Origin: Vulcanimicrobiota bacterium
Lineage (GTDB): Bacteria > Vulcanimicrobiota > Vulcanimicrobiia > Eremiobacterales > Eremiobacteraceae
Direction of reading: 5' to 3'
Length of the DNA stretch: 64,000 nt
Assembly: GCA_963812135.1 (NCBI GenBank)
Contig: CAWETU010000001.1
Span: 64,001-128,000, forward strand
In this document: positions 1 to 64,000 of the stretch, in pieces
Numbering within the stretch: the first letter of the stretch is position 1
Layout of the letters: every line of letters begins with the position of its first letter
Position numbers and translations under genes: made by a program
Notes under the pieces: model-generated
Seen by the model: the letters and a program-made list of their open reading frames with translations, nothing else
Database searches by the model: none
Told to the model about the DNA's origin: nothing

Positions 1-1
1 A

Positions 2-346
2 TCATCCGCGCCGACTCGCCGCTTGCCCGCGGGCAACCATCAGGTGCGCGTGGAGTTCGAATATGACGGCGGCGGACTCGCCAAGGGTGGAAAGGTCACG
101 CTCTTGGTGGACGGCAAGAAGGCCGGCGAGGGCCGTCTCGAGATGACCGTTCCGATGGCCTTCTCCGCCGACGAGACCCTCGACGTCGGCAAGGACACCG
201 GCACGGCCGTCAGCAGCGAGTACACCGTCGAAGACAGCGAGTTCAACGGCAAAGTGCTCGGCGTGCAGCTCGACGCGGGCAAGTCGGATGCGGACCGCTT
301 TATGACCGCCGAGGACCGCTTGCGCATCGCGATGGCGCGTCAGTAG
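2..346 (+). CDS. Arylsulfatase, C-terminal part (5'-truncated by window edge)
   Basis: C-terminal motif 'F.YDGGGLAKGG.VTL.VDG...EGR...TVP..FSADETLDVG.DTGTAVS..Y' typical of long arylsulfatases; FGE and SulP genes nearby. Confidence 0.8.
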   Translation, partial: SSAPTRRLPAGNHQVRVEFEYDGGGLAKGGKVTLLVDGKKAGEGRLEMTVPMAFSADETLDVGKDTGTAVSSEYTVEDSEFNGKVLGVQLDAGKSDADRFMTAEDRLRIAMARQ

Positions 347-364
347 CGCCAGAGCGGGCACGAC

Positions 365-721
365 TTGGAAGCGCTCTTAGTCGCGATCGTCGGCTATGTC
401 GGGCTGGGCCTCAACTATGTCGCGGTTCTTCTCATCGCAACGGGCGGCGTGCAGGCGCTCGTCGGCGCCGGCATCGCTTTGTGGCGGCGCGAGGGCGTGG
501 GCCAGCAGCGACAGGTGTGGTCGAGTTTCGCCCGCTGGCTCGTCCTGGCCCTTGAGTTCGCGCTGGCTGCCGATCTGCTACGTACGATCATCGCCCCCAC
601 GTGGAATGATATCGGTCAGCTCGCCGCGATCGCGGCGATCCGCACGTTCCTCAGCTTCTTCTTGGAGCGCGATATCGAAGCGGCCACCAAGGCGAGCGTT
701 CGATCTACGGCGAGCGGTTAA
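365..721 (+). CDS. DUF1622 family membrane protein
   Basis: Motif 'LVLALEFALAADLLRTIIAPTWNDIGQLAAIAAIRTFLSFFLERDI'. Confidence 0.85.
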   Translation: MEALLVAIVGYVGLGLNYVAVLLIATGGVQALVGAGIALWRREGVGQQRQVWSSFARWLVLALEFALAADLLRTIIAPTWNDIGQLAAIAAIRTFLSFFLERDIEAATKASVRSTASG

Positions 722-731
722 GGCTTCGCGG

Positions 732-1109
732 TCACCGCGAAAACAGCAGCAGCGAGCCGCTGATCGCCCCGAGCAGGATGATTCCGCTCAGGATCCACAT
801 GGCGACGATATTCGGCCGGTATGTTTGCGCTTCGATTTCGCCATTCATCTGCGAGAAGCGCACGATCCCATAGACGAGCAGGACCAGCCCGATTACCACC
901 ATGCCGATGCCGAGCTGCTCAGCGCCGACGAGCGTCGTGCGCACTCCGCCCCCTGTGGGAATCGTGTTTTTCTCGAGCAGGTACAACGAGAAGCGGTTGA
1001 TGGAGATGCCGATCGAGAGCAGCGACAGCGACGTGCGCAGGTAAGCCAGAAACGTGCGCTCGTTGGCCAGATGATCGCGGATGTGCGGGTCCGTCTGCGC
1101 CGAGCTCAC
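732..1109 (-). CDS. DUF202/YidH family membrane protein
   Basis: 'RDHLANERTFLAYLRTSLS' signature; GTG start at 1109 overlaps the FGE stop (GTGA). Confidence 0.85.
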   Translation of the reverse strand: MSSAQTDPHIRDHLANERTFLAYLRTSLSLLSIGISINRFSLYLLEKNTIPTGGGVRTTLVGAEQLGIGMVVIGLVLLVYGIVRFSQMNGEIEAQTYRPNIVAMWILSGIILLGAISGSLLLFSR

Positions 1110-2086
1110 GCGCTCACCGGACGGACGATGCAGCGAAAGCCGACGTGGCACGTGCCGGTGTCGATCGGCTGCGCGATGCGAGCGGCCGGCCGGTAGCGAA
1201 GACAATAATTCGGCGCGCACAAGAACGAGCCGCCCTTGAGCACTTTGCGCGGGATGCGGATCTGCGTGTCGCGCGGATCGATGCTCTGCTCTTGCTCGCC
1301 GCCGCGCGGGTTCTTGAACGAGGCGCTGCAGCATGCGGAAGCGACCGCGTCCGAGTGTTTTTGGAACCAGTCTGTGGTCCACTGCCAGACGTTGCCTGCC
1401 ATGTCATACAAGCCGTAACCGTTCGGAGCGAATGAGCCGACCGGCGCGGTGCGCTCGAATCCATCCTGCAGCAGGTTCTCAAGCGGGAAGTTGCCTTGCC
1501 ATGTGTTGGCCATCAGGTTGCCACCCGGCGCGAACTCGTCGCCCCACGCGAAGGTCTTGCCCTCAAGCCCGCCGCGCGCCGCGAACTCCCACTCGGCCTC
1601 CGTCGGCAATTCCTTGCCGGCCCACGCCGCGTACGCTTGCACGTCTTCCCACGCGACGTGGACGACCGGATGATCCTGACGCGCTTCGATCGAGCTGTTC
1701 GGTCCTTCAGGATGGCGCCAATCCGCACCAAGCACGTACGTCCACCAATTGTAATGATTGCGCAGGTCGACGGGTCCGTCGGGTCGGGCGAACACCACCG
1801 AGCCGGGATTTGCCAAGAGTTCAGGCAACCCACCGGGATAGTCCGCCGGATCGGGCAGCTTCTCCACGAGCGTCACGTGGCCGGTCGCATCGACGAATTT
1901 TCGAAAATCTGCGTTGGTCACCGTGTGGCGGTCAATCCAAAAACCGTTGACGGAGGCCTCGTGGATCGGCGCCTCTTCAGGATAGAACTTGTCCGAACCC
2001 ATGCGGAACGTTCCGCCCGGGATCCACGCCATATCCGGATGCGGCGGCTCATGGGAGGTTGGGATCGGACTCGTGGTAGCACTCAT
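1106..2086 (-). CDS. Formylglycine-generating enzyme (SUMF1/FGE-sulfatase family)
   Basis: 'LPTEAEWEFAARGG', 'NGYGLYDMAGNVWQW' and catalytic 'KGGSFLCAPNYCLRYRPAAR'; AAGGA RBS before the ATG at 2086. Confidence 0.92.
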   Translation of the reverse strand: MSATTSPIPTSHEPPHPDMAWIPGGTFRMGSDKFYPEEAPIHEASVNGFWIDRHTVTNADFRKFVDATGHVTLVEKLPDPADYPGGLPELLANPGSVVFARPDGPVDLRNHYNWWTYVLGADWRHPEGPNSSIEARQDHPVVHVAWEDVQAYAAWAGKELPTEAEWEFAARGGLEGKTFAWGDEFAPGGNLMANTWQGNFPLENLLQDGFERTAPVGSFAPNGYGLYDMAGNVWQWTTDWFQKHSDAVASACCSASFKNPRGGEQEQSIDPRDTQIRIPRKVLKGGSFLCAPNYCLRYRPAARIAQPIDTGTCHVGFRCIVRPVSA

Positions 2087-2198
2087 TCGGATTGGTCCTT
2101 CAATGATTTCACAGAGGCGGCGGTTTCGCCGTGGGCACCGCTGCTCACTGCTCAGAGAGGGGGCAGACTGCAGATGAATGCCGTAACGCGCTAATAAT

Positions 2199-3884
2199 AT
2201 GTACGCCGACGAGCGCAAACGTCCACTGGCTTCGATTTTTCCGCCATTGCGCTGGATTCCCGGTTATCAAACGAGCTGGATCAAGCCTGACGTCATCGCG
2301 GGCATCTCGCTCGCGGCGTATGCGTTGCCCGTCTCGATGGCGTATGCATCGCTTGCTGGCCTGCCGCCGCAATCGGGCATCTATTGCTACCTGATCGGCG
2401 GGCTGTGCTACGCGCTTTTCGGCACGTCGCGCCAACTGGCGGTCGGACCGACATCTGCCATCTCGCTCTTGATAGGATTCAGCGCCGCACAACTCGTGGG
2501 CGGCGACCCGTCGCGTCAGCTGGCGATCGCGGCTTTGACCGCGCTGATGGTGGCCGCGATGAGCGTCATCGCGTGGCTCTTCCGCTTAAGCACGCTGGTG
2601 AACTTTATCAGCGATACCGTGCTGCTCGGTTTCAAAGCCGGCGCCGGCATCACCATCGCGATGACGCAGCTGCCGAAGCTCCTCGGCGTTCCAGGCGGCG
2701 GCAAGTTCGTCTTCCAGACCGCGTGGGCCGTCATCACCCAGCTCCCCCAGACCAATCTGATCACGCTGGCCTGCGGCCTTGTCGCGCTCGGGCTCCTGAT
2801 CGCGGGCAGCCGTCTGCTGCCGGGCCGCCCGGTCGTCTTGTTCGTCGTCATCATCGCCATCATCGTTGCGAGCACGACGCCCTTGGGGCATCTCCTCAAG
2901 ACGATCGGTGAAGTGCCGCGCGGATTGCCGGCGTTCGGGCTGCCTGCCTTCAACTTCAGCGATGTGTATGCCGACGTGCCGATCGCGCTCGCGTGCTTCT
3001 TGCTCGCATACATCGAGGGCGTGTCGACTGCTCGCACGCTGGCCCGCCAGAACGGCTATGACATCGACGCGCGCCAGGAATTGCTCGGCCTCGGAGCGGC
3101 CAACCTCGGCGTCGCGTTCGCCGGCGGATATCCGGTCGCCGGCGGCCTGTCGCAATCGGCCGTCAACGACAAGGCCGGCGCGAAGACGCCGCTCGCCCTG
3201 GTGTTCGCTTCGATCGCGATCGCCGTCTGTCTCCTTTTCCTCACGCCGCTGCTCCGAAATCTGCCGGTCGTCGTGCTCGCGGCAATCGTGCTGTTCGCGG
3301 TCGGCGGCTTGCTCAACGTGACGGAGTTACGGCGCCTGCGATCCATCAGCCCCGTCGAGTTCTGGCTCGCGATGGTGTCGCTGGCCGGCGTCTTGCTGTT
3401 GGGCATTCTCGAAGGCGTGCTGATCGCGGCCGCGCTCTCGCTGCTCGTGGTCATCGCGAGCGCCGCTCGGCCGTACGTCGCGTTTCTCGGGCGCATTCCC
3501 GGAACGCGGCGTTACTCGGATCTGGAGCGGCATCCCGGCAACGAATCGATTCCCGGCTTGCTCGTGTTCCGGCCGGCAGGCGCGATCGTGTACTTCAACG
3601 CCGATCACGTGCTTGCGCAAGTGGTCGAACAGGCGCGATCCGTCCCCAGCCTGCGGCTCGTCATCGCCGATCTTTCGGCCGTCCCCGCGATCGACATCGC
3701 CGGCGCGACGATGCTCGCCACCATGGAGAGCGAAGTCGAGACGTTGGGCGCACGCCTCCGTGTCGCCGAACCACGCGCGCGCGTGCGCGATCTGTTGCGG
3801 CGGGCGGGGCTTGAGGAGAAACTCGGAGGTTTCAGCCGGCGCGCGTCGCTCGACGACGCCGTCGCCGAATTCGAAGCCGGCTAG
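2199..3884 (+). CDS. SulP family inorganic anion (sulfate) transporter with STAS domain
   Basis: 'PVSMAYASLAGLPP..GIY', 'FGTSRQLAVGPTS', multiple TM segments, C-terminal STAS ('IVYFNA...DLSAVPAID'). Confidence 0.92.
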   Translation: MYADERKRPLASIFPPLRWIPGYQTSWIKPDVIAGISLAAYALPVSMAYASLAGLPPQSGIYCYLIGGLCYALFGTSRQLAVGPTSAISLLIGFSAAQLVGGDPSRQLAIAALTALMVAAMSVIAWLFRLSTLVNFISDTVLLGFKAGAGITIAMTQLPKLLGVPGGGKFVFQTAWAVITQLPQTNLITLACGLVALGLLIAGSRLLPGRPVVLFVVIIAIIVASTTPLGHLLKTIGEVPRGLPAFGLPAFNFSDVYADVPIALACFLLAYIEGVSTARTLARQNGYDIDARQELLGLGAANLGVAFAGGYPVAGGLSQSAVNDKAGAKTPLALVFASIAIAVCLLFLTPLLRNLPVVVLAAIVLFAVGGLLNVTELRRLRSISPVEFWLAMVSLAGVLLLGILEGVLIAAALSLLVVIASAARPYVAFLGRIPGTRRYSDLERHPGNESIPGLLVFRPAGAIVYFNADHVLAQVVEQARSVPSLRLVIADLSAVPAIDIAGATMLATMESEVETLGARLRVAEPRARVRDLLRRAGLEEKLGGFSRRASLDDAVAEFEAG

Positions 3885-3998
3885 CGTTCACATTTTGGCA
3901 ATACTCTGACCCTGGCGGGTTCATAAGCCCGGCGTAGCCTCGTGTCTCCAACCGGCGCGTGCCGTTCGAAGCGCCGGTCACCGACGGAGACACTCCAC

Positions 3999-4637
3999 AT
4001 GCAGCTCCCCAACGCCCTTATCAGCGCCGCCGCCGGCATGCGCGCGCAGGCGTCGCGTCTTGATACCATCGCCGAGAACCTCGCGAATGCGGAGACGCCT
4101 GGGTTTCGGTCGCACGACTTGGTCGCGTTGGGATTCGGCGACGAAATGCGCACCGCATCGCGTGCCTCTTCGGCGCAGGGGCCGCTGCGCCGCACCGACG
4201 TGCCCACGGACCTCGCGCTTGTCGGCCCGGGTTTTTTCGCGGTCGCTGGAGCCAACGGCGTGGAGTACACGCGCGACGGCCGCATGTCGCTCGATGCCGA
4301 AGGCTTTTTGTGTGACGTGCGCGGCCGGCATGTGCTCGGATCGCTCGGCGCAGTGCGGTTGCCGCGCGGCGCGCTCATCCATTCTGACGGGCGCGTCTTC
4401 TCGAACGGTCACGCCGTCGACCGTTTGCGCATCGTCGATTTCGACGGCGACCGCGTCAGGCGTGCGAGCGCAGCGGTGCGCTCCGGCTACCTTGAGGAAT
4501 CGGGCGTCGACCCTATCTCTGAGATGACGTCGATGGTCGCAGCCGAGCGCGCGTTCGAGGCGAACCAGAAGGCCGCGCAGCAGACCGATGACGCCCTCAA
4601 ACGCGCCGTCATCGAGTTGCCGGCGGTACGGCCATGA
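3999..4637 (+). CDS. flgF: Flagellar basal-body rod protein, FlgF/FlgG family
   Basis: 'LDTIAENLANAETPGF', 'DLALVGPGFF', 'YTRDG', 'GYLEES.VDPISEMTSMV.A.RAFEANQK'. Confidence 0.75.
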   Translation: MQLPNALISAAAGMRAQASRLDTIAENLANAETPGFRSHDLVALGFGDEMRTASRASSAQGPLRRTDVPTDLALVGPGFFAVAGANGVEYTRDGRMSLDAEGFLCDVRGRHVLGSLGAVRLPRGALIHSDGRVFSNGHAVDRLRIVDFDGDRVRRASAAVRSGYLEESGVDPISEMTSMVAAERAFEANQKAAQQTDDALKRAVIELPAVRP

Positions 4638-5368
4638 ACCGCGCTCTGGTTGCGGGCGCGTCGGGCATGGCCGCTCAGCAGAACGTCCTCGATATCATCG
4701 CCGCCAATCTGTCCAATGTCGACACGCCGGGCTTCCGCGCAGACCGCCCGGAGTTCGCGTCGCTCGTCGCCCCGGATGGCTCGAGCATGGGCGCGCAAAC
4801 GCGGCGATCTGTGCGCCTCTTCTCGCAAGGCAAGCTCGACGCCACCAACAACGATTTCGACCTTGCGATCGACGGCGCCGGGCTGTTCGAGGTCCAGACC
4901 GCGTCTGGAGCTCTCGCGTACACACGCGCAGGCAATTTCACGCCCGACGCAAGCGGCGCGCTGCGTTTGCCAAATGGGGCGGCGCTGGCTCGAGTGCGTC
5001 TTCCTTCGGGCTCGCTCGGCGTCACCGTCGACGATCGCGGCGTCGTGCGCGCTCACGTCGGCGGCAAAACGCAGCCGGTCGAGCTCGGACGCGTCACATT
5101 GTGCACGTTTGCGAACGAGGCCGGGTTGCGTCTCGGCGCGGACGGATTGTTCTACGCCTCTCCGGCAAGCGGCGCGGTCGTCCGCGGCGCGCCCGACGGC
5201 GGCGGACTCGGCAAGCTCAAACAGCGCTGCTTGGAACGCGCGAACATCAACGTCGTCTCCGCGATGATGTCGGTGCTCGCCGCCCAGCGCGCCTATGAGG
5301 CGAGCGCGAAAAGCGTCCAGGCCGCCGACGAGATGCTGCGGCTTGCGAACAACCTCGAGCGCGGGTGA
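4634..5368 (+). CDS. flgG: Flagellar basal-body rod protein FlgG
   Basis: 'DIIAANLSNVDTPGF', 'DLAIDGAGLFEV', 'YTRAGNF', 'LERANINVV..M...AQRAYE...KSVQAADEML'. Confidence 0.82.
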   Translation: MNRALVAGASGMAAQQNVLDIIAANLSNVDTPGFRADRPEFASLVAPDGSSMGAQTRRSVRLFSQGKLDATNNDFDLAIDGAGLFEVQTASGALAYTRAGNFTPDASGALRLPNGAALARVRLPSGSLGVTVDDRGVVRAHVGGKTQPVELGRVTLCTFANEAGLRLGADGLFYASPASGAVVRGAPDGGGLGKLKQRCLERANINVVSAMMSVLAAQRAYEASAKSVQAADEMLRLANNLERG

Positions 5369-5625
5369 TCGCGATGCAGCCGGACGTGCGCGACGCGTGC
5401 ATCCAGTTCGAGGCGATCATGCTTCATCCGCTGCTCGAGACCATGCGCCTGGGCCGGACCTCGCATGTGACGACCGAGCAAGACGGTGAAGACGATGGCG
5501 CAGCCGGCTCCAACGACATCGTGCAGTCGATGTTCACCGACGCACTCGCGCTCGCACTGGCGCGCGCCGGCGGACTCGGCCTCGGCCGCGAACTCGCTCG
5601 CGTCGTCTCACCACGCCGCACATGA
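5365..5625 (+). CDS. FlgJ-like rod-binding protein (rod-cap domain only)
   Basis: 'RDACIQFEAIML..LL.TMR ... SMFTDALA..LA..GGLGL..EL' matches the FlgJ N-terminal rod-binding pattern; follows flgG. Confidence 0.7.
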   Translation: MIAMQPDVRDACIQFEAIMLHPLLETMRLGRTSHVTTEQDGEDDGAAGSNDIVQSMFTDALALALARAGGLGLGRELARVVSPRRT

Positions 5626-6386
5626 TCGCCTTTCCATGCACGTCGTTGGACGGTCTTGCGGCCGCGTTCGCGGTCACTCGCGCGCGATCCGATCGAGATC
5701 GCTTATGCGAAGCGGCGATGCCGCTCGTGCGCCGCATCGCGACAGTAGTGCGCCGACGTCTGCCGTCGCACTTCAGCGCCGACGATCTCATCGGGGACGG
5801 CTGCATCGGGCTGTTGCGGGCGATCGACCGTTTCGATCCGGCCTTCGGCGTGACGTTCGAATCGTGGGCCGGTAGGATCGTGCGCGGCGCGATGCTCAAC
5901 GGGTTGCGCCGCATGGACGCCATACCCGAGCGCGTCCGCCGCGATGCGCGAGCGCTTGATGAGGCTCGCTGGATCGTCGCGCAGCGCACCGGTCGCTCGG
6001 CGAGCGAACGCGACGCAGCCGAAACAGCGCGCCTCAGCGTCACGAAGGTGGCCGCGGTGCGTCGCGCCGGCAATCACGCGGCGCTTTCCATCGATGGCCC
6101 GTCTGCCGGCGAACACAGCTCGCCGATCGCCGAACGGCTCGTGTCGTCGCAACGCGACCCCGCAGCGCTGGCCGCGGAGCGCGCGCTGCGCGCGATGGTC
6201 GCTCGCGCGGTGACCGAGCTCCCGCGGCGCGAGCAAGTGATCGTCTTATCGTTTTACTGCCGGGGAGCGACGTTCGGGGAGATCGGTCGCACGCTCGGCG
6301 TCAGCAAGCAACGCGTCTCGCAACTGCACGGGCGCGCGCTGAACGTCTTGCGCGCCAAACTCAAACCGCTCGAAAGCGATCTGTGA
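5622..6386 (+). CDS. fliA: RNA polymerase sigma-28 factor, FliA/WhiG family
   Basis: Region 2 'DDLIGDGCIGLLRAIDRFDP..GVTFESWA..IVRGAML..LRR.D' and region 4 'TFGEIG.TLGVSKQRVSQLH'. Confidence 0.8.
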   Translation: MIAFPCTSLDGLAAAFAVTRARSDRDRLCEAAMPLVRRIATVVRRRLPSHFSADDLIGDGCIGLLRAIDRFDPAFGVTFESWAGRIVRGAMLNGLRRMDAIPERVRRDARALDEARWIVAQRTGRSASERDAAETARLSVTKVAAVRRAGNHAALSIDGPSAGEHSSPIAERLVSSQRDPAALAAERALRAMVARAVTELPRREQVIVLSFYCRGATFGEIGRTLGVSKQRVSQLHGRALNVLRAKLKPLESDL

Positions 6387-6676
6387 CCATCGCCCGGCCG
6401 CGGGTCACCGCGCAGCCCGCGACCGTCGCCGCCAAATCGGCGACGCAACTCGAAGCCGCAGAGTGCCTCGATCTCGTCGATGGTCTCGATCTGTCCACGC
6501 TGCGCGGCGGGCGGGCGCTGACGCGCGACATCATCGCGCTGAGCACGCGCGCGCAATCATTGATTCGCGCGGGGCTCGCTGTCAAGGCATTCATCGTGGA
6601 AGGATTGGTCAACTCGTACCGCACGCTTACGCTTGGCGCGCGGACGATCGTGCTCGAGTTCGGGGTCTACCGCTAG
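6383..6676 (+). CDS. Hypothetical protein, last gene of the flagellar mini-operon
   Basis: GTG start overlaps the sigma-factor stop (GTGA); fills the gap up to convergent divIVA; no recognised motif. Confidence 0.45.
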   Translation: MTIARPRVTAQPATVAAKSATQLEAAECLDLVDGLDLSTLRGGRALTRDIIALSTRAQSLIRAGLAVKAFIVEGLVNSYRTLTLGARTIVLEFGVYR

Positions 6677-7197
6677 GTCGACTCGCGAAATGCGATCTCG
6701 TGCGCCGGTTCGTCCGGCATCGGCAAGGCGGGCGCTGCGGCGACCTCTTGCACGACGCCCGAGTCTTCAAGCATCGAGGCCTGTCGGGCCAAGAACGAGC
6801 GCAGATCCTGCTTGACCGCCGCGACGTGATCGTTCTGGCGTTGCAGCTCGCGCCGTGCGTCGGCGATGCGCGCGCGCAGCTCGGAAAGCTCGTGGTCCAG
6901 CTCGAGTTTGGCGCTCTGCTTGACCAGGTCGGCTTCCTTATGCGCGGACGCTTTGACCTCGTCGGCGGTGCGCTGCGCGAGGACGAGCGCGCTTTGCAAG
7001 CTCTCCTCCATCGCTTTGTAGTGCGCGACCTTCTCTTGGAGCTCGCCGACGCGCGCCTCGAGCTTCCCGCGCTCGTCGATCTCGATCTCCAACGTCTCGA
7101 TGACCTCATCGAGGAACGTGTCGACCTCCTCGCGCGCGTAGCCCTGCAGCGTCTTGCGGAACTGCTTGTGCTGGATGTCGACCGGCGTGATCTTCAT
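6673..7197 (-). CDS. divIVA: DivIVA domain cell-division protein
   Basis: 'ITPVDIQHKQFRKTLQGYAREEVDTFLDEV' followed by coiled coil. Confidence 0.92.
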   Translation of the reverse strand: MKITPVDIQHKQFRKTLQGYAREEVDTFLDEVIETLEIEIDERGKLEARVGELQEKVAHYKAMEESLQSALVLAQRTADEVKASAHKEADLVKQSAKLELDHELSELRARIADARRELQRQNDHVAAVKQDLRSFLARQASMLEDSGVVQEVAAAPALPMPDEPAHEIAFREST

Positions 7198-7212
7198 GGC
7201 GTGACCTTTCGC

Positions 7213-7614
7213 CTACCAGGCCTCGTACGAGCCGGCGACCGACATCTCGGGTTCTTTCGAGTTGATCTGCACGTTGCTCGGCACGAACAAGAAGATTCCC
7301 TCGGAGAGGCGCTGCATCTTGCCGTCGAGCGTGTAGACGACGCCGCTCAAGAAGTCGATGACGCGTTGCGACAGCGCGCGATCGGCTCCCACCAGGTTGA
7401 CGACGACGAGCAAGCGAGCGCGCAGGTTGTCTGCGATGTCCGTGACCTCCTCGTACTGCCTGGGATGGAAGACGGACACGCCGACCTTGCGCCCCGCGCG
7501 CCCATCGGTGATGGGCACGACTTTGGGCTTGCCTTCGTCGTCGAACAGGTCTTCGTCATACTCGTCGGAGTCCCTGAACCCCATCGAGTTGACGATGCTC
7601 GACCATACACCCAT
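7213..7614 (-). CDS. sepF: Cell division protein SepF
   Basis: 'P..YEEV..IADNL....VVVNL......QRVIDFLSGVVYTLDG.MQR....IFLFVPSNVQI'; start reassigned to the ATG at 7614. Confidence 0.92.
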   Translation of the reverse strand: MGVWSSIVNSMGFRDSDEYDEDLFDDEGKPKVVPITDGRAGRKVGVSVFHPRQYEEVTDIADNLRARLLVVVNLVGADRALSQRVIDFLSGVVYTLDGKMQRLSEGIFLFVPSNVQINSKEPEMSVAGSYEAW

Positions 7615-7616
7615 GA

Positions 7617-8339
7617 TTATTCTACCTTGCCTTTCGCGGGGCGCGGCCCGAATAGCGCGGTGCCGATACGCACCATCGTCGAGCCGGCTGCGATCGCCGC
7701 TTCGAGATCGCCGGACATCCCCATGGAAAGAAGATCGGCGCTCGCGTGCTCGCGCGCCAGCGTTCGATACGCGTCGGCCGCGCGCCCGAACGCCGCCGCC
7801 GATCCGTCCGCTTGCTGTGGACCGACCGCCATCACGCCGCGCACGCGCAGGTTGGGCATCGCTGCGAGCTCGCGTCCGAGCTGCGCGCACGATTCGGGTG
7901 CGACGCCGTTGCGGTCGTCGTCAGCGACGTTGACTTGGATGAGGACATCAAGCGTCTTGCCTGCGTCTCGCGCGCCGCGGTCAAGCGCTTGGCCGATCTC
8001 GGCGCTGTCGACCGTCTGCACGACGTCGAAGAGGCTCGCGATCTTGCGTGCCTTGTTGCGCTGGACGCGTCCGATGAAATGGCGGGTGGAGCGTGTAGGC
8101 CATACGACGCTCGCGAATTTCGCCTGCGCTTCTTGGAGGTAGTTCTCGCCGATATCCGCGATGTTCGCGTTGATAGCCGCCTCGATCGCCTCCGGCCCGA
8201 AGCCTTTGGTGACTGCGAGGACGTGGACTGCTTCCGCGTCCCTGCTGGCGAGTGCGCACGCCCGTTCGATTCGCTTGCGCAGCTCCGCGAGCGCGCTCGC
8301 GACATCCCGAACCGGCGAACCGGCTTCGGCACCACTCAC
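7617..8339 (-). CDS. yggS: PLP homeostasis protein YggS
   Basis: 'LAVTK', 'IGENYLQEA', 'HFIGRVQRNK', 'LSMGMSGD...AIAAGSTMVRIGTALFG'; start uncertain (8339 or 8357). Confidence 0.92.
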   Translation of the reverse strand: MSGAEAGSPVRDVASALAELRKRIERACALASRDAEAVHVLAVTKGFGPEAIEAAINANIADIGENYLQEAQAKFASVVWPTRSTRHFIGRVQRNKARKIASLFDVVQTVDSAEIGQALDRGARDAGKTLDVLIQVNVADDDRNGVAPESCAQLGRELAAMPNLRVRGVMAVGPQQADGSAAAFGRAADAYRTLAREHASADLLSMGMSGDLEAAIAAGSTMVRIGTALFGPRPAKGKVE

Positions 8340-8369
8340 ACGTTCGATTCGTTCCAAGGTGCGGACCGC

Positions 8370-9486
8370 TTATCCTTCGGGTTGCGGCTCGCGCAGGGAG
8401 CGCCAACGTGGCGTCGCGCCACGCGTCAAAGCGCTGCTCGAGGATCGCCGCTCGCGCCGCCGCGCCGAGTCGCGTCATCATCCAAACGTTGTGCAGACTC
8501 ACGAGGCGAGGTCCGAGCATCTCATTCGCGCGGAAACAATGCGCGAGGTATGCGCGCGTGAACTGCGTGCACGCAGGGCACGCGCACGACGGGTCCAGCG
8601 GGGTGAAGTCGTCCGTAAACCGGGCGTTGCGCAGGTTCAGTCTGCCGTGCATCGTCAGCGCGAGCGCATGGCGCGCGCAGCGGGTCGGGTAGACGCAATC
8701 GAACATGTCCACGCCGCGCCCGACGCACGCCAAAAGATCCTCGGGCGTCCCGACGCCCATGAGATAGCGCGGCTTGCCTGCAGGCAACGTCGCGCACGAT
8801 GCCTCCGTCATCGCGAGACTCAGCGCTTTCGACTCCCCGACCCACAGCCCGCCGATCGCGTAACCGGGAAAGTCGAGTGCCGCGAGCGCGGCGGCGTTCT
8901 GGCGGCGCACGGGTTCGAACGTCGAGCCTTGCACGATCGCGAAGGTCAGCTGATCAGCGCGGCGCTTTGCGGCCAACGCGCGCTCCGCCCAGCCCAAGGT
9001 GCGTTCTGCGGCTTGGCGGGCGCGCGCCTCGTCCACGTCCGCCGGTGCGACGTCGTCGAGCACCATAGCGATGTCGCTGCCGAGCCGCTCTTGCAGCTCG
9101 ACGACGTTTTCCGGCGTGAACGTGTGCCTAGTCCCATCGAGATGCGATGCGAAATGATAGCCCTCGTCGTCGACCGACGCGAGCTTGGCTAGTGAGAACA
9201 TCTGGAAGCCACCGCTGTCGGTGAGGATCGCCCCTGGCCAGCTCATGAACTTATGCAATCCGCCGGCGCGCTCGATGACCTCCGCTCCGGGGCGTAGATA
9301 AAGATGATACGCGTTCGCCAGCACGATGTTCGCGCCGCAGGTTCGCAGCTCGTCGGGCGTGAGCCCTTTCACGCTCGCTTGCGTGCCGACCGGCATGAAC
9401 ACCGGAGTGGCGATGTCCCCATGCGGGGTGTGTAGAGTGCCGGCGCGCGCCGCGCCGTCGGATGCCTCGAGCGTGAATGCGCTCAC
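8370..9486 (-). CDS. tgt: tRNA-guanine transglycosylase (apparent +1 indel near the 3' end, about 8397)
   Basis: 'TPVFMPVGT', 'LTDSGGFQ', 'KPRYLMGVG', 'DMFDCV.PTR', CxCxxC. Removing one C from CTCCCTGCG gives ...LLREPQPEG* ending at 8370, just before yggS. Confidence 0.92.
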
Positions 9487-10466
9487 TGAGCCGCGCCCCC
9501 GCGCAGGCGTGCGATCAGTGCTTCGAAATCGGCGGGGCGCGGCGCGTCGAACGACAGCGGCGCTCCAGTGACTGGATGCACGAAGCGCAGGCGCGCGGCG
9601 TGCAGGGCTTGCCGCTCTATGCCGAGGTCCGGATAGCCCGCGCCGTAGATCGGGTCGCCGACGATCGGATGGCCGATGGCGGCGAAATGCACGCGGATCT
9701 GATGGGTGCGGCCGGTCTCGAGCGTCACTCGCAGCAGCGCAGCTTGATCGTAACGCCCGAATTTAGGCGATCCTCTCTTGGTGTCGCGGTCGAGTTTGCT
9801 CGACCGTAAATCATAGGTCTCAACGGTGCGATAGTGCGTGACGGCATGTTTGCCTTCGTGCCGTACGGCGAAGCGCGTGCGCGCTGTCGGGTCGCGCGCG
9901 AGCGGCGCATCGATCGCGCCGCTCGCGGCGGGCGGTGCGCCCCATACGACCGCGTCGTATTCGCGCTCGACGTGATGCGCCGCGATCGCCGCGGACAGGG
10001 CGCGCATCGCCCGCTCGCTCTTCGCGACGACCAGCAGACCCGACGTGTCCTTGTCGAGCCGGTGCACGATGCCCGGGCGAGCCGCGTCGCCAAGCGCCGG
10101 CAGCGGACCCAAACGAGCGAGCAACGCGTTCACCAGCGTGCGCGACGGGCTGCCGGGCGCCGGATGCGTCGCCATGCCCGCCGGCTTGTCGACGACGCTG
10201 ATGTCCTCGTCCTCATACACGATGGCGATCGGGATCTCTTCGGCGGCGGGCACGCGCGGCGCGCGTTGCGGCAAAACCGCTTCGACTCGCTCGCCCGCCT
10301 TGAGGTGGTGCGACGGCTTGGCGGGGTGCCCGTCGATGCGGATCATCCCGCTGCGGATGAGCGCCGAGATCTCAGCGCGCGATCGTGAGGTGCGGCGCGC
10401 CAGCACCGCGTCCAAGCGGCTTCCCGCTTCTTCTCCCGTCGCCGTGAACGCGACGGTCTCGCTCAC
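9483..10466 (-). CDS. rluD: RluA/RluD family pseudouridine synthase
   Basis: N-terminal S4 domain, 'RPGIVHRLDKDTSGL', 'LETGRTHQIRVH'. Confidence 0.9.
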   Translation of the reverse strand: MSETVAFTATGEEAGSRLDAVLARRTSRSRAEISALIRSGMIRIDGHPAKPSHHLKAGERVEAVLPQRAPRVPAAEEIPIAIVYEDEDISVVDKPAGMATHPAPGSPSRTLVNALLARLGPLPALGDAARPGIVHRLDKDTSGLLVVAKSERAMRALSAAIAAHHVEREYDAVVWGAPPAASGAIDAPLARDPTARTRFAVRHEGKHAVTHYRTVETYDLRSSKLDRDTKRGSPKFGRYDQAALLRVTLETGRTHQIRVHFAAIGHPIVGDPIYGAGYPDLGIERQALHAARLRFVHPVTGAPLSFDAPRPADFEALIARLRGGAAQ

Positions 10467-10975
10467 GGTTCGGCTGGGGTGCGCTCGGTGAGCGTTGCAG
10501 GTACCGGCTCGGAGACGGCGGCCACCTCAGGCTCGCGCCGGCGATCGTGCACGACGATGCGCAGCAGCAGCAACACCACGCCGATGCTGATCGCCGAGTC
10601 GGCGGCGTTGAACACCGGCCACCAGCGCAGATCGATGAAGTCGACGACATAGCCGAGCCGGACGCGATCGAGGATGTTGCCGATCGCGCCGCCCAGGATC
10701 AGGCCGAACGCGATATGGGTCAGCAACGTGGCGCCGTCTTGCCGGTACCAGTAGTAGAAAAGAAGCACGACTCCCAGGGCGACGGCTGCGAGTAGCAGCG
10801 GGTGTGACCCGAACATGCCGAACGCACCGCGGTGGTTCTGCACGTAGGTGAGCCACAGCACGCGCGGTATGACGATCCGGCTCTCGTCCGGCAAGAAGTG
10901 GGTCGCGATGGCGCGTTTGGTCAGTTGATCGAGCGCCACGACAAGCGCCGCGACAAGGAAGAACACAAATGACAT
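10463..10975 (-). CDS. lspA: Lipoprotein signal peptidase II
   Basis: 'LDQLTK', 'N.GAFG', 'GGAIGNILDRVRLGYVVDFI', 'PVFNAADSAI'. Confidence 0.93.
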   Translation of the reverse strand: MSFVFFLVAALVVALDQLTKRAIATHFLPDESRIVIPRVLWLTYVQNHRGAFGMFGSHPLLLAAVALGVVLLFYYWYRQDGATLLTHIAFGLILGGAIGNILDRVRLGYVVDFIDLRWWPVFNAADSAISIGVVLLLLRIVVHDRRREPEVAAVSEPVPATLTERTPAEP

Positions 10976-11031
10976 ATCGTGGACGGTTTTCCAGCGCGAC
11001 GAGACGTTTCTCCTGGCTTGCGGCAGCGGGA

Positions 11032-11826
11032 CTATGCCGAGTACGCGTCCACCAGCGCCTCGAGGCGCCGCCCGGTCAACACCGAGATGTAGGCGGGCAC
11101 CAACGGCAGCACGCAGGGCGAGATGAACGACACGAGTCCGGCGATGAAGACGACGCTCAGCGTGAGCGCGCTGCCGGTGCCGATGTCCGGGCCCGTGCCG
11201 ACATTCGCAAGCGCGGGAAACTCCTTGTACAAGAACCCGGTGAAGCGCAAGAACGAGTTCGTGACGAGGATCAATCCCGCGCCGACGACGAGAATGCCGG
11301 CGAATATCTCGATCGCATGCAGATAGCGCTTGAAGCGCTTGAGCAGCGGCAGCACGTAATTGAGCGCGAGCGCGGTCGCGATGAACGGCAATCCCAATCC
11401 GAGCGAATACACGGACAGATAGATGACGCCCAATCCGGGATTGCTCGTGCTGCCGGCGATCGCGAGGACGGCGGCGAGGACCGGTCCGATGCACGGCGAC
11501 CAACCGGCCGCAAAACCGATGCCGGCCAGCAGCGTCGCGGGATACGACGTCGTGTGATGCGCGAAATGGAGGCGTTTGTCCATCGCGAGGACGCCGATGC
11601 GGAACAGGCCCATCATATTGAGCCCGAGAAGGATGATGACGACACCGATGACGCGCGCGATGAGCACCTGGTGCTCTTTGAACAGCGCGCCAAGCGCGCT
11701 CGCGGATGCGCCGGCCAGCACGAAGATCAGCGTGAATCCAAGCACGAAGACGATCGAGTGGGCCAGCAGCTCGCGTCGCACGGAGAGAGGGGCTGGCGCG
11801 GGTTGGACTGATTCTGCGCCGCTCAT
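11032..11826 (-). CDS. ccdA: CcdA/DsbD-beta family thiol-disulfide transporter, circularly permuted
   Basis: Has 'GWSPCIGPVL', 'YSLGLGLPF' and, at the C-terminus, the normally N-terminal 'FIAGLVSFISPCVLPLVPAYIS'. Confidence 0.85.
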   Translation of the reverse strand: MSGAESVQPAPAPLSVRRELLAHSIVFVLGFTLIFVLAGASASALGALFKEHQVLIARVIGVVIILLGLNMMGLFRIGVLAMDKRLHFAHHTTSYPATLLAGIGFAAGWSPCIGPVLAAVLAIAGSTSNPGLGVIYLSVYSLGLGLPFIATALALNYVLPLLKRFKRYLHAIEIFAGILVVGAGLILVTNSFLRFTGFLYKEFPALANVGTGPDIGTGSALTLSVVFIAGLVSFISPCVLPLVPAYISVLTGRRLEALVDAYSA

Positions 11827-11870
11827 CGAGTCTTAGATCCTGTCAATCTTGCCTGTTCCGGAGGTGACTA

Positions 11871-12752
11871 TTGCTCGCCCTGCTCTTCGCTGCCGACACG
11901 CAACATTGGTTCACGTATCCGCGCGTCGATCCGGTTGCGATCCACATCTACAAGGACTTTGGCATCCGTTGGTATGGGCTGTCGTATGTTATCGGCGCCA
12001 TCCTCGTGTACCTCCAGTTGCAGAGCAAGAGCAGCCGCGCGCGCACCGGATTGACGGTCGAACAAGCGCAAGAATTCATCGTCTATACGATGATCGGCAT
12101 CATCCTCGGCGGCCGGATCTTCTTCCTCATCGCCGACATGCTCACGCCGCTTTCAGCAGGCGGTCATTCGCTCACCTATTACCTTTCTAATCCAATTCAA
12201 ATCATCGCGATCTGGACTGGCGGCATGGCGTTCCATGGCGGCCTGCTCGGCGGCATCGCCGGCGCGTGGATCTACGTGCGGCGCATCAAGCTGTCGATCT
12301 TGAAAGTGCTCGACGAGACGGTCTTGTGGCTGCCCGTCGCGATCCTTCTCACCCGGATCACGAACTTCATCAACGACGAACTGCCGGGCCGCGTCACCGA
12401 CTCGCCGATCGGCATCCTCTTCCCGAACTACCAAGGCTACCGCTACCCGTCGCAGCTGTTCGAAGGCATCGGCATGGTGCTCATCGTGCTGCCGCTGGTC
12501 TGGCTCGTGCGTTCGCGCCCCGACATCTTCCGGCCGGGCGCCGTGTTTTGGACGTTCATCGCCGGCTACGGACTCGTGCGGACGGTCGTCGAATTCTACC
12601 GCGAGCCCGGAATCATTTTCTTGGGCCTCACGGGCGCGCAGTATCTCACCATCGCGATGGTGATCCTCGGCGTCGTGATGATCTGGCTCGGCCAGCGACA
12701 GCCCATGCCGGCTGCCACCCCCCAACCGAAGACTGCCAAACCGCGCACCTAG
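11871..12752 (+). CDS. lgt: Prolipoprotein diacylglyceryl transferase
   Basis: 'IRWYGLSY', 'GGMAFHGG', 'NFINDEL.GR', 'YPSQLFE', 'R..VEFYREP'. Confidence 0.93.
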   Translation: MLALLFAADTQHWFTYPRVDPVAIHIYKDFGIRWYGLSYVIGAILVYLQLQSKSSRARTGLTVEQAQEFIVYTMIGIILGGRIFFLIADMLTPLSAGGHSLTYYLSNPIQIIAIWTGGMAFHGGLLGGIAGAWIYVRRIKLSILKVLDETVLWLPVAILLTRITNFINDELPGRVTDSPIGILFPNYQGYRYPSQLFEGIGMVLIVLPLVWLVRSRPDIFRPGAVFWTFIAGYGLVRTVVEFYREPGIIFLGLTGAQYLTIAMVILGVVMIWLGQRQPMPAATPQPKTAKPRT

Positions 12753-15700
12753 GTCACTTTATGGACGTGGACCACGAGCGAGTCGCCGCGTGTGACCTCG
12801 ATCGTCTGCGCCAGCGTTTGTTGCGCGATGTAATCGCGCCAACGTTCGATTGCCGCAGCATACGCCTCGTCAGCCGTGATCTTGACGATGATGCGATCGC
12901 TGATGTGCAGCGCCGCGCGTTTGCGCGCGTCTTGGATTTCGCGCACGATTTCGCGCGCGAGTCCCTCCTGCGCGAGCGCTTCGTCGATGCGCGTGTCGAG
13001 CGCGACGAGCATGCCGTCGGACTCGGCCGACGCGTAGCCGCGTGCCGACTTGCTGTCGACCAGCACGTCTTCGGGGTCGAGCTCGAAAACTTCGCCGTTC
13101 GCTGACACCTTGATCTTGCCGCCTTGCGCGACGGTCGTGGCGACGGCGCGCGCGTCCGCGGCGGCGAGCGCTTGGCGCAGCGCACCCAACTTCTTGCCGA
13201 AGCGCGGGCCGAGGCGGGGTAGATTCGGCCGCAGCGCATACTCGATGAACTCCGCATCAAGGCCGACGATCTTGCACGTCCTTGACGTTGAGCTCTTCGA
13301 GCACGAGCGCACGGAAGCGGATCAATGCATCGGACTCGGCAGCCGTTCGCGGGCGCACGTATGCCACCGGCAGCGGTTGTCTCGTCTTCATCTTTGAGGC
13401 GGCACGCACTTGGCGGCCGAGATCAACGGTCTTCTGGGCGACGCGCATCGCGCTGACGAGCGCGCTATCTTCGCGCTCGAGCTGCGCTTGCGGCCACGCC
13501 GCAAGATGCACGCTCTCGGGAGCTTTCTTGTCCAGCGCGCGCACCAAGATCTGGTAGAGCGATTCGGCCAACATCGGCGCGAACGGTGCGGTCAAGAGAG
13601 ACAGCGTGTGCAGCGCTTCGTAGAGCGTGCGATACGCAGCGTTCTTTTCCGCGCCGGTGCTGGACGCCCAGAACCGGTCGCGAGACAGGCGCACGTACCA
13701 ATTGGAGAGTTCGTCGATGAACGTCTCGATCGCGCGCGCGGCGTTTTGCGCGTCGTAGAGCTCCAGCCGCGTCGTCACATCGGTGACCAGCTCGTTGAGC
13801 CGGGCGACCAGCCAGCGGTCGAGATCGTGGCGTTGCTGCAGTCGCACGTCGGCCGGGATACCGACCTGATCGTCGTTCGCGTACAGTGTGAAGAAGTTGA
13901 CCGTGCTCCACAGCGTGTTGAGCAAGGTGTGCGTGCTCTCGCGCACCAGCTCGACGGAACAGCGCTTCCCGGCGCCGGGCGGGCTGCCCGCGACGAAGTA
14001 CCAGCGCAGCGCGTCGGCGCCGAGCGCGTCAAACACTTCCCACGGGTCGAGCACGTTGCCCTTGCTCTTGCTCATCTTCTCGCCGCGCTCGTCGACCACG
14101 TGGCCCAAACAGACGACGTTGCGATACGCCGGCGAGTCGAACATCAGCGTCGCGATCGCATGCAGGCTGTAGAACCAGCCGCGCGTCTGATCGACCGCTT
14201 CGCAGATGAAGTCCGCTGGGAAGCTCTCTTTGAACAGATCGGCGTTCTCGAACGGGTAATGCCACTGTGCGTACGGCATCGAACCCGAGTCGAACCACGC
14301 GTCGATGACTTCCGGCACACGCCGGTATTCGCGACCTTCTACCGTGAACACGACATCGTCGATCGCAGGCCGGTGCAGGTCAAGGTCCGAGAGATCGCGC
14401 CCCGCGCGTTCGGATAGCTCTTTGACCGATCCGATGCAGATGTAATCCTTGCCGTCTGTCCACAGCGGCAGCGGTGTCCCCCAGAAGCGCTCGCGCGAGA
14501 GGGCCCAGTCGACATTGTTCTCAAGCCAATTGCCAAAGCGGCCTTGCTTGACGTTGTCCGGCACCCAATTGACCGCGTCGTTGTTGGCGAGCAGTTGCGT
14601 CTTGAACTCGGTCGTGCGGATGAACCACGCCGTCTTGGCGATGTACAGCAGCGGGTCGTCGGTGCGCCAGCCGAACGGGTACGTATGGCGGATCGTGCCG
14701 GACCTGAACATCAGGTCGCGTTTCTTCAGGTCGGCGATGATCGGCGCGTCCGCATCTTTGAAGAATCGCCCGGCGGCGACGGTGACTTCAGCGACGACGT
14801 GCCCGGTGTAATCGACGCTGTAGTAGATAGGAAGATCCCGCGCCTTGCCGAGCGCGAGATCGTCAGGGCCATACGCCGGCGCGACGTGGACGATGCCGGT
14901 GCCGTCTTCCGTCGTCACGAACGGCGCCGCGATGACGTAGTAGCGGTCCTTCTCGCTCACGCAGTAATCGTACAGCGGCTGATAGCGGGTGCCCGCAAGC
15001 TCACTGCCCTTGATGCGCCGGATCAGGCGCACGGGATCGTCTCCGAATACTCTCTGCAGCAGCGGCTCGGCGACGATCAGCTTTTCGCCTTCGCGTTCGA
15101 CGACCGCGTACTCGACGTCGGGATGCACCGCCAGCGCCATGTTCGCCGGCAACGTCCACGGTGTCGTCGTCCATGCGAGGATCGACGTCGACGGATCGTC
15201 GGCGAGGCGGAAGCGGACGAAAACCGACGGATCGTCGGTCTCGCGATAGCCAAGCGCGACTTCGGCATCTGAGAGCGTCGCGCCGATGCGCGGGTCATAG
15301 GGGACCGATTTGTAATCTTGCTGGATCAGCCCGCGATCCCAGAGCTGTTTGAGCAGCCACCAGACAGTCTCGATGTACGTGTTGTCCAGCGTGATATACG
15401 GATGCTCGAGATCAACCCAGTACGCCATGCGCTCGGTCATCGCGTTCCAGTCGCTGACGTAGCGGAAGACGCTCTCGCGGCAGCGGCGGTTGAATTCTGC
15501 GATGCCGACTTCGGCTTCGAGCCGGCTCTTGTCCAAGATGCCGATCTCTTTTTCGACCTGATGCTCGACCGGCAGTCCGTGCGTATCCCAACCGGCCTTG
15601 CGGCGCACGAACTTTCCGCGCATCGTCCAAAAGCGCGGATAGAGATCTTTGAACGTGCGCGCGAGTACGTGATGAACGCCGGGCCTGCCGTTGGCGGTGG

Positions 15701-15866
15701 GCGGGCCTTCGTACATCGTGTAACGCGGGCCGTGCTTGGTCTGCTCGAGCGATCGCTCGAAGATCTTCGCGTCGCGCCAGAATTCAAGCACCTCGCGCTC
15801 GCGCACGGGCGCGTCGGATAACATGCCTGGTGTCGGGAACTGGTTCTTGCCGAGCGGCTCGATCAT
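12749..15866 (-). CDS. ileS: Isoleucyl-tRNA synthetase, type 2 (apparent +1 indel near 13275)
   Basis: 'YEGPPTANG.PGVHH', 'WTTTPWTLP', 'KMSKSKGN'; the C-terminal part ('EELNVK...LRPNLPRLGPRFGK...EGLAREIVR.IQ..RK') continues in the next frame to 12749. Confidence 0.95.
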
Positions 15867-16993
15867 TGCGCCGCCGTTCCGCGCTCGCGCAGCCCCGAGA
15901 ATATCGTCTCCTCGGACACAACGCCGGTCACTTCGCCGTTCTCCAGCACCGGAAGGCTACGCGCCCCGCTTTTCGCGAGCGCGGCGAGCGCGTCGCTCGC
16001 AGGCGTGTCGGCGGACAGCTGCGGCAAGCCCGCCGCCGGCGTCATGATCGCTCGCACGGGCGTGTGCTCCCAGAGCGCCGGCGGCACATTTCCCGTGTCG
16101 CGCGGGCTCACCAGCCCGACAAAATTGCCGTCCACGACGACGGGATACGCGGTGCGCCGTCCGTCCGCCACTTGGGCGACGAATGCCGTGAGCGGCGCGT
16201 CGCCGGACACGGGGATCAAGGTGCGCGCCATGACGTCGCCGGTGCGCGTACGCTCGAGGGTGAGACTGATGCGCGCCTGCCGGCCGCTCGCGATCGCCGC
16301 CTGCAGCAAGAACAAGGCGATGAAGATGAGCCAGATGCCGTTCCACATGTGTCTGAATGCCATCAGGCCGCCGGCGACGACGAGCAGGGCTGCGACGATG
16401 GCGCTCACCGTGCTCGCTGCGCTCGTCGCGCGCGCTTGGCTGCCCATGAATCTCCACAGCAGCGCCCGCAAGATCCGGCCGCCGTCGCTTGGGAATGCGG
16501 GGAGCAGATTGAACACGGCCAACACCAGGTTTGTGCCGGCCAAGAACGTGCACAGCGTAAAGATCCATGACCAGTGCAACGGGCCCGTCACAGCAGCGAG
16601 CCCGGCGAACACCACGGCGAGCGCGATGCTCGCCAGCGGTCCCGCCGCTGCCATCTTGATCTCGTCCGCCGGCGTGCCGGGCTCGCGCAAGATGCTGGCA
16701 ACCCCGCCGAACAGGAACAGCGTGATGTTGCCGATCGGGATCCCGAGCCGGCGGGCGACCACCGCGTGCGCGAACTCGTGGGCCACGACGCAAGCGAACA
16801 AGACGAGCGCAGCGATCAGGCCGAGAATAAAGCCGTTGCGCGTCGACAGCGGCACGCCGTACATGTCGGCGATCGCGTGCGCCGAAAGCATGGCGGCGTA
16901 CGCGAAAAGCGCATAGATGACCAGCCACGTCGGATGGATAGCGATTTCGATGCCGGCGATGCTCCCGATACGCCAGCTTGAACGGATGAGCAT
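15863..16993 (-). CDS. Site-2 protease (M50) with CBS domains
   Basis: 'HEFAH', 'AAAGP', 'FNLLPAFPSDGGRILRA', C-terminal CBS pair. Confidence 0.9.
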   Translation of the reverse strand: MLIRSSWRIGSIAGIEIAIHPTWLVIYALFAYAAMLSAHAIADMYGVPLSTRNGFILGLIAALVLFACVVAHEFAHAVVARRLGIPIGNITLFLFGGVASILREPGTPADEIKMAAAGPLASIALAVVFAGLAAVTGPLHWSWIFTLCTFLAGTNLVLAVFNLLPAFPSDGGRILRALLWRFMGSQARATSAASTVSAIVAALLVVAGGLMAFRHMWNGIWLIFIALFLLQAAIASGRQARISLTLERTRTGDVMARTLIPVSGDAPLTAFVAQVADGRRTAYPVVVDGNFVGLVSPRDTGNVPPALWEHTPVRAIMTPAAGLPQLSADTPASDALAALAKSGARSLPVLENGEVTGVVSEETIFSGLRERGTAAQ

Positions 16994-17006
16994 GGTAACT
17001 GCGAGT

Positions 17007-18122
17007 TTATCTCTCGGGCAGCGGCGCGCCTTCGCGTTCGACGAGCTCTTGCAGCCAATCAAAGGCGAGCGCCGCGCGCGCCTGCAACGCCGGGGTGCGA
17101 GCGCGCAAATGTTCGCGCAGGGCGTCGCGCTGCGACCAGAGCCCCTCCACGAATTCGTCGGTGAGGGTATCGCGCATGAGCGCGGGCAGCGGATACGCGA
17201 GGCTTGCGGTGAGCGCTTGGATCTTCGGATCGTAGGGCACCGCGATGAACGGAACCGCGAGTCGGGCGGCGAGGATCAGGGCATGCAGGCGCATCGAGAT
17301 GACCGCCGAGCAACGCGCCATCAGCGCGGTCATCGTCTCGAGATCGTATCCACCGCCGAGCAGGACGGGCGCCGACTTGCAGCGCCGGATAACCGCGGCG
17401 GCGGCCTCCGCGTCGTTCGGCGGTTGGAGCGGTACGAAGACCACTTGCGCCCCGTGCTGCAACGCGAGCCTGTCGACGACGGACGCGAGACGTTCCATGA
17501 CCTGATCGAGCGCTTGGCCGCGGCGCACGACCACCGCCACGACATCCCGCACGTTGTCGCGCAGGCCTTCGCGCACGAGCAGGTCGCGCGCCGCCCGCGA
17601 TTCCGTGGCGTCTGCCAAGAAAACGGGATCGGCCGCCAGCCGCACATCGACGTTCGGCAGGAGCGCTTGCAGCGTGCCCAGGGACGTCTCGTCGCGCACG
17701 CTAGCCTGATCGATGCCGGCGCACGAACGCTTGACGACCTCGCGTCCGAAATAGTTGAGCGGTCCGATCCCCTGGGCGAAGATCGCGGTTTTGCGGCCGG
17801 CGCGTTTCGCCTCGCGGATGATGCTCGCGTAGTACAGCAGGCTGCGAAGACTGGTCGCGCTTTGCAATAATCCGCCGCCGCCGCTCACCACGACATCGGA
17901 GGCCTGGATCGCCTCCGACACCGAACGCCACGCCATGCGCGGCACCGCTTCGACGCCGTACATGCGCCGTGTCTCGTCTGGCTGCTCCGAGAGGACCACG
18001 AGCGTGTCGTCGGGCCGGCGCAGACGCCATTGCGACACGAACACATTGAGAATCGCCTCGTCCCCGAAATTGCCGAAGCCATAATAGCCGGAGAGGAGCA
18101 GACGCGCCGGCGACCCTGTCAC
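17007..18122 (-). CDS. csaB: Polysaccharide pyruvyl transferase CsaB
   Basis: 'SGYYGFGNFGDEAIL', 'VSGGGGLLQ.ATS.RSL.YY', 'AQGIGP', 'MRLHALI'. Confidence 0.9.
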   Translation of the reverse strand: MTGSPARLLLSGYYGFGNFGDEAILNVFVSQWRLRRPDDTLVVLSEQPDETRRMYGVEAVPRMAWRSVSEAIQASDVVVSGGGGLLQSATSLRSLLYYASIIREAKRAGRKTAIFAQGIGPLNYFGREVVKRSCAGIDQASVRDETSLGTLQALLPNVDVRLAADPVFLADATESRAARDLLVREGLRDNVRDVVAVVVRRGQALDQVMERLASVVDRLALQHGAQVVFVPLQPPNDAEAAAAVIRRCKSAPVLLGGGYDLETMTALMARCSAVISMRLHALILAARLAVPFIAVPYDPKIQALTASLAYPLPALMRDTLTDEFVEGLWSQRDALREHLRARTPALQARAALAFDWLQELVEREGAPLPER

Positions 18123-18132
18123 GGACGGAGCG

Positions 18133-20181
18133 TCATGTTCCGGCGTTGCGCGACCGCAGCCAGATCGTCCGATAGAGCCATTGCGCCGCGAACCCGATGA
18201 GTGCGCCGGCGACGACGCCGTTGAACAGGCGCAGCACGCTGACGATCAGCGCGGTGTGGATGTGCGAGAACGTGTCGAGCACGTCCGACAAACCGACGCC
18301 TGCCGCGATGATGATCAGCCAGCCTACCGCACGGCGGTGCGCCGGCAGCAGCACCGGCAGCAACATCAGCGCTGGATAGCCGATCAGGAATTCTTTGAAG
18401 CGCGGTCTCGCGCCGAGCAGCGTCGTGAGGAAACCGCGCAGATGTGTCTCGAACGTCGACACGCCGATGTCGGGCTGGTTGCCGGAGCGCATGAGGAGCA
18501 GCACTGCGCCGCCGGCGAGGATGAAGACGGCGAGCAATTGCCAGACCTTGACGGGCGCGGAGCCTGCTTCGCGCAGGCTGACCTTATTGCCGAACACGTT
18601 GGTGAACTCGTAGAGCAATAGCAACACGAGCGGCGGCACGACGAGCAGCGCCTTGACGCCGAAGAACTGCTGCACCTCGAGCATGAACGTCGCTTGTGCG
18701 AGCAGGCCGATCACGAACAGTCCGCCGAGCGCGGCGACGCCGACAGCGATCAACATGCAGCGCGCGCCTGCGGTGAATGAGCTCGCCAACGAACCACCCG
18801 AAGACTGATCGGACTTGAAGTAGCGCGCCATGGTGGTCCCAGCGAGCACCGCGAACGTCAGCGCGCCAGCAAGCGCCCACAGACGCCGCACGATGTCATC
18901 ATGGCCCAGCGCATGCGTGCCCCAAAACGCGGCCAGTGTGAACGCGTACGCGGCCCACGAGAACCAGGCGCGCGACAAGCCGTAGACGTCGAGCAGCAAC
19001 AAGAACGCCGCGGTGACACCGAGTGCGACGAGACAGAAAAGCACGTCCAACCAAAGGCCGCCGAAATCGACGAACGGCGTCGGCCGCCCAAGGAAGAAAC
19101 CGTTGGCGACGAGCCCTTCGCGCACGCGGTGGACCATCTCGAGATTGGTCTCTTGTGCCGTCAGCGTCTTGTAGCTACCGTCGGACTGCCGGACTTGAGC
19201 GAGATGCGGGAACGGACGCAGGTAGACGACCCGGATATTGCGCTCGCGCACGCCGAGGATGTAGCGCGCGACCACCGCGTCGAGATCGACTTTGTCGAGC
19301 TCCAGCCGCGAGATGGCTTGAACTCGGACCGTCAACCCGGGGATCTTGCGGCCGAGCGTGTCGCCGCCTTTTTGGAACTGCGACGGATCGTAGGCCTCGA
19401 CGTTGCCGAAGAGCGGATGGTATTGATCTTGATAGCGCCGGAAGGCGTCGGCGGTTCCGTCGAGGTTGTACGGAAAACCCAGCACCTCGTTGCGCAGCCC
19501 GAAGAAGATGACCGTGCCGATGGTGTCGCCCGCGAGCATCTGTCGGAAGACGACATCGATGTGGTCGGGGTCCAACCGTTCGTTGTTCTCGACGCGCGGA
19601 TCGATCAGCAGGCCGAGCGCGTGCGCCTGGTCGATGTTCTCCTGTGGGATCCCAAGGCCAAGATTATTGAAGTAGTCGATCTGCGTGCGCACTTCGAGCA
19701 ACGCGGGCAACGACGAGCGCAGCAAGCGAACAGTGTTCGGCTCGAGCTGGTTGCGCAGCACGAGCACGTAGCGCGCGAGCGTCGGCCGGTCGTAGACCAG
19801 AATGTAGACCGCGCCGGATTCAAGCCCGCGCGAGCGGACGAGCGACGCGAGGAGCGGGTCGGTGAGCGGCGAGGTGCGCGCCGCGTCGATGATCTGCTGC
19901 CCGGTCTGCGCATATGCGTGCTCGCCGAGGTTGATGCGGTTGCCGAGCTCCTCGTAGATGGCGAGCGAGGTCAGCCCCTGCGCCTTCAGGAGACGCAGCA
20001 GGCGGTCTTGATCGTACCCATAGGCGCTCGTGAAATCGGCGAAGTCCTGCTGGTCCATCGTGACTTCGACCCAGCGGCTCTTGTGTTCGTAGCGGAAGCG
20101 CACGCCGGCGGCGACGAGCGCCGCGAGCGCGCCGATGATGACAATACCAAGGGCCACGCGCCGCATGAGATCCACGCGCAT
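18133..20181 (-). CDS. DUF5693 family membrane protein
   Basis: 'ERNIRVVYLRP', 'F.GVK', 'RSGN', 'RPRFKEFLIGYP', 'DTFSHIHT'; adjacent to csaB, as usual for this family. Confidence 0.82.
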   Translation of the reverse strand: MRVDLMRRVALGIVIIGALAALVAAGVRFRYEHKSRWVEVTMDQQDFADFTSAYGYDQDRLLRLLKAQGLTSLAIYEELGNRINLGEHAYAQTGQQIIDAARTSPLTDPLLASLVRSRGLESGAVYILVYDRPTLARYVLVLRNQLEPNTVRLLRSSLPALLEVRTQIDYFNNLGLGIPQENIDQAHALGLLIDPRVENNERLDPDHIDVVFRQMLAGDTIGTVIFFGLRNEVLGFPYNLDGTADAFRRYQDQYHPLFGNVEAYDPSQFQKGGDTLGRKIPGLTVRVQAISRLELDKVDLDAVVARYILGVRERNIRVVYLRPFPHLAQVRQSDGSYKTLTAQETNLEMVHRVREGLVANGFFLGRPTPFVDFGGLWLDVLFCLVALGVTAAFLLLLDVYGLSRAWFSWAAYAFTLAAFWGTHALGHDDIVRRLWALAGALTFAVLAGTTMARYFKSDQSSGGSLASSFTAGARCMLIAVGVAALGGLFVIGLLAQATFMLEVQQFFGVKALLVVPPLVLLLLYEFTNVFGNKVSLREAGSAPVKVWQLLAVFILAGGAVLLLMRSGNQPDIGVSTFETHLRGFLTTLLGARPRFKEFLIGYPALMLLPVLLPAHRRAVGWLIIIAAGVGLSDVLDTFSHIHTALIVSVLRLFNGVVAGALIGFAAQWLYRTIWLRSRNAGT

Positions 20182-20208
20182 GGCTCCCCTGGTTTGAGTT
20201 CGGACCGT

Positions 20209-20667
20209 TTATTGCCTGGTTTTGAGCCGCTCGGCCGCCTCGCGCAAGTTGCGAGCGGCGATGTCAAACGCGTTGGCGACCCAATCCATCGTCACGCTCG
20301 CGGCTTGTTCGCCTTTCTCCGTCGCGGTCTTCGCGAATTCCTCAGCACGCTCGCTGAAGCGGCCGCTGCGGAATTGATCCGCGACGTAGTCGCCCGGCCA
20401 TTGCCACGTGCCGTTGCGATATGCGGTCGCAAGCGCGTTGGCGCACGCTTCGGGGGTGCCTAGCGTCTCGAGATGGGCGCGCACGGTGTCGGCATCGACG
20501 ACCGTCGTGCCGGCGGCTTGGGCCTTCGACCAGGATGCGCTGAGGATGTCGTGATACAGCCGGTCGGCGACAGCCATGCGCGTGCTCGGCGCAAGCGGCA
20601 GCGCGGCGCGCATGCGGTCGACGTAGTCATTGATAAGCGCGGTGGCTTCAGGTGCAACAGTCATCAT
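20209..20667 (-). CDS. Hypothetical protein with HAAS-like N-terminal domain
   Basis: 'INDYVDRMRAALPL....R..V...L..DI...LETLGTPE..A' pattern; GAAAGGA RBS before the ATG at 20667. Confidence 0.55.
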   Translation of the reverse strand: MMTVAPEATALINDYVDRMRAALPLAPSTRMAVADRLYHDILSASWSKAQAAGTTVVDADTVRAHLETLGTPEACANALATAYRNGTWQWPGDYVADQFRSGRFSERAEEFAKTATEKGEQAASVTMDWVANAFDIAARNLREAAERLKTRQ

Positions 20668-20719
20668 GTGGTTCCTTTCGCTCGGGTACTCCATCTACCA
20701 TCCGGGGTGCGGGAAGGTT

Positions 20720-21725
20720 TCAGAGCCGCGTCGTGAGCGACAACTCGACCCTGTTGCCCTGGAAATCGGGGATGTACGCCGCCCCGAGGTATTGGGCGAA
20801 ACTGCCCGACGCCGCGAGGGCGAGATTGTGATTCGTGTAGGTGAGCGCCGGCTGGAACTGCTGGCGGGTTTGCGTCTGGTAGCCGCCGACCAGGCTCGTC
20901 TGCGCCACGCCGGCATTGCCCGTCGCGGTCGCCTGGAAATGCTTGCCGAGCGGGAGCCGAATGATGGCTTGGAGCGCGCGCTCGTCTTCATGCTGATAAT
21001 TGTAGTAGCCCGCGAGCGCGAGGGGATAGATGAACGCATAGCCCGATTCGTTCACGAAACCGCCGAGCTCGACGTCGACAGCCGGGATGCCGAGGTCTTG
21101 CATCGCTCCGAAACCGACGAGCGAGTAGCGATTGCCGTCGCTGAAGTTGGTCACTCGTCCGCGGACATACGCCGACGTCGATTTGGAGGCCCAGCCCAGC
21201 TGGCCGACGAGATTGGACAGACGCTCGTTGACGCCGGCAGTGGTGATGAGATCGACCTGCGCGGATGGCGCGCCGTCGATGCCGGTCAGCGAGGCGATCG
21301 CCTCGTAGCGGAAGTGGCGCAGTGCCCCGAGCACGTCGAGCGAGCCATTGAATTGCTGCGAGGAATCGCCGAATTGCGAGTTGAGCGCGCGGACGCGCAC
21401 CTGGATCGCGTCCGGATCTCCGATGACCGCACTCGCGCCGATGCGGTCATCGCTGACAATTCCGCCAGGATCGGCCAGGACGTAGCGTTCGGCGATGAGG
21501 CCGTATTGCGAGGTGCTGTTGACATGCCAGCGCGCGTCGATCCCCGAGAGGTGCCACGTCTGGCCGTTGCCCCATCCGAATTGGTAGAAGACGACGCCAT
21601 CGGGAAAGCGGTCGTCGTGGGCGGCGGCGAGGACATCATCGCCGGGCGACGGACTTTGGTCGGCCCACGCCATCTCGTGCGCACAGCACGACGAGCAACG
21701 CGAGTGCGAGCGTGGCGAGGCTCAC
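20720..21725 (-). CDS. Putative exported/outer-membrane beta-barrel protein (signal peptide out of frame by one base near 21675)
   Basis: 317-aa ORF with amphipathic, aromatic-rich strands ending 'VELSLTTRL'; the adjacent frame upstream encodes 'VSLATLALALLVVLCA', joining 'MAWA|DQ'. Confidence 0.55.
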
Positions 21726-21833
21726 CGCAGACGTGCGGTGAAGAGACTGTTCCCCGGAAAGCCGTACGTAAGGACGCTCTGTCATTATACTGTTCGTTGC
21801 ACTTGGTTCTCAGGCGCGGAAGACGCGACGGCG

Positions 21834-22742
21834 ATGAGCGCGCCGGCGTCTCCGCTCAATGTCAACGTCGCCTGCTTGGCCTGCGACGGAAGCCGGCCCT
21901 GCGCGGAGTGCCGCGCCGCGGGTCGGACGCTCGCCGCGTCTGGCCACCGCGTCCATTATTCGTCGCGCTATGCGGCGCTGCGCGCCGCGGCCGATGGAAC
22001 CTACGGATTTCCGGCGTGCGTCGTACCGGTGCGCGCGCACGAACGCAGCATCTCGGATTCGATCATCTCGCTACTCGGCGATGCCCAGGTCGCGATCGCC
22101 GCGGAGGATCCGGCGGCGTTCGAGCGCCCGCTGCCGTCGAACGTGCTCGTGTTTCCGAGAAGCGATTATCTCGCCGGCACGCTCCCCAGCGGTTGGCCTC
22201 GCGATCCGGATCGCCACGCCGTTCGCGAACGCGTAAACGTAGCACCCGAGCGAAACGCAAATGTAGGACCCGAGCGCAGCTCGGGTGGTCGACCGAGCGC
22301 AGCGCGCTCGTCGGTCCCTCGCCACAAGGACGACGCAACGCGACGCTTGCGAGCGGTGGCGCAACCGCAACGCGCGCTTCTCACGGATGCTGCCGCGCTG
22401 CTCAACGATGAACTCGCCTGGTATCGGGCGAGCGGCGTCGGTTTCGCCGTGATGGCTTTCTCCGTCGCCGGCGAGGCGGCAGATACGACGGCGCAAACGT
22501 TGACTGCAGCCGCGCGTGCCGGCGATGCGATTCGCGTCACCGACTATGGATGTGTCGCGATCCTCACCGGCGCCGACGCCGCGATAGCAAAACGCATCGG
22601 TGCGCGCCTTTCCGCCTCGTTGCGCAAGCGCACCGGGGCGGCGCGCGCTAAAGTTTCAACGGGTGTCGCGCTGTGCCCCGACGACGGCGCCACCGCGAAC
22701 GCGCTGCTTGCAGCCGCCCACGAGCGACTCCGCGCCCGTTAG
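21834..22742 (+). CDS. Protein with N-terminal Cys cluster and C-terminal degenerate GGDEF-like domain
   Basis: 'CLACDGSRPCAEC'; the C-terminus 'R.GD....CVAILTGAD...A..I..RL...VSTGVALCPDDG.TA..LL.AA..RL' resembles the GGDEF fold without the GG(D/E)EF motif. Confidence 0.55.
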   Translation: MSAPASPLNVNVACLACDGSRPCAECRAAGRTLAASGHRVHYSSRYAALRAAADGTYGFPACVVPVRAHERSISDSIISLLGDAQVAIAAEDPAAFERPLPSNVLVFPRSDYLAGTLPSGWPRDPDRHAVRERVNVAPERNANVGPERSSGGRPSAARSSVPRHKDDATRRLRAVAQPQRALLTDAAALLNDELAWYRASGVGFAVMAFSVAGEAADTTAQTLTAAARAGDAIRVTDYGCVAILTGADAAIAKRIGARLSASLRKRTGAARAKVSTGVALCPDDGATANALLAAAHERLRAR

Positions 22743-22743
22743 A

Positions 22744-24289
22744 TCAACGTACGGTCGGATCGATCGCCGTTGGTTCAGGCGCATCCGCCTGCTGCACGCG
22801 TAGCAGGCTATGACGATAGCCGTAGATCGCGTAGATAACTATTCCGACGGCGAACCATAGGACGAATCGCCACCATGTTGACGGGGGCAGTGCACTGCAT
22901 CATCCAAATGCACGCGACTACACCCAGTCCGGCGGTGATAAGTCCGAGCGGAGCTTTGAACGGACGATGTGCATGCGGTGCGACAAAGCGGAGAATGAAG
23001 ACGCCGGCGCAGACGATCACGAAAGCTGACAGCGTACCTATGTTGACGAGTTTTAGAAGTGCGTCTATTGGAACAATCAGTGCCAATATTGCGACCACTA
23101 CACCGGTGATCATCGTCATACGGGCGGGCGTGCGGAAACGGGGATGGATTTTCGCTACCCCCGGCGGCAGCATCCGATCACGCGCCATGACGTAAAAAAT
23201 CCGAACCTGTCCAAGCAGCGACGTCAGCATCACACTGATGTTGCCAACGATTCCTCCCCACGTCACGACGCCGATGAACAGCTTGTTACTCGGATGCGCC
23301 AACGCGGCGGCCTGGCCGAGTGCGGCATTGGAGTCCATGTGCTGCCATGGAACGACGCCGACGGTGATGATTGCGAGAGTCATATAGAGGAGGCCGCCGA
23401 TAATGAGCGAGCCGATGATGCCGATCGGAAGATCACGCTGTGGATTATTAGATTCCTCCGCAGCCACAGTTACTGTGTCGAAGCCGATATAAGCAAAAAA
23501 CACGAGCGCCGCACTTGCGGGGATGCTACTAAACCCCATGGGCAGCAGCGGCGTGAAGTTCTCCGATCGTACGGCGCCTACGCAGCCGATGATAAAGACG
23601 ATAAACGCAAGAATTTGCAGCAAGACAAAGGCGGTATTGGTGAATGCGGACTCGCGAATTCCAATGGCCAGGAGACCACTCACCAAGAGAACCACGACGG
23701 CCGCCATGATGTCATATTGTGAAGTGAGGAGATTGACCGAAGTGATCCAGTTGAACTGGATCGGACCCCAATGAATGGGCATCGTCGTGGCGTCGAGGTG
23801 CGCCGTTTGAGCCCATGCGGGAATCGAAACTCCGAAAATGTGCAAGAAGTCCTTCGCGTAGCCGGAAAGCGACGAAGCCACTGGCGCGGCGCTGATGCCA
23901 TATTCGAGAATCAGATCCCATCCGATTACCCATGCTACGAATTCGCCCAACGTGGCGTACGCGTAGGTGTACGCGCTGCCCGCGACAGGTACCATCGAGG
24001 CAAACTCGGCGTAACAAAGCGCAACAAAAATGCAAGAAACACCAGAAAGCAGGAAACCAAGCACGACGCCTGGCCCTGCAACCTGCGCCCCAACTCCCAT
24101 CGAGGTGAACACACCACCGAGCATCGTTCCGAGACCGATTGCGACGAGAGAAGGCCAACCAAGCACGCGCCGAAGCGTAGGTCCTTCTGTCTCCGGGCGG
24201 ACACGCGAAAGCGGCTGAACCGCTGTCAGCCGCTTGAGGACCGCGTATAAGTCTACTTTCAACCCAGCACTATCGGTATTTGACGACAA
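22744..24289 (-). CDS. APC family amino acid/amine permease (apparent +1 indel near 22893)
   Basis: 'CYAEFASMVPVAGSAYTYAY', 'FFAYIGFD', 'EES.NPQRDLP.GI'; the corrected C-terminus 'LPPSTWWRFVLWFAVGIVIYAIYGYRHS' ends at 22744. Confidence 0.88.
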
Positions 24290-25709
24290 GCGTCTTGAGA
24301 TCGGTCATCTCCTCCATGGCATAGCGGACGCCCTCGCGCCCGAAACCGCTGTCTTTGACGCCGCCGTAGGCGAAGTTGTCGACGCGCAGCGTCGGATAAT
24401 CGCCCACGATCACGCCGCCGACCTGTAGCTCTTCGAACGCCTTCGCGACGATGCGGACGTCGAACGTGAACACGCCAGCTTGCAGGCCGTAGCGGGTCTC
24501 GTTGACGCGCGCGAACGCTTCGTCGATCGAATCGACCGGCGTCAGCGTCGCGACTGGGCCGAACACCTCTTCGCTTTCGACCTTCATGGCGGGCTTCGTG
24601 CCGGTGAGGATCGTGGGTTCGATGATGTTGCCGCGACGAACGCCGCCCGCGACGACGGTCGCGCCTTCTTTCACCGCTTCGCCAATCCACGACTCGATCC
24701 GGTCGGCGTTGGCGGTGTCGATCAGCGGCCCGACGACGGTCGTTCCTTGCGCGGGATCGCCGACGCCGAGCGCTTTGGTCTCCTTGCGATACAATTCCGC
24801 GAAGCGATCGTACACGTCGCGCTCGACGAGGATGCGCTGCACCTTGATGCAGACCTGACCGGACTGCGCGAACGAACCCAGCGCGCAGCGTTTGGCGGCC
24901 CACTCGAGATCGGCGTCCTTGGCGACGACAGCTGCCGCGTTGCCGCCGAGCTCGAGCACGACTTTTTTCTTGCCCGCGATGCTCTTGAGATGCCAGCCGG
25001 CCCGCGCAGACCCGGTGAAGGACAGCATCGCGATCCGCTCGTCTGTCGCAAGCCGCTCGGCAACGGGGATCGGCGCGTGCACGACCGAGAGCGCGTCCGG
25101 CGGCAGACCTGCATCGTAACACGCGTCGGCCAGCATCAGCGCCGACAGCGGCGCTTGCGGCGGCGGCTTGAGGACGACCGTATTGCCGACGGCGAACGCC
25201 GGAGCCAGCTTGTGGGCGACCAGATTGAGCGGGAAGTTGAACGGGGCGATAGCCGCCACGACGCCGATCGGGAAGCGCTGCACGATCGACGTGTAGCCGA
25301 CGGTGCCCGCTGACAGGTCCAGCGGCAGCACCTCGCCGCCGGTGCGCGTCGATTCTTCCGCTGCGAGCGTGAACGTGGTGATCGCGCGATCGACCTCGAC
25401 GCCGCTGTAGGTTCGCGGCTTGCCCGATTCGGCGATCATCAGATCGATGAACGCATCGCGCCGTTCGCGCAATCGCGACGCTACGCCCAGCAACAGCTCT
25501 TTGCGTTTGTAGCGCGGCCAGCTCCTGAACCCGGCGAACGCTCGCACGGCGGCGGCAATCGCGTCGTCGAGATCCTTCGCGGTCGCGACGCCGATCGTCG
25601 CCACTGTTGACCCGTCGTATGGGTTGACGACCGGCTCGGCGCTGTCGGTTGGCCGTCGTTCGCCCGCGATCGGCAGCGGATAGTGCTTGACGCCCGTCGT
25701 GGTCGCCAT
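24270..25709 (-). CDS. NAD(P)-dependent aldehyde dehydrogenase (possible succinate-semialdehyde dehydrogenase role)
   Basis: 'PFNFPLNL..HK', 'SFTGS', 'LELGGN', 'GQVC', 'EEVFGP'; substrate inferred from context only. Confidence 0.88.
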   Translation of the reverse strand: MATTTGVKHYPLPIAGERRPTDSAEPVVNPYDGSTVATIGVATAKDLDDAIAAAVRAFAGFRSWPRYKRKELLLGVASRLRERRDAFIDLMIAESGKPRTYSGVEVDRAITTFTLAAEESTRTGGEVLPLDLSAGTVGYTSIVQRFPIGVVAAIAPFNFPLNLVAHKLAPAFAVGNTVVLKPPPQAPLSALMLADACYDAGLPPDALSVVHAPIPVAERLATDERIAMLSFTGSARAGWHLKSIAGKKKVVLELGGNAAAVVAKDADLEWAAKRCALGSFAQSGQVCIKVQRILVERDVYDRFAELYRKETKALGVGDPAQGTTVVGPLIDTANADRIESWIGEAVKEGATVVAGGVRRGNIIEPTILTGTKPAMKVESEEVFGPVATLTPVDSIDEAFARVNETRYGLQAGVFTFDVRIVAKAFEELQVGGVIVGDYPTLRVDNFAYGGVKDSGFGREGVRYAMEEMTDLKTLVVKYR

Positions 25710-25717
25710 CTGCGTCC

Positions 25718-27238
25718 TTACTTGTCCGCGAACCAGCCGCTCGGCTCGACCGCGAGATTGACGTTGATCTGCTTCACTTCGGTATACGCATCATACCCAT
25801 ACGTGCCGAGCTCGCGTCCGATGCCCGATTGCTTGTAGCCGCCCCATGGCGCTTCATTATATGTAGGATGATACGTGTTGATCCAGGTGATGCCGGCGCG
25901 CAGCTTTCGGATGACGCGATGCGCCTTGGCGATATCGTTGGTGAACACGGCGCCGGCCAAACCGTACACCGTATCGTTGGCGAGCTTGACCGCTTCGGCT
26001 TCATCCTTGAAACGCTGCACCACGAGCACCGGTCCGAAGATCTCTTCCTGAACGATGCGCATGTCCGGCCGGGTGTTCGTGAAGATCGTCGGCTCGACGT
26101 AGTTCCCTTTCGTGCCCAGCTCGCCGGGCGGGCGCTTGCCGCCGGTCGCCAACGTCGCGCCTTCCTCAACGCCCGTCTTGATGTAGGCTTCGACTTTCTC
26201 TTGATGCGCGCGGCTGATGAGCGGCCCCATTTCGGTCTTCTCATCGAAGCCGTCGCCGACGGCGATCTTGCGCGCGCGCTCGACCAAACGCTGCACGAAC
26301 TTGTCGTGGATCGAGTCTTGCACGAGCAACCGAGAACCGGCCGAACAGACTTGCCCCGCGTTCGCGAAGATGCCGAACAGCGCATAATCCACTGCTGTGT
26401 CGAAATCCGCGTCCGCGAACACGATGTTCGGGGACTTGCCGCCTAGTTCGAGCGAGATCTTCTTGAGATTGCCGGTGGCGGCTTGCATGATCGAGCGGCC
26501 CGTCTTGGTGCCACCGGTGAACGCGACTTTGTCGACGTCCGAGCTCTCGGCGATCGCAGCGCCGACGATCGGACCCGCGCCGAGCACGATGTTCACGACG
26601 CCTTTGGGGAATCCGAGCTCGTCGATGAACGTGGCCAGCCGCAATACGGTGAGCGGCGTCAGCTCGGACGGCTTGAGAACGCAGGTGTTGCCCGCGGCAA
26701 GCGCGGGAGCCAACTTCCAAGCGGACATCAACAGCGGATAGTTCCAGGGGATGATCTGTCCGCACACGCCGATCGGCTCGCGCACGACCATCGTCTGCGA
26801 CGCGGCCGGCACGTCGAACGTCTGACCCTGGGGTTTGGTGGCAAGGCCAGCATAGTAACGAAAACAATTGGCGGCGTCGACGACGTCGTACATCGTCTCG
26901 CGCAACGGTTTACCGTTGTTGAGCGTCTCCATTCGCGACAGCTCCGTCGCGTGCTCGTCGAGCTTGTCGGCGAGCTTGAACAGCAGCTTCGCGCGGTCTT
27001 GCGCGCCCGTGTCGCGCCACGGGCCATTGTCGAATGCTTCTCGCGCAGCGGCGATCGCCGCCTGCGCGTCTTTCTTCGACCCCTCGGCGACTTTCGCGAC
27101 GACCTCTCCGTTGCCCGGATTGACGAGCTCGCGCACGCCGCCTTCAGATGCCGGAACGAATTTTCCGTTGATGTACATCAGATAGACGCCGTCTGCCGTC
27201 TTGAGGTTCTTGAGCAGGTCCTCGGACACCGCGAGCAT
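25718..27238 (-). CDS. Aldehyde dehydrogenase, betaine-/aminoaldehyde dehydrogenase-like
   Basis: 'PWNYPLLM', 'FTGG', 'LELGGKSP', 'AGQVCSAGSR', 'APWGGYKQSG.GRELG'; directly downstream of patA. Confidence 0.88.
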   Translation of the reverse strand: MLAVSEDLLKNLKTADGVYLMYINGKFVPASEGGVRELVNPGNGEVVAKVAEGSKKDAQAAIAAAREAFDNGPWRDTGAQDRAKLLFKLADKLDEHATELSRMETLNNGKPLRETMYDVVDAANCFRYYAGLATKPQGQTFDVPAASQTMVVREPIGVCGQIIPWNYPLLMSAWKLAPALAAGNTCVLKPSELTPLTVLRLATFIDELGFPKGVVNIVLGAGPIVGAAIAESSDVDKVAFTGGTKTGRSIMQAATGNLKKISLELGGKSPNIVFADADFDTAVDYALFGIFANAGQVCSAGSRLLVQDSIHDKFVQRLVERARKIAVGDGFDEKTEMGPLISRAHQEKVEAYIKTGVEEGATLATGGKRPPGELGTKGNYVEPTIFTNTRPDMRIVQEEIFGPVLVVQRFKDEAEAVKLANDTVYGLAGAVFTNDIAKAHRVIRKLRAGITWINTYHPTYNEAPWGGYKQSGIGRELGTYGYDAYTEVKQINVNLAVEPSGWFADK

Positions 27239-27253
27239 GTTCTTACCTTTCCT

Positions 27254-28669
27254 TTATGCGGGCACCGCAGCGCGACTCACCGCGTCGAGCGATTCTTCCA
27301 GCGCCTTGCAGACGTAGTCCGCCTGCTCCTCGGTGATCGTCAGCGGCGGTTCGACGCGCACCACGAGCGCGTTCACCAGCGTGCCGGCCACGAGCACGCC
27401 GCGAGCGAGCATCTCCTTGCCGAACGCGAAACCGAGCTCGTTGCTCGCGAACTCCAGCGCCATCAGTAGTCCTCGGCCGCGGATGTCGAGGACGATATCG
27501 CGGTGTCGTTGCGCTCCCCGCATCATCCCCCCGAGCATCCGTTGGCCCATGCGCGCGGCCCGTTCGGGCAGCTTGTCTTCGATCAGCACGTTGATGGTCG
27601 CCAGCGCCGCAGCGCAAGCCAGCGGATTTCCGCCAAACGTCGTCGTGTGCAGGAACGGGTTGTTGAACAGGCGCGAGAACACGGCCTTCGTGCCGATGAC
27701 CGCGCCCGCCGGAATCACTCCGCCGCCGAACGCCTTGGCCAAACACATCAGATCAGGCGCCACGCCGTACTGCTCGCAGCAGAACATCGTGCCCGTGCGT
27801 CCCATGCCGGTCTGGACTTCATCCAGGATCAGCAGCGCGCCGTACTCGTCGCACAGGGCGCGGACACCCGGCAGGTACTCGTCGTCCGGGATGTTCACGC
27901 CGCCTTCGCCTTGGATCGGCTCGAGGATGACCGCGCCGACTTCTTCGCCCACCATCTTGAGCGTGTGCATGCGCCGGCGCAACTCGACCAAGTCGTTGAA
28001 CGGCACGTGCTCGATGTTCGGCAGCATCGCGCCGAACGGCCGGCGGAACTCGCCCTTCGCGCTCGCCGACAGCGCGCCGTAGCTTTTGCCGTGGAAGCCT
28101 TTCGTGGCGCCGATGATCGTCTGCTTGGTCGGGTCGTACGCGCGCGCGAGTTTGAGCGCCGCCTCGATCGCTTCGGTGCCGCTGTTGCAGAAGAACGCGT
28201 ATTCAAGATCGCCAGGCGTGAGCAGCGCGAGCGTCTTCGCGAGCATCGCGCGTAGCGGGTCGAGCAGATCCTGGCTGTGCAGCGGCTGGCGGCGCAATTG
28301 ATCGCGGACCGCTTTGACCACTCTCGGATTGCTGTGACCGACGTTGAAGATCCCGAAGCCACCAAGACAATCGATGTACTCCTTGCCGTTGACGTCGCGA
28401 TAGGCGTTTAGCCCCGCGTCCGACCACTCGACTGCCGCGACCGCATGCTCGACCGTCGTCGCTTTGCGGTACTCGAGAAAACCAGGATTGACGTGATCGC
28501 GGAATCCGTCGACCGTTTCTTTGGTGATCCAGGCGGCATCCGCCGCGGTGATCTCGTCCTTCTCGATCAGCTCCAAGACTTTTTTCGCATAGGCATTGGC
28601 CTGCGCGAGGTTTTGCTTTGCGATTTTAACGTACTCCTTCGGCCGAATAAATTCGGCCGCTACATTCAT
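27254..28669 (-). CDS. patA: Putrescine aminotransferase
   Basis: Closely resembles E. coli PatA/YgjG segments: 'HVNPGFLEYRK', 'IDCLGGFGIFNVGH', 'QPLHSQ.LLDPLRAMLAKTLA.LTPG', 'FCNSGTE'; start overlaps the gabT stop. Confidence 0.9.
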   Translation of the reverse strand: MNVAAEFIRPKEYVKIAKQNLAQANAYAKKVLELIEKDEITAADAAWITKETVDGFRDHVNPGFLEYRKATTVEHAVAAVEWSDAGLNAYRDVNGKEYIDCLGGFGIFNVGHSNPRVVKAVRDQLRRQPLHSQDLLDPLRAMLAKTLALLTPGDLEYAFFCNSGTEAIEAALKLARAYDPTKQTIIGATKGFHGKSYGALSASAKGEFRRPFGAMLPNIEHVPFNDLVELRRRMHTLKMVGEEVGAVILEPIQGEGGVNIPDDEYLPGVRALCDEYGALLILDEVQTGMGRTGTMFCCEQYGVAPDLMCLAKAFGGGVIPAGAVIGTKAVFSRLFNNPFLHTTTFGGNPLACAAALATINVLIEDKLPERAARMGQRMLGGMMRGAQRHRDIVLDIRGRGLLMALEFASNELGFAFGKEMLARGVLVAGTLVNALVVRVEPPLTITEEQADYVCKALEESLDAVSRAAVPA

Positions 28670-29949
28670 GATAGAACTGTGTCGCACGATGCCGCAAGCC
28701 GTTTGAGTCCTTCTGCGAGATCCGCGTCGCTGATCACCAACGGCACGAGCACGCGGATCACGCAGCCGCGCGATCCGGCGGTCAGCAAGAGCAGCCCGTG
28801 TTCGCGCGCGTCGGCGATGATGCGCTTGCTGACGGGCTCTTCGCCCGGCTTCGTGACGAACTCCATCGCGTGCATCGCGCCGCGGCCGCGCACGTCGCCG
28901 ATGTGTTTCGGATAACGGCGCTTCAGCTCGAGCATCGCGGTCCGCACCGCCTCCCCGATCACGGCAGCGCGCTCGACGAGCCGTTGCTCCTCGAACACGT
29001 CGAGCACGGCGAGCGCCGCCGCACACGCAAGCGGATTGCCCGCGTACGTGCCTCCCAGGCCACCCGGCGCCGGCGCGTCCATGATCTCTGCTTTGCCGAT
29101 CACCGCGGCGAGGGGTAAGCCCGCCGCCATGCTCTTGGCGACGCACAATAGGTCGGCTTCGATGCCGGCATGCTCGATGTCGAACATCTTCCCGGTGCGC
29201 CCGTAACCCGTTTGGATCTCGTCGCAGATCAACACGATGCCGTGTCGCGTCGCGACCTCGCGCAGCGCCCGTAAGAATTCGACGGGCGCGGGGACGAAGC
29301 CGCCCTCGCCGAGGATCGGTTCGATGATGATCGCCGCGACGCGGTCGGGCGCGACGTCGGATTCAAACACGTCGTCGAGCGCCGCCAAACTGCGCTGAAC
29401 GGTCCAGCCCTCGTATTCGTTGGGAAACGGTGTGTGATAGATCTCGCTGCAGAACGGTCCGAAGTGCTGTTTGTACGGCTCGTTCTTGCCCGTCATGGTG
29501 AGCGCGAGCAACGTGCGCCCGTGATAGCCGTGTTGAAAGGCGATGACCGCCGGGCGGCCGGTGAACTCGCGCGCGATCTTGACCGCGTTCTCCGTGGCCT
29601 CCGCGCCGGTGCTCAACAAAAGCGTTTTCTTGCGGCTCGAGCCGGGTGCCAAACGGTTCAGGCGACTCGCGAGTTCGACGTACGAATCGTACATGGCGAC
29701 TTGAAAGCACACGTGCGTGAAGCGTTCGAGCTGGTCGCGGATAGCAGCGGCCACACGCGGATTCGTGTGCCCGACGTTGAGCACGCCGATGCCGCCGATG
29801 AAATCGATGTATTGCTTGCCGTCAACATCCCACACCGTCGCACCGGAGGCGCGCTCGACGAACATGGGGTGCGCATTGCCGACGCCGCGAGTCACCTCGG
29901 CGGCCCGCTGATCGAGAAGCGCGGCGGTGCGCGACGTTGCTATCGCCAC
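28666..29949 (-). CDS. gabT: 4-aminobutyrate--2-oxoglutarate transaminase
   Basis: 'HVCFQV..Y..YV', 'TGAEATENAVKIAR', 'YHGRT', 'GEGGF', 'DEIQTG', 'PGGLGGTYAGNP'. Confidence 0.9.
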   Translation of the reverse strand: MAIATSRTAALLDQRAAEVTRGVGNAHPMFVERASGATVWDVDGKQYIDFIGGIGVLNVGHTNPRVAAAIRDQLERFTHVCFQVAMYDSYVELASRLNRLAPGSSRKKTLLLSTGAEATENAVKIAREFTGRPAVIAFQHGYHGRTLLALTMTGKNEPYKQHFGPFCSEIYHTPFPNEYEGWTVQRSLAALDDVFESDVAPDRVAAIIIEPILGEGGFVPAPVEFLRALREVATRHGIVLICDEIQTGYGRTGKMFDIEHAGIEADLLCVAKSMAAGLPLAAVIGKAEIMDAPAPGGLGGTYAGNPLACAAALAVLDVFEEQRLVERAAVIGEAVRTAMLELKRRYPKHIGDVRGRGAMHAMEFVTKPGEEPVSKRIIADAREHGLLLLTAGSRGCVIRVLVPLVISDADLAEGLKRLAASCDTVLS

Positions 29950-29997
29950 CTTGAGGCCGTCCTTTCATTGTCCCGTGATATGGGCTGCGTACCTTGT

Positions 29998-30074
29998 AGT
30001 GTATCAATCTCGGCCTGCCGAAGCCACGTGCGCAAAGCACAAAATACAGGCCTGACTTCGTATCGGTGGCACAT
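29998..30074 (-). promoter_or_regulatory. Putative gabT-operon promoter: two 17-bp PucR-type boxes (30058-30074, 30026-30042) and a -10 TACACT (30003-29998)
   Basis: Minus strand reads TTGTGCtttgcGCACGT, 22 nt, TACACT; a second box lies 32 bp upstream. Same geometry as the promoter at 31652-31728. Confidence 0.65.
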
Positions 30075-31702
30075 TGAACGTCCGAGAAGCATTGGCGGTA
30101 GAATCGCTGCGCGACGCCCGTCTGGTCGCAGGCGAGCTAGGGCTTGAGCGCGAGGTCCGCTGGGCGCACGTCATCGACATGCCCGACCCGGCCCCGTGGG
30201 TTCGGCCCGGCCAGCTGCTGCTGACCACCGGCTTCGCCTGGCCGAAAAGCGAGCGCGATCAGCGCGCGCAGGTCGAGTCGCTGACCAACGCGGGTTTGGC
30301 CGCGATGGCGCTAGCGGTGCCCCGCTACCTCGAGCACTTCACCGCCGCCGCGAAAGACGAGGCGAACCGGCTGGGGCTGCCGTTGCTCGAGATCCCATTC
30401 GAGATCCCGTTCGCACAAGTCACAGAAGAGCTGCACCGCGCGATCTTGGCCGAGCAATATCGTGTGGTCGAGCGCTCCGAGGAGATCCATCGCGAGCTCA
30501 CGCTCGCGGCGACGCGTGGCTCGAACCTGCGCGACCTCGCGCGCACGTTGGGCGAGTTGCTGTGGCGTTCCGTGACGTTCGAGGACCCCGACGGCAAGCT
30601 GCTTGCGTTCTACGCCTCCGGTGCCGACGAAGATGAAGTGCGCCGCGAGACCGTGCAAAAAGAGCAAAGCCCTCCTTCGATGATCAATGCGATGGAGTCG
30701 AAAGGCCTGCTCGCCGAGATCCGCGCGAGCGCGGGTCCGTTGCGCATCGAAGCGATGCCGGAGATCGGCTTGGCGGGCGCCCGCGTCGTCTGCCCGATCC
30801 GGATCGGCACGGAGCTCGTCGGCCTCGTCTGGATCATCGAAGGCGAATCGGCGCTGTCCGAGCTCGACAATCGAGCCGCCGAACACGCGGCGCTCGTCGC
30901 CGCGCTGCACATCGCGCATCAGCGCGAGCTCGCCAGCACTGAGGCGCGGCTCGGCTACGCATCCTTTCTCTCCCTGCTCGAGAGCGCCGAAGACGATGCG
31001 CAAGCCATCGAACGAGCGCGCCTGCTCGGTTTCGATACGCGCGGGCGCCACCGCGTCGGCCTCGCGGTCATCCCTGAGCCGCTGCCGCTCAGCCGCGAAG
31101 CGTTCTTGCGGCGCGAGCGGGTCGCCGAACAGTTGCGCAATCGCTTGGCGGCTGGTGGAGCCCGCCCGCAATTGACCGCCCAACTCAACCGCGTCGCGTT
31201 CTTGTTGCCGGAGGCGGTGCCGGCGGAGGCGGTTGTCGGCGGCCTCAGCGACGAAGGCGTCACCGTGGTGTTGGGTCGATCGTACACCGGCACGCAGGGC
31301 GCTCGACGCAGCTATCGCGAGGCGCTGTCGCTGCTCAACTATCAGAGCGCGGCGCGCATCCGGACATTTGAAGACGCACTCGTGCCGCGCGTGCTGATGG
31401 GCGATCCCGCTGCCCGCGCCGCGTTCATCGAAGACCTGTTCGGTGCCCTCAAGACGCGCCGCGGCGGAGAGACCTTGACCAAAGCATTGCTCGCGCTCGC
31501 CGCCTCGGGCTTCAATTTTAAGGAGACGGCTGAACGGCTCGGCATCCATCCGAACACGCTTCGTTACAGGCTCACGCGTGCAGTGGAGACGACCCAGCTC
31601 GATCTTGAGAACCCTGATGTTCGCTTCCGATTGCAGCTCGCCGTTCGCGTTTTGGAGTTCCTCTCTAAAGATGAGAAGGAAAATTGTGGTGTCCGGACAT
31701 AG
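30074..31702 (+). CDS. PucR family transcriptional regulator
   Basis: N-terminal PucR domain ('VRWAHVIDMPD...WV..GQLLLTTG'), GAF-like middle, C-terminal HTH 'TAERLGIHPNTLRYRL'. Confidence 0.92.
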   Translation: MNVREALAVESLRDARLVAGELGLEREVRWAHVIDMPDPAPWVRPGQLLLTTGFAWPKSERDQRAQVESLTNAGLAAMALAVPRYLEHFTAAAKDEANRLGLPLLEIPFEIPFAQVTEELHRAILAEQYRVVERSEEIHRELTLAATRGSNLRDLARTLGELLWRSVTFEDPDGKLLAFYASGADEDEVRRETVQKEQSPPSMINAMESKGLLAEIRASAGPLRIEAMPEIGLAGARVVCPIRIGTELVGLVWIIEGESALSELDNRAAEHAALVAALHIAHQRELASTEARLGYASFLSLLESAEDDAQAIERARLLGFDTRGRHRVGLAVIPEPLPLSREAFLRRERVAEQLRNRLAAGGARPQLTAQLNRVAFLLPEAVPAEAVVGGLSDEGVTVVLGRSYTGTQGARRSYREALSLLNYQSAARIRTFEDALVPRVLMGDPAARAAFIEDLFGALKTRRGGETLTKALLALAASGFNFKETAERLGIHPNTLRYRLTRAVETTQLDLENPDVRFRLQLAVRVLEFLSKDEKENCGVRT

Positions 31703-31728
31703 TCGCAGGCTCGGTTTCTTAGTACACT
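31652..31728 (+). promoter_or_regulatory. Putative TonB-receptor-operon promoter: two 17-bp PucR-type boxes (31652-31668, 31684-31700) and a -10 TACACT (31723-31728)
   Basis: TTGTGGtgtccGGACAT, 22 nt, TACACT; upstream quasi-palindrome TTGGAGttcctCTCTAA at 32-bp spacing. Confidence 0.65.
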
Positions 31729-31770
31729 CTTAACCAATAACCGCCTTGACTGTCTGTCAGGAGTTATCGC

Positions 31771-34700
31771 ATGTCGTTCAATCGGTTTGCGGTCGCGTGC
31801 ACAGCGGCCGTTTGTCTTTTCGGCCTCGCGACGCCCGGCATGTCCGGCACAACGGGAGGCATCACAGGTAGGGTGCTGGACGCGACATCGAACGCTCCTG
31901 TCGCCGACGCCGCCATCTCGGCGACGTCGCCCTCGCAAAACGCGACGACGAAGAGCGATGCTGACGGACATTTCAATTTCATCTCGCTCGGTCCAGACAC
32001 GTATACGGTGACCGCCTCGAAGACCGGGTACGCAGCGCAAAGCGTCCCCGGCATCACCGTCATCTCGGACCAGACGCGCACCGTCACCATCGTCTTGCAG
32101 CGCGCGGTCAGGACCATCGGCACCGTTACCGCAACAGGCAGCACCTCGCTCGTGCGTCCTGGCACCACCAGCAACGTCTTCTCTATCAACGCTGCCGGTC
32201 AAAAGGCGACCGCTGCGCTTGCGGGCGCCGGCGGTTTGAACCAGGCGTATGGCGCGATATCGAGCGCGCCGGGCGTGATCTATCAGCAAGGCCAGCAGGG
32301 CTGGTATCAAAACGTGTACATCCGCGGCGGCGACAACGATCAGGTCGCGTACGAGCTCGATGGCATCCCGGTGATGCGTGTGTCGGACAGCGCGCCCGTC
32401 TCAACGCTCTCCAATCTCGGGCAAGCGGAAGTGCAGGTCTACACCGGCGGCACGCCGGCTTCAGCGGAAGCATCCGGCTTGTCGGGCTACGTCAATCAAG
32501 TCATCCGCACCGGCACGTATCCGGCGTTCGGAGACATCAACTTGGGGATCGGTTCGCCGGCACTGTACAACCGCGCGCTCGAGGAGGTCGGCGGCGCGAC
32601 CCCCGATCGCCGCTTCAGCTACTACGTCGGCTTCGCGAACTCGGCCCAAACCTTCCGCTACGGAAATCAGAACAACGGCGCAGGCGACCCGTTGTTCTTC
32701 TTCCCCATGTCGATCGGCGCGCCGCTCAACGGCACGGTGTATGACGGCAACACGAACGGGGGTGCGAACCCGGCGTACTTCGCGCCTGGCGTGATCTACG
32801 CTCAGGCGGCGAACACAGACCAAGAGGCGATCGTCAACTTGCACTTCGGCTTGGCGCACAAATACGATACGGGCAAGGACGACATCCAAGCGCTCTACAT
32901 CTACAGCAACATCTTGCAGACCTTCTACAGCTCCCAAAACGACATCGGTCTGAACGACCCCTCGACGCTGCTCAACGTGTATGGCTCGAGCCCGATGACG
33001 TTCCTCGACATCCCCGTCTATAACGGCGCTGTCTTCGCGCCACCGAATCAGGCCAACGTCGAGACGATGCTCTTCCCCAACACGGGAACGGATCGCATGC
33101 CGCTCTCGGCGATCCCGCAGAGCCAGCGTGAGGGATCGCAAAACGGCATGGCGCTGTTCAAACTCCAATACCAGAAGAACTTCAATTCGCAGACGTACTT
33201 GCGCGTGTATGGCGCGGAGAACTACAACTGGTGGTTCATCACCGGACCGGTGAGCGCGAACCTCACGTACGGCGATCAGCTCCCGGATTACGAAGTCATC
33301 GGCCACAACTGGCAAGGCACCGCCATCTTCTCGCGCCAGATGAACGACAAGCACTTGCTCAACGCCACGGTTTCATATCTCACCGGCAAGTTGCAGACCT
33401 ACTCGATGGGATTTACGGACGGGCTTATGACCAATCTCGTCGACAGCGCGGGCAATTGCTATGAGGGAGGGGCCGACGGCAACTACTCGACGTGCTTCGG
33501 GACGAGTAACGATCCGACAGTCGCGCCATTCACCGCGAATCGCGGCAACGCGTGTTCGAGCGCCGGTCCGACCTCGCTACCGCCGTGCGTCTCCAATCTC
33601 ATGCCGGCGATGCCGCCTCCGGGTTCCCCTGCGGCGTTGAACGGCGCACAGTGGCTCATCACCGAAAATGGTCAGAACGCGCAGGTCGACAACGTGCGGC
33701 CTGACTTCCTTTCCGCATCGCTGTCCGACCAATGGCGACCGGGCGACAAGACGACCATCAGCTTGGGCCTGCGTTTGGAAAGCTACACCTACACGCTGCA
33801 GAATTTGGAAGCCGGGTATCCAGCGCGGGCGTTTTGGTTCCAAGCGTACAATCGCGAGTTCTGCTTCGGACCCGGCGTCGGCCCTGGGCTTGGTCTGCAG
33901 CAGACGACGATCGATCCCGGGACCGGATTGCCGGCGGCATGTCCGGCGAACACGTCGCCGGTGAATCTGCAGAACTATACGGGCGGCAAGGTGACCGACG
34001 TCGTGTGGGAGCCGCGCATCGCGTTCACGGAAGCCTTGTCGGCGGACACCGTGATCCGCGGTTCCTACGGCCGCTACTCCCGCCCGGCGCCGACCTCCTA
34101 TCTTGAGTTCAACACCATCCAGCAGAACCTGCCGAGCTTCATCGGCTCGTTCCTCTCGTTCGGTTACAACTCGCCGTTCCACGAGACGCACGCGGACATT
34201 GCGAACAATTACGATCTCTCGATCGAGCAGCACATCCCGCACACGGACATGTCACTCAAGGTCACGCCGTTCTTGCGCAACACGCAGAATCAGATCCAGT
34301 ATCTGTCGCTCAACGCGCAGGGCGTGGTCGACGGCCTCAACGTCGGACAGCAGCGCTCGCAAGGCGTCGAGTTCACGTTCACAAAAGGCAATTTCGCGAG
34401 AGATGGATTGGCCTTGCAGCTCTCCGCGACGTACACGAACAGCACGATCAAGTTCGGCAACTTCCCGAACGGCCGCAACATCGTCGACCTGCTCAACGAC
34501 TACGTCCAGAACTTCAACGCGTACACGTCCGCCTGCGCGACCGCGACCTCAAGCCTAACTGGCCCGTGCGGCCTCGAGGGCAACTCGCTGGCCCACCCCT
34601 GCTTCTTGCCAGGCAGCACGACACCGGACGACCTGTGCGGTGTCGGTTCGATCGCGAACCCCTATTTCGGCCAGCCGATGCAGAAGCTGTTCGATCGCGG

Positions 34701-35304
34701 CGGCTCGTATACGACGTATGACCAGATCCCGGCGCCGTTCAACAACGCGATCGGGTTTGCGACGCCGTTCCAATCGTCGCTCGTGGTCAACTACAAGCAC
34801 GGACCGCTGACGGTGACGCCGAGTCTGACCTACAGCACGCAAGGCAAGTACGGCTCGCCGCTCGTCTGGCCGGGTTACGACCCGACGACGTGCACCGGCA
34901 CGACCGTCGGCAACACCGCAGACCCGCAGACGTGCTCGAACTTCCTCTTCATCCCGGACAAGTACACCGGGCACTTCGACAACCTCGGCGAATTCGCGCA
35001 GCCGCAACGCCTCACGATGGGCTTGCAGCTAGGCTACGAGTTCAGCCAACACGTGAGCACGACGTTGACGTTTGCGAATCTCGTGGATGTGTGCTACCAG
35101 CACCACCAGCCTTGGGATAACGGCTCGACGTGCATGTACGCGCAGCTCGCGTCCAACCTGCTCGCGCCGGCAGGCAACTTCGTCGCAAACCCGCCGGTCC
35201 AGCTCGCGTATCCATACGGCAACTGGTACAACAACATCGAGATCGGCCAAGAGGGCCAGAAGTTGCCGGTCCAGGCGGTGCTGCAAGTCAACTTCAAGTT
35301 GTAA
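31771..35304 (+). CDS. TonB-dependent receptor-like outer membrane protein with N-terminal carboxypeptidase-regulatory-like domain
   Basis: Signal peptide; 'GGITGRVLD...PV..A.I...SDADG.F....L.PDTYTVTASK.GY'; plug 'YIRGG...QV.YELDGIPV'; barrel 'EPRIAF...TVIRGSYGRY'; C-terminal 'VNFKL'. Confidence 0.85.
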   Translation: MSFNRFAVACTAAVCLFGLATPGMSGTTGGITGRVLDATSNAPVADAAISATSPSQNATTKSDADGHFNFISLGPDTYTVTASKTGYAAQSVPGITVISDQTRTVTIVLQRAVRTIGTVTATGSTSLVRPGTTSNVFSINAAGQKATAALAGAGGLNQAYGAISSAPGVIYQQGQQGWYQNVYIRGGDNDQVAYELDGIPVMRVSDSAPVSTLSNLGQAEVQVYTGGTPASAEASGLSGYVNQVIRTGTYPAFGDINLGIGSPALYNRALEEVGGATPDRRFSYYVGFANSAQTFRYGNQNNGAGDPLFFFPMSIGAPLNGTVYDGNTNGGANPAYFAPGVIYAQAANTDQEAIVNLHFGLAHKYDTGKDDIQALYIYSNILQTFYSSQNDIGLNDPSTLLNVYGSSPMTFLDIPVYNGAVFAPPNQANVETMLFPNTGTDRMPLSAIPQSQREGSQNGMALFKLQYQKNFNSQTYLRVYGAENYNWWFITGPVSANLTYGDQLPDYEVIGHNWQGTAIFSRQMNDKHLLNATVSYLTGKLQTYSMGFTDGLMTNLVDSAGNCYEGGADGNYSTCFGTSNDPTVAPFTANRGNACSSAGPTSLPPCVSNLMPAMPPPGSPAALNGAQWLITENGQNAQVDNVRPDFLSASLSDQWRPGDKTTISLGLRLESYTYTLQNLEAGYPARAFWFQAYNREFCFGPGVGPGLGLQQTTIDPGTGLPAACPANTSPVNLQNYTGGKVTDVVWEPRIAFTEALSADTVIRGSYGRYSRPAPTSYLEFNTIQQNLPSFIGSFLSFGYNSPFHETHADIANNYDLSIEQHIPHTDMSLKVTPFLRNTQNQIQYLSLNAQGVVDGLNVGQQRSQGVEFTFTKGNFARDGLALQLSATYTNSTIKFGNFPNGRNIVDLLNDYVQNFNAYTSACATATSSLTGPCGLEGNSLAHPCFLPGSTTPDDLCGVGSIANPYFGQPMQKLFDRGGSYTTYDQIPAPFNNAIGFATPFQSSLVVNYKHGPLTVTPSLTYSTQGKYGSPLVWPGYDPTTCTGTTVGNTADPQTCSNFLFIPDKYTGHFDNLGEFAQPQRLTMGLQLGYEFSQHVSTTLTFANLVDVCYQHHQPWDNGSTCMYAQLASNLLAPAGNFVANPPVQLAYPYGNWYNNIEIGQEGQKLPVQAVLQVNFKL

Positions 35305-35317
35305 GGCGCGATAGTCT

Positions 35318-36942
35318 GTGGCGCGCACCGAGCTCACCGGCCTGCTGCGCCGGATCCACGCGGCGTACCGGGAGACGCAGCGCAGCGGTGTGCCCGTCGA
35401 CGAGGTGTTCGAACTCCAAGCACAGGCGCTCTCGCGACGGCGCTTCATCGCGCAAACAACGGCCGCCCTCGCAACCCTAACTAGCGGTCGAATTTATTCG
35501 ACCGTCGCCGCGGCCGCTAAAAGCGCGCCACGCGTCGCGATCGTCGGCGGCGGCCTGGGCGGCGTGACCTGCGCGTACCGTCTTATGCAAGCCGGCATCC
35601 GCAGCACGATCTACGAGGCGGGCGGCGGACTCGGCGGCCGAACCTGGACGTTGCGCGGTTTCTTTGACGAGGGCCAGACAGCAGAGAACGGCGGCGAATT
35701 CATCTCGAGCGAGCATACCGCGACCCGCGCGCTCGCGGCCGAACTTGGCCTGACGCTCGACGACCTGCGCGCCTGGGATGCACAACAACACGGCGCGCAC
35801 GATGTGTATTGGGTGCGGGGCAGACAGTTATCCGATCAGCGCCATGCTGCGCGACTACGGCGCGGTGTTCCCCAAGCTCGAAAAGGCGAACGCGGCCGCC
35901 GGCGTGACTCGCTACGACCACTACACCAAAGCCGGCTATGAGCTGGACCATATGTCGGCGCGCGCATGGATCGAGCGCAACGTGCCCGGCGGCCTGCAGT
36001 CCGATATCGGCTGGCTGCTCGACATCGATGCGACGACCGAGAACGGCGGCGAATCGAGCGACGCAAAGCTCGCTCGAGCTCATCTACATGCTCGCGGACA
36101 TGCCGTCGCTCAATCCTAAAGGCGGCTTCTGGCTGGTGGGGACCGATGAGCGCTATCGCGTGCGCGAGGGCAACGACCAGATGGTCGCGCGCATGGCGCG
36201 CACGCTTTCCCCAGACTCCGTCAATCTCAACACCCGCCTGCAGGCGTTGCGCCGGCGCGCCGACGGCAGCTACGTGTGCACGTTCTCCGCACCGCAACGG
36301 ACGTTCGACGTTTCCGCCGACCACGTCGTGTTGGCGTTGCCGTTCAAGACGTTGCGCGACTGCGATCTGACGCAGGCGGGTTTTTCGCCGGTGAAGATGG
36401 CGGCCATCAAGCAGATGCCGATGGGCACGAACACCAAGCTGCACGCGCAGTTCAAGCAACGCTCGTGGTTCGCGCGCGGCTCGAACGGCGCGACCTACTC
36501 GGACACTGGCTACCAGCAGACGTGGGAGGACACGCGCGCGCAGTCCGGCGTCGCGGGTGTACTGGTGGATTACACCGGCGGCGATCTCGGCGCGTCGTTC
36601 GACGCCCCTTCGTTCGGACCGGCCGCGCCAGCACTCGTCCAGCGCTTCTTGCACCAGCTCGAGCCGGTGTTACCGGGCATCGGCGCGTTGTGGAACGGCA
36701 AAGCATTTCTGGACAACTGGACCAAAGACCGCTGGCACCGCGGCTCTTACTCGTATTGGGGCATCGGCAATTGCACGACGTTCGTCGGCATCGAACCCGT
36801 GCGCCAGGGTAACGTGCACTTCTGCGGCGAGCAGTGCTCGCTCGCGTTCGGCGGCTTCATGAACGGCGCGGTCGAAACAGGCGAGAGCGTCGCGCATGAG
36901 ATCGTGCACGATGTGAAAGGCGCGTCGCTCCATGCCGTTTGA
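35318..36942 (+). CDS. Flavin-dependent amine oxidase, probably Tat-exported (apparent +1 indels near 35825 and 36063)
   Basis: 'SRRRFI' twin-arginine motif, 'VAIVGGGLGG', 'GGRTWT', 'E.GGEFI', 'GSYSYW', 'HFCGEQ.S..F.GFMNGAVETG' spread over three consecutive frames. Confidence 0.85.
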
Positions 36943-38354
36943 AGGCACCGCAGAGACACTGCCGCAGGCGGGGCTGCGCCGAGACATCCTCGGCTTTTGG
37001 CACATCGCCGCGCAGTCGGTCGCCAACATCGCGCCGTCGGCGACGCCGGCGCTCGTCGTCGCGCTGATCTACGGCATCACCACCAACGGCTCGTGGCTCG
37101 CCTACGTCCTCGCGACGCTCATCCTGTTGCTCGTCGCGCTCAACGTGAATCAATTCGCGCGGCGCTCGGTATCACCGGGTTCGCTCTACACGTTCGTCGC
37201 GCAGGGACTCGGGCCGACCTGGGGCGTCATCTCCGGCTGGTCGATGGTCATCGCGTATCTCATCATCGGCGGTTCGGTGCTCGCGGGCTGCGCGAATTAC
37301 GTGACGGTCATCGCGCACGGTCTGGTCGGAACGAAGTTCGACGGCATCTTGACGATCCTCGCGATGCTGGTCGCAGGCATCGGCGCGTGGTTCATCGCGT
37401 ATCGCGACGTCAAGCTCTCGACGCAGCTCATGCTGGCCATCGAATTCGTGTCGATCGCGCTGATCATGACGCTGTCATTCGTCTACTTCATCAAGCGCGG
37501 TGCCGTGATCGACAATGCGCAGCTGACGCTCGCCGGAGTCACACCCGCTAACGTCGGCCACGCGCTCGTGCTGGCGATCTTCAGCTACGTCGGGTTCGAG
37601 AGCGCCGCGTCGCTCGGACACGAGGCCAAGAACCCACTGCACTCGATTCCACGATCGATCCTGTTCACGGTCATCGCGGTCGGCGCGTACTTCGTGTTCA
37701 CCACCTACGTGATCGTCATGGCGTTCCACGGGCAGAATCCGCCGCTCGATCAGTCCACGGCGCCGCTGAACGTGCTCGCGAACCTCGCGGGCATTCCGAT
37801 CTTCGGGCTGCTCATCTCGATCGGCGTGGCGATCGGCTTCTTCGCATGCGCGTTGGCATGCATCACGGCGGGCTCGCGCGTGCTTTTCACGATGTCGCGC
37901 CATGGTCTGTTCTATGCGGCCGCCGGCGACGCGCACGCGAAGCATGCGACGCCGCATATCGCAGTTACCTATGCGGCGATCGCCGTGCTTGCGGGGCCGC
38001 TCGCGCTGCTCGCAAGCCGCTTCGCGCTGCTCGATATCTTCGGCGATCTCGGCACGCTCGGCACGCTCAGCGTGCTGTTCTCGTACGTGCTGGTGAGCAT
38101 CGCGGCGCCCGTGTACTTGTACCGGCGCGGCGAGCTCAAGCCTTCGGCGGTCATCGTCTCTGTGGTCGCGGTGGCGGCGATGATGCGTCGCGATCGTCGG
38201 CACGGTGCTTGCCGGTGCCGCCGCCGCCGCAGAGCTATATCCCAGCACGTCTTCGTCGTGCTGCTCGCGACTTGGGGTGTCGCGCTTCCTTTATCTACGT
38301 TCGCGCGAACCGAAGATCATCCGCGACATCGAAGCCGACCTGATCGCGAGTTAG
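36932..38354 (+). CDS. APC family permease (several apparent +1 indels at 38185-38275)
   Basis: 'AQSVANIAPS', 'PGSLYTFV', 'SYVGFESAASLG.EAKNP...IPR', 'SRVLF.MSR.G'; the corrected frame ends '...IEADLIAS*' at 38354. Confidence 0.85.
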
Positions 38355-38357
38355 CGA

Positions 38358-38861
38358 CTACTTCCCAAGCTTACGCAGTGGTTTGGGCGGGAAGAGCGCG
38401 TTGATCGTCGCTCCGCCGGGCGACCAGCGCTCCACGTCGAGCAGGCACACGCCGCCCTTCTTGAACTCCAGCGCGAGCTCGGTGTTGCCCGCGACGAGAT
38501 AGCCGATCAGCTTTCCGAGCTGGGGCATGTGCCCGACCAGCGCGACGCGCGAAAGACTTCGCAGCGCACGCAGCTCGGCGGCAGTTTTCGCCGGCTCCGC
38601 GTCCGGTTCGAGCGACTTGAGCGTCTTGATCTTGGCGGGGTCGATGTCGTAGGCTTTGCAGATGCAGAGCGCGGTTTGTCGAGCGCGTGCGTAGCCGCTA
38701 TCGAAGATGTCGTCGATCTCGATGTCGATGCGGCACATGCCGCGCGCGACGCGCGCCATCTCCTTCTCGCCTTCTTCAGAAAGCGGACGCAGCGCATCGT
38801 CGGGATACTTCCTCGAATCGGCCTTGCCGGCATCCGCGTGCCGGACGATGATCGCTTCCAT
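38358..38861 (-). CDS. sixA: Phosphohistidine phosphatase SixA family
   Basis: 'IVRHADA', 'D..RPLS.EG', 'RARQTA', 'LVGHMP', 'FKKGG'. Confidence 0.88.
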   Translation of the reverse strand: MEAIIVRHADAGKADSRKYPDDALRPLSEEGEKEMARVARGMCRIDIEIDDIFDSGYARARQTALCICKAYDIDPAKIKTLKSLEPDAEPAKTAAELRALRSLSRVALVGHMPQLGKLIGYLVAGNTELALEFKKGGVCLLDVERWSPGGATINALFPPKPLRKLGK

Positions 38862-39031
38862 GGCTAGCACGTATCCCTCATTGCGCGCTGGGTATTCGCG
38901 CGCCCACGCAGGTCAGCCCCCCGCTTGGGGAACGGACAAGCAAGCCTTCTCGAAGGTCGTCGGGGAGCCGGGCATGAAGCGCCTTCGACAGGCCCCGTCG
39001 ACACGGTCCGGCATCGTTTTAAGGGAGGCGT

Positions 39032-40458
39032 TTGTTGAAGCGCAGCGCGTTTTGTTTTGCGGCGATTTTCTTCGCCGTGCTTTTCGTCATTGGACGGGCA
39101 CCCGCGTCGGCTGCCATTACGGGCTCGCTCACAGCGACGACGCCGACGTACACCGGGACGTGCCCGACGACCATGAAGTTCACCGGCACCATCTCGGGGT
39201 CGCCTGGCACCACGTTCCAATATAGCTTTATCCATTACATCAGCGGGGCGCAGCAGATCGTGAACGTGGGAGCAGCCACGCTGCCCGCGAGCGGCACCAT
39301 GCCGGTCAACGATTCGATGAGCGTAGCTGCGACGACCGGCGCGAACACATTCGACCAGTTGTGGGTGCACAACATCTCCGGCGCGTTTCAGGCCGATGTC
39401 TATTCCGCGAAAGCAACGTTCTCCGTGACGTGCGGCGCGCAGCCTGGGCCCACGCCGTCAACCGCGGCCGGGGGGTCGAAGTACGCCAAACCAGTGGTAC
39501 CCTTCATCGATCCCGACGATGACGCCGGGAATCCCGCCCGGCCCATCAACATCACGACGAGCGCCGATCCCAAAGTATGCGGCGCGCACATCAGCAATCC
39601 GATCATCGGCGGACTGCTCTGCCAGCCGATCGCCGCATCGAACAAGCTGTTCATCGTCTGGAATTGGCAGCCGCATCCCAAGTGCGCGGCGTGTCCTCAA
39701 GACGTGGATGGTTTCAAGGTCTATCAAACCGATGCGAGCGCCTCGACGATGACGTACTTGAGCAAATCCTCAGCAGGCGCGGGCGTGACCGCGGGCGTGC
39801 TGAACGTACCCGGCGGCGGCTTTCTCTCGAAGTGCTACACGGTGACGGCGTACAAGGGCGCCAAGGAATCGCATCCGGGGTATCGCACGTGCATTGCCGC
39901 TGAGCCCAAGCTCGGCACGACTACCGTGACGTTGCCGGCGGCGCACATCAAGTCGTTCTATTGGTTCCACGACGGGGACCACAACGCATATCAGAACTAC
40001 GGTTATTTGGAAGCCACGCGCGACTTCTATCTTACGAAGGACACTTTGGGAACGACATGATAACCACCGCGCTGGTGCGCGGCGCATTCATGTTCGACTT
40101 AAGTGCGCTCAAAGGCCGCCCTGTGCAAACAGCCACCCTCCATCTGCACGTCAAGGATGGCCAGACAACGAATACCTTCCACCAGACTTCGGTATCGTGC
40201 GGCGACGAAATAGGTACGGGTACGACAGGATGGTGGATCTACGACGACTTCGTTCAAGCGAATTGGCTGGAACCGATATCGAAAGTAGGTCCGAGCGTCG
40301 ATGTCGTCGTGACGGGCCCGGTGCGCAACTGGCTGAACGGCGCGACGAATTATGGGTTCGTGCTTCGCTCGTCGCAGGAAAGCGTGAACTCGGCCGCCAC
40401 TGACATATGCAGCTCCACGTACGATCCGCCCACACTCACCGTGGAGTATTTTAAGTAG
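39032..40458 (+). CDS. Secreted multi-domain hypothetical protein (apparent frameshift near 40050)
   Basis: Signal peptide ('APASA'), Thr/Cys-rich beta domains; continues in another frame with 'FDLSAL....VQTATLHL...VT..VRNWL.G..NYGFVL...PTLTVEY', a DNRLRE-like pattern. Confidence 0.6.
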
Positions 40459-40481
40459 CGGAAGCCTTGATTGAAGGCGTT

Positions 40482-40554
40482 TGGGCGGAACAGGGCTCGA
40501 ACCTGTGACCCCCTCCTTGTAAGGGAGGTGCTCTACCAGCTGAGCTATCCGCCC
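40482..40554 (-). tRNA. tRNA-Val(TAC)
   Basis: GGGCGGATAGCTCAGCTGGTAGAGCACCTCCCT-TAC-AAGGAGGGGGTCACAGGTTCGAGCCCTGTTCCGCCCA; CCA not encoded. Confidence 0.97.
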
Positions 40555-40655
40555 GAAGCCTCTCAGCGATTCGACACGGCGGTGCTCCAACGCTTCGAGA
40601 AAACGACGTCGACCTAGCGCTAGGGTGCTATCGGCGTTCTATCCAACATGCCGAC

Positions 40656-42178
40656 ATGCGCATGCGTCATTTTGGTACATGTCTCGCGCTCTTCGTGTTA
40701 CTAGGCTCACGCCGCGACGGCGCGCGCGGACGCCCCGATCACACCCCTCGATATTTTCGCCAAACATGCGGCAGCCGTCGGTTATTCGCTTGCCGATGGT
40801 CGCGCGAAGCCCTACGAGTTCGAGGGATCGACGACCGACGGCGACACCGGCAAGACCACCAAAGTGCGCTACGAGCAAGCTGGAGCTTACTTCCGGCACG
40901 AGCGATCGCATAACGGCAGAACCACCGGCTACGGATTCGACGGCCACGGCTTTTGGAATCAGAACGAGAACGGCAATCTCACGTACGACATCGGATATGG
41001 CCGCCAATACGACATCGCCTGGGCGGTCATCGGCGCCGAGGCGTTCGGACCGGAGCTCTCGCCCGAACTTCTCGACCAATCGGGTGACGACTATATCGTG
41101 CGGATCCATCCATCAGCCGCCGTCCCCGCCGACGTGTACTTCAATAAGAAGACGTTTCTGATCGACCGCGCGATCGTCAGCCCAACGCTTGAGTCCCAGC
41201 TGCGTGATTACCACAACTACGAGCGGCATGGAGCTGTCGATGGTGGCGATGGTGTGGTCGTCGGGCAACTCGACCACGAGGATCTCGAAATTCCAATGGG
41301 ATGCGCCGTTGCCGGCGAGCGATTTCGATATGCCCTCGCAGCGTTCGTATACGACGTTCCCGCCTGTGCCGAGCGTCGTGCCGTTCGACGACAAGCACGA
41401 TTCGATCGTCTTCGAAGCGGCCGTGAACGGTGTAAAGGGGCATTTCATGCTCGACACCGGCGCCGACGGTTTGTACTTCACGCCTGATTTCGCGGCCAAA
41501 GCGCATTTGACGTCTCTGGATGCGAGCTCCGCGATAGGCGCCGGATCCCAGTTCGGCATCTCCGCAACGCGCGTGGCGCATTTCACGGTCGGTGGTGTTG
41601 ACCTTGAGGACTTTTACGCGTCGATTGGGTCAAAGGGCGAGGTCGACGGCTATGTCGGTTATGATTTCCTCGCCCAAGTCGTATGCGACGTCGACTTCGA
41701 CAAGAAGCAGCTGACGATCACCAACCCCGCTGCCTATGCCGGAGATCCAAAACGCGGGGCGCTCGTGTTCGCGCTCGACGATCTCACGCCGCAGATCCAA
41801 GCGCTTGTGAACCAGAAGCAGAAAGTCTACATGAATCTCGACACCGGAGATGGCTCGTCGATGACCTTCGTGCGCACGTTCGTCGACGCGAATCCGGGTA
41901 TCGTCGCGCGCGGCGCTGAGGTGCGCTTCTCCGACGCGGGCGGCGGCACGCAGAGCGGCTATATCGGCACGCTCGACGAGATCGACATCGGACCGTACAA
42001 GTTTTTCGGTCTCGAGGCGGACGTGCTCGGCGGCTTCAAGGGCTTGGCGTCTGAGCGCACCATGCAAGGCCTGATCGGCTACCAGATGTTGCGGCGCTTC
42101 AACCTGACGTTCGACTACCGCGACAACAAAGTATACCTTGACCTGAGCAAGTACGGCAGCGAAACCAAGTTCAAGTAG
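40656..42178 (+). CDS. Secreted retropepsin-like aspartyl protease with two protease domains (apparent +1 indels near 40704 and 41239)
   Basis: Two 'LDTG' motifs, each followed by a 'G.(V/I)G' flap-like segment ('DGYVGYDFL', 'QGLIGYQML'); signal peptide and N-terminal domain lie in the preceding frames. Confidence 0.75.
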
Positions 42179-42205
42179 AGTCTCGAGAGCTCGACTGGAA
42201 AGCAA

Positions 42206-42275
42206 ACCGCGCAGATGCGTTGCAGCTGCGCGGTCTCAGATGGTACCCCTAAGGGAAATGGAATCCCTGTCGCCG
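42206..42275 (-). repeat. Distal copy of tRNA-Glu 3' half + CCA + hairpin (degenerate)
   Basis: 62/70 identical to 43100-43169; the tRNA-derived part has 3 mismatches to tRNA-Glu; 9-bp stem ACCGCGCAG/CTGCGCGGT. Confidence 0.9.
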
Positions 42276-42298
42276 ACGAAACCGGCGGCCTGGAATTC

Positions 42299-43072
42299 CT
42301 ATGGTCCGATGGCGAGCCCCGGGATGCCCGGAGCGCCGGCCAATGGGACCGTGACTGACGGCGTGCTCGACGCGCTGAACGGGGGGACGAAGACGTACAA
42401 GTTGCCGTTGACGGTCACGTAGAGATTGCCGCTGGCGTCGAATTTCAGATACGAGGGGCCGCCAGCAGCAGTGGGAATCGTGAACGCCGGCGTAGTCGCC
42501 GCGCTGAAGGGCGGGTTGTAGACGCTGACGCCGAGGTTTGCAGTCGCGAAAATGCTCCCGCTTGAGCTGATTGCGATGCCATCTGGATGCCTCTTGATCC
42601 ACTCGCGCGCCAAGACGGTAAGATATTCGAAATTCTCCCAGACTGCCTGCCGGCGCGCGATCCGGCGGCGCCGATTGATGAAAGGCGCAAGCCGTTCCCA
42701 GTTGATTGTGATGACAAGCGACCACATGTCTAAGGCGATAGCCTTATCGATAAAGTCATATTTCACAAGCGTGCCGACGTTCTCGAAAAAATTGCATACG
42801 GTGCTGATCGCTTGAAGATCGCGGTCCAGCGGATATTGATCGAGACGCTCGTGCTGTTTCGGATCGGCAAGGACCTTCGGGAGTTCGGTACCCACGAATT
42901 GGATCGCTGCCTGGTAGTGCTCTGATTCGATGGTTTCGCGTAACTCGTTGAGGGCCGCGATCTGGTTGCTGCTGCGCATGTGACGCAGCTGGACAATCGC
43001 AGCGATCGCAGTCGCCGCAATCACGATGAACGTGCCGACGGAACCGATCGTGTTCCAAAGTTCGAGCGACAT
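42299..43072 (-). CDS. DUF4760-like membrane-anchored protein fused to a beta-propeller repeat fragment
   Basis: N-terminal TM, 'CNFFENVG.LVK...ID', 'WENFEYL'; after 'HPDG' the composition switches to '(V)Y.PPFSA..TP' / 'FDASGNLYV' repeats. Confidence 0.6.
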   Translation of the reverse strand: MSLELWNTIGSVGTFIVIAATAIAAIVQLRHMRSSNQIAALNELRETIESEHYQAAIQFVGTELPKVLADPKQHERLDQYPLDRDLQAISTVCNFFENVGTLVKYDFIDKAIALDMWSLVITINWERLAPFINRRRRIARRQAVWENFEYLTVLAREWIKRHPDGIAISSSGSIFATANLGVSVYNPPFSAATTPAFTIPTAAGGPSYLKFDASGNLYVTVNGNLYVFVPPFSASSTPSVTVPLAGAPGIPGLAIGP

Positions 43073-43089
43073 CGTAAGCGATCCGTCTG

Positions 43090-43174
43090 AAAAAGAGAGA
43101 CCGCGCACATGCCTTGCAGCGTCGCGGCCTCAGATGGTACCCCCAAGGGAATTCGAATCCCTGTCGCCGCCTTG
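43090..43174 (-). repeat. Proximal copy of tRNA-Glu 3' half + CCA + terminator-like hairpin
   Basis: 43138-43174 is identical (37 bp) to 43705-43741 of tRNA-Glu; followed on the minus strand by CCA, a GC stem and a U-rich tract. Confidence 0.93.
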
Positions 43175-43196
43175 TTTTAGTGGATGCCGAATACTC

Positions 43197-43625
43197 TTAC
43201 TTCGGCGACCACTCGAATAGCGGGAAGGTTCCCTGCGGGCTGCTCTTCGGCGCTATACAGTGGCCTTGATACGCATAACCGTTCCAGTCCTCGAAGGCTT
43301 GGCACTTCCAGCCGGCTGGTCCGCCGTGAACCGGTTTCGTGTCGAGCCCTTGGCCCGCGGCGATCTTTTGCAGTACGAATTTCTTCACGAAGGTCACCGC
43401 TTGCGCGCACGTCACCGTGCCTTTTCCGCTCGTCGTGACCTTGTACTGGGTTCCAGAATTGTGCGGTGGGTATGAATTCACCCATTGGCGCGACGTGAAA
43501 TCCGGGCAGTACTTCAAATTCAGCTCATCGGCGCGAACCGGGGACCGCTCAATCGAAACCGCACCAAGAAACGCAGCGAGAATGACAAATGCAACTGTAA
43601 CACAAGCGGTTTTCACTGTTAGCAC
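43197..43625 (-). CDS. Small secreted hypothetical protein (4 Cys in the mature part)
   Basis: Hydrophobic leader ending 'VRA|D'; the only substantial ORF between tRNA-Glu and its first 3' repeat; more AT-rich than the flanks. Confidence 0.65.
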   Translation of the reverse strand: MLTVKTACVTVAFVILAAFLGAVSIERSPVRADELNLKYCPDFTSRQWVNSYPPHNSGTQYKVTTSGKGTVTCAQAVTFVKKFVLQKIAAGQGLDTKPVHGGPAGWKCQAFEDWNGYAYQGHCIAPKSSPQGTFPLFEWSPK

Positions 43626-43704
43626 TCCTAATCGATGTGTTCGTGGAAAAATGGTGCGGCCGAAGCGTCTAAGAAAACGCTCCGACCCTTGTGTTGCAAA
43701 AATT

Positions 43705-43777
43705 TACCCCCAAGGGAATTCGAATCCCTGTCGCCGCCTTGAAAGGGCGGTGTCCTAGGCCTCTAGACGATGGGGGC
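43705..43777 (-). tRNA. tRNA-Glu(TTC)
   Basis: GCCCCCATCGTCTAGAGGCCTAGGACACCGCCCT-TTC-AAGGCGGCGACAGGGATTCGAATTCCCTTGGGGGTA; CCA not encoded. Confidence 0.96.
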
Positions 43778-43799
43778 GCGATGCATCTTCGTGGTCGTG

Positions 43800-43872
43800 T
43801 GGGCCCGGCAGGACTTGAACCTGCGACCAACCGGTTATGAGCCGGCCGCTCTAACCACTGAGCTACAGGCCC
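43800..43872 (-). tRNA. tRNA with CAT anticodon, most likely tRNA-Ile2
   Basis: GGGCCTGTAGCTCAGTGGTTAGAGCGGCCGGCT-CAT-AACCGGTTGGTCGCAGGTTCAAGTCCTGCCGGGCCCA; paired G1-C72, body resembles Ile2 tRNAs. Confidence 0.9.
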
Positions 43873-43894
43873 AGGCCGCCCGACGCACCCCCAT

Positions 43895-45668
<1,774 letters not shown>

Positions 45669-45761
45669 ATCTGCAGCTCCTTAAAGGGCCGGAATCACAC
45701 TATGCGCGCGTTTGCCTTGCCCGGGGGTTTGTCCTCGGCGCGCTGCGAACGGTGCAGCCGC

Positions 45762-46569
45762 ATGGCGAGCGAAGCCGACGCATTGGTGCCCCAGATCGAC
45801 GCGACCGCATTGGCGAACGCGATCGCTGGATTTTCGCATTTCCGCGCTATCCGTCACCTCGATACGGTCGAATCGACCAATGCGCTGGCGTTTTCCATGC
45901 TTGATGACGAATCATCGCTCGGCTCGTCGATCGTCGCCGAGGTGCAGACCGCGGGCCGGGGACGCGCGGGCCGCGCTTGGGAGTCGCCGCGCGGCGCGGG
46001 TCTGCTGATTTCGACGATCATGCCGATCGATCTGCCCCACCAAGTGCTGCCTGCTCTCGGCTATTGGACGAGTCTGTGCGCTGCCGATGCAGTGATCGAG
46101 GCGTGCGGCGTCTGGCCGACGCTCAAGTGGCCGAACGATCTCATGCTCGGCGCAGTCAAAGTCGCCGGTGTGCTGGTCGAAGGCAGGACGTTGGGTGCGT
46201 TCACGCGCGCGGTCGCGGGCATCGGCATCAACGCGAACAGGCCGGCGCAAGGGCAACCAGAGCTCGATGGCGTTGCGGCGTGGCTGTCGGACGCCGCCGG
46301 TGGTCCGGTCGACCGTACGGCGCTCGCGATCGCCGTGCTCAGCGCCTACGATCGGCGCTACGACGATTTGATCGGCCGGCCGGTCGACGTGATCCGCGAG
46401 TGGTCGCGCCGGTCCGCGATCTCCGGCCGCACGCTGCGCGTGCATTCGGCGAAGGGCGATCTTACAGCACGAAGGTGTTGCGCGCGGGCTGTCTGATGAT
46501 GGCGCGTTGCTCCTGGAAACGAAAGACGGACCAGTGACGGTCCGTCTTGGAGACGTGGCAGCGCTCTAG
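45762..46569 (+). CDS. birA: Biotin--[acetyl-CoA carboxylase] ligase without HTH (apparent +1 indel near 46461)
   Basis: 'STN', 'QTAGRGR.GR.W.SP', 'LKWPNDL', 'KVAGVL.E'; the C-terminal 'GVARGLSDDGALLL...GDV' is in the next frame. Confidence 0.9.
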
Positions 46570-46591
46570 ACGCCGAGCGAGGTCGCGCCTA

Positions 46592-47521
46592 TCAGAAGAC
46601 CGTCACGGCCTCTGATGTCGTCGGCACCGTCAGCGTCGTCGCAGGCGCGACGTTGCCGGTCGCGCCGGCCGTGAACTTCACGACGTCCCCGTTGGCGCCG
46701 TAGATGTTCCCCCCCGCGTCCGCGGCGGCGCCGCGCGTGGCGACGCTGAGCGTCGTGGCCGCGCCGGTGATAAGCTGCGATGGGACCGCGGCTCCGGTCG
46801 CGCCGACCGGGAAGACGAAGATCGCGCCCGCTCCTTGGCCGCCGGTGTAGATGTTGCCGTTGGCCACCTGCAACCCATAGGCTTCCGTGACGCCGGTGAT
46901 GCTGTTGTCCGGCGCGACATTACCGGTGTGGGCGGGATTCCATTCAAGGATCGCCATGTCGCCCTGGTCGCCCACGTACACCTTGCCCGATGAGTCCACC
47001 GCGACGCCGCCTGGGAACGACAAGGTCGTCAACCCGCCGGTGATCGAGGCGCTCGGCGCGACGTTGCCCGACTGCGCCGCCGTGAAGATCCAGATCGCCG
47101 GGGCGTTCGTGTCGGACACATAGATGTTGCCCGATCCGTCGACGGCGATGCCGCGGACGTCGAGGAATTTGGTGGCCGCGCCGCCGATCGTCTTGATCGG
47201 CGCGACGTTGCCGTTAGCATTCGCCGCAAATTCGAGGACGTCGTTGCCCGCCTCGTTGGCGACGTAGATGTTGCCCGCGCTGTCCACCGCAATGCCGAAC
47301 GGGCTGGCCAACGTCGTGAGCGCACCCTGGATCGTACGCGTGGGCGCGGCGGCCCCTGTCGCGGATAGCGGGAAGACGTAGATCGCTTGCGCGACAGCGT
47401 CGGTGACGTAGAGCTGTTGCGTGTGCGCTGGCGGCGCAGGCGTTGAACTCGAACTACAACCGGCGAGCAGCGGTAACGCGACGATCGCCAGCGTGAGAAA
47501 TACTTTACGGACCTGAACCAT
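46592..47521 (-). CDS. NHL-like beta-propeller lipoprotein A
   Basis: Lipobox 'LAGC'; repeats 'GIAVD..GNIYV' and 'GNVAP...I.G..T.L'; GAAGGAG RBS. Confidence 0.85.
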   Translation of the reverse strand: MVQVRKVFLTLAIVALPLLAGCSSSSTPAPPAHTQQLYVTDAVAQAIYVFPLSATGAAAPTRTIQGALTTLASPFGIAVDSAGNIYVANEAGNDVLEFAANANGNVAPIKTIGGAATKFLDVRGIAVDGSGNIYVSDTNAPAIWIFTAAQSGNVAPSASITGGLTTLSFPGGVAVDSSGKVYVGDQGDMAILEWNPAHTGNVAPDNSITGVTEAYGLQVANGNIYTGGQGAGAIFVFPVGATGAAVPSQLITGAATTLSVATRGAAADAGGNIYGANGDVVKFTAGATGNVAPATTLTVPTTSEAVTVF

Positions 47522-47613
47522 CGTCATCTCCTTCAGTGTCATTGGAGCCTAGCTGAGCAAAAGCTCCAAGAAGCCCTGCACGTGATGCGTTAGAGGTCGC
47601 TCGGAAACGTATG

Positions 47614-47796
47614 TTAGAGTTGCGTCGCGAGCGCCTGCTTCGCGTGATAAGAAGAGCGGACAACCGGGCCCGATACGACCTGATGATATCCCATCGGCTT
47701 GATGGTTTGCGCGGGCCAGCGGAACGTATCCGGCGTGAGATAGGTCACGACGCCAAGGTGACGCTTGGTCGGCTGCAAGTATTGTCCTACAGTTAA
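47614..47796 (-). pseudogene. lipA: Duplicated 3'-terminal fragment of lipA (60 codons + stop)
   Basis: Translates to LTVGQYLQPTKRHLGVVTYLTPDTFRWPAQTIKPMGYHQVVSGPVVRSSYHAKQALATQL*, 47/60 identical to the LipA C-terminus at 48994-49176; no start codon. Confidence 0.93.
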
Positions 47797-47827
47797 GAAG
47801 AGGCGGACGCCACGAGCGTCCGCCTCT
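47792..47827 (-). terminator. Intrinsic terminator downstream of lipoprotein B
   Basis: 12-bp perfect stem AGAGGCGGACGC/GCGTCCGCCTCT with a 5-nt loop, followed by TCTTAA on the minus strand. Confidence 0.7.
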
Positions 47828-47850
47828 CATCTGTAGATCGAGTCGGTTGG

Positions 47851-48912
47851 TTAGTGTATCGCGACGCCTGAAACGCAATCGTTCGTGGTGATCGAAGCGT
47901 CGCTATAGAGAACTGGCGCGAGTGTTGCGCTCCACGCGCTGGTCGCCGTCGGGTAGACGTAGAGTTCCGCAGTTACGCCGCAGTCGGCGTCGTAGAGGTT
48001 GCCGGCTGCATCGAACGCGAGCTGGTATGAAAAGGCCCCCGCGACCAAGCCGGTGCTGTTCACGATCGTTGGCATCCCGTTATTGACCTGGTTCGCGATG
48101 GGCCAGAAGCCGATCCCGGTTGGCTCGGCAGGTAGAGGATGGATGCCCGATGCTTGCTGCACCGGCCTGTTGTGCTTGTGGCCGCCTGGCGGGTCACTGC
48201 CTGCATAGAGGTTGCCTGTGTGGTCAAACGCGACCGAGTCCGCGAAGCCGAGGCCGTCTAGGAAGTTGGTGACCACCGTGGAGTTGACGAAGCCGCCGAC
48301 CGGTAAGACATACTCCCCGATGCTGAGCGTGGCTAGACTAAGAGCGACCCACAGATTGCCACTACTGTCGAATGCGATACCATTGGGAAAGTTAGGCGAC
48401 ACCATCGTGACGGCCGCCACGAGCGTCGCCGTTGTCGTGCACGGGCAGGCGAACTTGTAGATTTTGTCATTGGGGGTATCGCTGATCCACATGTTGCCCG
48501 CTGAGTCGAAGGCGATGCCGAACGCGCCCGTGATGGCCGCAGGCAAGGTCAAAATGGCGATGGGATTGCTCGTCGCCGTCAGCGGGGGGGTGAATACCAT
48601 AACCGTGTTCGGCGTGCTCTCGTTTACGACGAACAGGTTTCCCCCCTGGAAGGCAACGTTCTCGCTGAAGACCAGGCCGTTGCCAGCAGTGGCATCAATC
48701 GCGGTCATCAGCGTCGACGTAGCCGTGATCGGATAAGCCACGATGCCTAATTGAGGACTGCCCAGCGCTCCAGTAGAGCCGTCGCCGGCTGAGTAGTATA
48801 CGAAGCTGTTCGCCGGCGGTGGCGGCGGTGCTGTTGACGTTGAACTACAGCCGGTCAGTAGCGGCAGTGCCGATAGTGCCAGCCCTAAAAAGATTCTACG
48901 GACCTGTATCAT
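47851..48912 (-). CDS. Beta-propeller lipoprotein B
   Basis: Lipobox 'LTGC'; repeats 'GIAFDS.GN(L/M)W' and 'AFD..GNLY'; signal peptide homologous to lipoprotein A. Confidence 0.85.
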   Translation of the reverse strand: MIQVRRIFLGLALSALPLLTGCSSTSTAPPPPPANSFVYYSAGDGSTGALGSPQLGIVAYPITATSTLMTAIDATAGNGLVFSENVAFQGGNLFVVNESTPNTVMVFTPPLTATSNPIAILTLPAAITGAFGIAFDSAGNMWISDTPNDKIYKFACPCTTTATLVAAVTMVSPNFPNGIAFDSSGNLWVALSLATLSIGEYVLPVGGFVNSTVVTNFLDGLGFADSVAFDHTGNLYAGSDPPGGHKHNRPVQQASGIHPLPAEPTGIGFWPIANQVNNGMPTIVNSTGLVAGAFSYQLAFDAAGNLYDADCGVTAELYVYPTATSAWSATLAPVLYSDASITTNDCVSGVAIH

Positions 48913-48993
48913 TAGGTCTCCTCCAAGTGTCGTTGGGATGCGTGACGAGCAGGAGCGCCTCAGGAAGCCCTGTTCGAGATAGGCCGACGTATG

Positions 48994-49854
48994 CTAGAGC
49001 TGTGTAGTGAATGCCTGTTCGGCGTGGTATGACGAGCGGACGAGCGGGCCCGATACCACCTGATGATAACCCATTGGCTTGATAGCTTGCGCGAACCAGC
49101 GGAACTTGTCGGGGGCGACGAATTCCACCACTTGGAGATGCCGCTTGGTCGGCTGCAGGTATTGCCCTAACGTCAAGATGTCGACGCCCACAGCGCGCAG
49201 ATCGCGCGCCGCTTGCAGCACGTCTTCGTCGGTCTCACCGAGCCCCAGCATGATGCCCGATTTCGTGAACTTGTCGGGGCGCATGCGTTTCGCGTTTGCG
49301 AGCACGCCGAGCGATTGGTCGTAGCCGCAGCGGCGATCGCGCACGTGCGGCGTTAGCGAGCGCGTGGTCTCGATGTTGTGCGCGAACACATCGGGCTCGG
49401 CGTCGATCACCTTCTTGAGCGCGTCCACGTCGCCGCGATAGTCCGAGGTGAGCACTTCGACTTTGACGTGCGGGGTCCGACGCCGGATTGCGCGGATCGC
49501 ATCGGCCATCTGCTGCGCGCCGCCGTCGGGCAGGTCGTCGCGGTCGACGCAGGTGATCACCGCGTAGCTCAGCCCGAGATCTTCGATCGATTGTGCGAGC
49601 TTGAACGCCTCGAGCGGATCCAGTTCATACGGTTTGCCGGTCTTGACGTTGCAGAATCGGCAACCGCGAGTGCACGTATCGCCGAGGATCATGAACGTGG
49701 CGGTGCCGACGCCCCAGCACTCGGCGATGTTGGGGCACATCGCTTCCTGGCAGACCGTGTGCAGCCCGCGGTCCTTGACGATGCCATGCAGCTTGACGTA
49801 GTTGTCGCCGGCCGGCAATTTGACTTTGAGCCACTCGGGCTTGCGTGCGATCAT
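48994..49854 (-). CDS. lipA: Lipoyl synthase
   Basis: 'TVCQEAMCPNIAECW', 'CTRGCRFC', 'LVRSSYHA'. Confidence 0.97.
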   Translation of the reverse strand: MIARKPEWLKVKLPAGDNYVKLHGIVKDRGLHTVCQEAMCPNIAECWGVGTATFMILGDTCTRGCRFCNVKTGKPYELDPLEAFKLAQSIEDLGLSYAVITCVDRDDLPDGGAQQMADAIRAIRRRTPHVKVEVLTSDYRGDVDALKKVIDAEPDVFAHNIETTRSLTPHVRDRRCGYDQSLGVLANAKRMRPDKFTKSGIMLGLGETDEDVLQAARDLRAVGVDILTLGQYLQPTKRHLQVVEFVAPDKFRWFAQAIKPMGYHQVVSGPLVRSSYHAEQAFTTQL

Positions 49855-50534
49855 GCCGAGCTTCGCTCGGCGTCGACACCCGAGCTGCGCTCGGGTACTA
49901 CATCTAATTCAAAAATTGCGATCATTGCGGCCAGCAGCGGAGACTTCGCCTCTGCAACGCTGACCTCCCGGCCGAGCTCGCGCGCGATCGAGGTGACGGC
50001 GACGCCCGGCATGCCGCACGGATTGATCAACTGAAAATACGAGAGGTCGGTGCACACGTCCAGCGCGAGGCCGTGATAGGTCACGCCGGCGCGTACTGCC
50101 GCGCCGATCGACGCGATCTTCGCGCCGTGGACGAAGGCGCCCGCATGATCGGGGCGCTGCTCCCCCGTGATGCCGAACTGCGCGAGCGCCTGGTTGATGC
50201 TGCGCTCCATCTTGCGGACGAAATTTTGGACTTCGCGCAATCGGGGCAGCTTGAAGATCGGATACGCCACGAGTTGGCCGGGGCCGTGATACGTGAGATC
50301 GCCGCCGCGCTCGATCGCATAGTACTCCACACCGCGCCGGCGCAACTCATCGACTGAGACAAGTAGATTCTGGCCTTTGCCGGACTTCCCCATCGTGAGC
50401 ACCGGATCGTGCTCGCAGAACAGCAGCGTGTCGGGCCGTGCGTCGGCGACTCGTTCGGCGTGCATGCGCAGCTGAAGATCCCATGCGGCTTTGTAACCGA
50501 TGCGGCCGAGATCTTCGAAGACTGCGTTCGTCAC
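49851..50534 (-). CDS. lipB: Lipoyl(octanoyl) transferase
   Basis: 'EHDPV.TMG', 'RGGDLTYHGPGQLV.YPI', 'KIASIG', 'INPCG'. Confidence 0.95.
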   Translation of the reverse strand: MTNAVFEDLGRIGYKAAWDLQLRMHAERVADARPDTLLFCEHDPVLTMGKSGKGQNLLVSVDELRRRGVEYYAIERGGDLTYHGPGQLVAYPIFKLPRLREVQNFVRKMERSINQALAQFGITGEQRPDHAGAFVHGAKIASIGAAVRAGVTYHGLALDVCTDLSYFQLINPCGMPGVAVTSIARELGREVSVAEAKSPLLAAMIAIFELDVVPERSSGVDAERSSA

Positions 50535-51958
50535 GTCTTTGCGGGAACGGGTGCCGGCGTGTTGGCGATGTGGATCGCCCGCCCGTGCAGCACCTCGGCG
50601 GCCTCCATGATGGGTTCTGAGAACGTGGGATGCGGATGGATGGTGAGACCGATGTCTTCCGTGGTGGCGCCCATCTCGATCGCCAGCGCCCCTTCGGCCA
50701 CCATCGCCTCGGCCATCGGCGAGAAGATGCCCATGCCGAGCACCAGATCGGTCTTCTTGTCTGCGATGATCTTGACCATGCCGTCGGTCAAACCGATCGT
50801 GCGCGCGCGCCCGAGCGCGGCGAGACGGAACTTGCCGACCGCGATCTCGTAACCCGCAGCTTGGGCCTGCTCCTCGGACATACCGACGGTGGCGACTTGC
50901 GGATCGGTGTACACGCAGTTCGGCATGGCGAGCGGGTCGTAAGCGGATGGCAGACCCGCGATCACCTCGGCCGCCACGACGCCTTCTTTCATGGCTTTGT
51001 GCGCTAGCAACGGCGGGCCGGTGACGTCGCCGACCGCATAGATGTTAGCGATATTCGTCTGGCGCCGCTCGTCGACGGGGATGAAACCGCGCTCCACGTT
51101 CACGCCGACGCGCTCGAGCGCCAACTTGTCGGTGCGCGGCTTGCGGCCGACGGCGACAAGCACTTTCTCGAAGTCCATCGGCTCGGTGATCTCGCCTTCG
51201 AACGTGACGCGCACGCGCTTGCCGATCTCTTGCAAACGCACGGCCTTTGTCTTGAGGAAGATGTTGATGCCTTGTTTCTGCTTGAGCGTCCGCACGAGCA
51301 GATTGGTTATCTCGATATCGGTATCGGCCAGCGCGCGGTCGGCCAGCTCCACCAAGGTCACTTCGGCACCCAGCCGCTTGTAGATCGTGGCGAACTCGAG
51401 GCCTATCACACCGCAGCCCAAGATCAGAATGCTCTTCGGGAGCTCGTTGAGCGCCACGGCGTCGTCGGAATTGAGGATGTTGATGCTGTTGCGCTCGAAG
51501 CCGGGCAGCGCTACGGGCTCAGACCCGGTGGCGATGACGAACGCATCGGCGCTCAGATCTTCGGCGCGTCCGTCTTGCTTCTTGACGCGCACGCGCTTCG
51601 TGTCGGTGAACTCCACGTCGCCGGTCATGTAGTCGACCTTGTTCACCTTGAACAGCGTGTTGATGCCGCTGACCAGATCGTCGATCATCTTCGACTTCCA
51701 CTGGTTGAGCTTGCTGAGGTTGATGGCCGGCGGGCCGCCGAAGTCGATGCCCATGGCGGACGCCTCGCGCGCCGCGGCGATGACCTCGCCGACGTGCAGC
51801 AGCGCCTTGCTCGGCATGCAGCCGACATTGAGGCAGACGCCGCCCAGGCGCTCGCGCTCGATGCACAACACGCTCTTCTTGAGCTGCGCAAGGCGGATGG
51901 CAGCGGTGTAACCGCCGGGGCCGCCGCCGATGACGATCGCGTCGTACTTGGTCGGCAT
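50531..51958 (-). CDS. lpdA: Dihydrolipoyl dehydrogenase (E3)
   Basis: 'GGGPGGY.AAIR', 'GGVCLNVGCMPSK', 'HPHPTFSE'. Confidence 0.96.
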   Translation of the reverse strand: MPTKYDAIVIGGGPGGYTAAIRLAQLKKSVLCIERERLGGVCLNVGCMPSKALLHVGEVIAAAREASAMGIDFGGPPAINLSKLNQWKSKMIDDLVSGINTLFKVNKVDYMTGDVEFTDTKRVRVKKQDGRAEDLSADAFVIATGSEPVALPGFERNSINILNSDDAVALNELPKSILILGCGVIGLEFATIYKRLGAEVTLVELADRALADTDIEITNLLVRTLKQKQGINIFLKTKAVRLQEIGKRVRVTFEGEITEPMDFEKVLVAVGRKPRTDKLALERVGVNVERGFIPVDERRQTNIANIYAVGDVTGPPLLAHKAMKEGVVAAEVIAGLPSAYDPLAMPNCVYTDPQVATVGMSEEQAQAAGYEIAVGKFRLAALGRARTIGLTDGMVKIIADKKTDLVLGMGIFSPMAEAMVAEGALAIEMGATTEDIGLTIHPHPTFSEPIMEAAEVLHGRAIHIANTPAPVPAKT

Positions 51959-51962
51959 GATG

Positions 51963-53276
51963 CTAGCCCTCCATCAACATGACGTCGGGCGCGCCGAGCG
52001 CAGTCGCGACATCTTTGGCGAACTGCGCGGCGACCGCGCCGTCGACGACGCGATGGTCGAACGAAACCGAGAGATACGTCATCTGGCGCACGACGATCTG
52101 GCCATCGCGCACCACCGGTCGAGGCTGGATCGAGTGCGTGCCGAGGATGCCGACCTCCGGCCAGTTGATGACCGGGAACGTGAACAGGCCGCCGACCGAG
52201 CCGACGTTGGTGATCGTGAACGTGCCGGCGCTGATCTCCTCGTGAGAGAGCTTGCCGGCGCGCGCTTTCTCTGCTAGCTCGGCGATCTCGATCGCGAGCT
52301 CGAAGATCGTCTTGTGGTCGGCCTGATGGATGACGGGCACCACGAGGCCGGCATCGGTATTGGCCGCGATGCCGATGTTGTAGTCTTTCTTGAGGATGAT
52401 CTCGTGCTTCTCGTCATCGAGTGACGCGTTCATGAACGGGTGGCGCTTGAGCGCGTAACACGCCGCTTTGACGAAGAACGGCAGATACGTGAGCTTGATG
52501 CCGCGCTCGGCGGCAGCTTCTTTGGCGCGCGCTCGCATCGCCACGAGCTCGGTGACATCGGCCTCGTCGACGTGCAACGTGTGCGCTGCGGTCTGTTTGC
52601 TGTGCACCATGTGCTCGGCGATGACGCGACGCAGGCCGCGCAGCGGCACGCGCTCGGTCTCGCCGCTCGGCGCCGGGAGCGCGCGAGCCGGAGTCGACGG
52701 CCGAGTAGGCTCGGCCGCTACCGACGTCGCGCCCGCGGCGACGCGCTCGATGTCCTCGCGGCGGATCCGTCCACCTTCGCCCGACCCGCGCACATTGTTC
52801 AGATCGACGCCCTTTTCGCGCGCGAACTTGCGCACAGCAGGCGCGGCCATCGGCCGGCCCTGCGGTCCGAGGATCGCGCTCTCGGATGGCGCGACGGTGC
52901 CCGCCTGTCCGTTGCCGGTCTTGGCCTTCGAGGGTTTGGCGGTATCTACTGGAGTTTTCGGCTGAGCAAGCTCAGCCGCTACAGGCGCTGCAGCTGCCGG
53001 CTGTGCTTTGCTTGCGCCATGATCGGCGAGCGTCTCGCCCTCTTTGCCGAAGATCGCGATCGGCTTGCCGATCGGCACCACTTCGCCTTCCTTGGCGACC
53101 TGCTTGAGCAAGATGCCTGCAAACGGCGATGGGATCTCCACCGTCACCTTGTCGGTCATGACTTCGACGAGCGGCTGGTCCTCTTTGACGTGGTCGCCTT
53201 CATTGACGAGCCACTTGACGATTTCGCCTTCGATGACCGACTCGGCGAGTTCGGGCATCTCGTATTCGACCGGCAT
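51963..53276 (-). CDS. Dihydrolipoamide acyltransferase (E2)
   Basis: Lipoyl domain 'EVMTDKV', E3-binding 'AAPAVRK.ARE', catalytic 'FDHRVVDG'. Confidence 0.94.
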   Translation of the reverse strand: MPVEYEMPELAESVIEGEIVKWLVNEGDHVKEDQPLVEVMTDKVTVEIPSPFAGILLKQVAKEGEVVPIGKPIAIFGKEGETLADHGASKAQPAAAAPVAAELAQPKTPVDTAKPSKAKTGNGQAGTVAPSESAILGPQGRPMAAPAVRKFAREKGVDLNNVRGSGEGGRIRREDIERVAAGATSVAAEPTRPSTPARALPAPSGETERVPLRGLRRVIAEHMVHSKQTAAHTLHVDEADVTELVAMRARAKEAAAERGIKLTYLPFFVKAACYALKRHPFMNASLDDEKHEIILKKDYNIGIAANTDAGLVVPVIHQADHKTIFELAIEIAELAEKARAGKLSHEEISAGTFTITNVGSVGGLFTFPVINWPEVGILGTHSIQPRPVVRDGQIVVRQMTYLSVSFDHRVVDGAVAAQFAKDVATALGAPDVMLMEG

Positions 53277-53297
53277 TGCTTTCCTCGATCCGCGAGT

Positions 53298-54296
53298 TTA
53301 GAAGTTGAGCGTTTTCTTGATGCCGCGCACCACGCGTTCGGCGCTTGGCATGTACGCCTTCTCAAGCGCGTACGGGAACGGCGTATCCCAGCCGGTGACG
53401 CGCACGATGGGGCCCTCGAGGTGCTCGATCGCGTTCTCGGCGAGAAACGCGGAGATCTCACCCATGTAGCCGCCGATGCGCGGCGCTTCTTGGAGCAAGA
53501 CGACGTGACCGGTCTTGCCGACCGACGCGAGGATGGCTTCGGTGTCGTAGGGCTGCAGCGTACGCAAGTCGATCACTTCGACCTCCACGCCGTCTTTCTC
53601 CATCGCCGTCGCGGCTTCCAGCGCGACCGGGATCATCGCGCCGTACGCGATGACGGTGACGTGTTTGCCTTCGCGCGCGATCGCCGCCTTGCCGAGCGGT
53701 ACTTCGTACGGCCCTTCGGGCAACTCGCTCTTGACCGCACGATAGATCTTCTTCGGCTCCATGAAGAGCACGGGGTCGTTGTCGCGTATCGACGCGATGA
53801 GCAGCCCCTTCGCATCATACGGATTGCTCGGCACGACGACTTTGATGCCGGGCGTGGCCACGTAGTACGCCTCGGGCGACTGCGAGTGATAACTGCCGCC
53901 ACGCACGCCGCCGCCATACGGCGATCGCACGACCATCGGCACTTGGAATTCGCCGGCGGAACGATAGCGCAGTTTCGCGGCCTCGGAGACGAGCATGTCG
54001 AAGCCCGGGTACAGGAAGTCGATGAACTGGATCTCGGCGATCGGACGTAGTCCGTAAAGCGCCATCCCGATGCCCGCGCCGATGATGCCAAGCTCGGCGA
54101 GCGGCGTGTCGATGACGCGCTCCTTGCCGAACATGTCGATCAGCCCTTCGGTGACCAGGAAGACGCCGCCGCGCGGGCCGATATCCTCGCCCAGCGTCAC
54201 GACGTTCTCGTCGCGCGTCATCTCATCGATGAGCGCGGAACGGATGGCTTGCACCATCGTATACGTCTGTTTTTTCTCGGCTTGAACCGTTGCCAT
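53298..54296 (-). CDS. 2-oxoacid dehydrogenase E1 beta subunit (pyruvate or branched-chain)
   Basis: 'GEDIG..GGVF.VT', 'DTPLAE.GI.G', 'EIQF.DF', 'HSQSPE'. Confidence 0.93.
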   Translation of the reverse strand: MATVQAEKKQTYTMVQAIRSALIDEMTRDENVVTLGEDIGPRGGVFLVTEGLIDMFGKERVIDTPLAELGIIGAGIGMALYGLRPIAEIQFIDFLYPGFDMLVSEAAKLRYRSAGEFQVPMVVRSPYGGGVRGGSYHSQSPEAYYVATPGIKVVVPSNPYDAKGLLIASIRDNDPVLFMEPKKIYRAVKSELPEGPYEVPLGKAAIAREGKHVTVIAYGAMIPVALEAATAMEKDGVEVEVIDLRTLQPYDTEAILASVGKTGHVVLLQEAPRIGGYMGEISAFLAENAIEHLEGPIVRVTGWDTPFPYALEKAYMPSAERVVRGIKKTLNF

Positions 54297-54311
54297 GATC
54301 TCGCGCGCCTC

Positions 54312-55412
54312 CTAGGACACGCCAAGCTCGGCGGCGAGCTCTGCGCGCTCCGCGTCGAGATGGGGGGTGCGTTTTTCGTAGACATAGTCGAACACGCTGA
54401 GCGGCTCCGGCACTGCGCTTGCCTCGGCTTCGGCGAACGCGGCCGCGACTTCGGCTTTGACTTCTTCGAGCAGCTTCTGCTCCTTCGCGTCATCCCACAC
54501 TTTCTTCCCGATGAGGAAGGTGCGGAAGCGCGTGATCGGATCGCGTTGCGTGCGCCACATCTCGAGCTCGCCCTTGGGACGATAGCGTGTGTCGTCGTCG
54601 GCGCTCGAATGCGGGCCATAGCGGTAGGTGTACGCTTCGATCAGACTCGGACCGCCGCCGGCGCGCGCTTTGTCGGCGCACAGCTTGGTGACCGCGTAGA
54701 CTGCCAAGATGTCGTTGCCGTCGACGAAGTAGCCGTCCATGCCGTACGCACGCGCCTTTTCGGCGATCGTCTTGGTGTGCGTCTGCTCTTCGAGTCGCAC
54801 CGAGATCGCGTACTGGTTGTTCTGACAGAAGAACAGCACCGGCGAGCCGTAGACCGCGGCGAAGTTCAGACCGACGTGGAAATCGCCTTCGCTGGTGGCG
54901 CCGTCTCCGAAATACGTGATGGTGAGGTCCTTGGTCTTCCTATAGCGCTGCGCCATCGCAGTGCCGACCGCTTCGGTGATCTTGTTGCCGACCGTGGACG
55001 ACGGCGGCACGATGTGCAGCTCTTTGCTGCCGCTGCCGTGCGGCATCATGCGGCCTTGCGTGGGATCAAGCATGCGGCCCAGCACGTGTCCGAACCACTG
55101 CGACGCTTTGAGACCTTTGACGAGTTGGCTGCCCTGCGAGCGGTGGTCGCCATACATCCAGTCGGGCTTGTTCAACACGAGCGCGCTGCCGACTTGCGAT
55201 GCCTCCTGGCCCGCGACTTGCGCGTAGAAACCCGCGCGGCCTTGGCGGACGAGGATGTAGCCGCGATCGTCGACCGCACGCACGAAGACCATCCACCGAT
55301 ACATGACGAGCAACTGCTCGGTGGTGAGGTCGAGCGAAGCGACGTCGCCGGCTTGCTTGCCGTCGTATTCGAGGAACTTGATCGGTTTGTCGGTGAAAGG
55401 CTTGATTTCCAT
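54312..55412 (-). CDS. 2-oxoacid dehydrogenase E1 alpha subunit (pyruvate or branched-chain)
   Basis: 'GQEA', TPP motif 'FGDGATSEGDFH...NFA...QNNQYAIS', 'YRYGPHSSADD..RYR'. Confidence 0.93.
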   Translation of the reverse strand: MEIKPFTDKPIKFLEYDGKQAGDVASLDLTTEQLLVMYRWMVFVRAVDDRGYILVRQGRAGFYAQVAGQEASQVGSALVLNKPDWMYGDHRSQGSQLVKGLKASQWFGHVLGRMLDPTQGRMMPHGSGSKELHIVPPSSTVGNKITEAVGTAMAQRYRKTKDLTITYFGDGATSEGDFHVGLNFAAVYGSPVLFFCQNNQYAISVRLEEQTHTKTIAEKARAYGMDGYFVDGNDILAVYAVTKLCADKARAGGGPSLIEAYTYRYGPHSSADDDTRYRPKGELEMWRTQRDPITRFRTFLIGKKVWDDAKEQKLLEEVKAEVAAAFAEAEASAVPEPLSVFDYVYEKRTPHLDAERAELAAELGVS

Positions 55413-55576
55413 GCGAGAAGGGCTGTCCTCCGAAACGCTATTATGTCGAGTTCCGCCTTCTTTGGATATCGGCGATTCCCTCCGCCAGTCGGAAGTTCTC
55501 GACGGAGAGGTTGGGCTCAAGAACGCGGCATATCCCTCTGTTGAATTATCGTTTTCGCTGAGCGGGAGAGCTTCGC

Positions 55577-56050
55577 ATGATGAGCGTCGTTTGTGTGCTC
55601 CAACTGCTGCTGTTGTTGGCCACGAACCCGACCACGCAGCAGTTTCATCCGACATCGAGCGCCCGTTACGTCATCGCGACCAACGGCGCCGCGATGGGTG
55701 GGTTCTCCGAGGTGAGCGGGTTGACCACCGACACGGATGTGGCGGAGTATCGTGAGGGGTCCGACACGCAAACCCACACGAAATCTCTGACCGGATTGCA
55801 CAAGTACACAAGCATCACGTTGAAGCGCGGCACGGTCAGCAACTCCGGATTCTACGATTGGTATAAGAACAAGGGGCTGATGGATGTCTCCCTCAAGGCG
55901 GTCGCGCCCAGCGGCCAGCCGCTCACCTATCACTTGCGCGGCTGCAAGCCGACGAAGTACACCGGGCCGCCACTAACCGGCAGCGGTTCGGGCGACGTCG
56001 CGATCGAAGAACTCGTCTTGAGCTGCGAGTCCATCACGCTCGTCAAGTAA
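55577..56050 (+). CDS. Phage tail tube protein (T4 gp19-like / eCIS tube family) with hydrophobic N-terminal leader
   Basis: 'GGFSEVSGL......EYREG......L.GL.KY..ITLKRG......FYDW' and 'P.KYTGP.L.....VAIEEL.L..E'; leader 'MMSVVCVLQLLLLLA'. Confidence 0.85.
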   Translation: MMSVVCVLQLLLLLATNPTTQQFHPTSSARYVIATNGAAMGGFSEVSGLTTDTDVAEYREGSDTQTHTKSLTGLHKYTSITLKRGTVSNSGFYDWYKNKGLMDVSLKAVAPSGQPLTYHLRGCKPTKYTGPPLTGSGSGDVAIEELVLSCESITLVK

Positions 56051-56065
56051 CCAGGAGGAATCGTC

Positions 56066-56719
56066 ATCAAACTCGCGCCGTTCAGTTTCAATAAGATCTC
56101 GCTCGGCCTGTATCGCAACACGATCAGCGCCCCGCTCGTGCCGGCTCTGCAAGGCGATCTGTTGCGGGAACTGCATCGCTCCTATCCGTCGCTCACCCAG
56201 ATCCCGAACGGCGTTTTGTTCTCCGATCCCGCGCAAGGACGGGCGCTGATCGTCGATCAGACCCACGTCGAGGCGTCCGAGAACAGTCCCCACGTCGCGC
56301 CGGCTGCGCTCGAACGGTTGCAGAGCGACGTCCGCGTCGCGGCGCAAACGGTTGACTTCGCCCCGCCGTATCGCGTGCGTGTCGAGGGGACGGGCACGAT
56401 CCAAGCGCTCGAGGGCGTGAATCCGGCACAAGTGCTACTCGCGCACGCACCGCCAGAGCCGCATTGGGATGAGATCGGCGGCCGCTGCACCCATGCGGCC
56501 GTACGATATTTGTTCACCGATGAGTCAGGCGTGCAGCGTGACGTCCACATCGAACCGCTCTTCGCGCAGGCCGACAAGTTCTACGTGATGGCCGTCTCGA
56601 TGAACGGCCAGCAAGGCGTGCCCACGCTCGATGCGGCGATGGCGCAAGCGCACGACGAGATCGACATCATCGAGCGGTTGAGCAACCGCATCGTGTCTGA
56701 TCTGGTCGGCGAGGACTAG
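56066..56719 (+). CDS. Hypothetical protein (possible ATC start at 56066; first conventional start GTG at 56138)
   Basis: Frame is open from 56051 to 56719; AGGAGG lies 7 nt before an in-frame ATC. Confidence 0.6.
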   Translation: MKLAPFSFNKISLGLYRNTISAPLVPALQGDLLRELHRSYPSLTQIPNGVLFSDPAQGRALIVDQTHVEASENSPHVAPAALERLQSDVRVAAQTVDFAPPYRVRVEGTGTIQALEGVNPAQVLLAHAPPEPHWDEIGGRCTHAAVRYLFTDESGVQRDVHIEPLFAQADKFYVMAVSMNGQQGVPTLDAAMAQAHDEIDIIERLSNRIVSDLVGED

Positions 56720-56729
56720 AAGCCCGGGA

Positions 56730-58214
56730 TCAGACTTTGAACAGCTCTATGGGTTTCGTGCCGGTGTACATGACGACGCCCTTCGTCTCGGTGTAGAGGT
56801 CGAGCGTCTGCATCGCCAGCTCGCGGCCGAAGCCGGACTGCTTGTAGCCGCCGAACGGCACGCCCGGGATGATGGAGATCGGCGAGTTGATCGCGACGCC
56901 GCCCGACTTGAGGCCGCTCGCGACGCGCTGCGCGCGCCCCGCATCGCGGGTCCACACCGACGCGGCTAATCCGTAGACCGAGTCGTTCGCCATCGCCAGC
57001 GCTTGGGCTTCGTCTTTGAATGTCGTGACGACGGCGACCGGACCGAAGATCTCTTCTTGCGCGACGCGCATCGAGTTCGTCACCTTGTCGAGCACGGTCG
57101 GCATCAGGAAATTGCCGGCTGCAAGCGCGCCGTCGGGGCGCGTGCCGCCGCATGCGACGGTCGCGCCTTCTTGCGCGCCGATGCCGACATAGCCCTCGAT
57201 CTTCTCGAGCTGCTTCCTTGAGATGATAGCGCCGACGTGTGTCGACGGGTCGAGTGGATCGCCGACCTTGAGCGCTTTGGCCTTGGCCACGAACTTGGCG
57301 ATGAAATCGTCATACACGCGCTCGTGCAAGAGGATGCGCGAACGGGCGTCGCACGATTGGCCCGCATTATAGAAGATAGCATGCAGCGCGCCTGCGACCG
57401 CTGCGTCGACGTCGGCGTCCTCGAACACCAGGTTCGGCGATTTGCCGCCGAGCTCGAGCGTCAAGCGCTTGATCGTGCCCGCCGCCAGCTCCATGATGGT
57501 GCGTCCGGTCGACGTCTCGCCGGTGAAGGCGACCTTGTCGACACCCGGGTGCGCGGCGAGGTGTGCGCCGATCGTGGCGCCGGGGCCCGGCAACACGTTG
57601 ACGACGCCCGGAGGACAACCCGCTTCTAAACAGATCTGGCCGAGTAGAATCGCGGTGATCGGCGTGGGGCTGGCGGGTTTGAGCACGATCGTGCAGCCCG
57701 CCGCCAGCGCCGGCGCCACTTTCCATGCCGCCATCAGCAGCGGGTAGTTCCACGGCACGATCTGCGCGCAGACGCCGACCGGCTCTTTGAGCGTATAATT
57801 GAAGAAATTGGGCGGCGATGCGAGCGTGTTGCCGCCGATCTTGGTGACCGCGCCGCCGTAGAACTCAAAATCCTCGATGACTTGGCCGATCTCGGCCTTT
57901 GCGCCCGAGATCGTCTTGCCGCTGTTGAGCACTTCGATCCGCGCCAGCTCGTCGAGCCGCTCGCCGATGAGCGCGGCGATCTTGAAGAGCACGCGCGCGC
58001 GCCGCGCGGGCGCCATCGTGCTCCATTTGCCTTCAAGCGCCTTGCGGGCCGCGGCCACCGCAGCGTCCGCGTCGTGGATGCCGGCCGAGGCGACGTCAGC
58101 GAGCTTCTCGTTCGTCGCGGGATTGATCGCGGCGAACGTCGCGCCGCTTTGCGCCTTGACCGATTCGCCGTTGATGAGCAGGTCGTACGTCTTTTGTTCG
58201 ACGACTGTGGCCAC
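56730..58214 (-). CDS. Aldehyde dehydrogenase
   Basis: 'PWNYPLLM', 'FTGE', 'LELGGKSP', 'AGQSC', 'EEIFGP', 'PFGGYKQSG'. Confidence 0.92.
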   Translation of the reverse strand: MATVVEQKTYDLLINGESVKAQSGATFAAINPATNEKLADVASAGIHDADAAVAAARKALEGKWSTMAPARRARVLFKIAALIGERLDELARIEVLNSGKTISGAKAEIGQVIEDFEFYGGAVTKIGGNTLASPPNFFNYTLKEPVGVCAQIVPWNYPLLMAAWKVAPALAAGCTIVLKPASPTPITAILLGQICLEAGCPPGVVNVLPGPGATIGAHLAAHPGVDKVAFTGETSTGRTIMELAAGTIKRLTLELGGKSPNLVFEDADVDAAVAGALHAIFYNAGQSCDARSRILLHERVYDDFIAKFVAKAKALKVGDPLDPSTHVGAIISRKQLEKIEGYVGIGAQEGATVACGGTRPDGALAAGNFLMPTVLDKVTNSMRVAQEEIFGPVAVVTTFKDEAQALAMANDSVYGLAASVWTRDAGRAQRVASGLKSGGVAINSPISIIPGVPFGGYKQSGFGRELAMQTLDLYTETKGVVMYTGTKPIELFKV

Positions 58215-58226
58215 TTCGGAGTTCTC

Positions 58227-59441
<1,215 letters not shown>

Positions 59442-59496
59442 GTCGATGGTACGTTTTTCCTTAGGAGAGTGCAGTGGGCTTGGGGAACGATGCTTC

Positions 59497-60024
59497 GTGA
59501 ACAACGTCGTACAAACCCGCCGCATCTATGAAGGCCACGTGCTCAACGTGCGCGTCGATGACGTCGTACTGCCCAACGGACACACGTCGAAGTTCGAGAT
59601 CGTCGAACACAACGGCGGCGTCTGCATCATCGCGCAGCCCACGCCGGCCTCGATCGTGCTGGTCCGTCAATACCGGCCGGCGACCGGCCGCGTCCTCTTG
59701 GAGGTTCCCGCCGGGAAACTGGAGCGCGGCGAAGATCCCGAGGCGTGCGCGCGGCGCGAGCTTGTCGAAGAAACGGGTTACCGCTGCGAACGGCTGCGGC
59801 GGCTCTGGTCGTTCTACACGGCGCCGGGCTTTTGCAGCGAGCTCTTGCACCTCTTCGTCGCCGAGGGCTTGAGCCCGGGCGTCGCCCAGCCCGAGGAGAA
59901 CGAATCGATCGAAGTCGTCGTCATGCCGGTCGCCGACGCGTGGGCGATGGTTGAGCGCGATGAGCTCCCCGACGCGAAAACCCAGATCGCGCTCGCCGTT
60001 TTGCGAACTCAGCTGCGCGGATAG
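59497..60024 (+). CDS. NUDIX hydrolase (ADP-ribose pyrophosphatase-like)
   Basis: Nudix box 'PAGKLERGEDPEACARRELVEETGY', 'LVRQYR', 'PGFCSE', 'DAKT'. Confidence 0.9.
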   Translation: MNNVVQTRRIYEGHVLNVRVDDVVLPNGHTSKFEIVEHNGGVCIIAQPTPASIVLVRQYRPATGRVLLEVPAGKLERGEDPEACARRELVEETGYRCERLRRLWSFYTAPGFCSELLHLFVAEGLSPGVAQPEENESIEVVVMPVADAWAMVERDELPDAKTQIALAVLRTQLRG

Positions 60025-60179
60025 CGGCGATACCACTGGTAGAGTATCCACACGACGGCGATCAGGATGAACCCGATCGTCCACGCATCCCACGAGAACC
60101 CGAGCATGCTCTGAAGCGCGAACAAGCCCCCGACGGCGAGGACGACGCATAGCAACCAGAGCCAGCGAAGTTCTTTCAC
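60009..60179 (-). CDS. Small two-TM membrane protein (56 aa; below the ORF-track cutoff)
   Basis: MKELRWLWLLCVVLAVGGLFALQSMLGFSWDAWTIGFILIAVVWILYQWYRRYPRS*; two hydrophobic helices with basic termini; fills the intergenic gap. Confidence 0.65.
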   Translation of the reverse strand: MKELRWLWLLCVVLAVGGLFALQSMLGFSWDAWTIGFILIAVVWILYQWYRRYPRS

Positions 60180-60207
60180 AGTCGAATAAATTCGACCGCT
60201 ACAACGG

Positions 60208-60738
60208 TCAACGATTCGCGCGAAGGCGCTTGTCGCAGGTGTCGCAGAAATAGTTCTGCTTGCCGTCGGTGTCGTAAACCGAGTGGCTGTAGTACATCGC
60301 GCAGCGCGCGTTGTAGCAGTGCTTCAGTCCGAACGCGTGGCCGAGCGCGTGCACGCACTCTTTGAGCACTCGATTGAAGAGCACGACGTCGTCCGGTTTG
60401 TCGTTGTAGAACTCCGGACGTAGGCGGAACGTCGAGACGACCGCGATGCGCTCGGTGTCGCTCGCGTCGCCGAAGATAAAACTATGCGACGTCTTGTACA
60501 GATCGTCGCCGATGATGCCGAGCAGAAAACCGTCGCGGTTCGGCGCCGCGGCGGTCATCTTATTGAAGACCGTGGTGAGGAAGTACTGATGGCGCGTCGC
60601 GTTTGCGAGCGAAGGGGAGAGGGTGAGCGGCTTTTCGAGTGCGAACTTGTGAAGGAAACGCTCCTCGAGGCAAGGGGCGAGGCGTTCGCACATGTCGGCA
60701 GCGATGGTGTTCATGGGCACGAGCCCAATCTTTTCCAC
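60208..60738 (-). CDS. Archaemetzincin (peptidase M54) family protein with HALGH in place of HELGH
   Basis: 'R.QY', 'DLY.....FIFG', 'VST.RL', 'KE.VHALGH.FGL.HC....C.M..S......D.K...FC..C'. Confidence 0.85.
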   Translation of the reverse strand: MEKIGLVPMNTIAADMCERLAPCLEERFLHKFALEKPLTLSPSLANATRHQYFLTTVFNKMTAAAPNRDGFLLGIIGDDLYKTSHSFIFGDASDTERIAVVSTFRLRPEFYNDKPDDVVLFNRVLKECVHALGHAFGLKHCYNARCAMYYSHSVYDTDGKQNYFCDTCDKRLRANR

Positions 60739-60803
60739 GGCTTCTCACCTTCCACTGCCCGCCGCTAAGTCCTTCGCCTGAGCATGCCTGGAGCCACAAC
60801 GAC

Positions 60804-61216
60804 ATGATCATCGGATTAGGAACGGACGTCGCCGAAGTCGAGCGCTTCAATTTCGCTCCCGACAAGCTCGCGCGCTTCGCCAAGAAGGTGTTCACGCCTG
60901 AAGAGATAGCCCACGCGATGCGCTATCGCCATTTCGCCGAGCGCCTTGCCGGCGCGTTCGCGGCCAAAGAGGCCACGCGCAAAGCGTTCGGCCACGCCAT
61001 CCCTTGGCGCCTCGTCGGCGTGCGCCACGAACGCAGCGGCAAACCGTATGTCGCGCTCACTGGGCGCGCGGAGCGGCTCACCTCGCTGCGCGGCGTCAGC
61101 CGGATGCACTTGACGATCTCGCATAGCCGCGTGAACGCCGTCGCGACCGTGATCCTCGAAGCCGACGAAGCACTGGAAGCCTCCCGACCCATGGCGGTTG
61201 AAGCCGCCGTGGCCCG

Positions 61217-61220
<4 letters not shown>
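60804..61220 (+). CDS. acpS: Holo-[acyl-carrier-protein] synthase
   Basis: 'IIGLGTDVAEVER', 'FTPEE', 'AG.FAAKEA..KA', 'GKP', 'TISHS'. Confidence 0.92.

Positions 61221-64000
<2,780 letters not shown>

Follow-up and report, generated by a model that had tools for sequence, protein, structure and literature searches.

A tRNA-Glu locus with two displaced tRNA 3' halves in an uncultured soil bacterium of the Vulcanimicrobiota: a candidate for decayed, tandemly accreted tRNA islands

Layout of the tRNA-Glu locus

In the present study, we analysed a 64,000-nucleotide stretch of DNA (CAWETU010000001.1:64001-128000, assembly GCA_963812135.1; hereafter the window) from an uncultured soil bacterium whose genome measures 2.79 Mb and is 98.4% complete. 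This genome is labelled G000; other labels with G denote relative genomes, and labels with L denote relative loci or contigs, many of which are metagenomic. On the minus strand, eno was followed by a pair of tRNA genes. The first of these (43799-43872, minus strand) carries a CAT anticodon and was assigned to Met by ARAGORN; it resembles tRNA-Ile2 and, we presume, may be one. It was kept upstream of tRNA-Glu(TTC) in 19 of 20 relative loci, the remaining locus (L020) being a tRNA-Glu(CTC) site. The second is the intact tRNA-Glu(TTC) (43705-43777, minus strand), which has no encoded CCA and whose 3' half would be a replacement supplied by an element (attL). It is followed on the same strand by a left arm (43646-43704), presumably element-borne, whose hairpin at 43687-43658 has a 13-bp stem, and by the cargo of unit 1, a gene for a 139-aa protein with a hydrophobic N-terminus (43197-43616). 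Next come a 10-nt stretch (43175-43184, minus strand), tentatively read as a right-arm remnant from its weak resemblance to the arms of G011 and G001, and fragment 1 (43135-43174, minus strand), a perfect copy of tRNA-Glu positions 37-73 plus CCA. Behind fragment 1 lies the more diverged copy of a hairpin followed by a T run (43097-43131, minus strand), which was identified as host-type from its folding and from unoccupied relatives.

The second unit is occupied by a 257-aa ORF on the minus strand. Its first part (165 aa, 42578-43072) matched the Pfam family DUF4760 (E 7e-20), and a tail of 94 codons plus stop (42299-42580) corresponds to the C-terminus of a beta-propeller (NHL/SBBP-like) lipoprotein, fused in frame. 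The original prediction of a DUF4760-like gene was thus right for the first part, but the chimeric nature of the ORF had been missed. The unit closes with a 9-nt right-arm remnant (42283-42291, minus strand), whose motif precedes displaced fragments in G001, in G006 and at tRNA-Glu(CTC) of G000, and with fragment 2 (42241-42275, minus strand), a decayed tRNA-Glu 3' half plus CCA that would be the older displaced native end. The better-kept copy of the native hairpin (42204-42237, minus strand) then lies between convergent genes, the next being a double aspartyl-protease-domain gene on the plus strand (40864-42178). This gene was split by a frameshift in the window and was a single ORF in G005 and G006; it was the native downstream neighbour in G005, G006, L048 and L088.

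A BLAST search against the genome matched fragment 1 (43174-43138) to tRNA positions 37-73 at 37/37 (E 1e-14), and fragment 2 (42275-42244) was identical to tRNA-Glu at 29/32. The two 70-bp units of fragment plus flank were 62/70 identical (89%) at a spacing of 894 bp. These values, together with the CCA and hairpin behind each copy and the CCA-less intact tRNA, reproduced what had been reported of the repeats. The hairpins behind fragments 1 and 2 folded at -23.1 and -21.5 kcal/mol, respectively, values obtained with no shuffle control, and likely persist as terminators; a terminator consensus scan of 42000-44000 scored none, including both of these hairpins. The units of the window measured 567 and 894 bp. 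Fragment 1 was covered together with its two flanks (42992-43376), at 2 differences, by a contig from a second study. A further contig, from a run that is possibly the source sample, covered the fusion point and fragment 2 (41985-42631, 5 differences). Because independent contigs bridged both fragments, the layout was not mis-assembled.

Elsewhere in the window, frameshifted or split genes were observed at 12752-15866, 35318-36942, 36932-38404, 39032-40458, 40864-42178 and 61217-62783 (IleS tail, amine oxidase, amino-acid permease, protease and YjeF/kinase), and they probably reflect long-read indel errors. A 192-bp direct repeat (77%; 47607-47798 and 48987-49178) spanned the beginnings of two beta-propeller lipoprotein genes that lie in tandem upstream of ndk and eno. 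A T4 gp19-like tail tube protein (PF06841, E 4e-23) was encoded at 55577-56047 on the plus strand, between dehydrogenase E1 and aldehyde dehydrogenase genes; a 193-aa ORF of unknown nature adjoined it, and there was no further phage-tail family among the scanned window ORFs.

Host flank, putative element arms and the likely history of the two units

In G002, G003, G004 and G005, and in six metagenome contigs (L047, L048, L077, L083, L087 and L088), the intact tRNA-Glu ended in CCA and was followed by the same hairpin as that behind both window fragments. The tRNA-Glu of the window, G001, G006 and L050 had no CCA and was followed by a common arm of ~60 bp with its own hairpin; a looser resemblance to this arm was found in L041. 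Since CCA and hairpin are present at unoccupied sites, they are host sequence that was displaced downstream, and the CCA-less end on the intact tRNA-Glu would be the incoming, element-borne replacement. It had been proposed that a replacement tRNA 3' end, complete with CCA, came with each unit; the unoccupied sites of G002-G005 reverse this assignment. The empty sites L048 and L088 call for some caution, as the assembly of short reads can create false joins at tRNAs. The contig L103 is likely such a chimera, mis-joined at the tRNA pair: its eno part was 73% and its downstream part 99.5% identical to G004, and its row was misplaced on the enolase tree, so that counts of changes along this tree were set aside. 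The slot behind the hairpin was found swapped, with no tRNA duplication, in L077, L087 and L047.

Judged from its sequence, unit 1 is a one-gene islet bounded by att sites. The 139-aa protein matched no Pfam or NCBIfam family and is likely secreted. Matches were found in 9 of 250 other genomes of the class and in 0 of 6 of the genus (one genome per species); there were three unnamed homologues, the Atlas matches were to hypothetical proteins only, and the viral contigs gave no match. A homologue of 43% identity in L115 (G008:C9:62595-62999) has an integrase and a piece of tRNA-Asn as neighbours at ~3.7 kb, which hints that islands carry this family. The gene was common only to the sister contig L050, where it was 93% identical at the nucleotide level, and near-identical cassettes were not seen across the phylogeny as sampled here, at one genome per species. 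This identity was at background level (eno 91%, protease end 93.5%), as expected under vertical descent. A faster exchange of the gene (third positions 123/140 versus 331/432 for eno) was considered and rejected, as neighbouring windows were also 91-96% identical.

Two other genus members, G001 and G006, carried the left arm of the window with one unrelated gene each. Their units measured 802 and 710 bp, with a right arm of 60-70 nt and fragments beginning at tRNA position 30. In the 710-bp unit of G006, the fragment was 44/44 and both arms were present. A precise empty site was present in L048 and L088, which are 99.6-100% identical to G006 but perhaps not independent contigs. On the enolase tree, G006 and L088 were sisters of the empty-site G005 and L087 with full support; nested among empty-site lineages, G006 most simply gained its unit. 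The right-arm motif also preceded fragments at tRNA-Glu(CTC) in G000 and G006; a looser form of the right arm was present in G011. The window has kept its att cores and left arm, with right arms of 9-10 nt versus ~60-70 nt in G001 and G006. The right arm of unit 1 was cut to at most 10 nt and its fragment begins at position 37, a start that a slip between a 6-nt repeat in the arm and the tRNA would give. Across close relatives, the cassettes at the tRNA-Glu site differed in number and nature; the comparison with relatives that the original prediction had called for thus revealed an arrangement that is not fixed.

The history of unit 2 was read from L050, a metagenome contig 92% identical to the window over 2.8 kb. 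In L050, the tRNA, left arm and 139-aa gene were followed directly by a full 177-aa DUF4760 gene, a 164-aa DUF1036 gene in reverse orientation and a complete propeller gene with one frameshift, and then by fragment 2, the hairpin and the protease gene; fragment 1 was absent. The DUF4760 part of the window does not have the last 12 aa of the 177-aa protein. The last 94 aa of the chimera were 62-63% identical to the C-termini of full beta-propeller lipoproteins in G002 and G004, whose genes sit directly behind tRNA, CCA and hairpin. Relative to L050, the window is short of 1,285 bp, a stretch bounded by 5-bp microhomologies, and has 112 bp more, which comprise fragment 1 with its CCA and hairpin. 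A 1,285-bp deletion thus likely accounts for the DUF4760::beta-propeller fusion, and unit 2 would be a three-gene block cut down; its counterpart in L050 spans 2.1 kb (2.6 kb as measured in the survey of tRNA-Glu loci described below). A contig of run X2 matched the propeller tail at 2 differences and had 158 other letters upstream, which hints that some strains do not carry the fusion. The proposal of single-gene cassettes was not supported for unit 2; unit 1 does hold one gene and stands behind the same left arm as the one-gene units of G001 and G006.

Fragment 2 shares two substitutions with L050; it had therefore decayed before the two lineages split, and the distal copy is the older one, as originally supposed. 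It is preceded by the 9-nt right-arm remnant, for which the chance of occurrence in a 15-nt slot was ~5e-4 for a motif picked after it had been seen. As to fragment 1, we lean somewhat towards its loss in L050 rather than its gain in the window. Loss in L050 is favoured by the 10 nt before it, which look like the arm and can be traced neither to the tRNA nor to L050. However, the fragment is perfect despite a difference of ~8% between window and L050, so it may be a late gain, and the DUF4760 part was more diverged from L050 (83% nucleotide identity) than its neighbours (88-94%), which also runs counter to loss. Unit 2 opens on host-type flank, and its far end lies in a cut arm, 10 bp behind the stop codon; such borders fit either a captured flank or homology-facilitated illegitimate recombination.

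Integrases and other tRNA sites

No integrase or transposase family was found in the window among 51 ORFs searched with Pfam and enolase searched with NCBIfam; these searches covered the 57 ORFs picked except for 40642-41109 and five at 48997-54296. No integration or transfer genes were found at the locus. The genome held a single PF00589 match, a 315-aa protein 1.4 Mb away whose best NCBIfam hits were of the XerC/XerD type, and a genome-wide search with our own integrase profile (22 sequences, one of which came from the G016 region L110) added only a 66-aa integrase C-terminus at tRNA-Thr(CGT). The absence of an integrase thus stood for the scanned window ORFs, with an Xer-like protein and a remnant present elsewhere in the genome. 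Neither a serine recombinase nor a resolvase was found in the genome; ComEC and DprA were present. The genus genomes held 1-4 PF00589 matches each. G010, G013 and G016, which are unpublished, were included in the tallies, and no conclusion depends on them.

Integrases were found at tRNA-Glu in related DNA. In G047, a member of the same family, a 17-kb tRNA-Glu island contained a 401-codon tyrosine-integrase frame ending just before a fragment that starts at position 31. A 10.6-kb tRNA-Glu island on one metagenome contig (L051, L085) encoded a 370-aa integrase in the corresponding place, and the two integrases were 51% identical. The arms of both islands looked different from those of the window when compared by eye, unaligned. 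A weak integrase remnant (E 0.001) lay between tRNA-Glu and tRNA-Val in G003. G047-type integrases at E<=1e-60 were present in 3 of 251 class genomes and in 0 of 6 genus genomes. The alignment of tRNA-Glu integrases detected only G047 itself in the genome contigs and 60 distant integrases (22-34% identity) in the viral contigs. The right-arm pattern occurred in 3 of 32 family genomes, all within the genus, with 0 matches in viral contigs and 0 in metagenome contigs. An integrase-bearing parent with window-type arms was accordingly not found among family genomes, viral and metagenome contigs and class genomes. The search for circle junctions, suggested at the outset, was negative among the 14 joints listed for 4 of 20 runs, with contigs at depth 2-6; one contig joined 42037 to 43092 with unknown letters between, and it may come from a related species.

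To place the locus, we surveyed 92 deduplicated tRNA-Glu loci (15 duplicates dropped; L110 of G016 being one of the loci), of which 64 had at least 2 kb downstream; loci with no or two intact tRNA-Glu genes were left out. Fragments were found at 18 of the 92 loci and defined 23 units, a count that includes a probably spurious row of G004 (positions 5-50, 74%) and the weak L081. The fragments began at tRNA positions 29-35, in the anticodon stem-loop, in 12 of 23 cases, and fragment-like matches upstream or on the opposite strand numbered 0 across the 92 loci. Both observations bear out the earlier reading of the fragments as att-type scars. Fourteen of the 23 units were at most 1 kb long, and none of these 14 had an integrase remnant; an integrase was present in one of the 23 units. 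The genus accounted for 12 of the 14 small units, which are kin and not independent.

The recommended genome search did recover other displaced tRNA pieces. Fragments of Ala(CGC), Glu(CTC), Val(GAC), Asp, Pro(GGG) and Thr(CGT) were detected, and the islands at other tRNAs of the genome were mostly multi-gene blocks of 2-7 kb. The tRNA-Glu(CTC) stack (G000:C1:1113372-1114400) comprised two fragments and units of 446 and 471 bp, the first with a right arm as in G001 and G006; among the other genus genomes with this locus, 4 of 5 carried 1-3 fragments. The Glu(CTC) left arms were short and not common among genomes. At tRNA-Asp (G000:C1:1291033-1307265), four Asp 3' fragments and a perfect 38-bp tRNA-Asn 3' fragment lay within one stack, 700 kb from the tRNA-Asn gene itself. 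The fragment at tRNA-Thr(CGT) (G000:C5:228637-231237) was of the 5' type (positions 1-35) and lay 2.6 kb upstream of the tRNA, which the 66-aa integrase C-terminus adjoins; a DUF4760 gene stood beside this fragment. DUF4760 genes were present in 22 copies in G000, some in tandem, and in several tRNA-Glu(CTC) units of relatives. An enrichment of these genes near tRNAs was not supported (4 of 22 within 3 kb in G000, 1.6 expected, P 0.08).

Explanations of the locus and their meaning

With moderate confidence, we read the locus as decayed, tandemly accreted tRNA islands, that is, as a CIME-like additive island shaped by erosion plus allele exchange. Tyrosine-integrase elements inserted in turn at the anticodon stem-loop likely left the two tRNA-Glu 3' copies as attR-type scars, since the starts of the fragments there point to tyrosine-integrase crossovers; this stem-loop is a recognised integrase crossover class in the account given in parts of PMC4383910. 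The DNA between the scars is likely cargo kept after integrase loss and then reshaped by deletion and allele exchange, and the tRNA-Glu locus is probably an ordinary hotspot of gene gain. In such a course of events, a first element would insert and displace the native 3' half, CCA and hairpin, giving fragment 2. A tRNA-proximal allele from another strain, with CCA, hairpin and genes including the beta-propeller, would then be placed before this scar, either by capture of a donor flank or by recombination anchored in the eno-tRNA region, whose second, illegitimate joint would lie 10 bp past the stop codon of the propeller gene. A further element inserting at the tRNA would supply the left arm and the 139-aa gene and give rise to fragment 1. 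Finally, the 1,285-bp deletion between 5-bp microhomologies would fuse DUF4760 to the propeller tail in the window lineage, and a deletion of ~112 bp would remove fragment 1 in L050. Against erosion stand the missing parent with these arms and the small units, which are cleaner than random erosion suggests; the G006 unit in particular has a 44/44 fragment and both arms and is absent from same-species contigs, which leaves little time for erosion.

Integron arrays are polarised rows of small gene-sized units with an integrase, IntI, and attC sites. The window likewise holds small gene-sized units in a polarised row, but the genome encodes no IntI (the integron-integrase model TIGR02249 scored the 315-aa tyrosine recombinase at 128.6 bits versus a cut-off of 265). 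The separators are tRNA 3' halves and the host hairpin of empty sites rather than attC, as judged from tRNA matches and empty-site sequences, and the cargo has its own leader sequence. The proposed integron-like system without an integrase was also not supported in view of the tRNA-Glu islands with an integrase beside the displaced fragment in related DNA. Such islands partly answer the refuting condition set for the proposal, even though their arms are different.

Closer parallels are found among tRNA islands. According to passages of PMC4383910, Islander islands show an intact tRNA, cargo, a same-orientation 3' fragment downstream and the anticodon-class crossover, as here; the definition given there requires an integrase and a length of 2-200 kb, so the integrase-less window units of 0.57 and 0.89 kb would be filtered out. 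In the CIMEs and ICESt1-related elements of Streptococcus thermophilus, as portrayed in sections of the review PMC5704250, integration and transfer genes are lost and att sites kept, and a later element inserts at the same gene end, as would have happened here. The window differs in that its right arms are truncated and unit 2 opens with host-type flank rather than an element arm, and mobilisation in cis would be hypothetical for it. With regard to CIME descent from an integrase-bearing ICE or IME, islands were present at tRNA-Glu in relatives, but none was found with the window arms. The tRNA islands and tycheposons of Prochlorococcus, in the portions of 10.1101/2020.12.28.424599 that concern them, show scattered partial tRNAs with the newest element proximal, are mostly element-less and retain captured donor flank, which fits unit 2. 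The window, from a different phylum, has no tycheposon replication or packaging genes, and its units are far smaller. The additive flexible genomic islands of Alteromonas have tRNA repeats behind cassettes, as excerpts of PMC4898812 describe; their hallmark is the sharing of near-identical cassettes between species, of which we found no case among genomes sampled at one per species. Our literature search returned nothing specific on islands of this lineage, integrase-less tRNA cassettes or DUF4760, which does not imply absence from print.

Compared with decayed accreted islands, it seems unlikely that one-gene, att-bounded minicassettes of 0.35-0.9 kb were mobile themselves through an integrase acting in trans from a passing phage or ICE. 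In its favour, one left arm precedes a different single gene in each of G000/L050, G001 and G006, and one right arm recurs at Glu(TTC) and at Glu(CTC), across G000, G001 and G006 and, more loosely, G011. The position of G006 among empty-site lineages, with its own species empty, makes a repeated gain of the arm type likely, and 12 of the 14 units of at most 1 kb fall within the genus. However, unit 2 is an eroded block and not such a cassette, no more than 10 nt of the right arm remain in unit 1, and the Glu(CTC) left arms are short and not common. Divergence from L050 is similar for the 139-aa gene and its neighbours, no backward joint was listed in the contigs of the four runs (depth 2-6), and no cognate integrase was found in the genome contigs, the viral contigs or the 251 class genomes.

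A RecA-dependent insertion with two anchors appears more improbable still. After one integrase scar, a transformed donor tRNA and 3' fragment would both pair with the recipient tRNA, and a unit would loop in; short units would be favoured and always added tRNA-proximally. The tRNA was 73/73 identical across the genus, with eno and flank at 80-83%, making it the best cross-species anchor; ComEC and DprA were present with no serine recombinase or resolvase, and the DNA on both sides of the G006 unit was 99.6-100% identical to the empty-site contigs. Against this, the second anchor measures just 37-47 bp, competence of the lineage is a presumption, and the model of homology-facilitated illegitimate recombination, as summarised in part of PMC5361080, makes such events orders of magnitude rarer than ordinary recombination; the end product is indistinguishable from integrase action by sequence alone. 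A local duplication or assembly artefact unrelated to integrative elements, which the frameshifts typical of error-prone long-read assembly and the inclusion of host flank in the 70-bp units might suggest, is largely refuted and very unlikely in view of the bridging contigs, the presence of fragment 2 in L050, the clustering of starts in the anticodon stem-loop and the lack of fragments upstream or on the other strand.

Both mobile explanations rest mainly on the G006 unit, not on the window. Taken together, we regard it as possible, though doubtful, that one-gene, recombinase-less units of 0.35-0.9 kb move between strains or species and always land at tRNA-Glu, through an integrase in trans or RecA acting on tRNA and scar; unit 1 and the 710-bp unit of G006 would then be examples, and unit 2 would not. 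If this were true, old integration scars would be permanent docking sites for gene gain, and integrase-free genomes could go on acquiring genes at tRNAs by way of units that fail the size and integrase filters of island finders. As a small substrate, the G006 unit lends itself to direct testing. In the ordinary case of decayed, accreted islands, the locus would document the shrinkage of tRNA islands to sub-kilobase remnants, with a sister lineage as the 'before' picture. Such eroded remnants would mimic single-gene cassettes and create a chimeric gene, which advises caution for many 'integron-like tRNA arrays' flagged from single genomes.

Follow-up and report, generated by a model that had tools for sequence, protein, structure and literature searches.

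A gp19/CIS-type tube protein with a hydrophobic leader in a Candidatus Eremiobacterota genome without recognizable sheath, baseplate, or spike genes

The tube proteins of phage tails, eCISs, and T6SSs are cytoplasmic building blocks tied to a sheath and a baseplate, and one of them, the T6SS protein Hcp (TssD), can also serve as a ring-shaped carrier of other proteins. The closest described relatives of the protein reported here are the eCIS/CIS tubes Pvc1, Afp1, Alg1, and Anabaena All3324 (6j0b, 6rao, 7adz, and 7b5h), which are leaderless, are made in the cytoplasm, and are encoded beside sheath and baseplate genes. The tubes of phage T4 (gp19), R-type pyocins, and myophages are virion components of the same fold superfamily; Hcp has a related tube fold, belongs to another Pfam family, and is leaderless and T6SS dependent. 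For Pvc1, a conserved beta-loop that intercalates between rings is described (PMC12546770). SalCIS is described as associated with the inner membrane (PMC13266070), and the Sec signal mentioned there belongs to an accessory membrane protein and not to the tube.

We analyzed a 64,000-nucleotide stretch of DNA, referred to here as the window, from the genome of a soil bacterium assigned to Candidatus Eremiobacterota from the names given to relatives of a gene neighboring the one described here. An ORF on the forward strand (positions 55577 to 56050; 157 amino acids plus a TAA stop codon) encodes a protein of the gp19/CIS inner-tube family and fold. The tube motifs named in a preliminary description of the window are present in its translation, and both HMM searches proposed there scored above their cut-offs: PF06841 (Phage_T4_gp19) gave 82.1 bits (cut-off, 28.2), with residues 29 to 153 aligned to profile positions 3 to 133 of 134, and TIGR02241 (CIS-type inner tube) gave 74.8 bits (cut-off, 62.4). 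Scores against the NCBIfam equivalogs were far under the cut-offs (CIS1_fam, 35.3 versus 220 bits; CIS5_fam, 51 versus 260 bits). A protein atlas look-up returned PF06841 only, and PHROGs gave only weak tail-tube matches for this and the second tube protein of the genome. In a search with a profile of the clade to which the protein belongs, the nearest proteins of solved structure were the CIS inner tubes 9r9h, AlgoCIS (7adz), Anabaena tCIS (7b5h), Pvc1 (6j0b), and Afp1 (6rao).

An AF2 model built with 150 homologues (mean pLDDT, 78.5; ∼90 in the core) showed the fold of the solved tube proteins, in which a beta-sandwich is flanked by a single helix. All of the top 10 Foldseek matches were CIS tube proteins (E values of 5e-9 to 2e-7), with Pvc1 (6j0b_a; E = 5e-9) ranked first and PlPVC1, AlgoCIS, Anabaena tCIS, Afp1, and a Streptomyces CIS tube also found; the four eCIS/CIS tubes introduced above matched at E values of 5e-9 to 4e-8 with a TM score of ∼0.6. 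Further down followed the phage-type tubes (3j9q, 5w5e, 5w5f, and 8kee; E values of 1e-4 to 2e-3), which are far more distant in sequence, and Hcp (6bdc, 8gra, and 7yw0; E values of ∼5e-5 to 3e-4). The window protein thus keeps the family, the core motifs, and the fold of the eCIS/CIS tubes but differs from them in several respects. It carries a 15-residue leader and a linker in front of the domain, and no machine genes accompany it; the clade of leader-bearing proteins around it lacks 5 to 8 residues that the canonical tubes have just after the helix; it has an extra, invariant cysteine; and its loop at residues 50 to 75 is hypervariable instead of conserved. The mature domain is small, at ∼135 residues.

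The preliminary description had noted that no sheath, baseplate, or spike gene was recognizable in the window, and the same proved true of the entire genome (G000; 98.4% complete, six contigs). Searches for the sheath (PF04984 and PF17482), gp25 (PF04965), Baseplate_J (PF04865), and spike base (PF04717) families returned no match in it, and the control genomes were matched; PADLOC returned no matches either. An eCIS or prophage locus missing just its tube was found neither in this genome nor in the 22 genomes of its family. Across the phylum (301 genomes), PF06841 was matched in 45 genomes and the sheath in 36, with a marked difference between families: the sheath was present in 0 of 22 genomes of the window's family (f1) versus 34 of 207 genomes of a sister family (f2). 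In the latter, the tube gene directly follows the sheath gene, and the three N-termini that we read (L011, L012, and L014) have no leader. Six of the 22 f1 genomes contain tube genes despite having no sheath. These genes are of two kinds: a leaderless "type A," shared by all six genomes at 68 to 86% identity and related to the sheath-adjacent tubes of f2, and a leader-bearing kind, restricted to the window genome and two others of the same genus (G005 and G006). Broken tube genes were observed in G281 and G303. Scans of the genome and metagenome contig collections (genome_contigs and metagenome_contigs) with the clade alignment yielded mostly canonical eCIS tube genes; the only leader-bearing ones (L075, L101, L107, and L108) are all close kin of the window protein or of those of G005 and G006. 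One further candidate, L072, was rejected as an over-extended ORF whose true start is canonical.

The second tube gene of the window genome is likewise an orphan; it lies outside the window (G000:C1:2151580-2151990) and is leaderless. The tube with the leader could conceivably belong to a diverged or reduced tail-like assembly that escaped recognition, formed for instance with this second tube or with the product of the gene that follows it in the window (here called the partner). The occurrence of two tube genes in one genome and the 68 to 86% conservation of the leaderless one in six sheath-less genomes would fit such an assembly, as would the persistence of the tube-partner adjacency next to different upstream genes, namely, that for a 2-oxoacid dehydrogenase E1 in the window genome and that for an acyl-CoA synthetase in G005 and G006. 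Against it, five hallmark families are missing from the genome, the two tube genes lie ∼2 Mb apart, PADLOC found nothing, and PHROGs matched the tubes weakly and the partner not at all. Moreover, no tube gene accompanies the partner in 20 of 23 loci, and the partner's fold is TBP-like and not tail-like. We consider an assembly of this kind quite improbable.

The surroundings of the tube ORF only partly bear out the earlier statement that its neighbors are metabolic genes. This statement holds for the divergent gene on the reverse strand, which encodes a 2-oxoacid dehydrogenase E1 alpha subunit (54312 to 55412; PF00676, 301 bits) and whose start, aligned in relatives, is likely at 55412 and not at 55655; it also holds for the convergent aldehyde dehydrogenase-like ORF, likewise on the reverse strand (56730 to 58214; 98% identity in metagenome contig L075). 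It fails for the gene immediately downstream, which encodes a conserved protein of 217 amino acids without a family match. This partner gene (56066 to 56719, forward strand) starts 15 nucleotides past the tube stop codon and 7 nucleotides past its own Shine-Dalgarno sequence, AGGAGG (56053 to 56058, forward strand). Across 23 orthologous loci, conservation of the protein reaches an I/V codon that is itself conserved and reads ATC in the window; the partner seems to use this non-canonical start. It occurs in 23 of 31 family genomes (the unpublished genome G016 among them), and its homologues are confined to Eremiobacterota-labelled or unnamed records. Searches of Pfam, NCBIfam, PADLOC, and PHROGs gave no match, and the protein atlas lists the partner as "hypothetical." Its AF2 model (pLDDT, 95) is two-lobed alpha/beta, with a weak match to TBP (TM score, ∼0.4; rmsd, ∼9 Å). 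A tube gene lies upstream of it in just 3 of the 23 loci; since the partner looks cytoplasmic and is tube-less in the others, the operon gives no clue to the function of the tube.

Comparison with these tube-less loci nevertheless clarified how the tube gene is placed. Homology between the intergenic DNA of G001 and G002 and that of the window extends up to the GGGAG preceding the tube, after which the DNA of these two genomes proceeds straight to the partner start; G001 retains CCAGGAGG, an element that follows the tube stop codon in the window. The same tube-less junction was seen in a relative in a soil run (loose end at 55568). The tube thus appears as a clean insertion or deletion immediately upstream of the partner, and the aligned junctions show that the predicted ribosome-binding site used by the window tube is the one that serves the partner in tube-less relatives. 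Another joint, 55692-56261 in run X6, was not trusted, having only 21 letters on one side. A scan of the locus for promoters and terminators found nothing. Identity to 55704-55854 was found for one 153-nucleotide contig of a soil metatranscriptome library; this gives a weak hint of tube expression that DNA carry-over may also explain.

The preliminary description had placed some 15 hydrophobic residues and a polar linker before the tube domain, and this architecture was borne out. The domain begins at about residue 25, leaving both parts outside it. The leader (codons 1 to 15; 55577 to 55621, forward strand) contains no K, R, D, or E and is modeled by AF2 as a low-confidence helix at residues 5 to 13. 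Its hydrophobic h-region spans residues 3 to 15, with a best 11-residue Kyte-Doolittle mean of 3.13, and fits a Sec-type h-region of ∼7 to 15 residues. The linker (codons 16 to 28; 55622 to 55660, forward strand) opens with a conserved [AT]-x-N-P-[TSN] and is disordered in the model. Compared with leaderless proteins, whose canonical start lies just before the first strand, the window protein thus has ∼24 extra N-terminal residues with a hydrophobic core. All of the 15 closest database proteins (50 to 96% identity; 153 to 158 amino acids) have at their N-terminus a stretch of uncharged, hydrophobic residues and then small-x-N-P-T/S. The next-closest proteins (42 to 44% identity; 146 amino acids) begin at the canonical first strand and have no leader. 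The orthologues of G005 and G006, 170 and 169 amino acids long, share the leader type, with [AT]xNP after it, and have a proline-rich linker. In a tree that used core columns only and excluded the leader region, the 19 sequences with a leader that are closest to the window formed one clade with 99% local support, within which the leader is similar in kind but not in sequence.

These data also bear on whether the leader is a start-codon artefact, with homologues starting at a downstream Met, a reading that we rejected. The leader is kept throughout the 19-sequence clade. A Shine-Dalgarno-like GGGAGAG (55564 to 55570, forward strand) lies 6 nucleotides ahead of the conserved ATG ATG start. The only ATG, GTG, or TTG codons ahead of the domain are codons 1, 2, and 8 in G005 and codons 1, 5, and 9 in G006; since neither has a start codon past codon 9, most of the leader must be translated. 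A related possibility is that the gene is the decaying remnant of a CIS or prophage that has been lost; its 5' extension would then be hydrophobic by chance and possibly untranslated, and translation in the window would truly start at TTG codon 13 or 14. The window ORF does offer alternative TTG codons at both positions, the orthologues of G005 and G006 have lost several canonical motifs and match PF06841 with only 43 to 46 bits, and the broken genes of G281 and G303 could be taken as further signs of such decay. Yet intact leader-bearing ORFs extend through the clade down to ∼40% identity, the orthologues of G005 and G006 have no downstream start codon to fall back on, and initiation at the ATG of the leader is favored by the Shine-Dalgarno-like element in the window and, in G005, by the overlap of the tube ATG with the stop codon of the upstream gene. 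Taken together with the substitution patterns described below, this makes decay a very improbable explanation.

Having no basic n-region, as the preliminary description had remarked, the leader is atypical for a signal peptide. No K or R precedes the h-region in the window protein, nor is there a basic n-region residue in any of the 19 clade members, unlike in the Omp85/BamA protein of the same organism, whose classical signal peptide has several, arginine included. The presence of this protein with its classical signal indicates that the host is probably diderm. Candidate cleavage sites in the window protein are limited to L-L-A before T16, which is not a clear AXA site, with the conserved N-P following the core; some clade members have better sites, such as V-H-A before A in P0006. 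A lipoprotein (SPase II) reading was rejected: no lipobox is present, and Cys6 lies ahead of the h-region, is preceded by V-V, and is missing in other subclades. When we searched the whole genome for the leader motif, the matches were the tube gene and one dubious ORF. Since no other credible ORF has it, the leader does not serve the lineage as a general sorting signal. Without a basic n-region or a clear AXA site, it is compatible with a cleaved signal, an uncleaved outward anchor, or a reverse anchor.

Positive charge is lacking on the N-side of the core, and the first charged residue C-terminal of it is R30; the positive-inside rule does not favor an N-in orientation for such an arrangement. 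The leader might accordingly be read as a reverse signal anchor that places the N-terminus outside the membrane; the tube domain would remain cytoplasmic and be held at the inner membrane face by the polar or proline-rich linker, as a membrane-bound nucleation or docking module. The absence of K or R before the core in 19 of 19 clade members, with the next charge only at R30, fits such an N-out/C-in topology at least as well as an N-in one, and membrane-attached CISs do exist: one of the closest structures, tCIS (7b5h), is anchored to the thylakoid, and SalCIS is described as inner-membrane associated (PMC13266070). Several observations speak against this topology. The hydrophobic core, at just 13 to 15 residues, is short for a transmembrane anchor, which also counts against an outward anchor, and the genome has no machine onto which a docking module could dock. 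Two further arguments come from the cysteines of the protein and from related lineages, as set out below; overall, we regard a cytoplasmic, reverse-anchored tube as fairly unlikely.

Cys123 (codon at 55943 to 55945, forward strand) is invariant in a 16-row alignment (A2) and is the extra cysteine of the leader clade. Its possible disulfide partner, Cys150 (codon at 56024 to 56026, forward strand), is common elsewhere too and occurs alone in 25 of 107 leaderless, presumably cytoplasmic tubes. In a 150-row alignment, both cysteines were present in 21 of 43 leader-bearing rows versus 4 of 107 others, counts that are inflated by relatedness and in which 1 of the 4 is a leader protein just below the threshold. 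Two clades with classical signals (P0133/P0168 and P0138/P0180) also have the pair, and P0132 has neither cysteine. From this distribution we infer that Cys123 and Cys150 may form a disulfide outside the cytoplasm; the recurrence of the gained pair in clades with textbook cleavable signals argues against the reverse-anchored topology.

We further found that export-type N-termini are not confined to the window clade. When 1.84 billion representatives were scanned with HMMER, 1845 matches were obtained. The two homologue sets that we assembled were both retrieved with leader-containing queries, which favors leader-bearing matches, and relatedness inflates the leader counts; in the first, 45 of 266 collected homologues were extended N-terminally by 12 residues or more that include a hydrophobic core, many of them having K/R n-regions, AXA-type sites, or lipoboxes, and in the second, obtained with a profile of eleven signal-bearing proteins (5261 proteins at E ≤ 1e-10), 33 of the best 120 had an export-type signal, 31 of them with K/R. 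In these signal-bearing gp19-like proteins (for example, the metagenome proteins P0133, P0183, P0204, and P0212 and the genomic ORFs L230:5902-6471, L207:7995-8510, and L218:7989-8468), the PF06841 domain stands behind an export-type N-terminus, as in the window protein. They differ from the window clade in having K/R n-regions and AXA or lipobox sites and in their placement in other regions of the tree, and most of them retain the canonical loop after the helix. The core-only tree distributed the export-type proteins over several clusters, with 13 changes, of which the starred branches force one; a single origin and multiple origins of the export-type N-termini both appear compatible with it, and neither is forced.

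The genomic settings of such proteins point in the same direction. G161, an Eremiobacterota genome of family f2 that is not among the sheath-positive ones, encodes a tube of 190 amino acids whose signal is of the textbook kind; next to it are genes for a lactonase-like protein, itself signal bearing, and a DUF2092 "predicted periplasmic protein." Among Acidobacteriota, we scanned 351 genomes, of which two flagged as unpublished were left out of sequence retrieval, and inspected 20 tube loci. Two of these loci, in G506 and G353, have signal-bearing tubes; the genes around them encode a di-haem peroxidase and a BNR protein, further signal-bearing proteins without assignment, and another protein with weak tube similarity. 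No CIS genes were found within 8 kb of the G506 and G353 tubes, nor was PF04984 found in either genome. The four signal-bearing genomic cases examined (three sheath-less genomes: G161, G506, and G353) are all set among genes for predicted envelope or secreted proteins; no sheath or baseplate genes were found within 6 to 8 kb, and none of the three genomes gave a PF04984 match. On viral contigs, none of 63 tube ORFs from 50 loci had a leader. No report on tube proteins that are orphans or exported by Sec, or on signal-bearing gp19-like proteins, was found in full-text literature searches. That classical Sec or lipoprotein signals and machine-less settings occur in gp19 lineages independent of the window clade makes an extracytoplasmic role of the window protein plausible, and the placement of the same fold outside the cytoplasm in these lineages also counts against a reverse anchor in the window clade.

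The tube gene evolves ∼8 times faster than its neighbors. Compared with the syntenic metagenome contig L075, identity is 83% for the tube versus 95% for the partner, 98% for E1, and 98% for the aldehyde dehydrogenase; compared with G005, it is ∼40 to 45% for the tube versus 75% and 90% for the neighboring genes compared. The dN/dS ratios, each of which refers to a single pair of sequences, were 0.55 for the tube and 0.08, 0.03, and 0.035 for its neighbors in the comparison of the window with L075. The excess was concentrated in a hypervariable loop (codons 50 to 75; 55724 to 55801, forward strand; pLDDT of 64 to 73), where 12.5 nonsynonymous and 1.5 synonymous differences gave a dN/dS of 3.2, a value from one pair and 14 differences. 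In codons 76 to 157, the corresponding numbers were 11.2 and 12.8, with a dN/dS of 0.23 (Fisher test, loop versus codons 76 to 157, P = 0.02), and the leader had a dN/dS of 0.32. Between G005 and G006, dN/dS was 0.32 overall; the mature part had a value of 0.17 and the leader one of 0.80, and every leader change keeps the hydrophobicity. Among six window-subclade proteins, the variable columns likewise cluster at residues 52 to 74, a region that is nearly invariant in a canonical group of equal divergence.

The fairly high overall ratio of 0.55 could be taken as a sign of decay, but outside the loop the values of 0.17 to 0.23 speak against a relic. The comparisons show a gene under purifying selection overall; with dN/dS below 1 for the gene and a local excess in the loop, it is maintained and not decaying and has one fast-changing loop. 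Judged by its position, this loop would correspond to the beta-loop that intercalates with the next ring, and its variability suggests that it may contact a fast-changing external partner.

As the explanation that best accommodates these observations, we propose that a CIS/gp19-type inner-tube protein would have been domesticated and would no longer be part of a contractile machine, its canonical N-terminus having been replaced by a short hydrophobic leader. Acting as a Sec/SRP-type signal or signal anchor, the leader would take the 135-residue tube domain across the cytoplasmic membrane of this presumably diderm Eremiobacterota bacterium or anchor it on the outer side of that membrane. We judge it somewhat probable that the product is such an exported or outward-anchored tube-fold protein working without a contractile machine. 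What it would do there can be put forward only tentatively. A putative periplasmic tail-tube mimic, present as a free subunit or a ring, might dock on the open end of an incoming contractile tube and block delivery; the incoming tubes could be those of phages, tailocins, eCISs, or the T6SSs of competitors, and the sister family f2 commonly has CIS loci. With loop 50-75 as the contact surface, such a function would account for the confinement of the excess of amino acid changes to the loop. We attach a low probability to this more specific proposal.

The recurrence of such proteins suggests that the tube fold has repeatedly been freed from its machine, given an export-type N-terminus, and kept under selection in sheath-less genomes of at least two phyla, and the local excess of amino acid changes in the window protein points to an interaction surface. 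Should the mimic function prove true, the signal-bearing gp19 proteins of machine-less genomes would represent a widespread, undescribed class of envelope defense. If export is confirmed, one of the most widespread viral folds would have a new cellular role, and the annotation "phage tail protein" would no longer be automatic evidence of a prophage or an eCIS.

The gene downstream of the leader-bearing tube gene in the same operon (56066-56719, plus strand) appears to initiate at a conserved ATC/ATT codon lying 7 nt past an AGGAGG motif, with GTG taking this place in a few relatives. Across 23 loci, the conservation of the partner protein extends exactly as far as this codon. Sequence searching returned 59 homologues of the partner, and the organism names attached to them were those of Candidatus Eremiobacteraeota only. 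Its AlphaFold2 model reached a pLDDT of 95, and the fold matched a TBP-like structure weakly. Upstream of the tube gene lies an ordinary row of 2-oxoacid dehydrogenase genes (49851-55412, minus strand), in which E1 alpha was confirmed by Pfam; the ORFs beyond it we read, judging from translations alone, as E1 beta, E2, E3 and a LipB-like octanoyltransferase. The minus-strand ORF 54312-55655 is E1 alpha over-extended by 81 codons, into the start of the tube gene.

In soil metagenome contigs, we observed a relative carrying a tube-less allele of the locus (window 55568, run X1), as well as a relative about 89% identical (55765-55785, run X6), whose differences include compensating one-base indels within the hypervariable loop.

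The Eremiobacterota genome G161 encodes a tube protein that bears a classical signal peptide (L230:5902-6471, minus strand). It descends from the leaderless "type A" lineage and has lost the hairpin region behind the first conserved motif; its gene overlaps the start of a lactonase-like gene that is itself signal-bearing. Four small signal-peptide-bearing proteins are clustered in the Acidobacteriota genome G506 (L218:5105-8468), and two of the four resemble tube proteins, scoring 70 bits on PF06841 in one case and 23 bits, below the threshold, in the other. Upstream, at a distance of 3 kb, there is a type IV pilin-like gene.

Broken tube genes were found in two other Eremiobacterota, G281 (L232:5725-6522) and G303 (C1:20572-20826): one loses frame after about 90 residues, and the other match contains an in-frame TAG. 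Outside the window, the window's own genome carries a second orphan tube gene, which is leaderless (G000:C1:2151580-2151990, corresponding to L004:1566-2024; PF06841, 145 bits). It shows 68-86% identity across six sheath-less genomes of two genera, its gene surroundings are conserved in close kin only, and it is related to the tubes encoded beside sheath genes in the sister family. This leaderless tube looks like a gene kept after loss of the machine.
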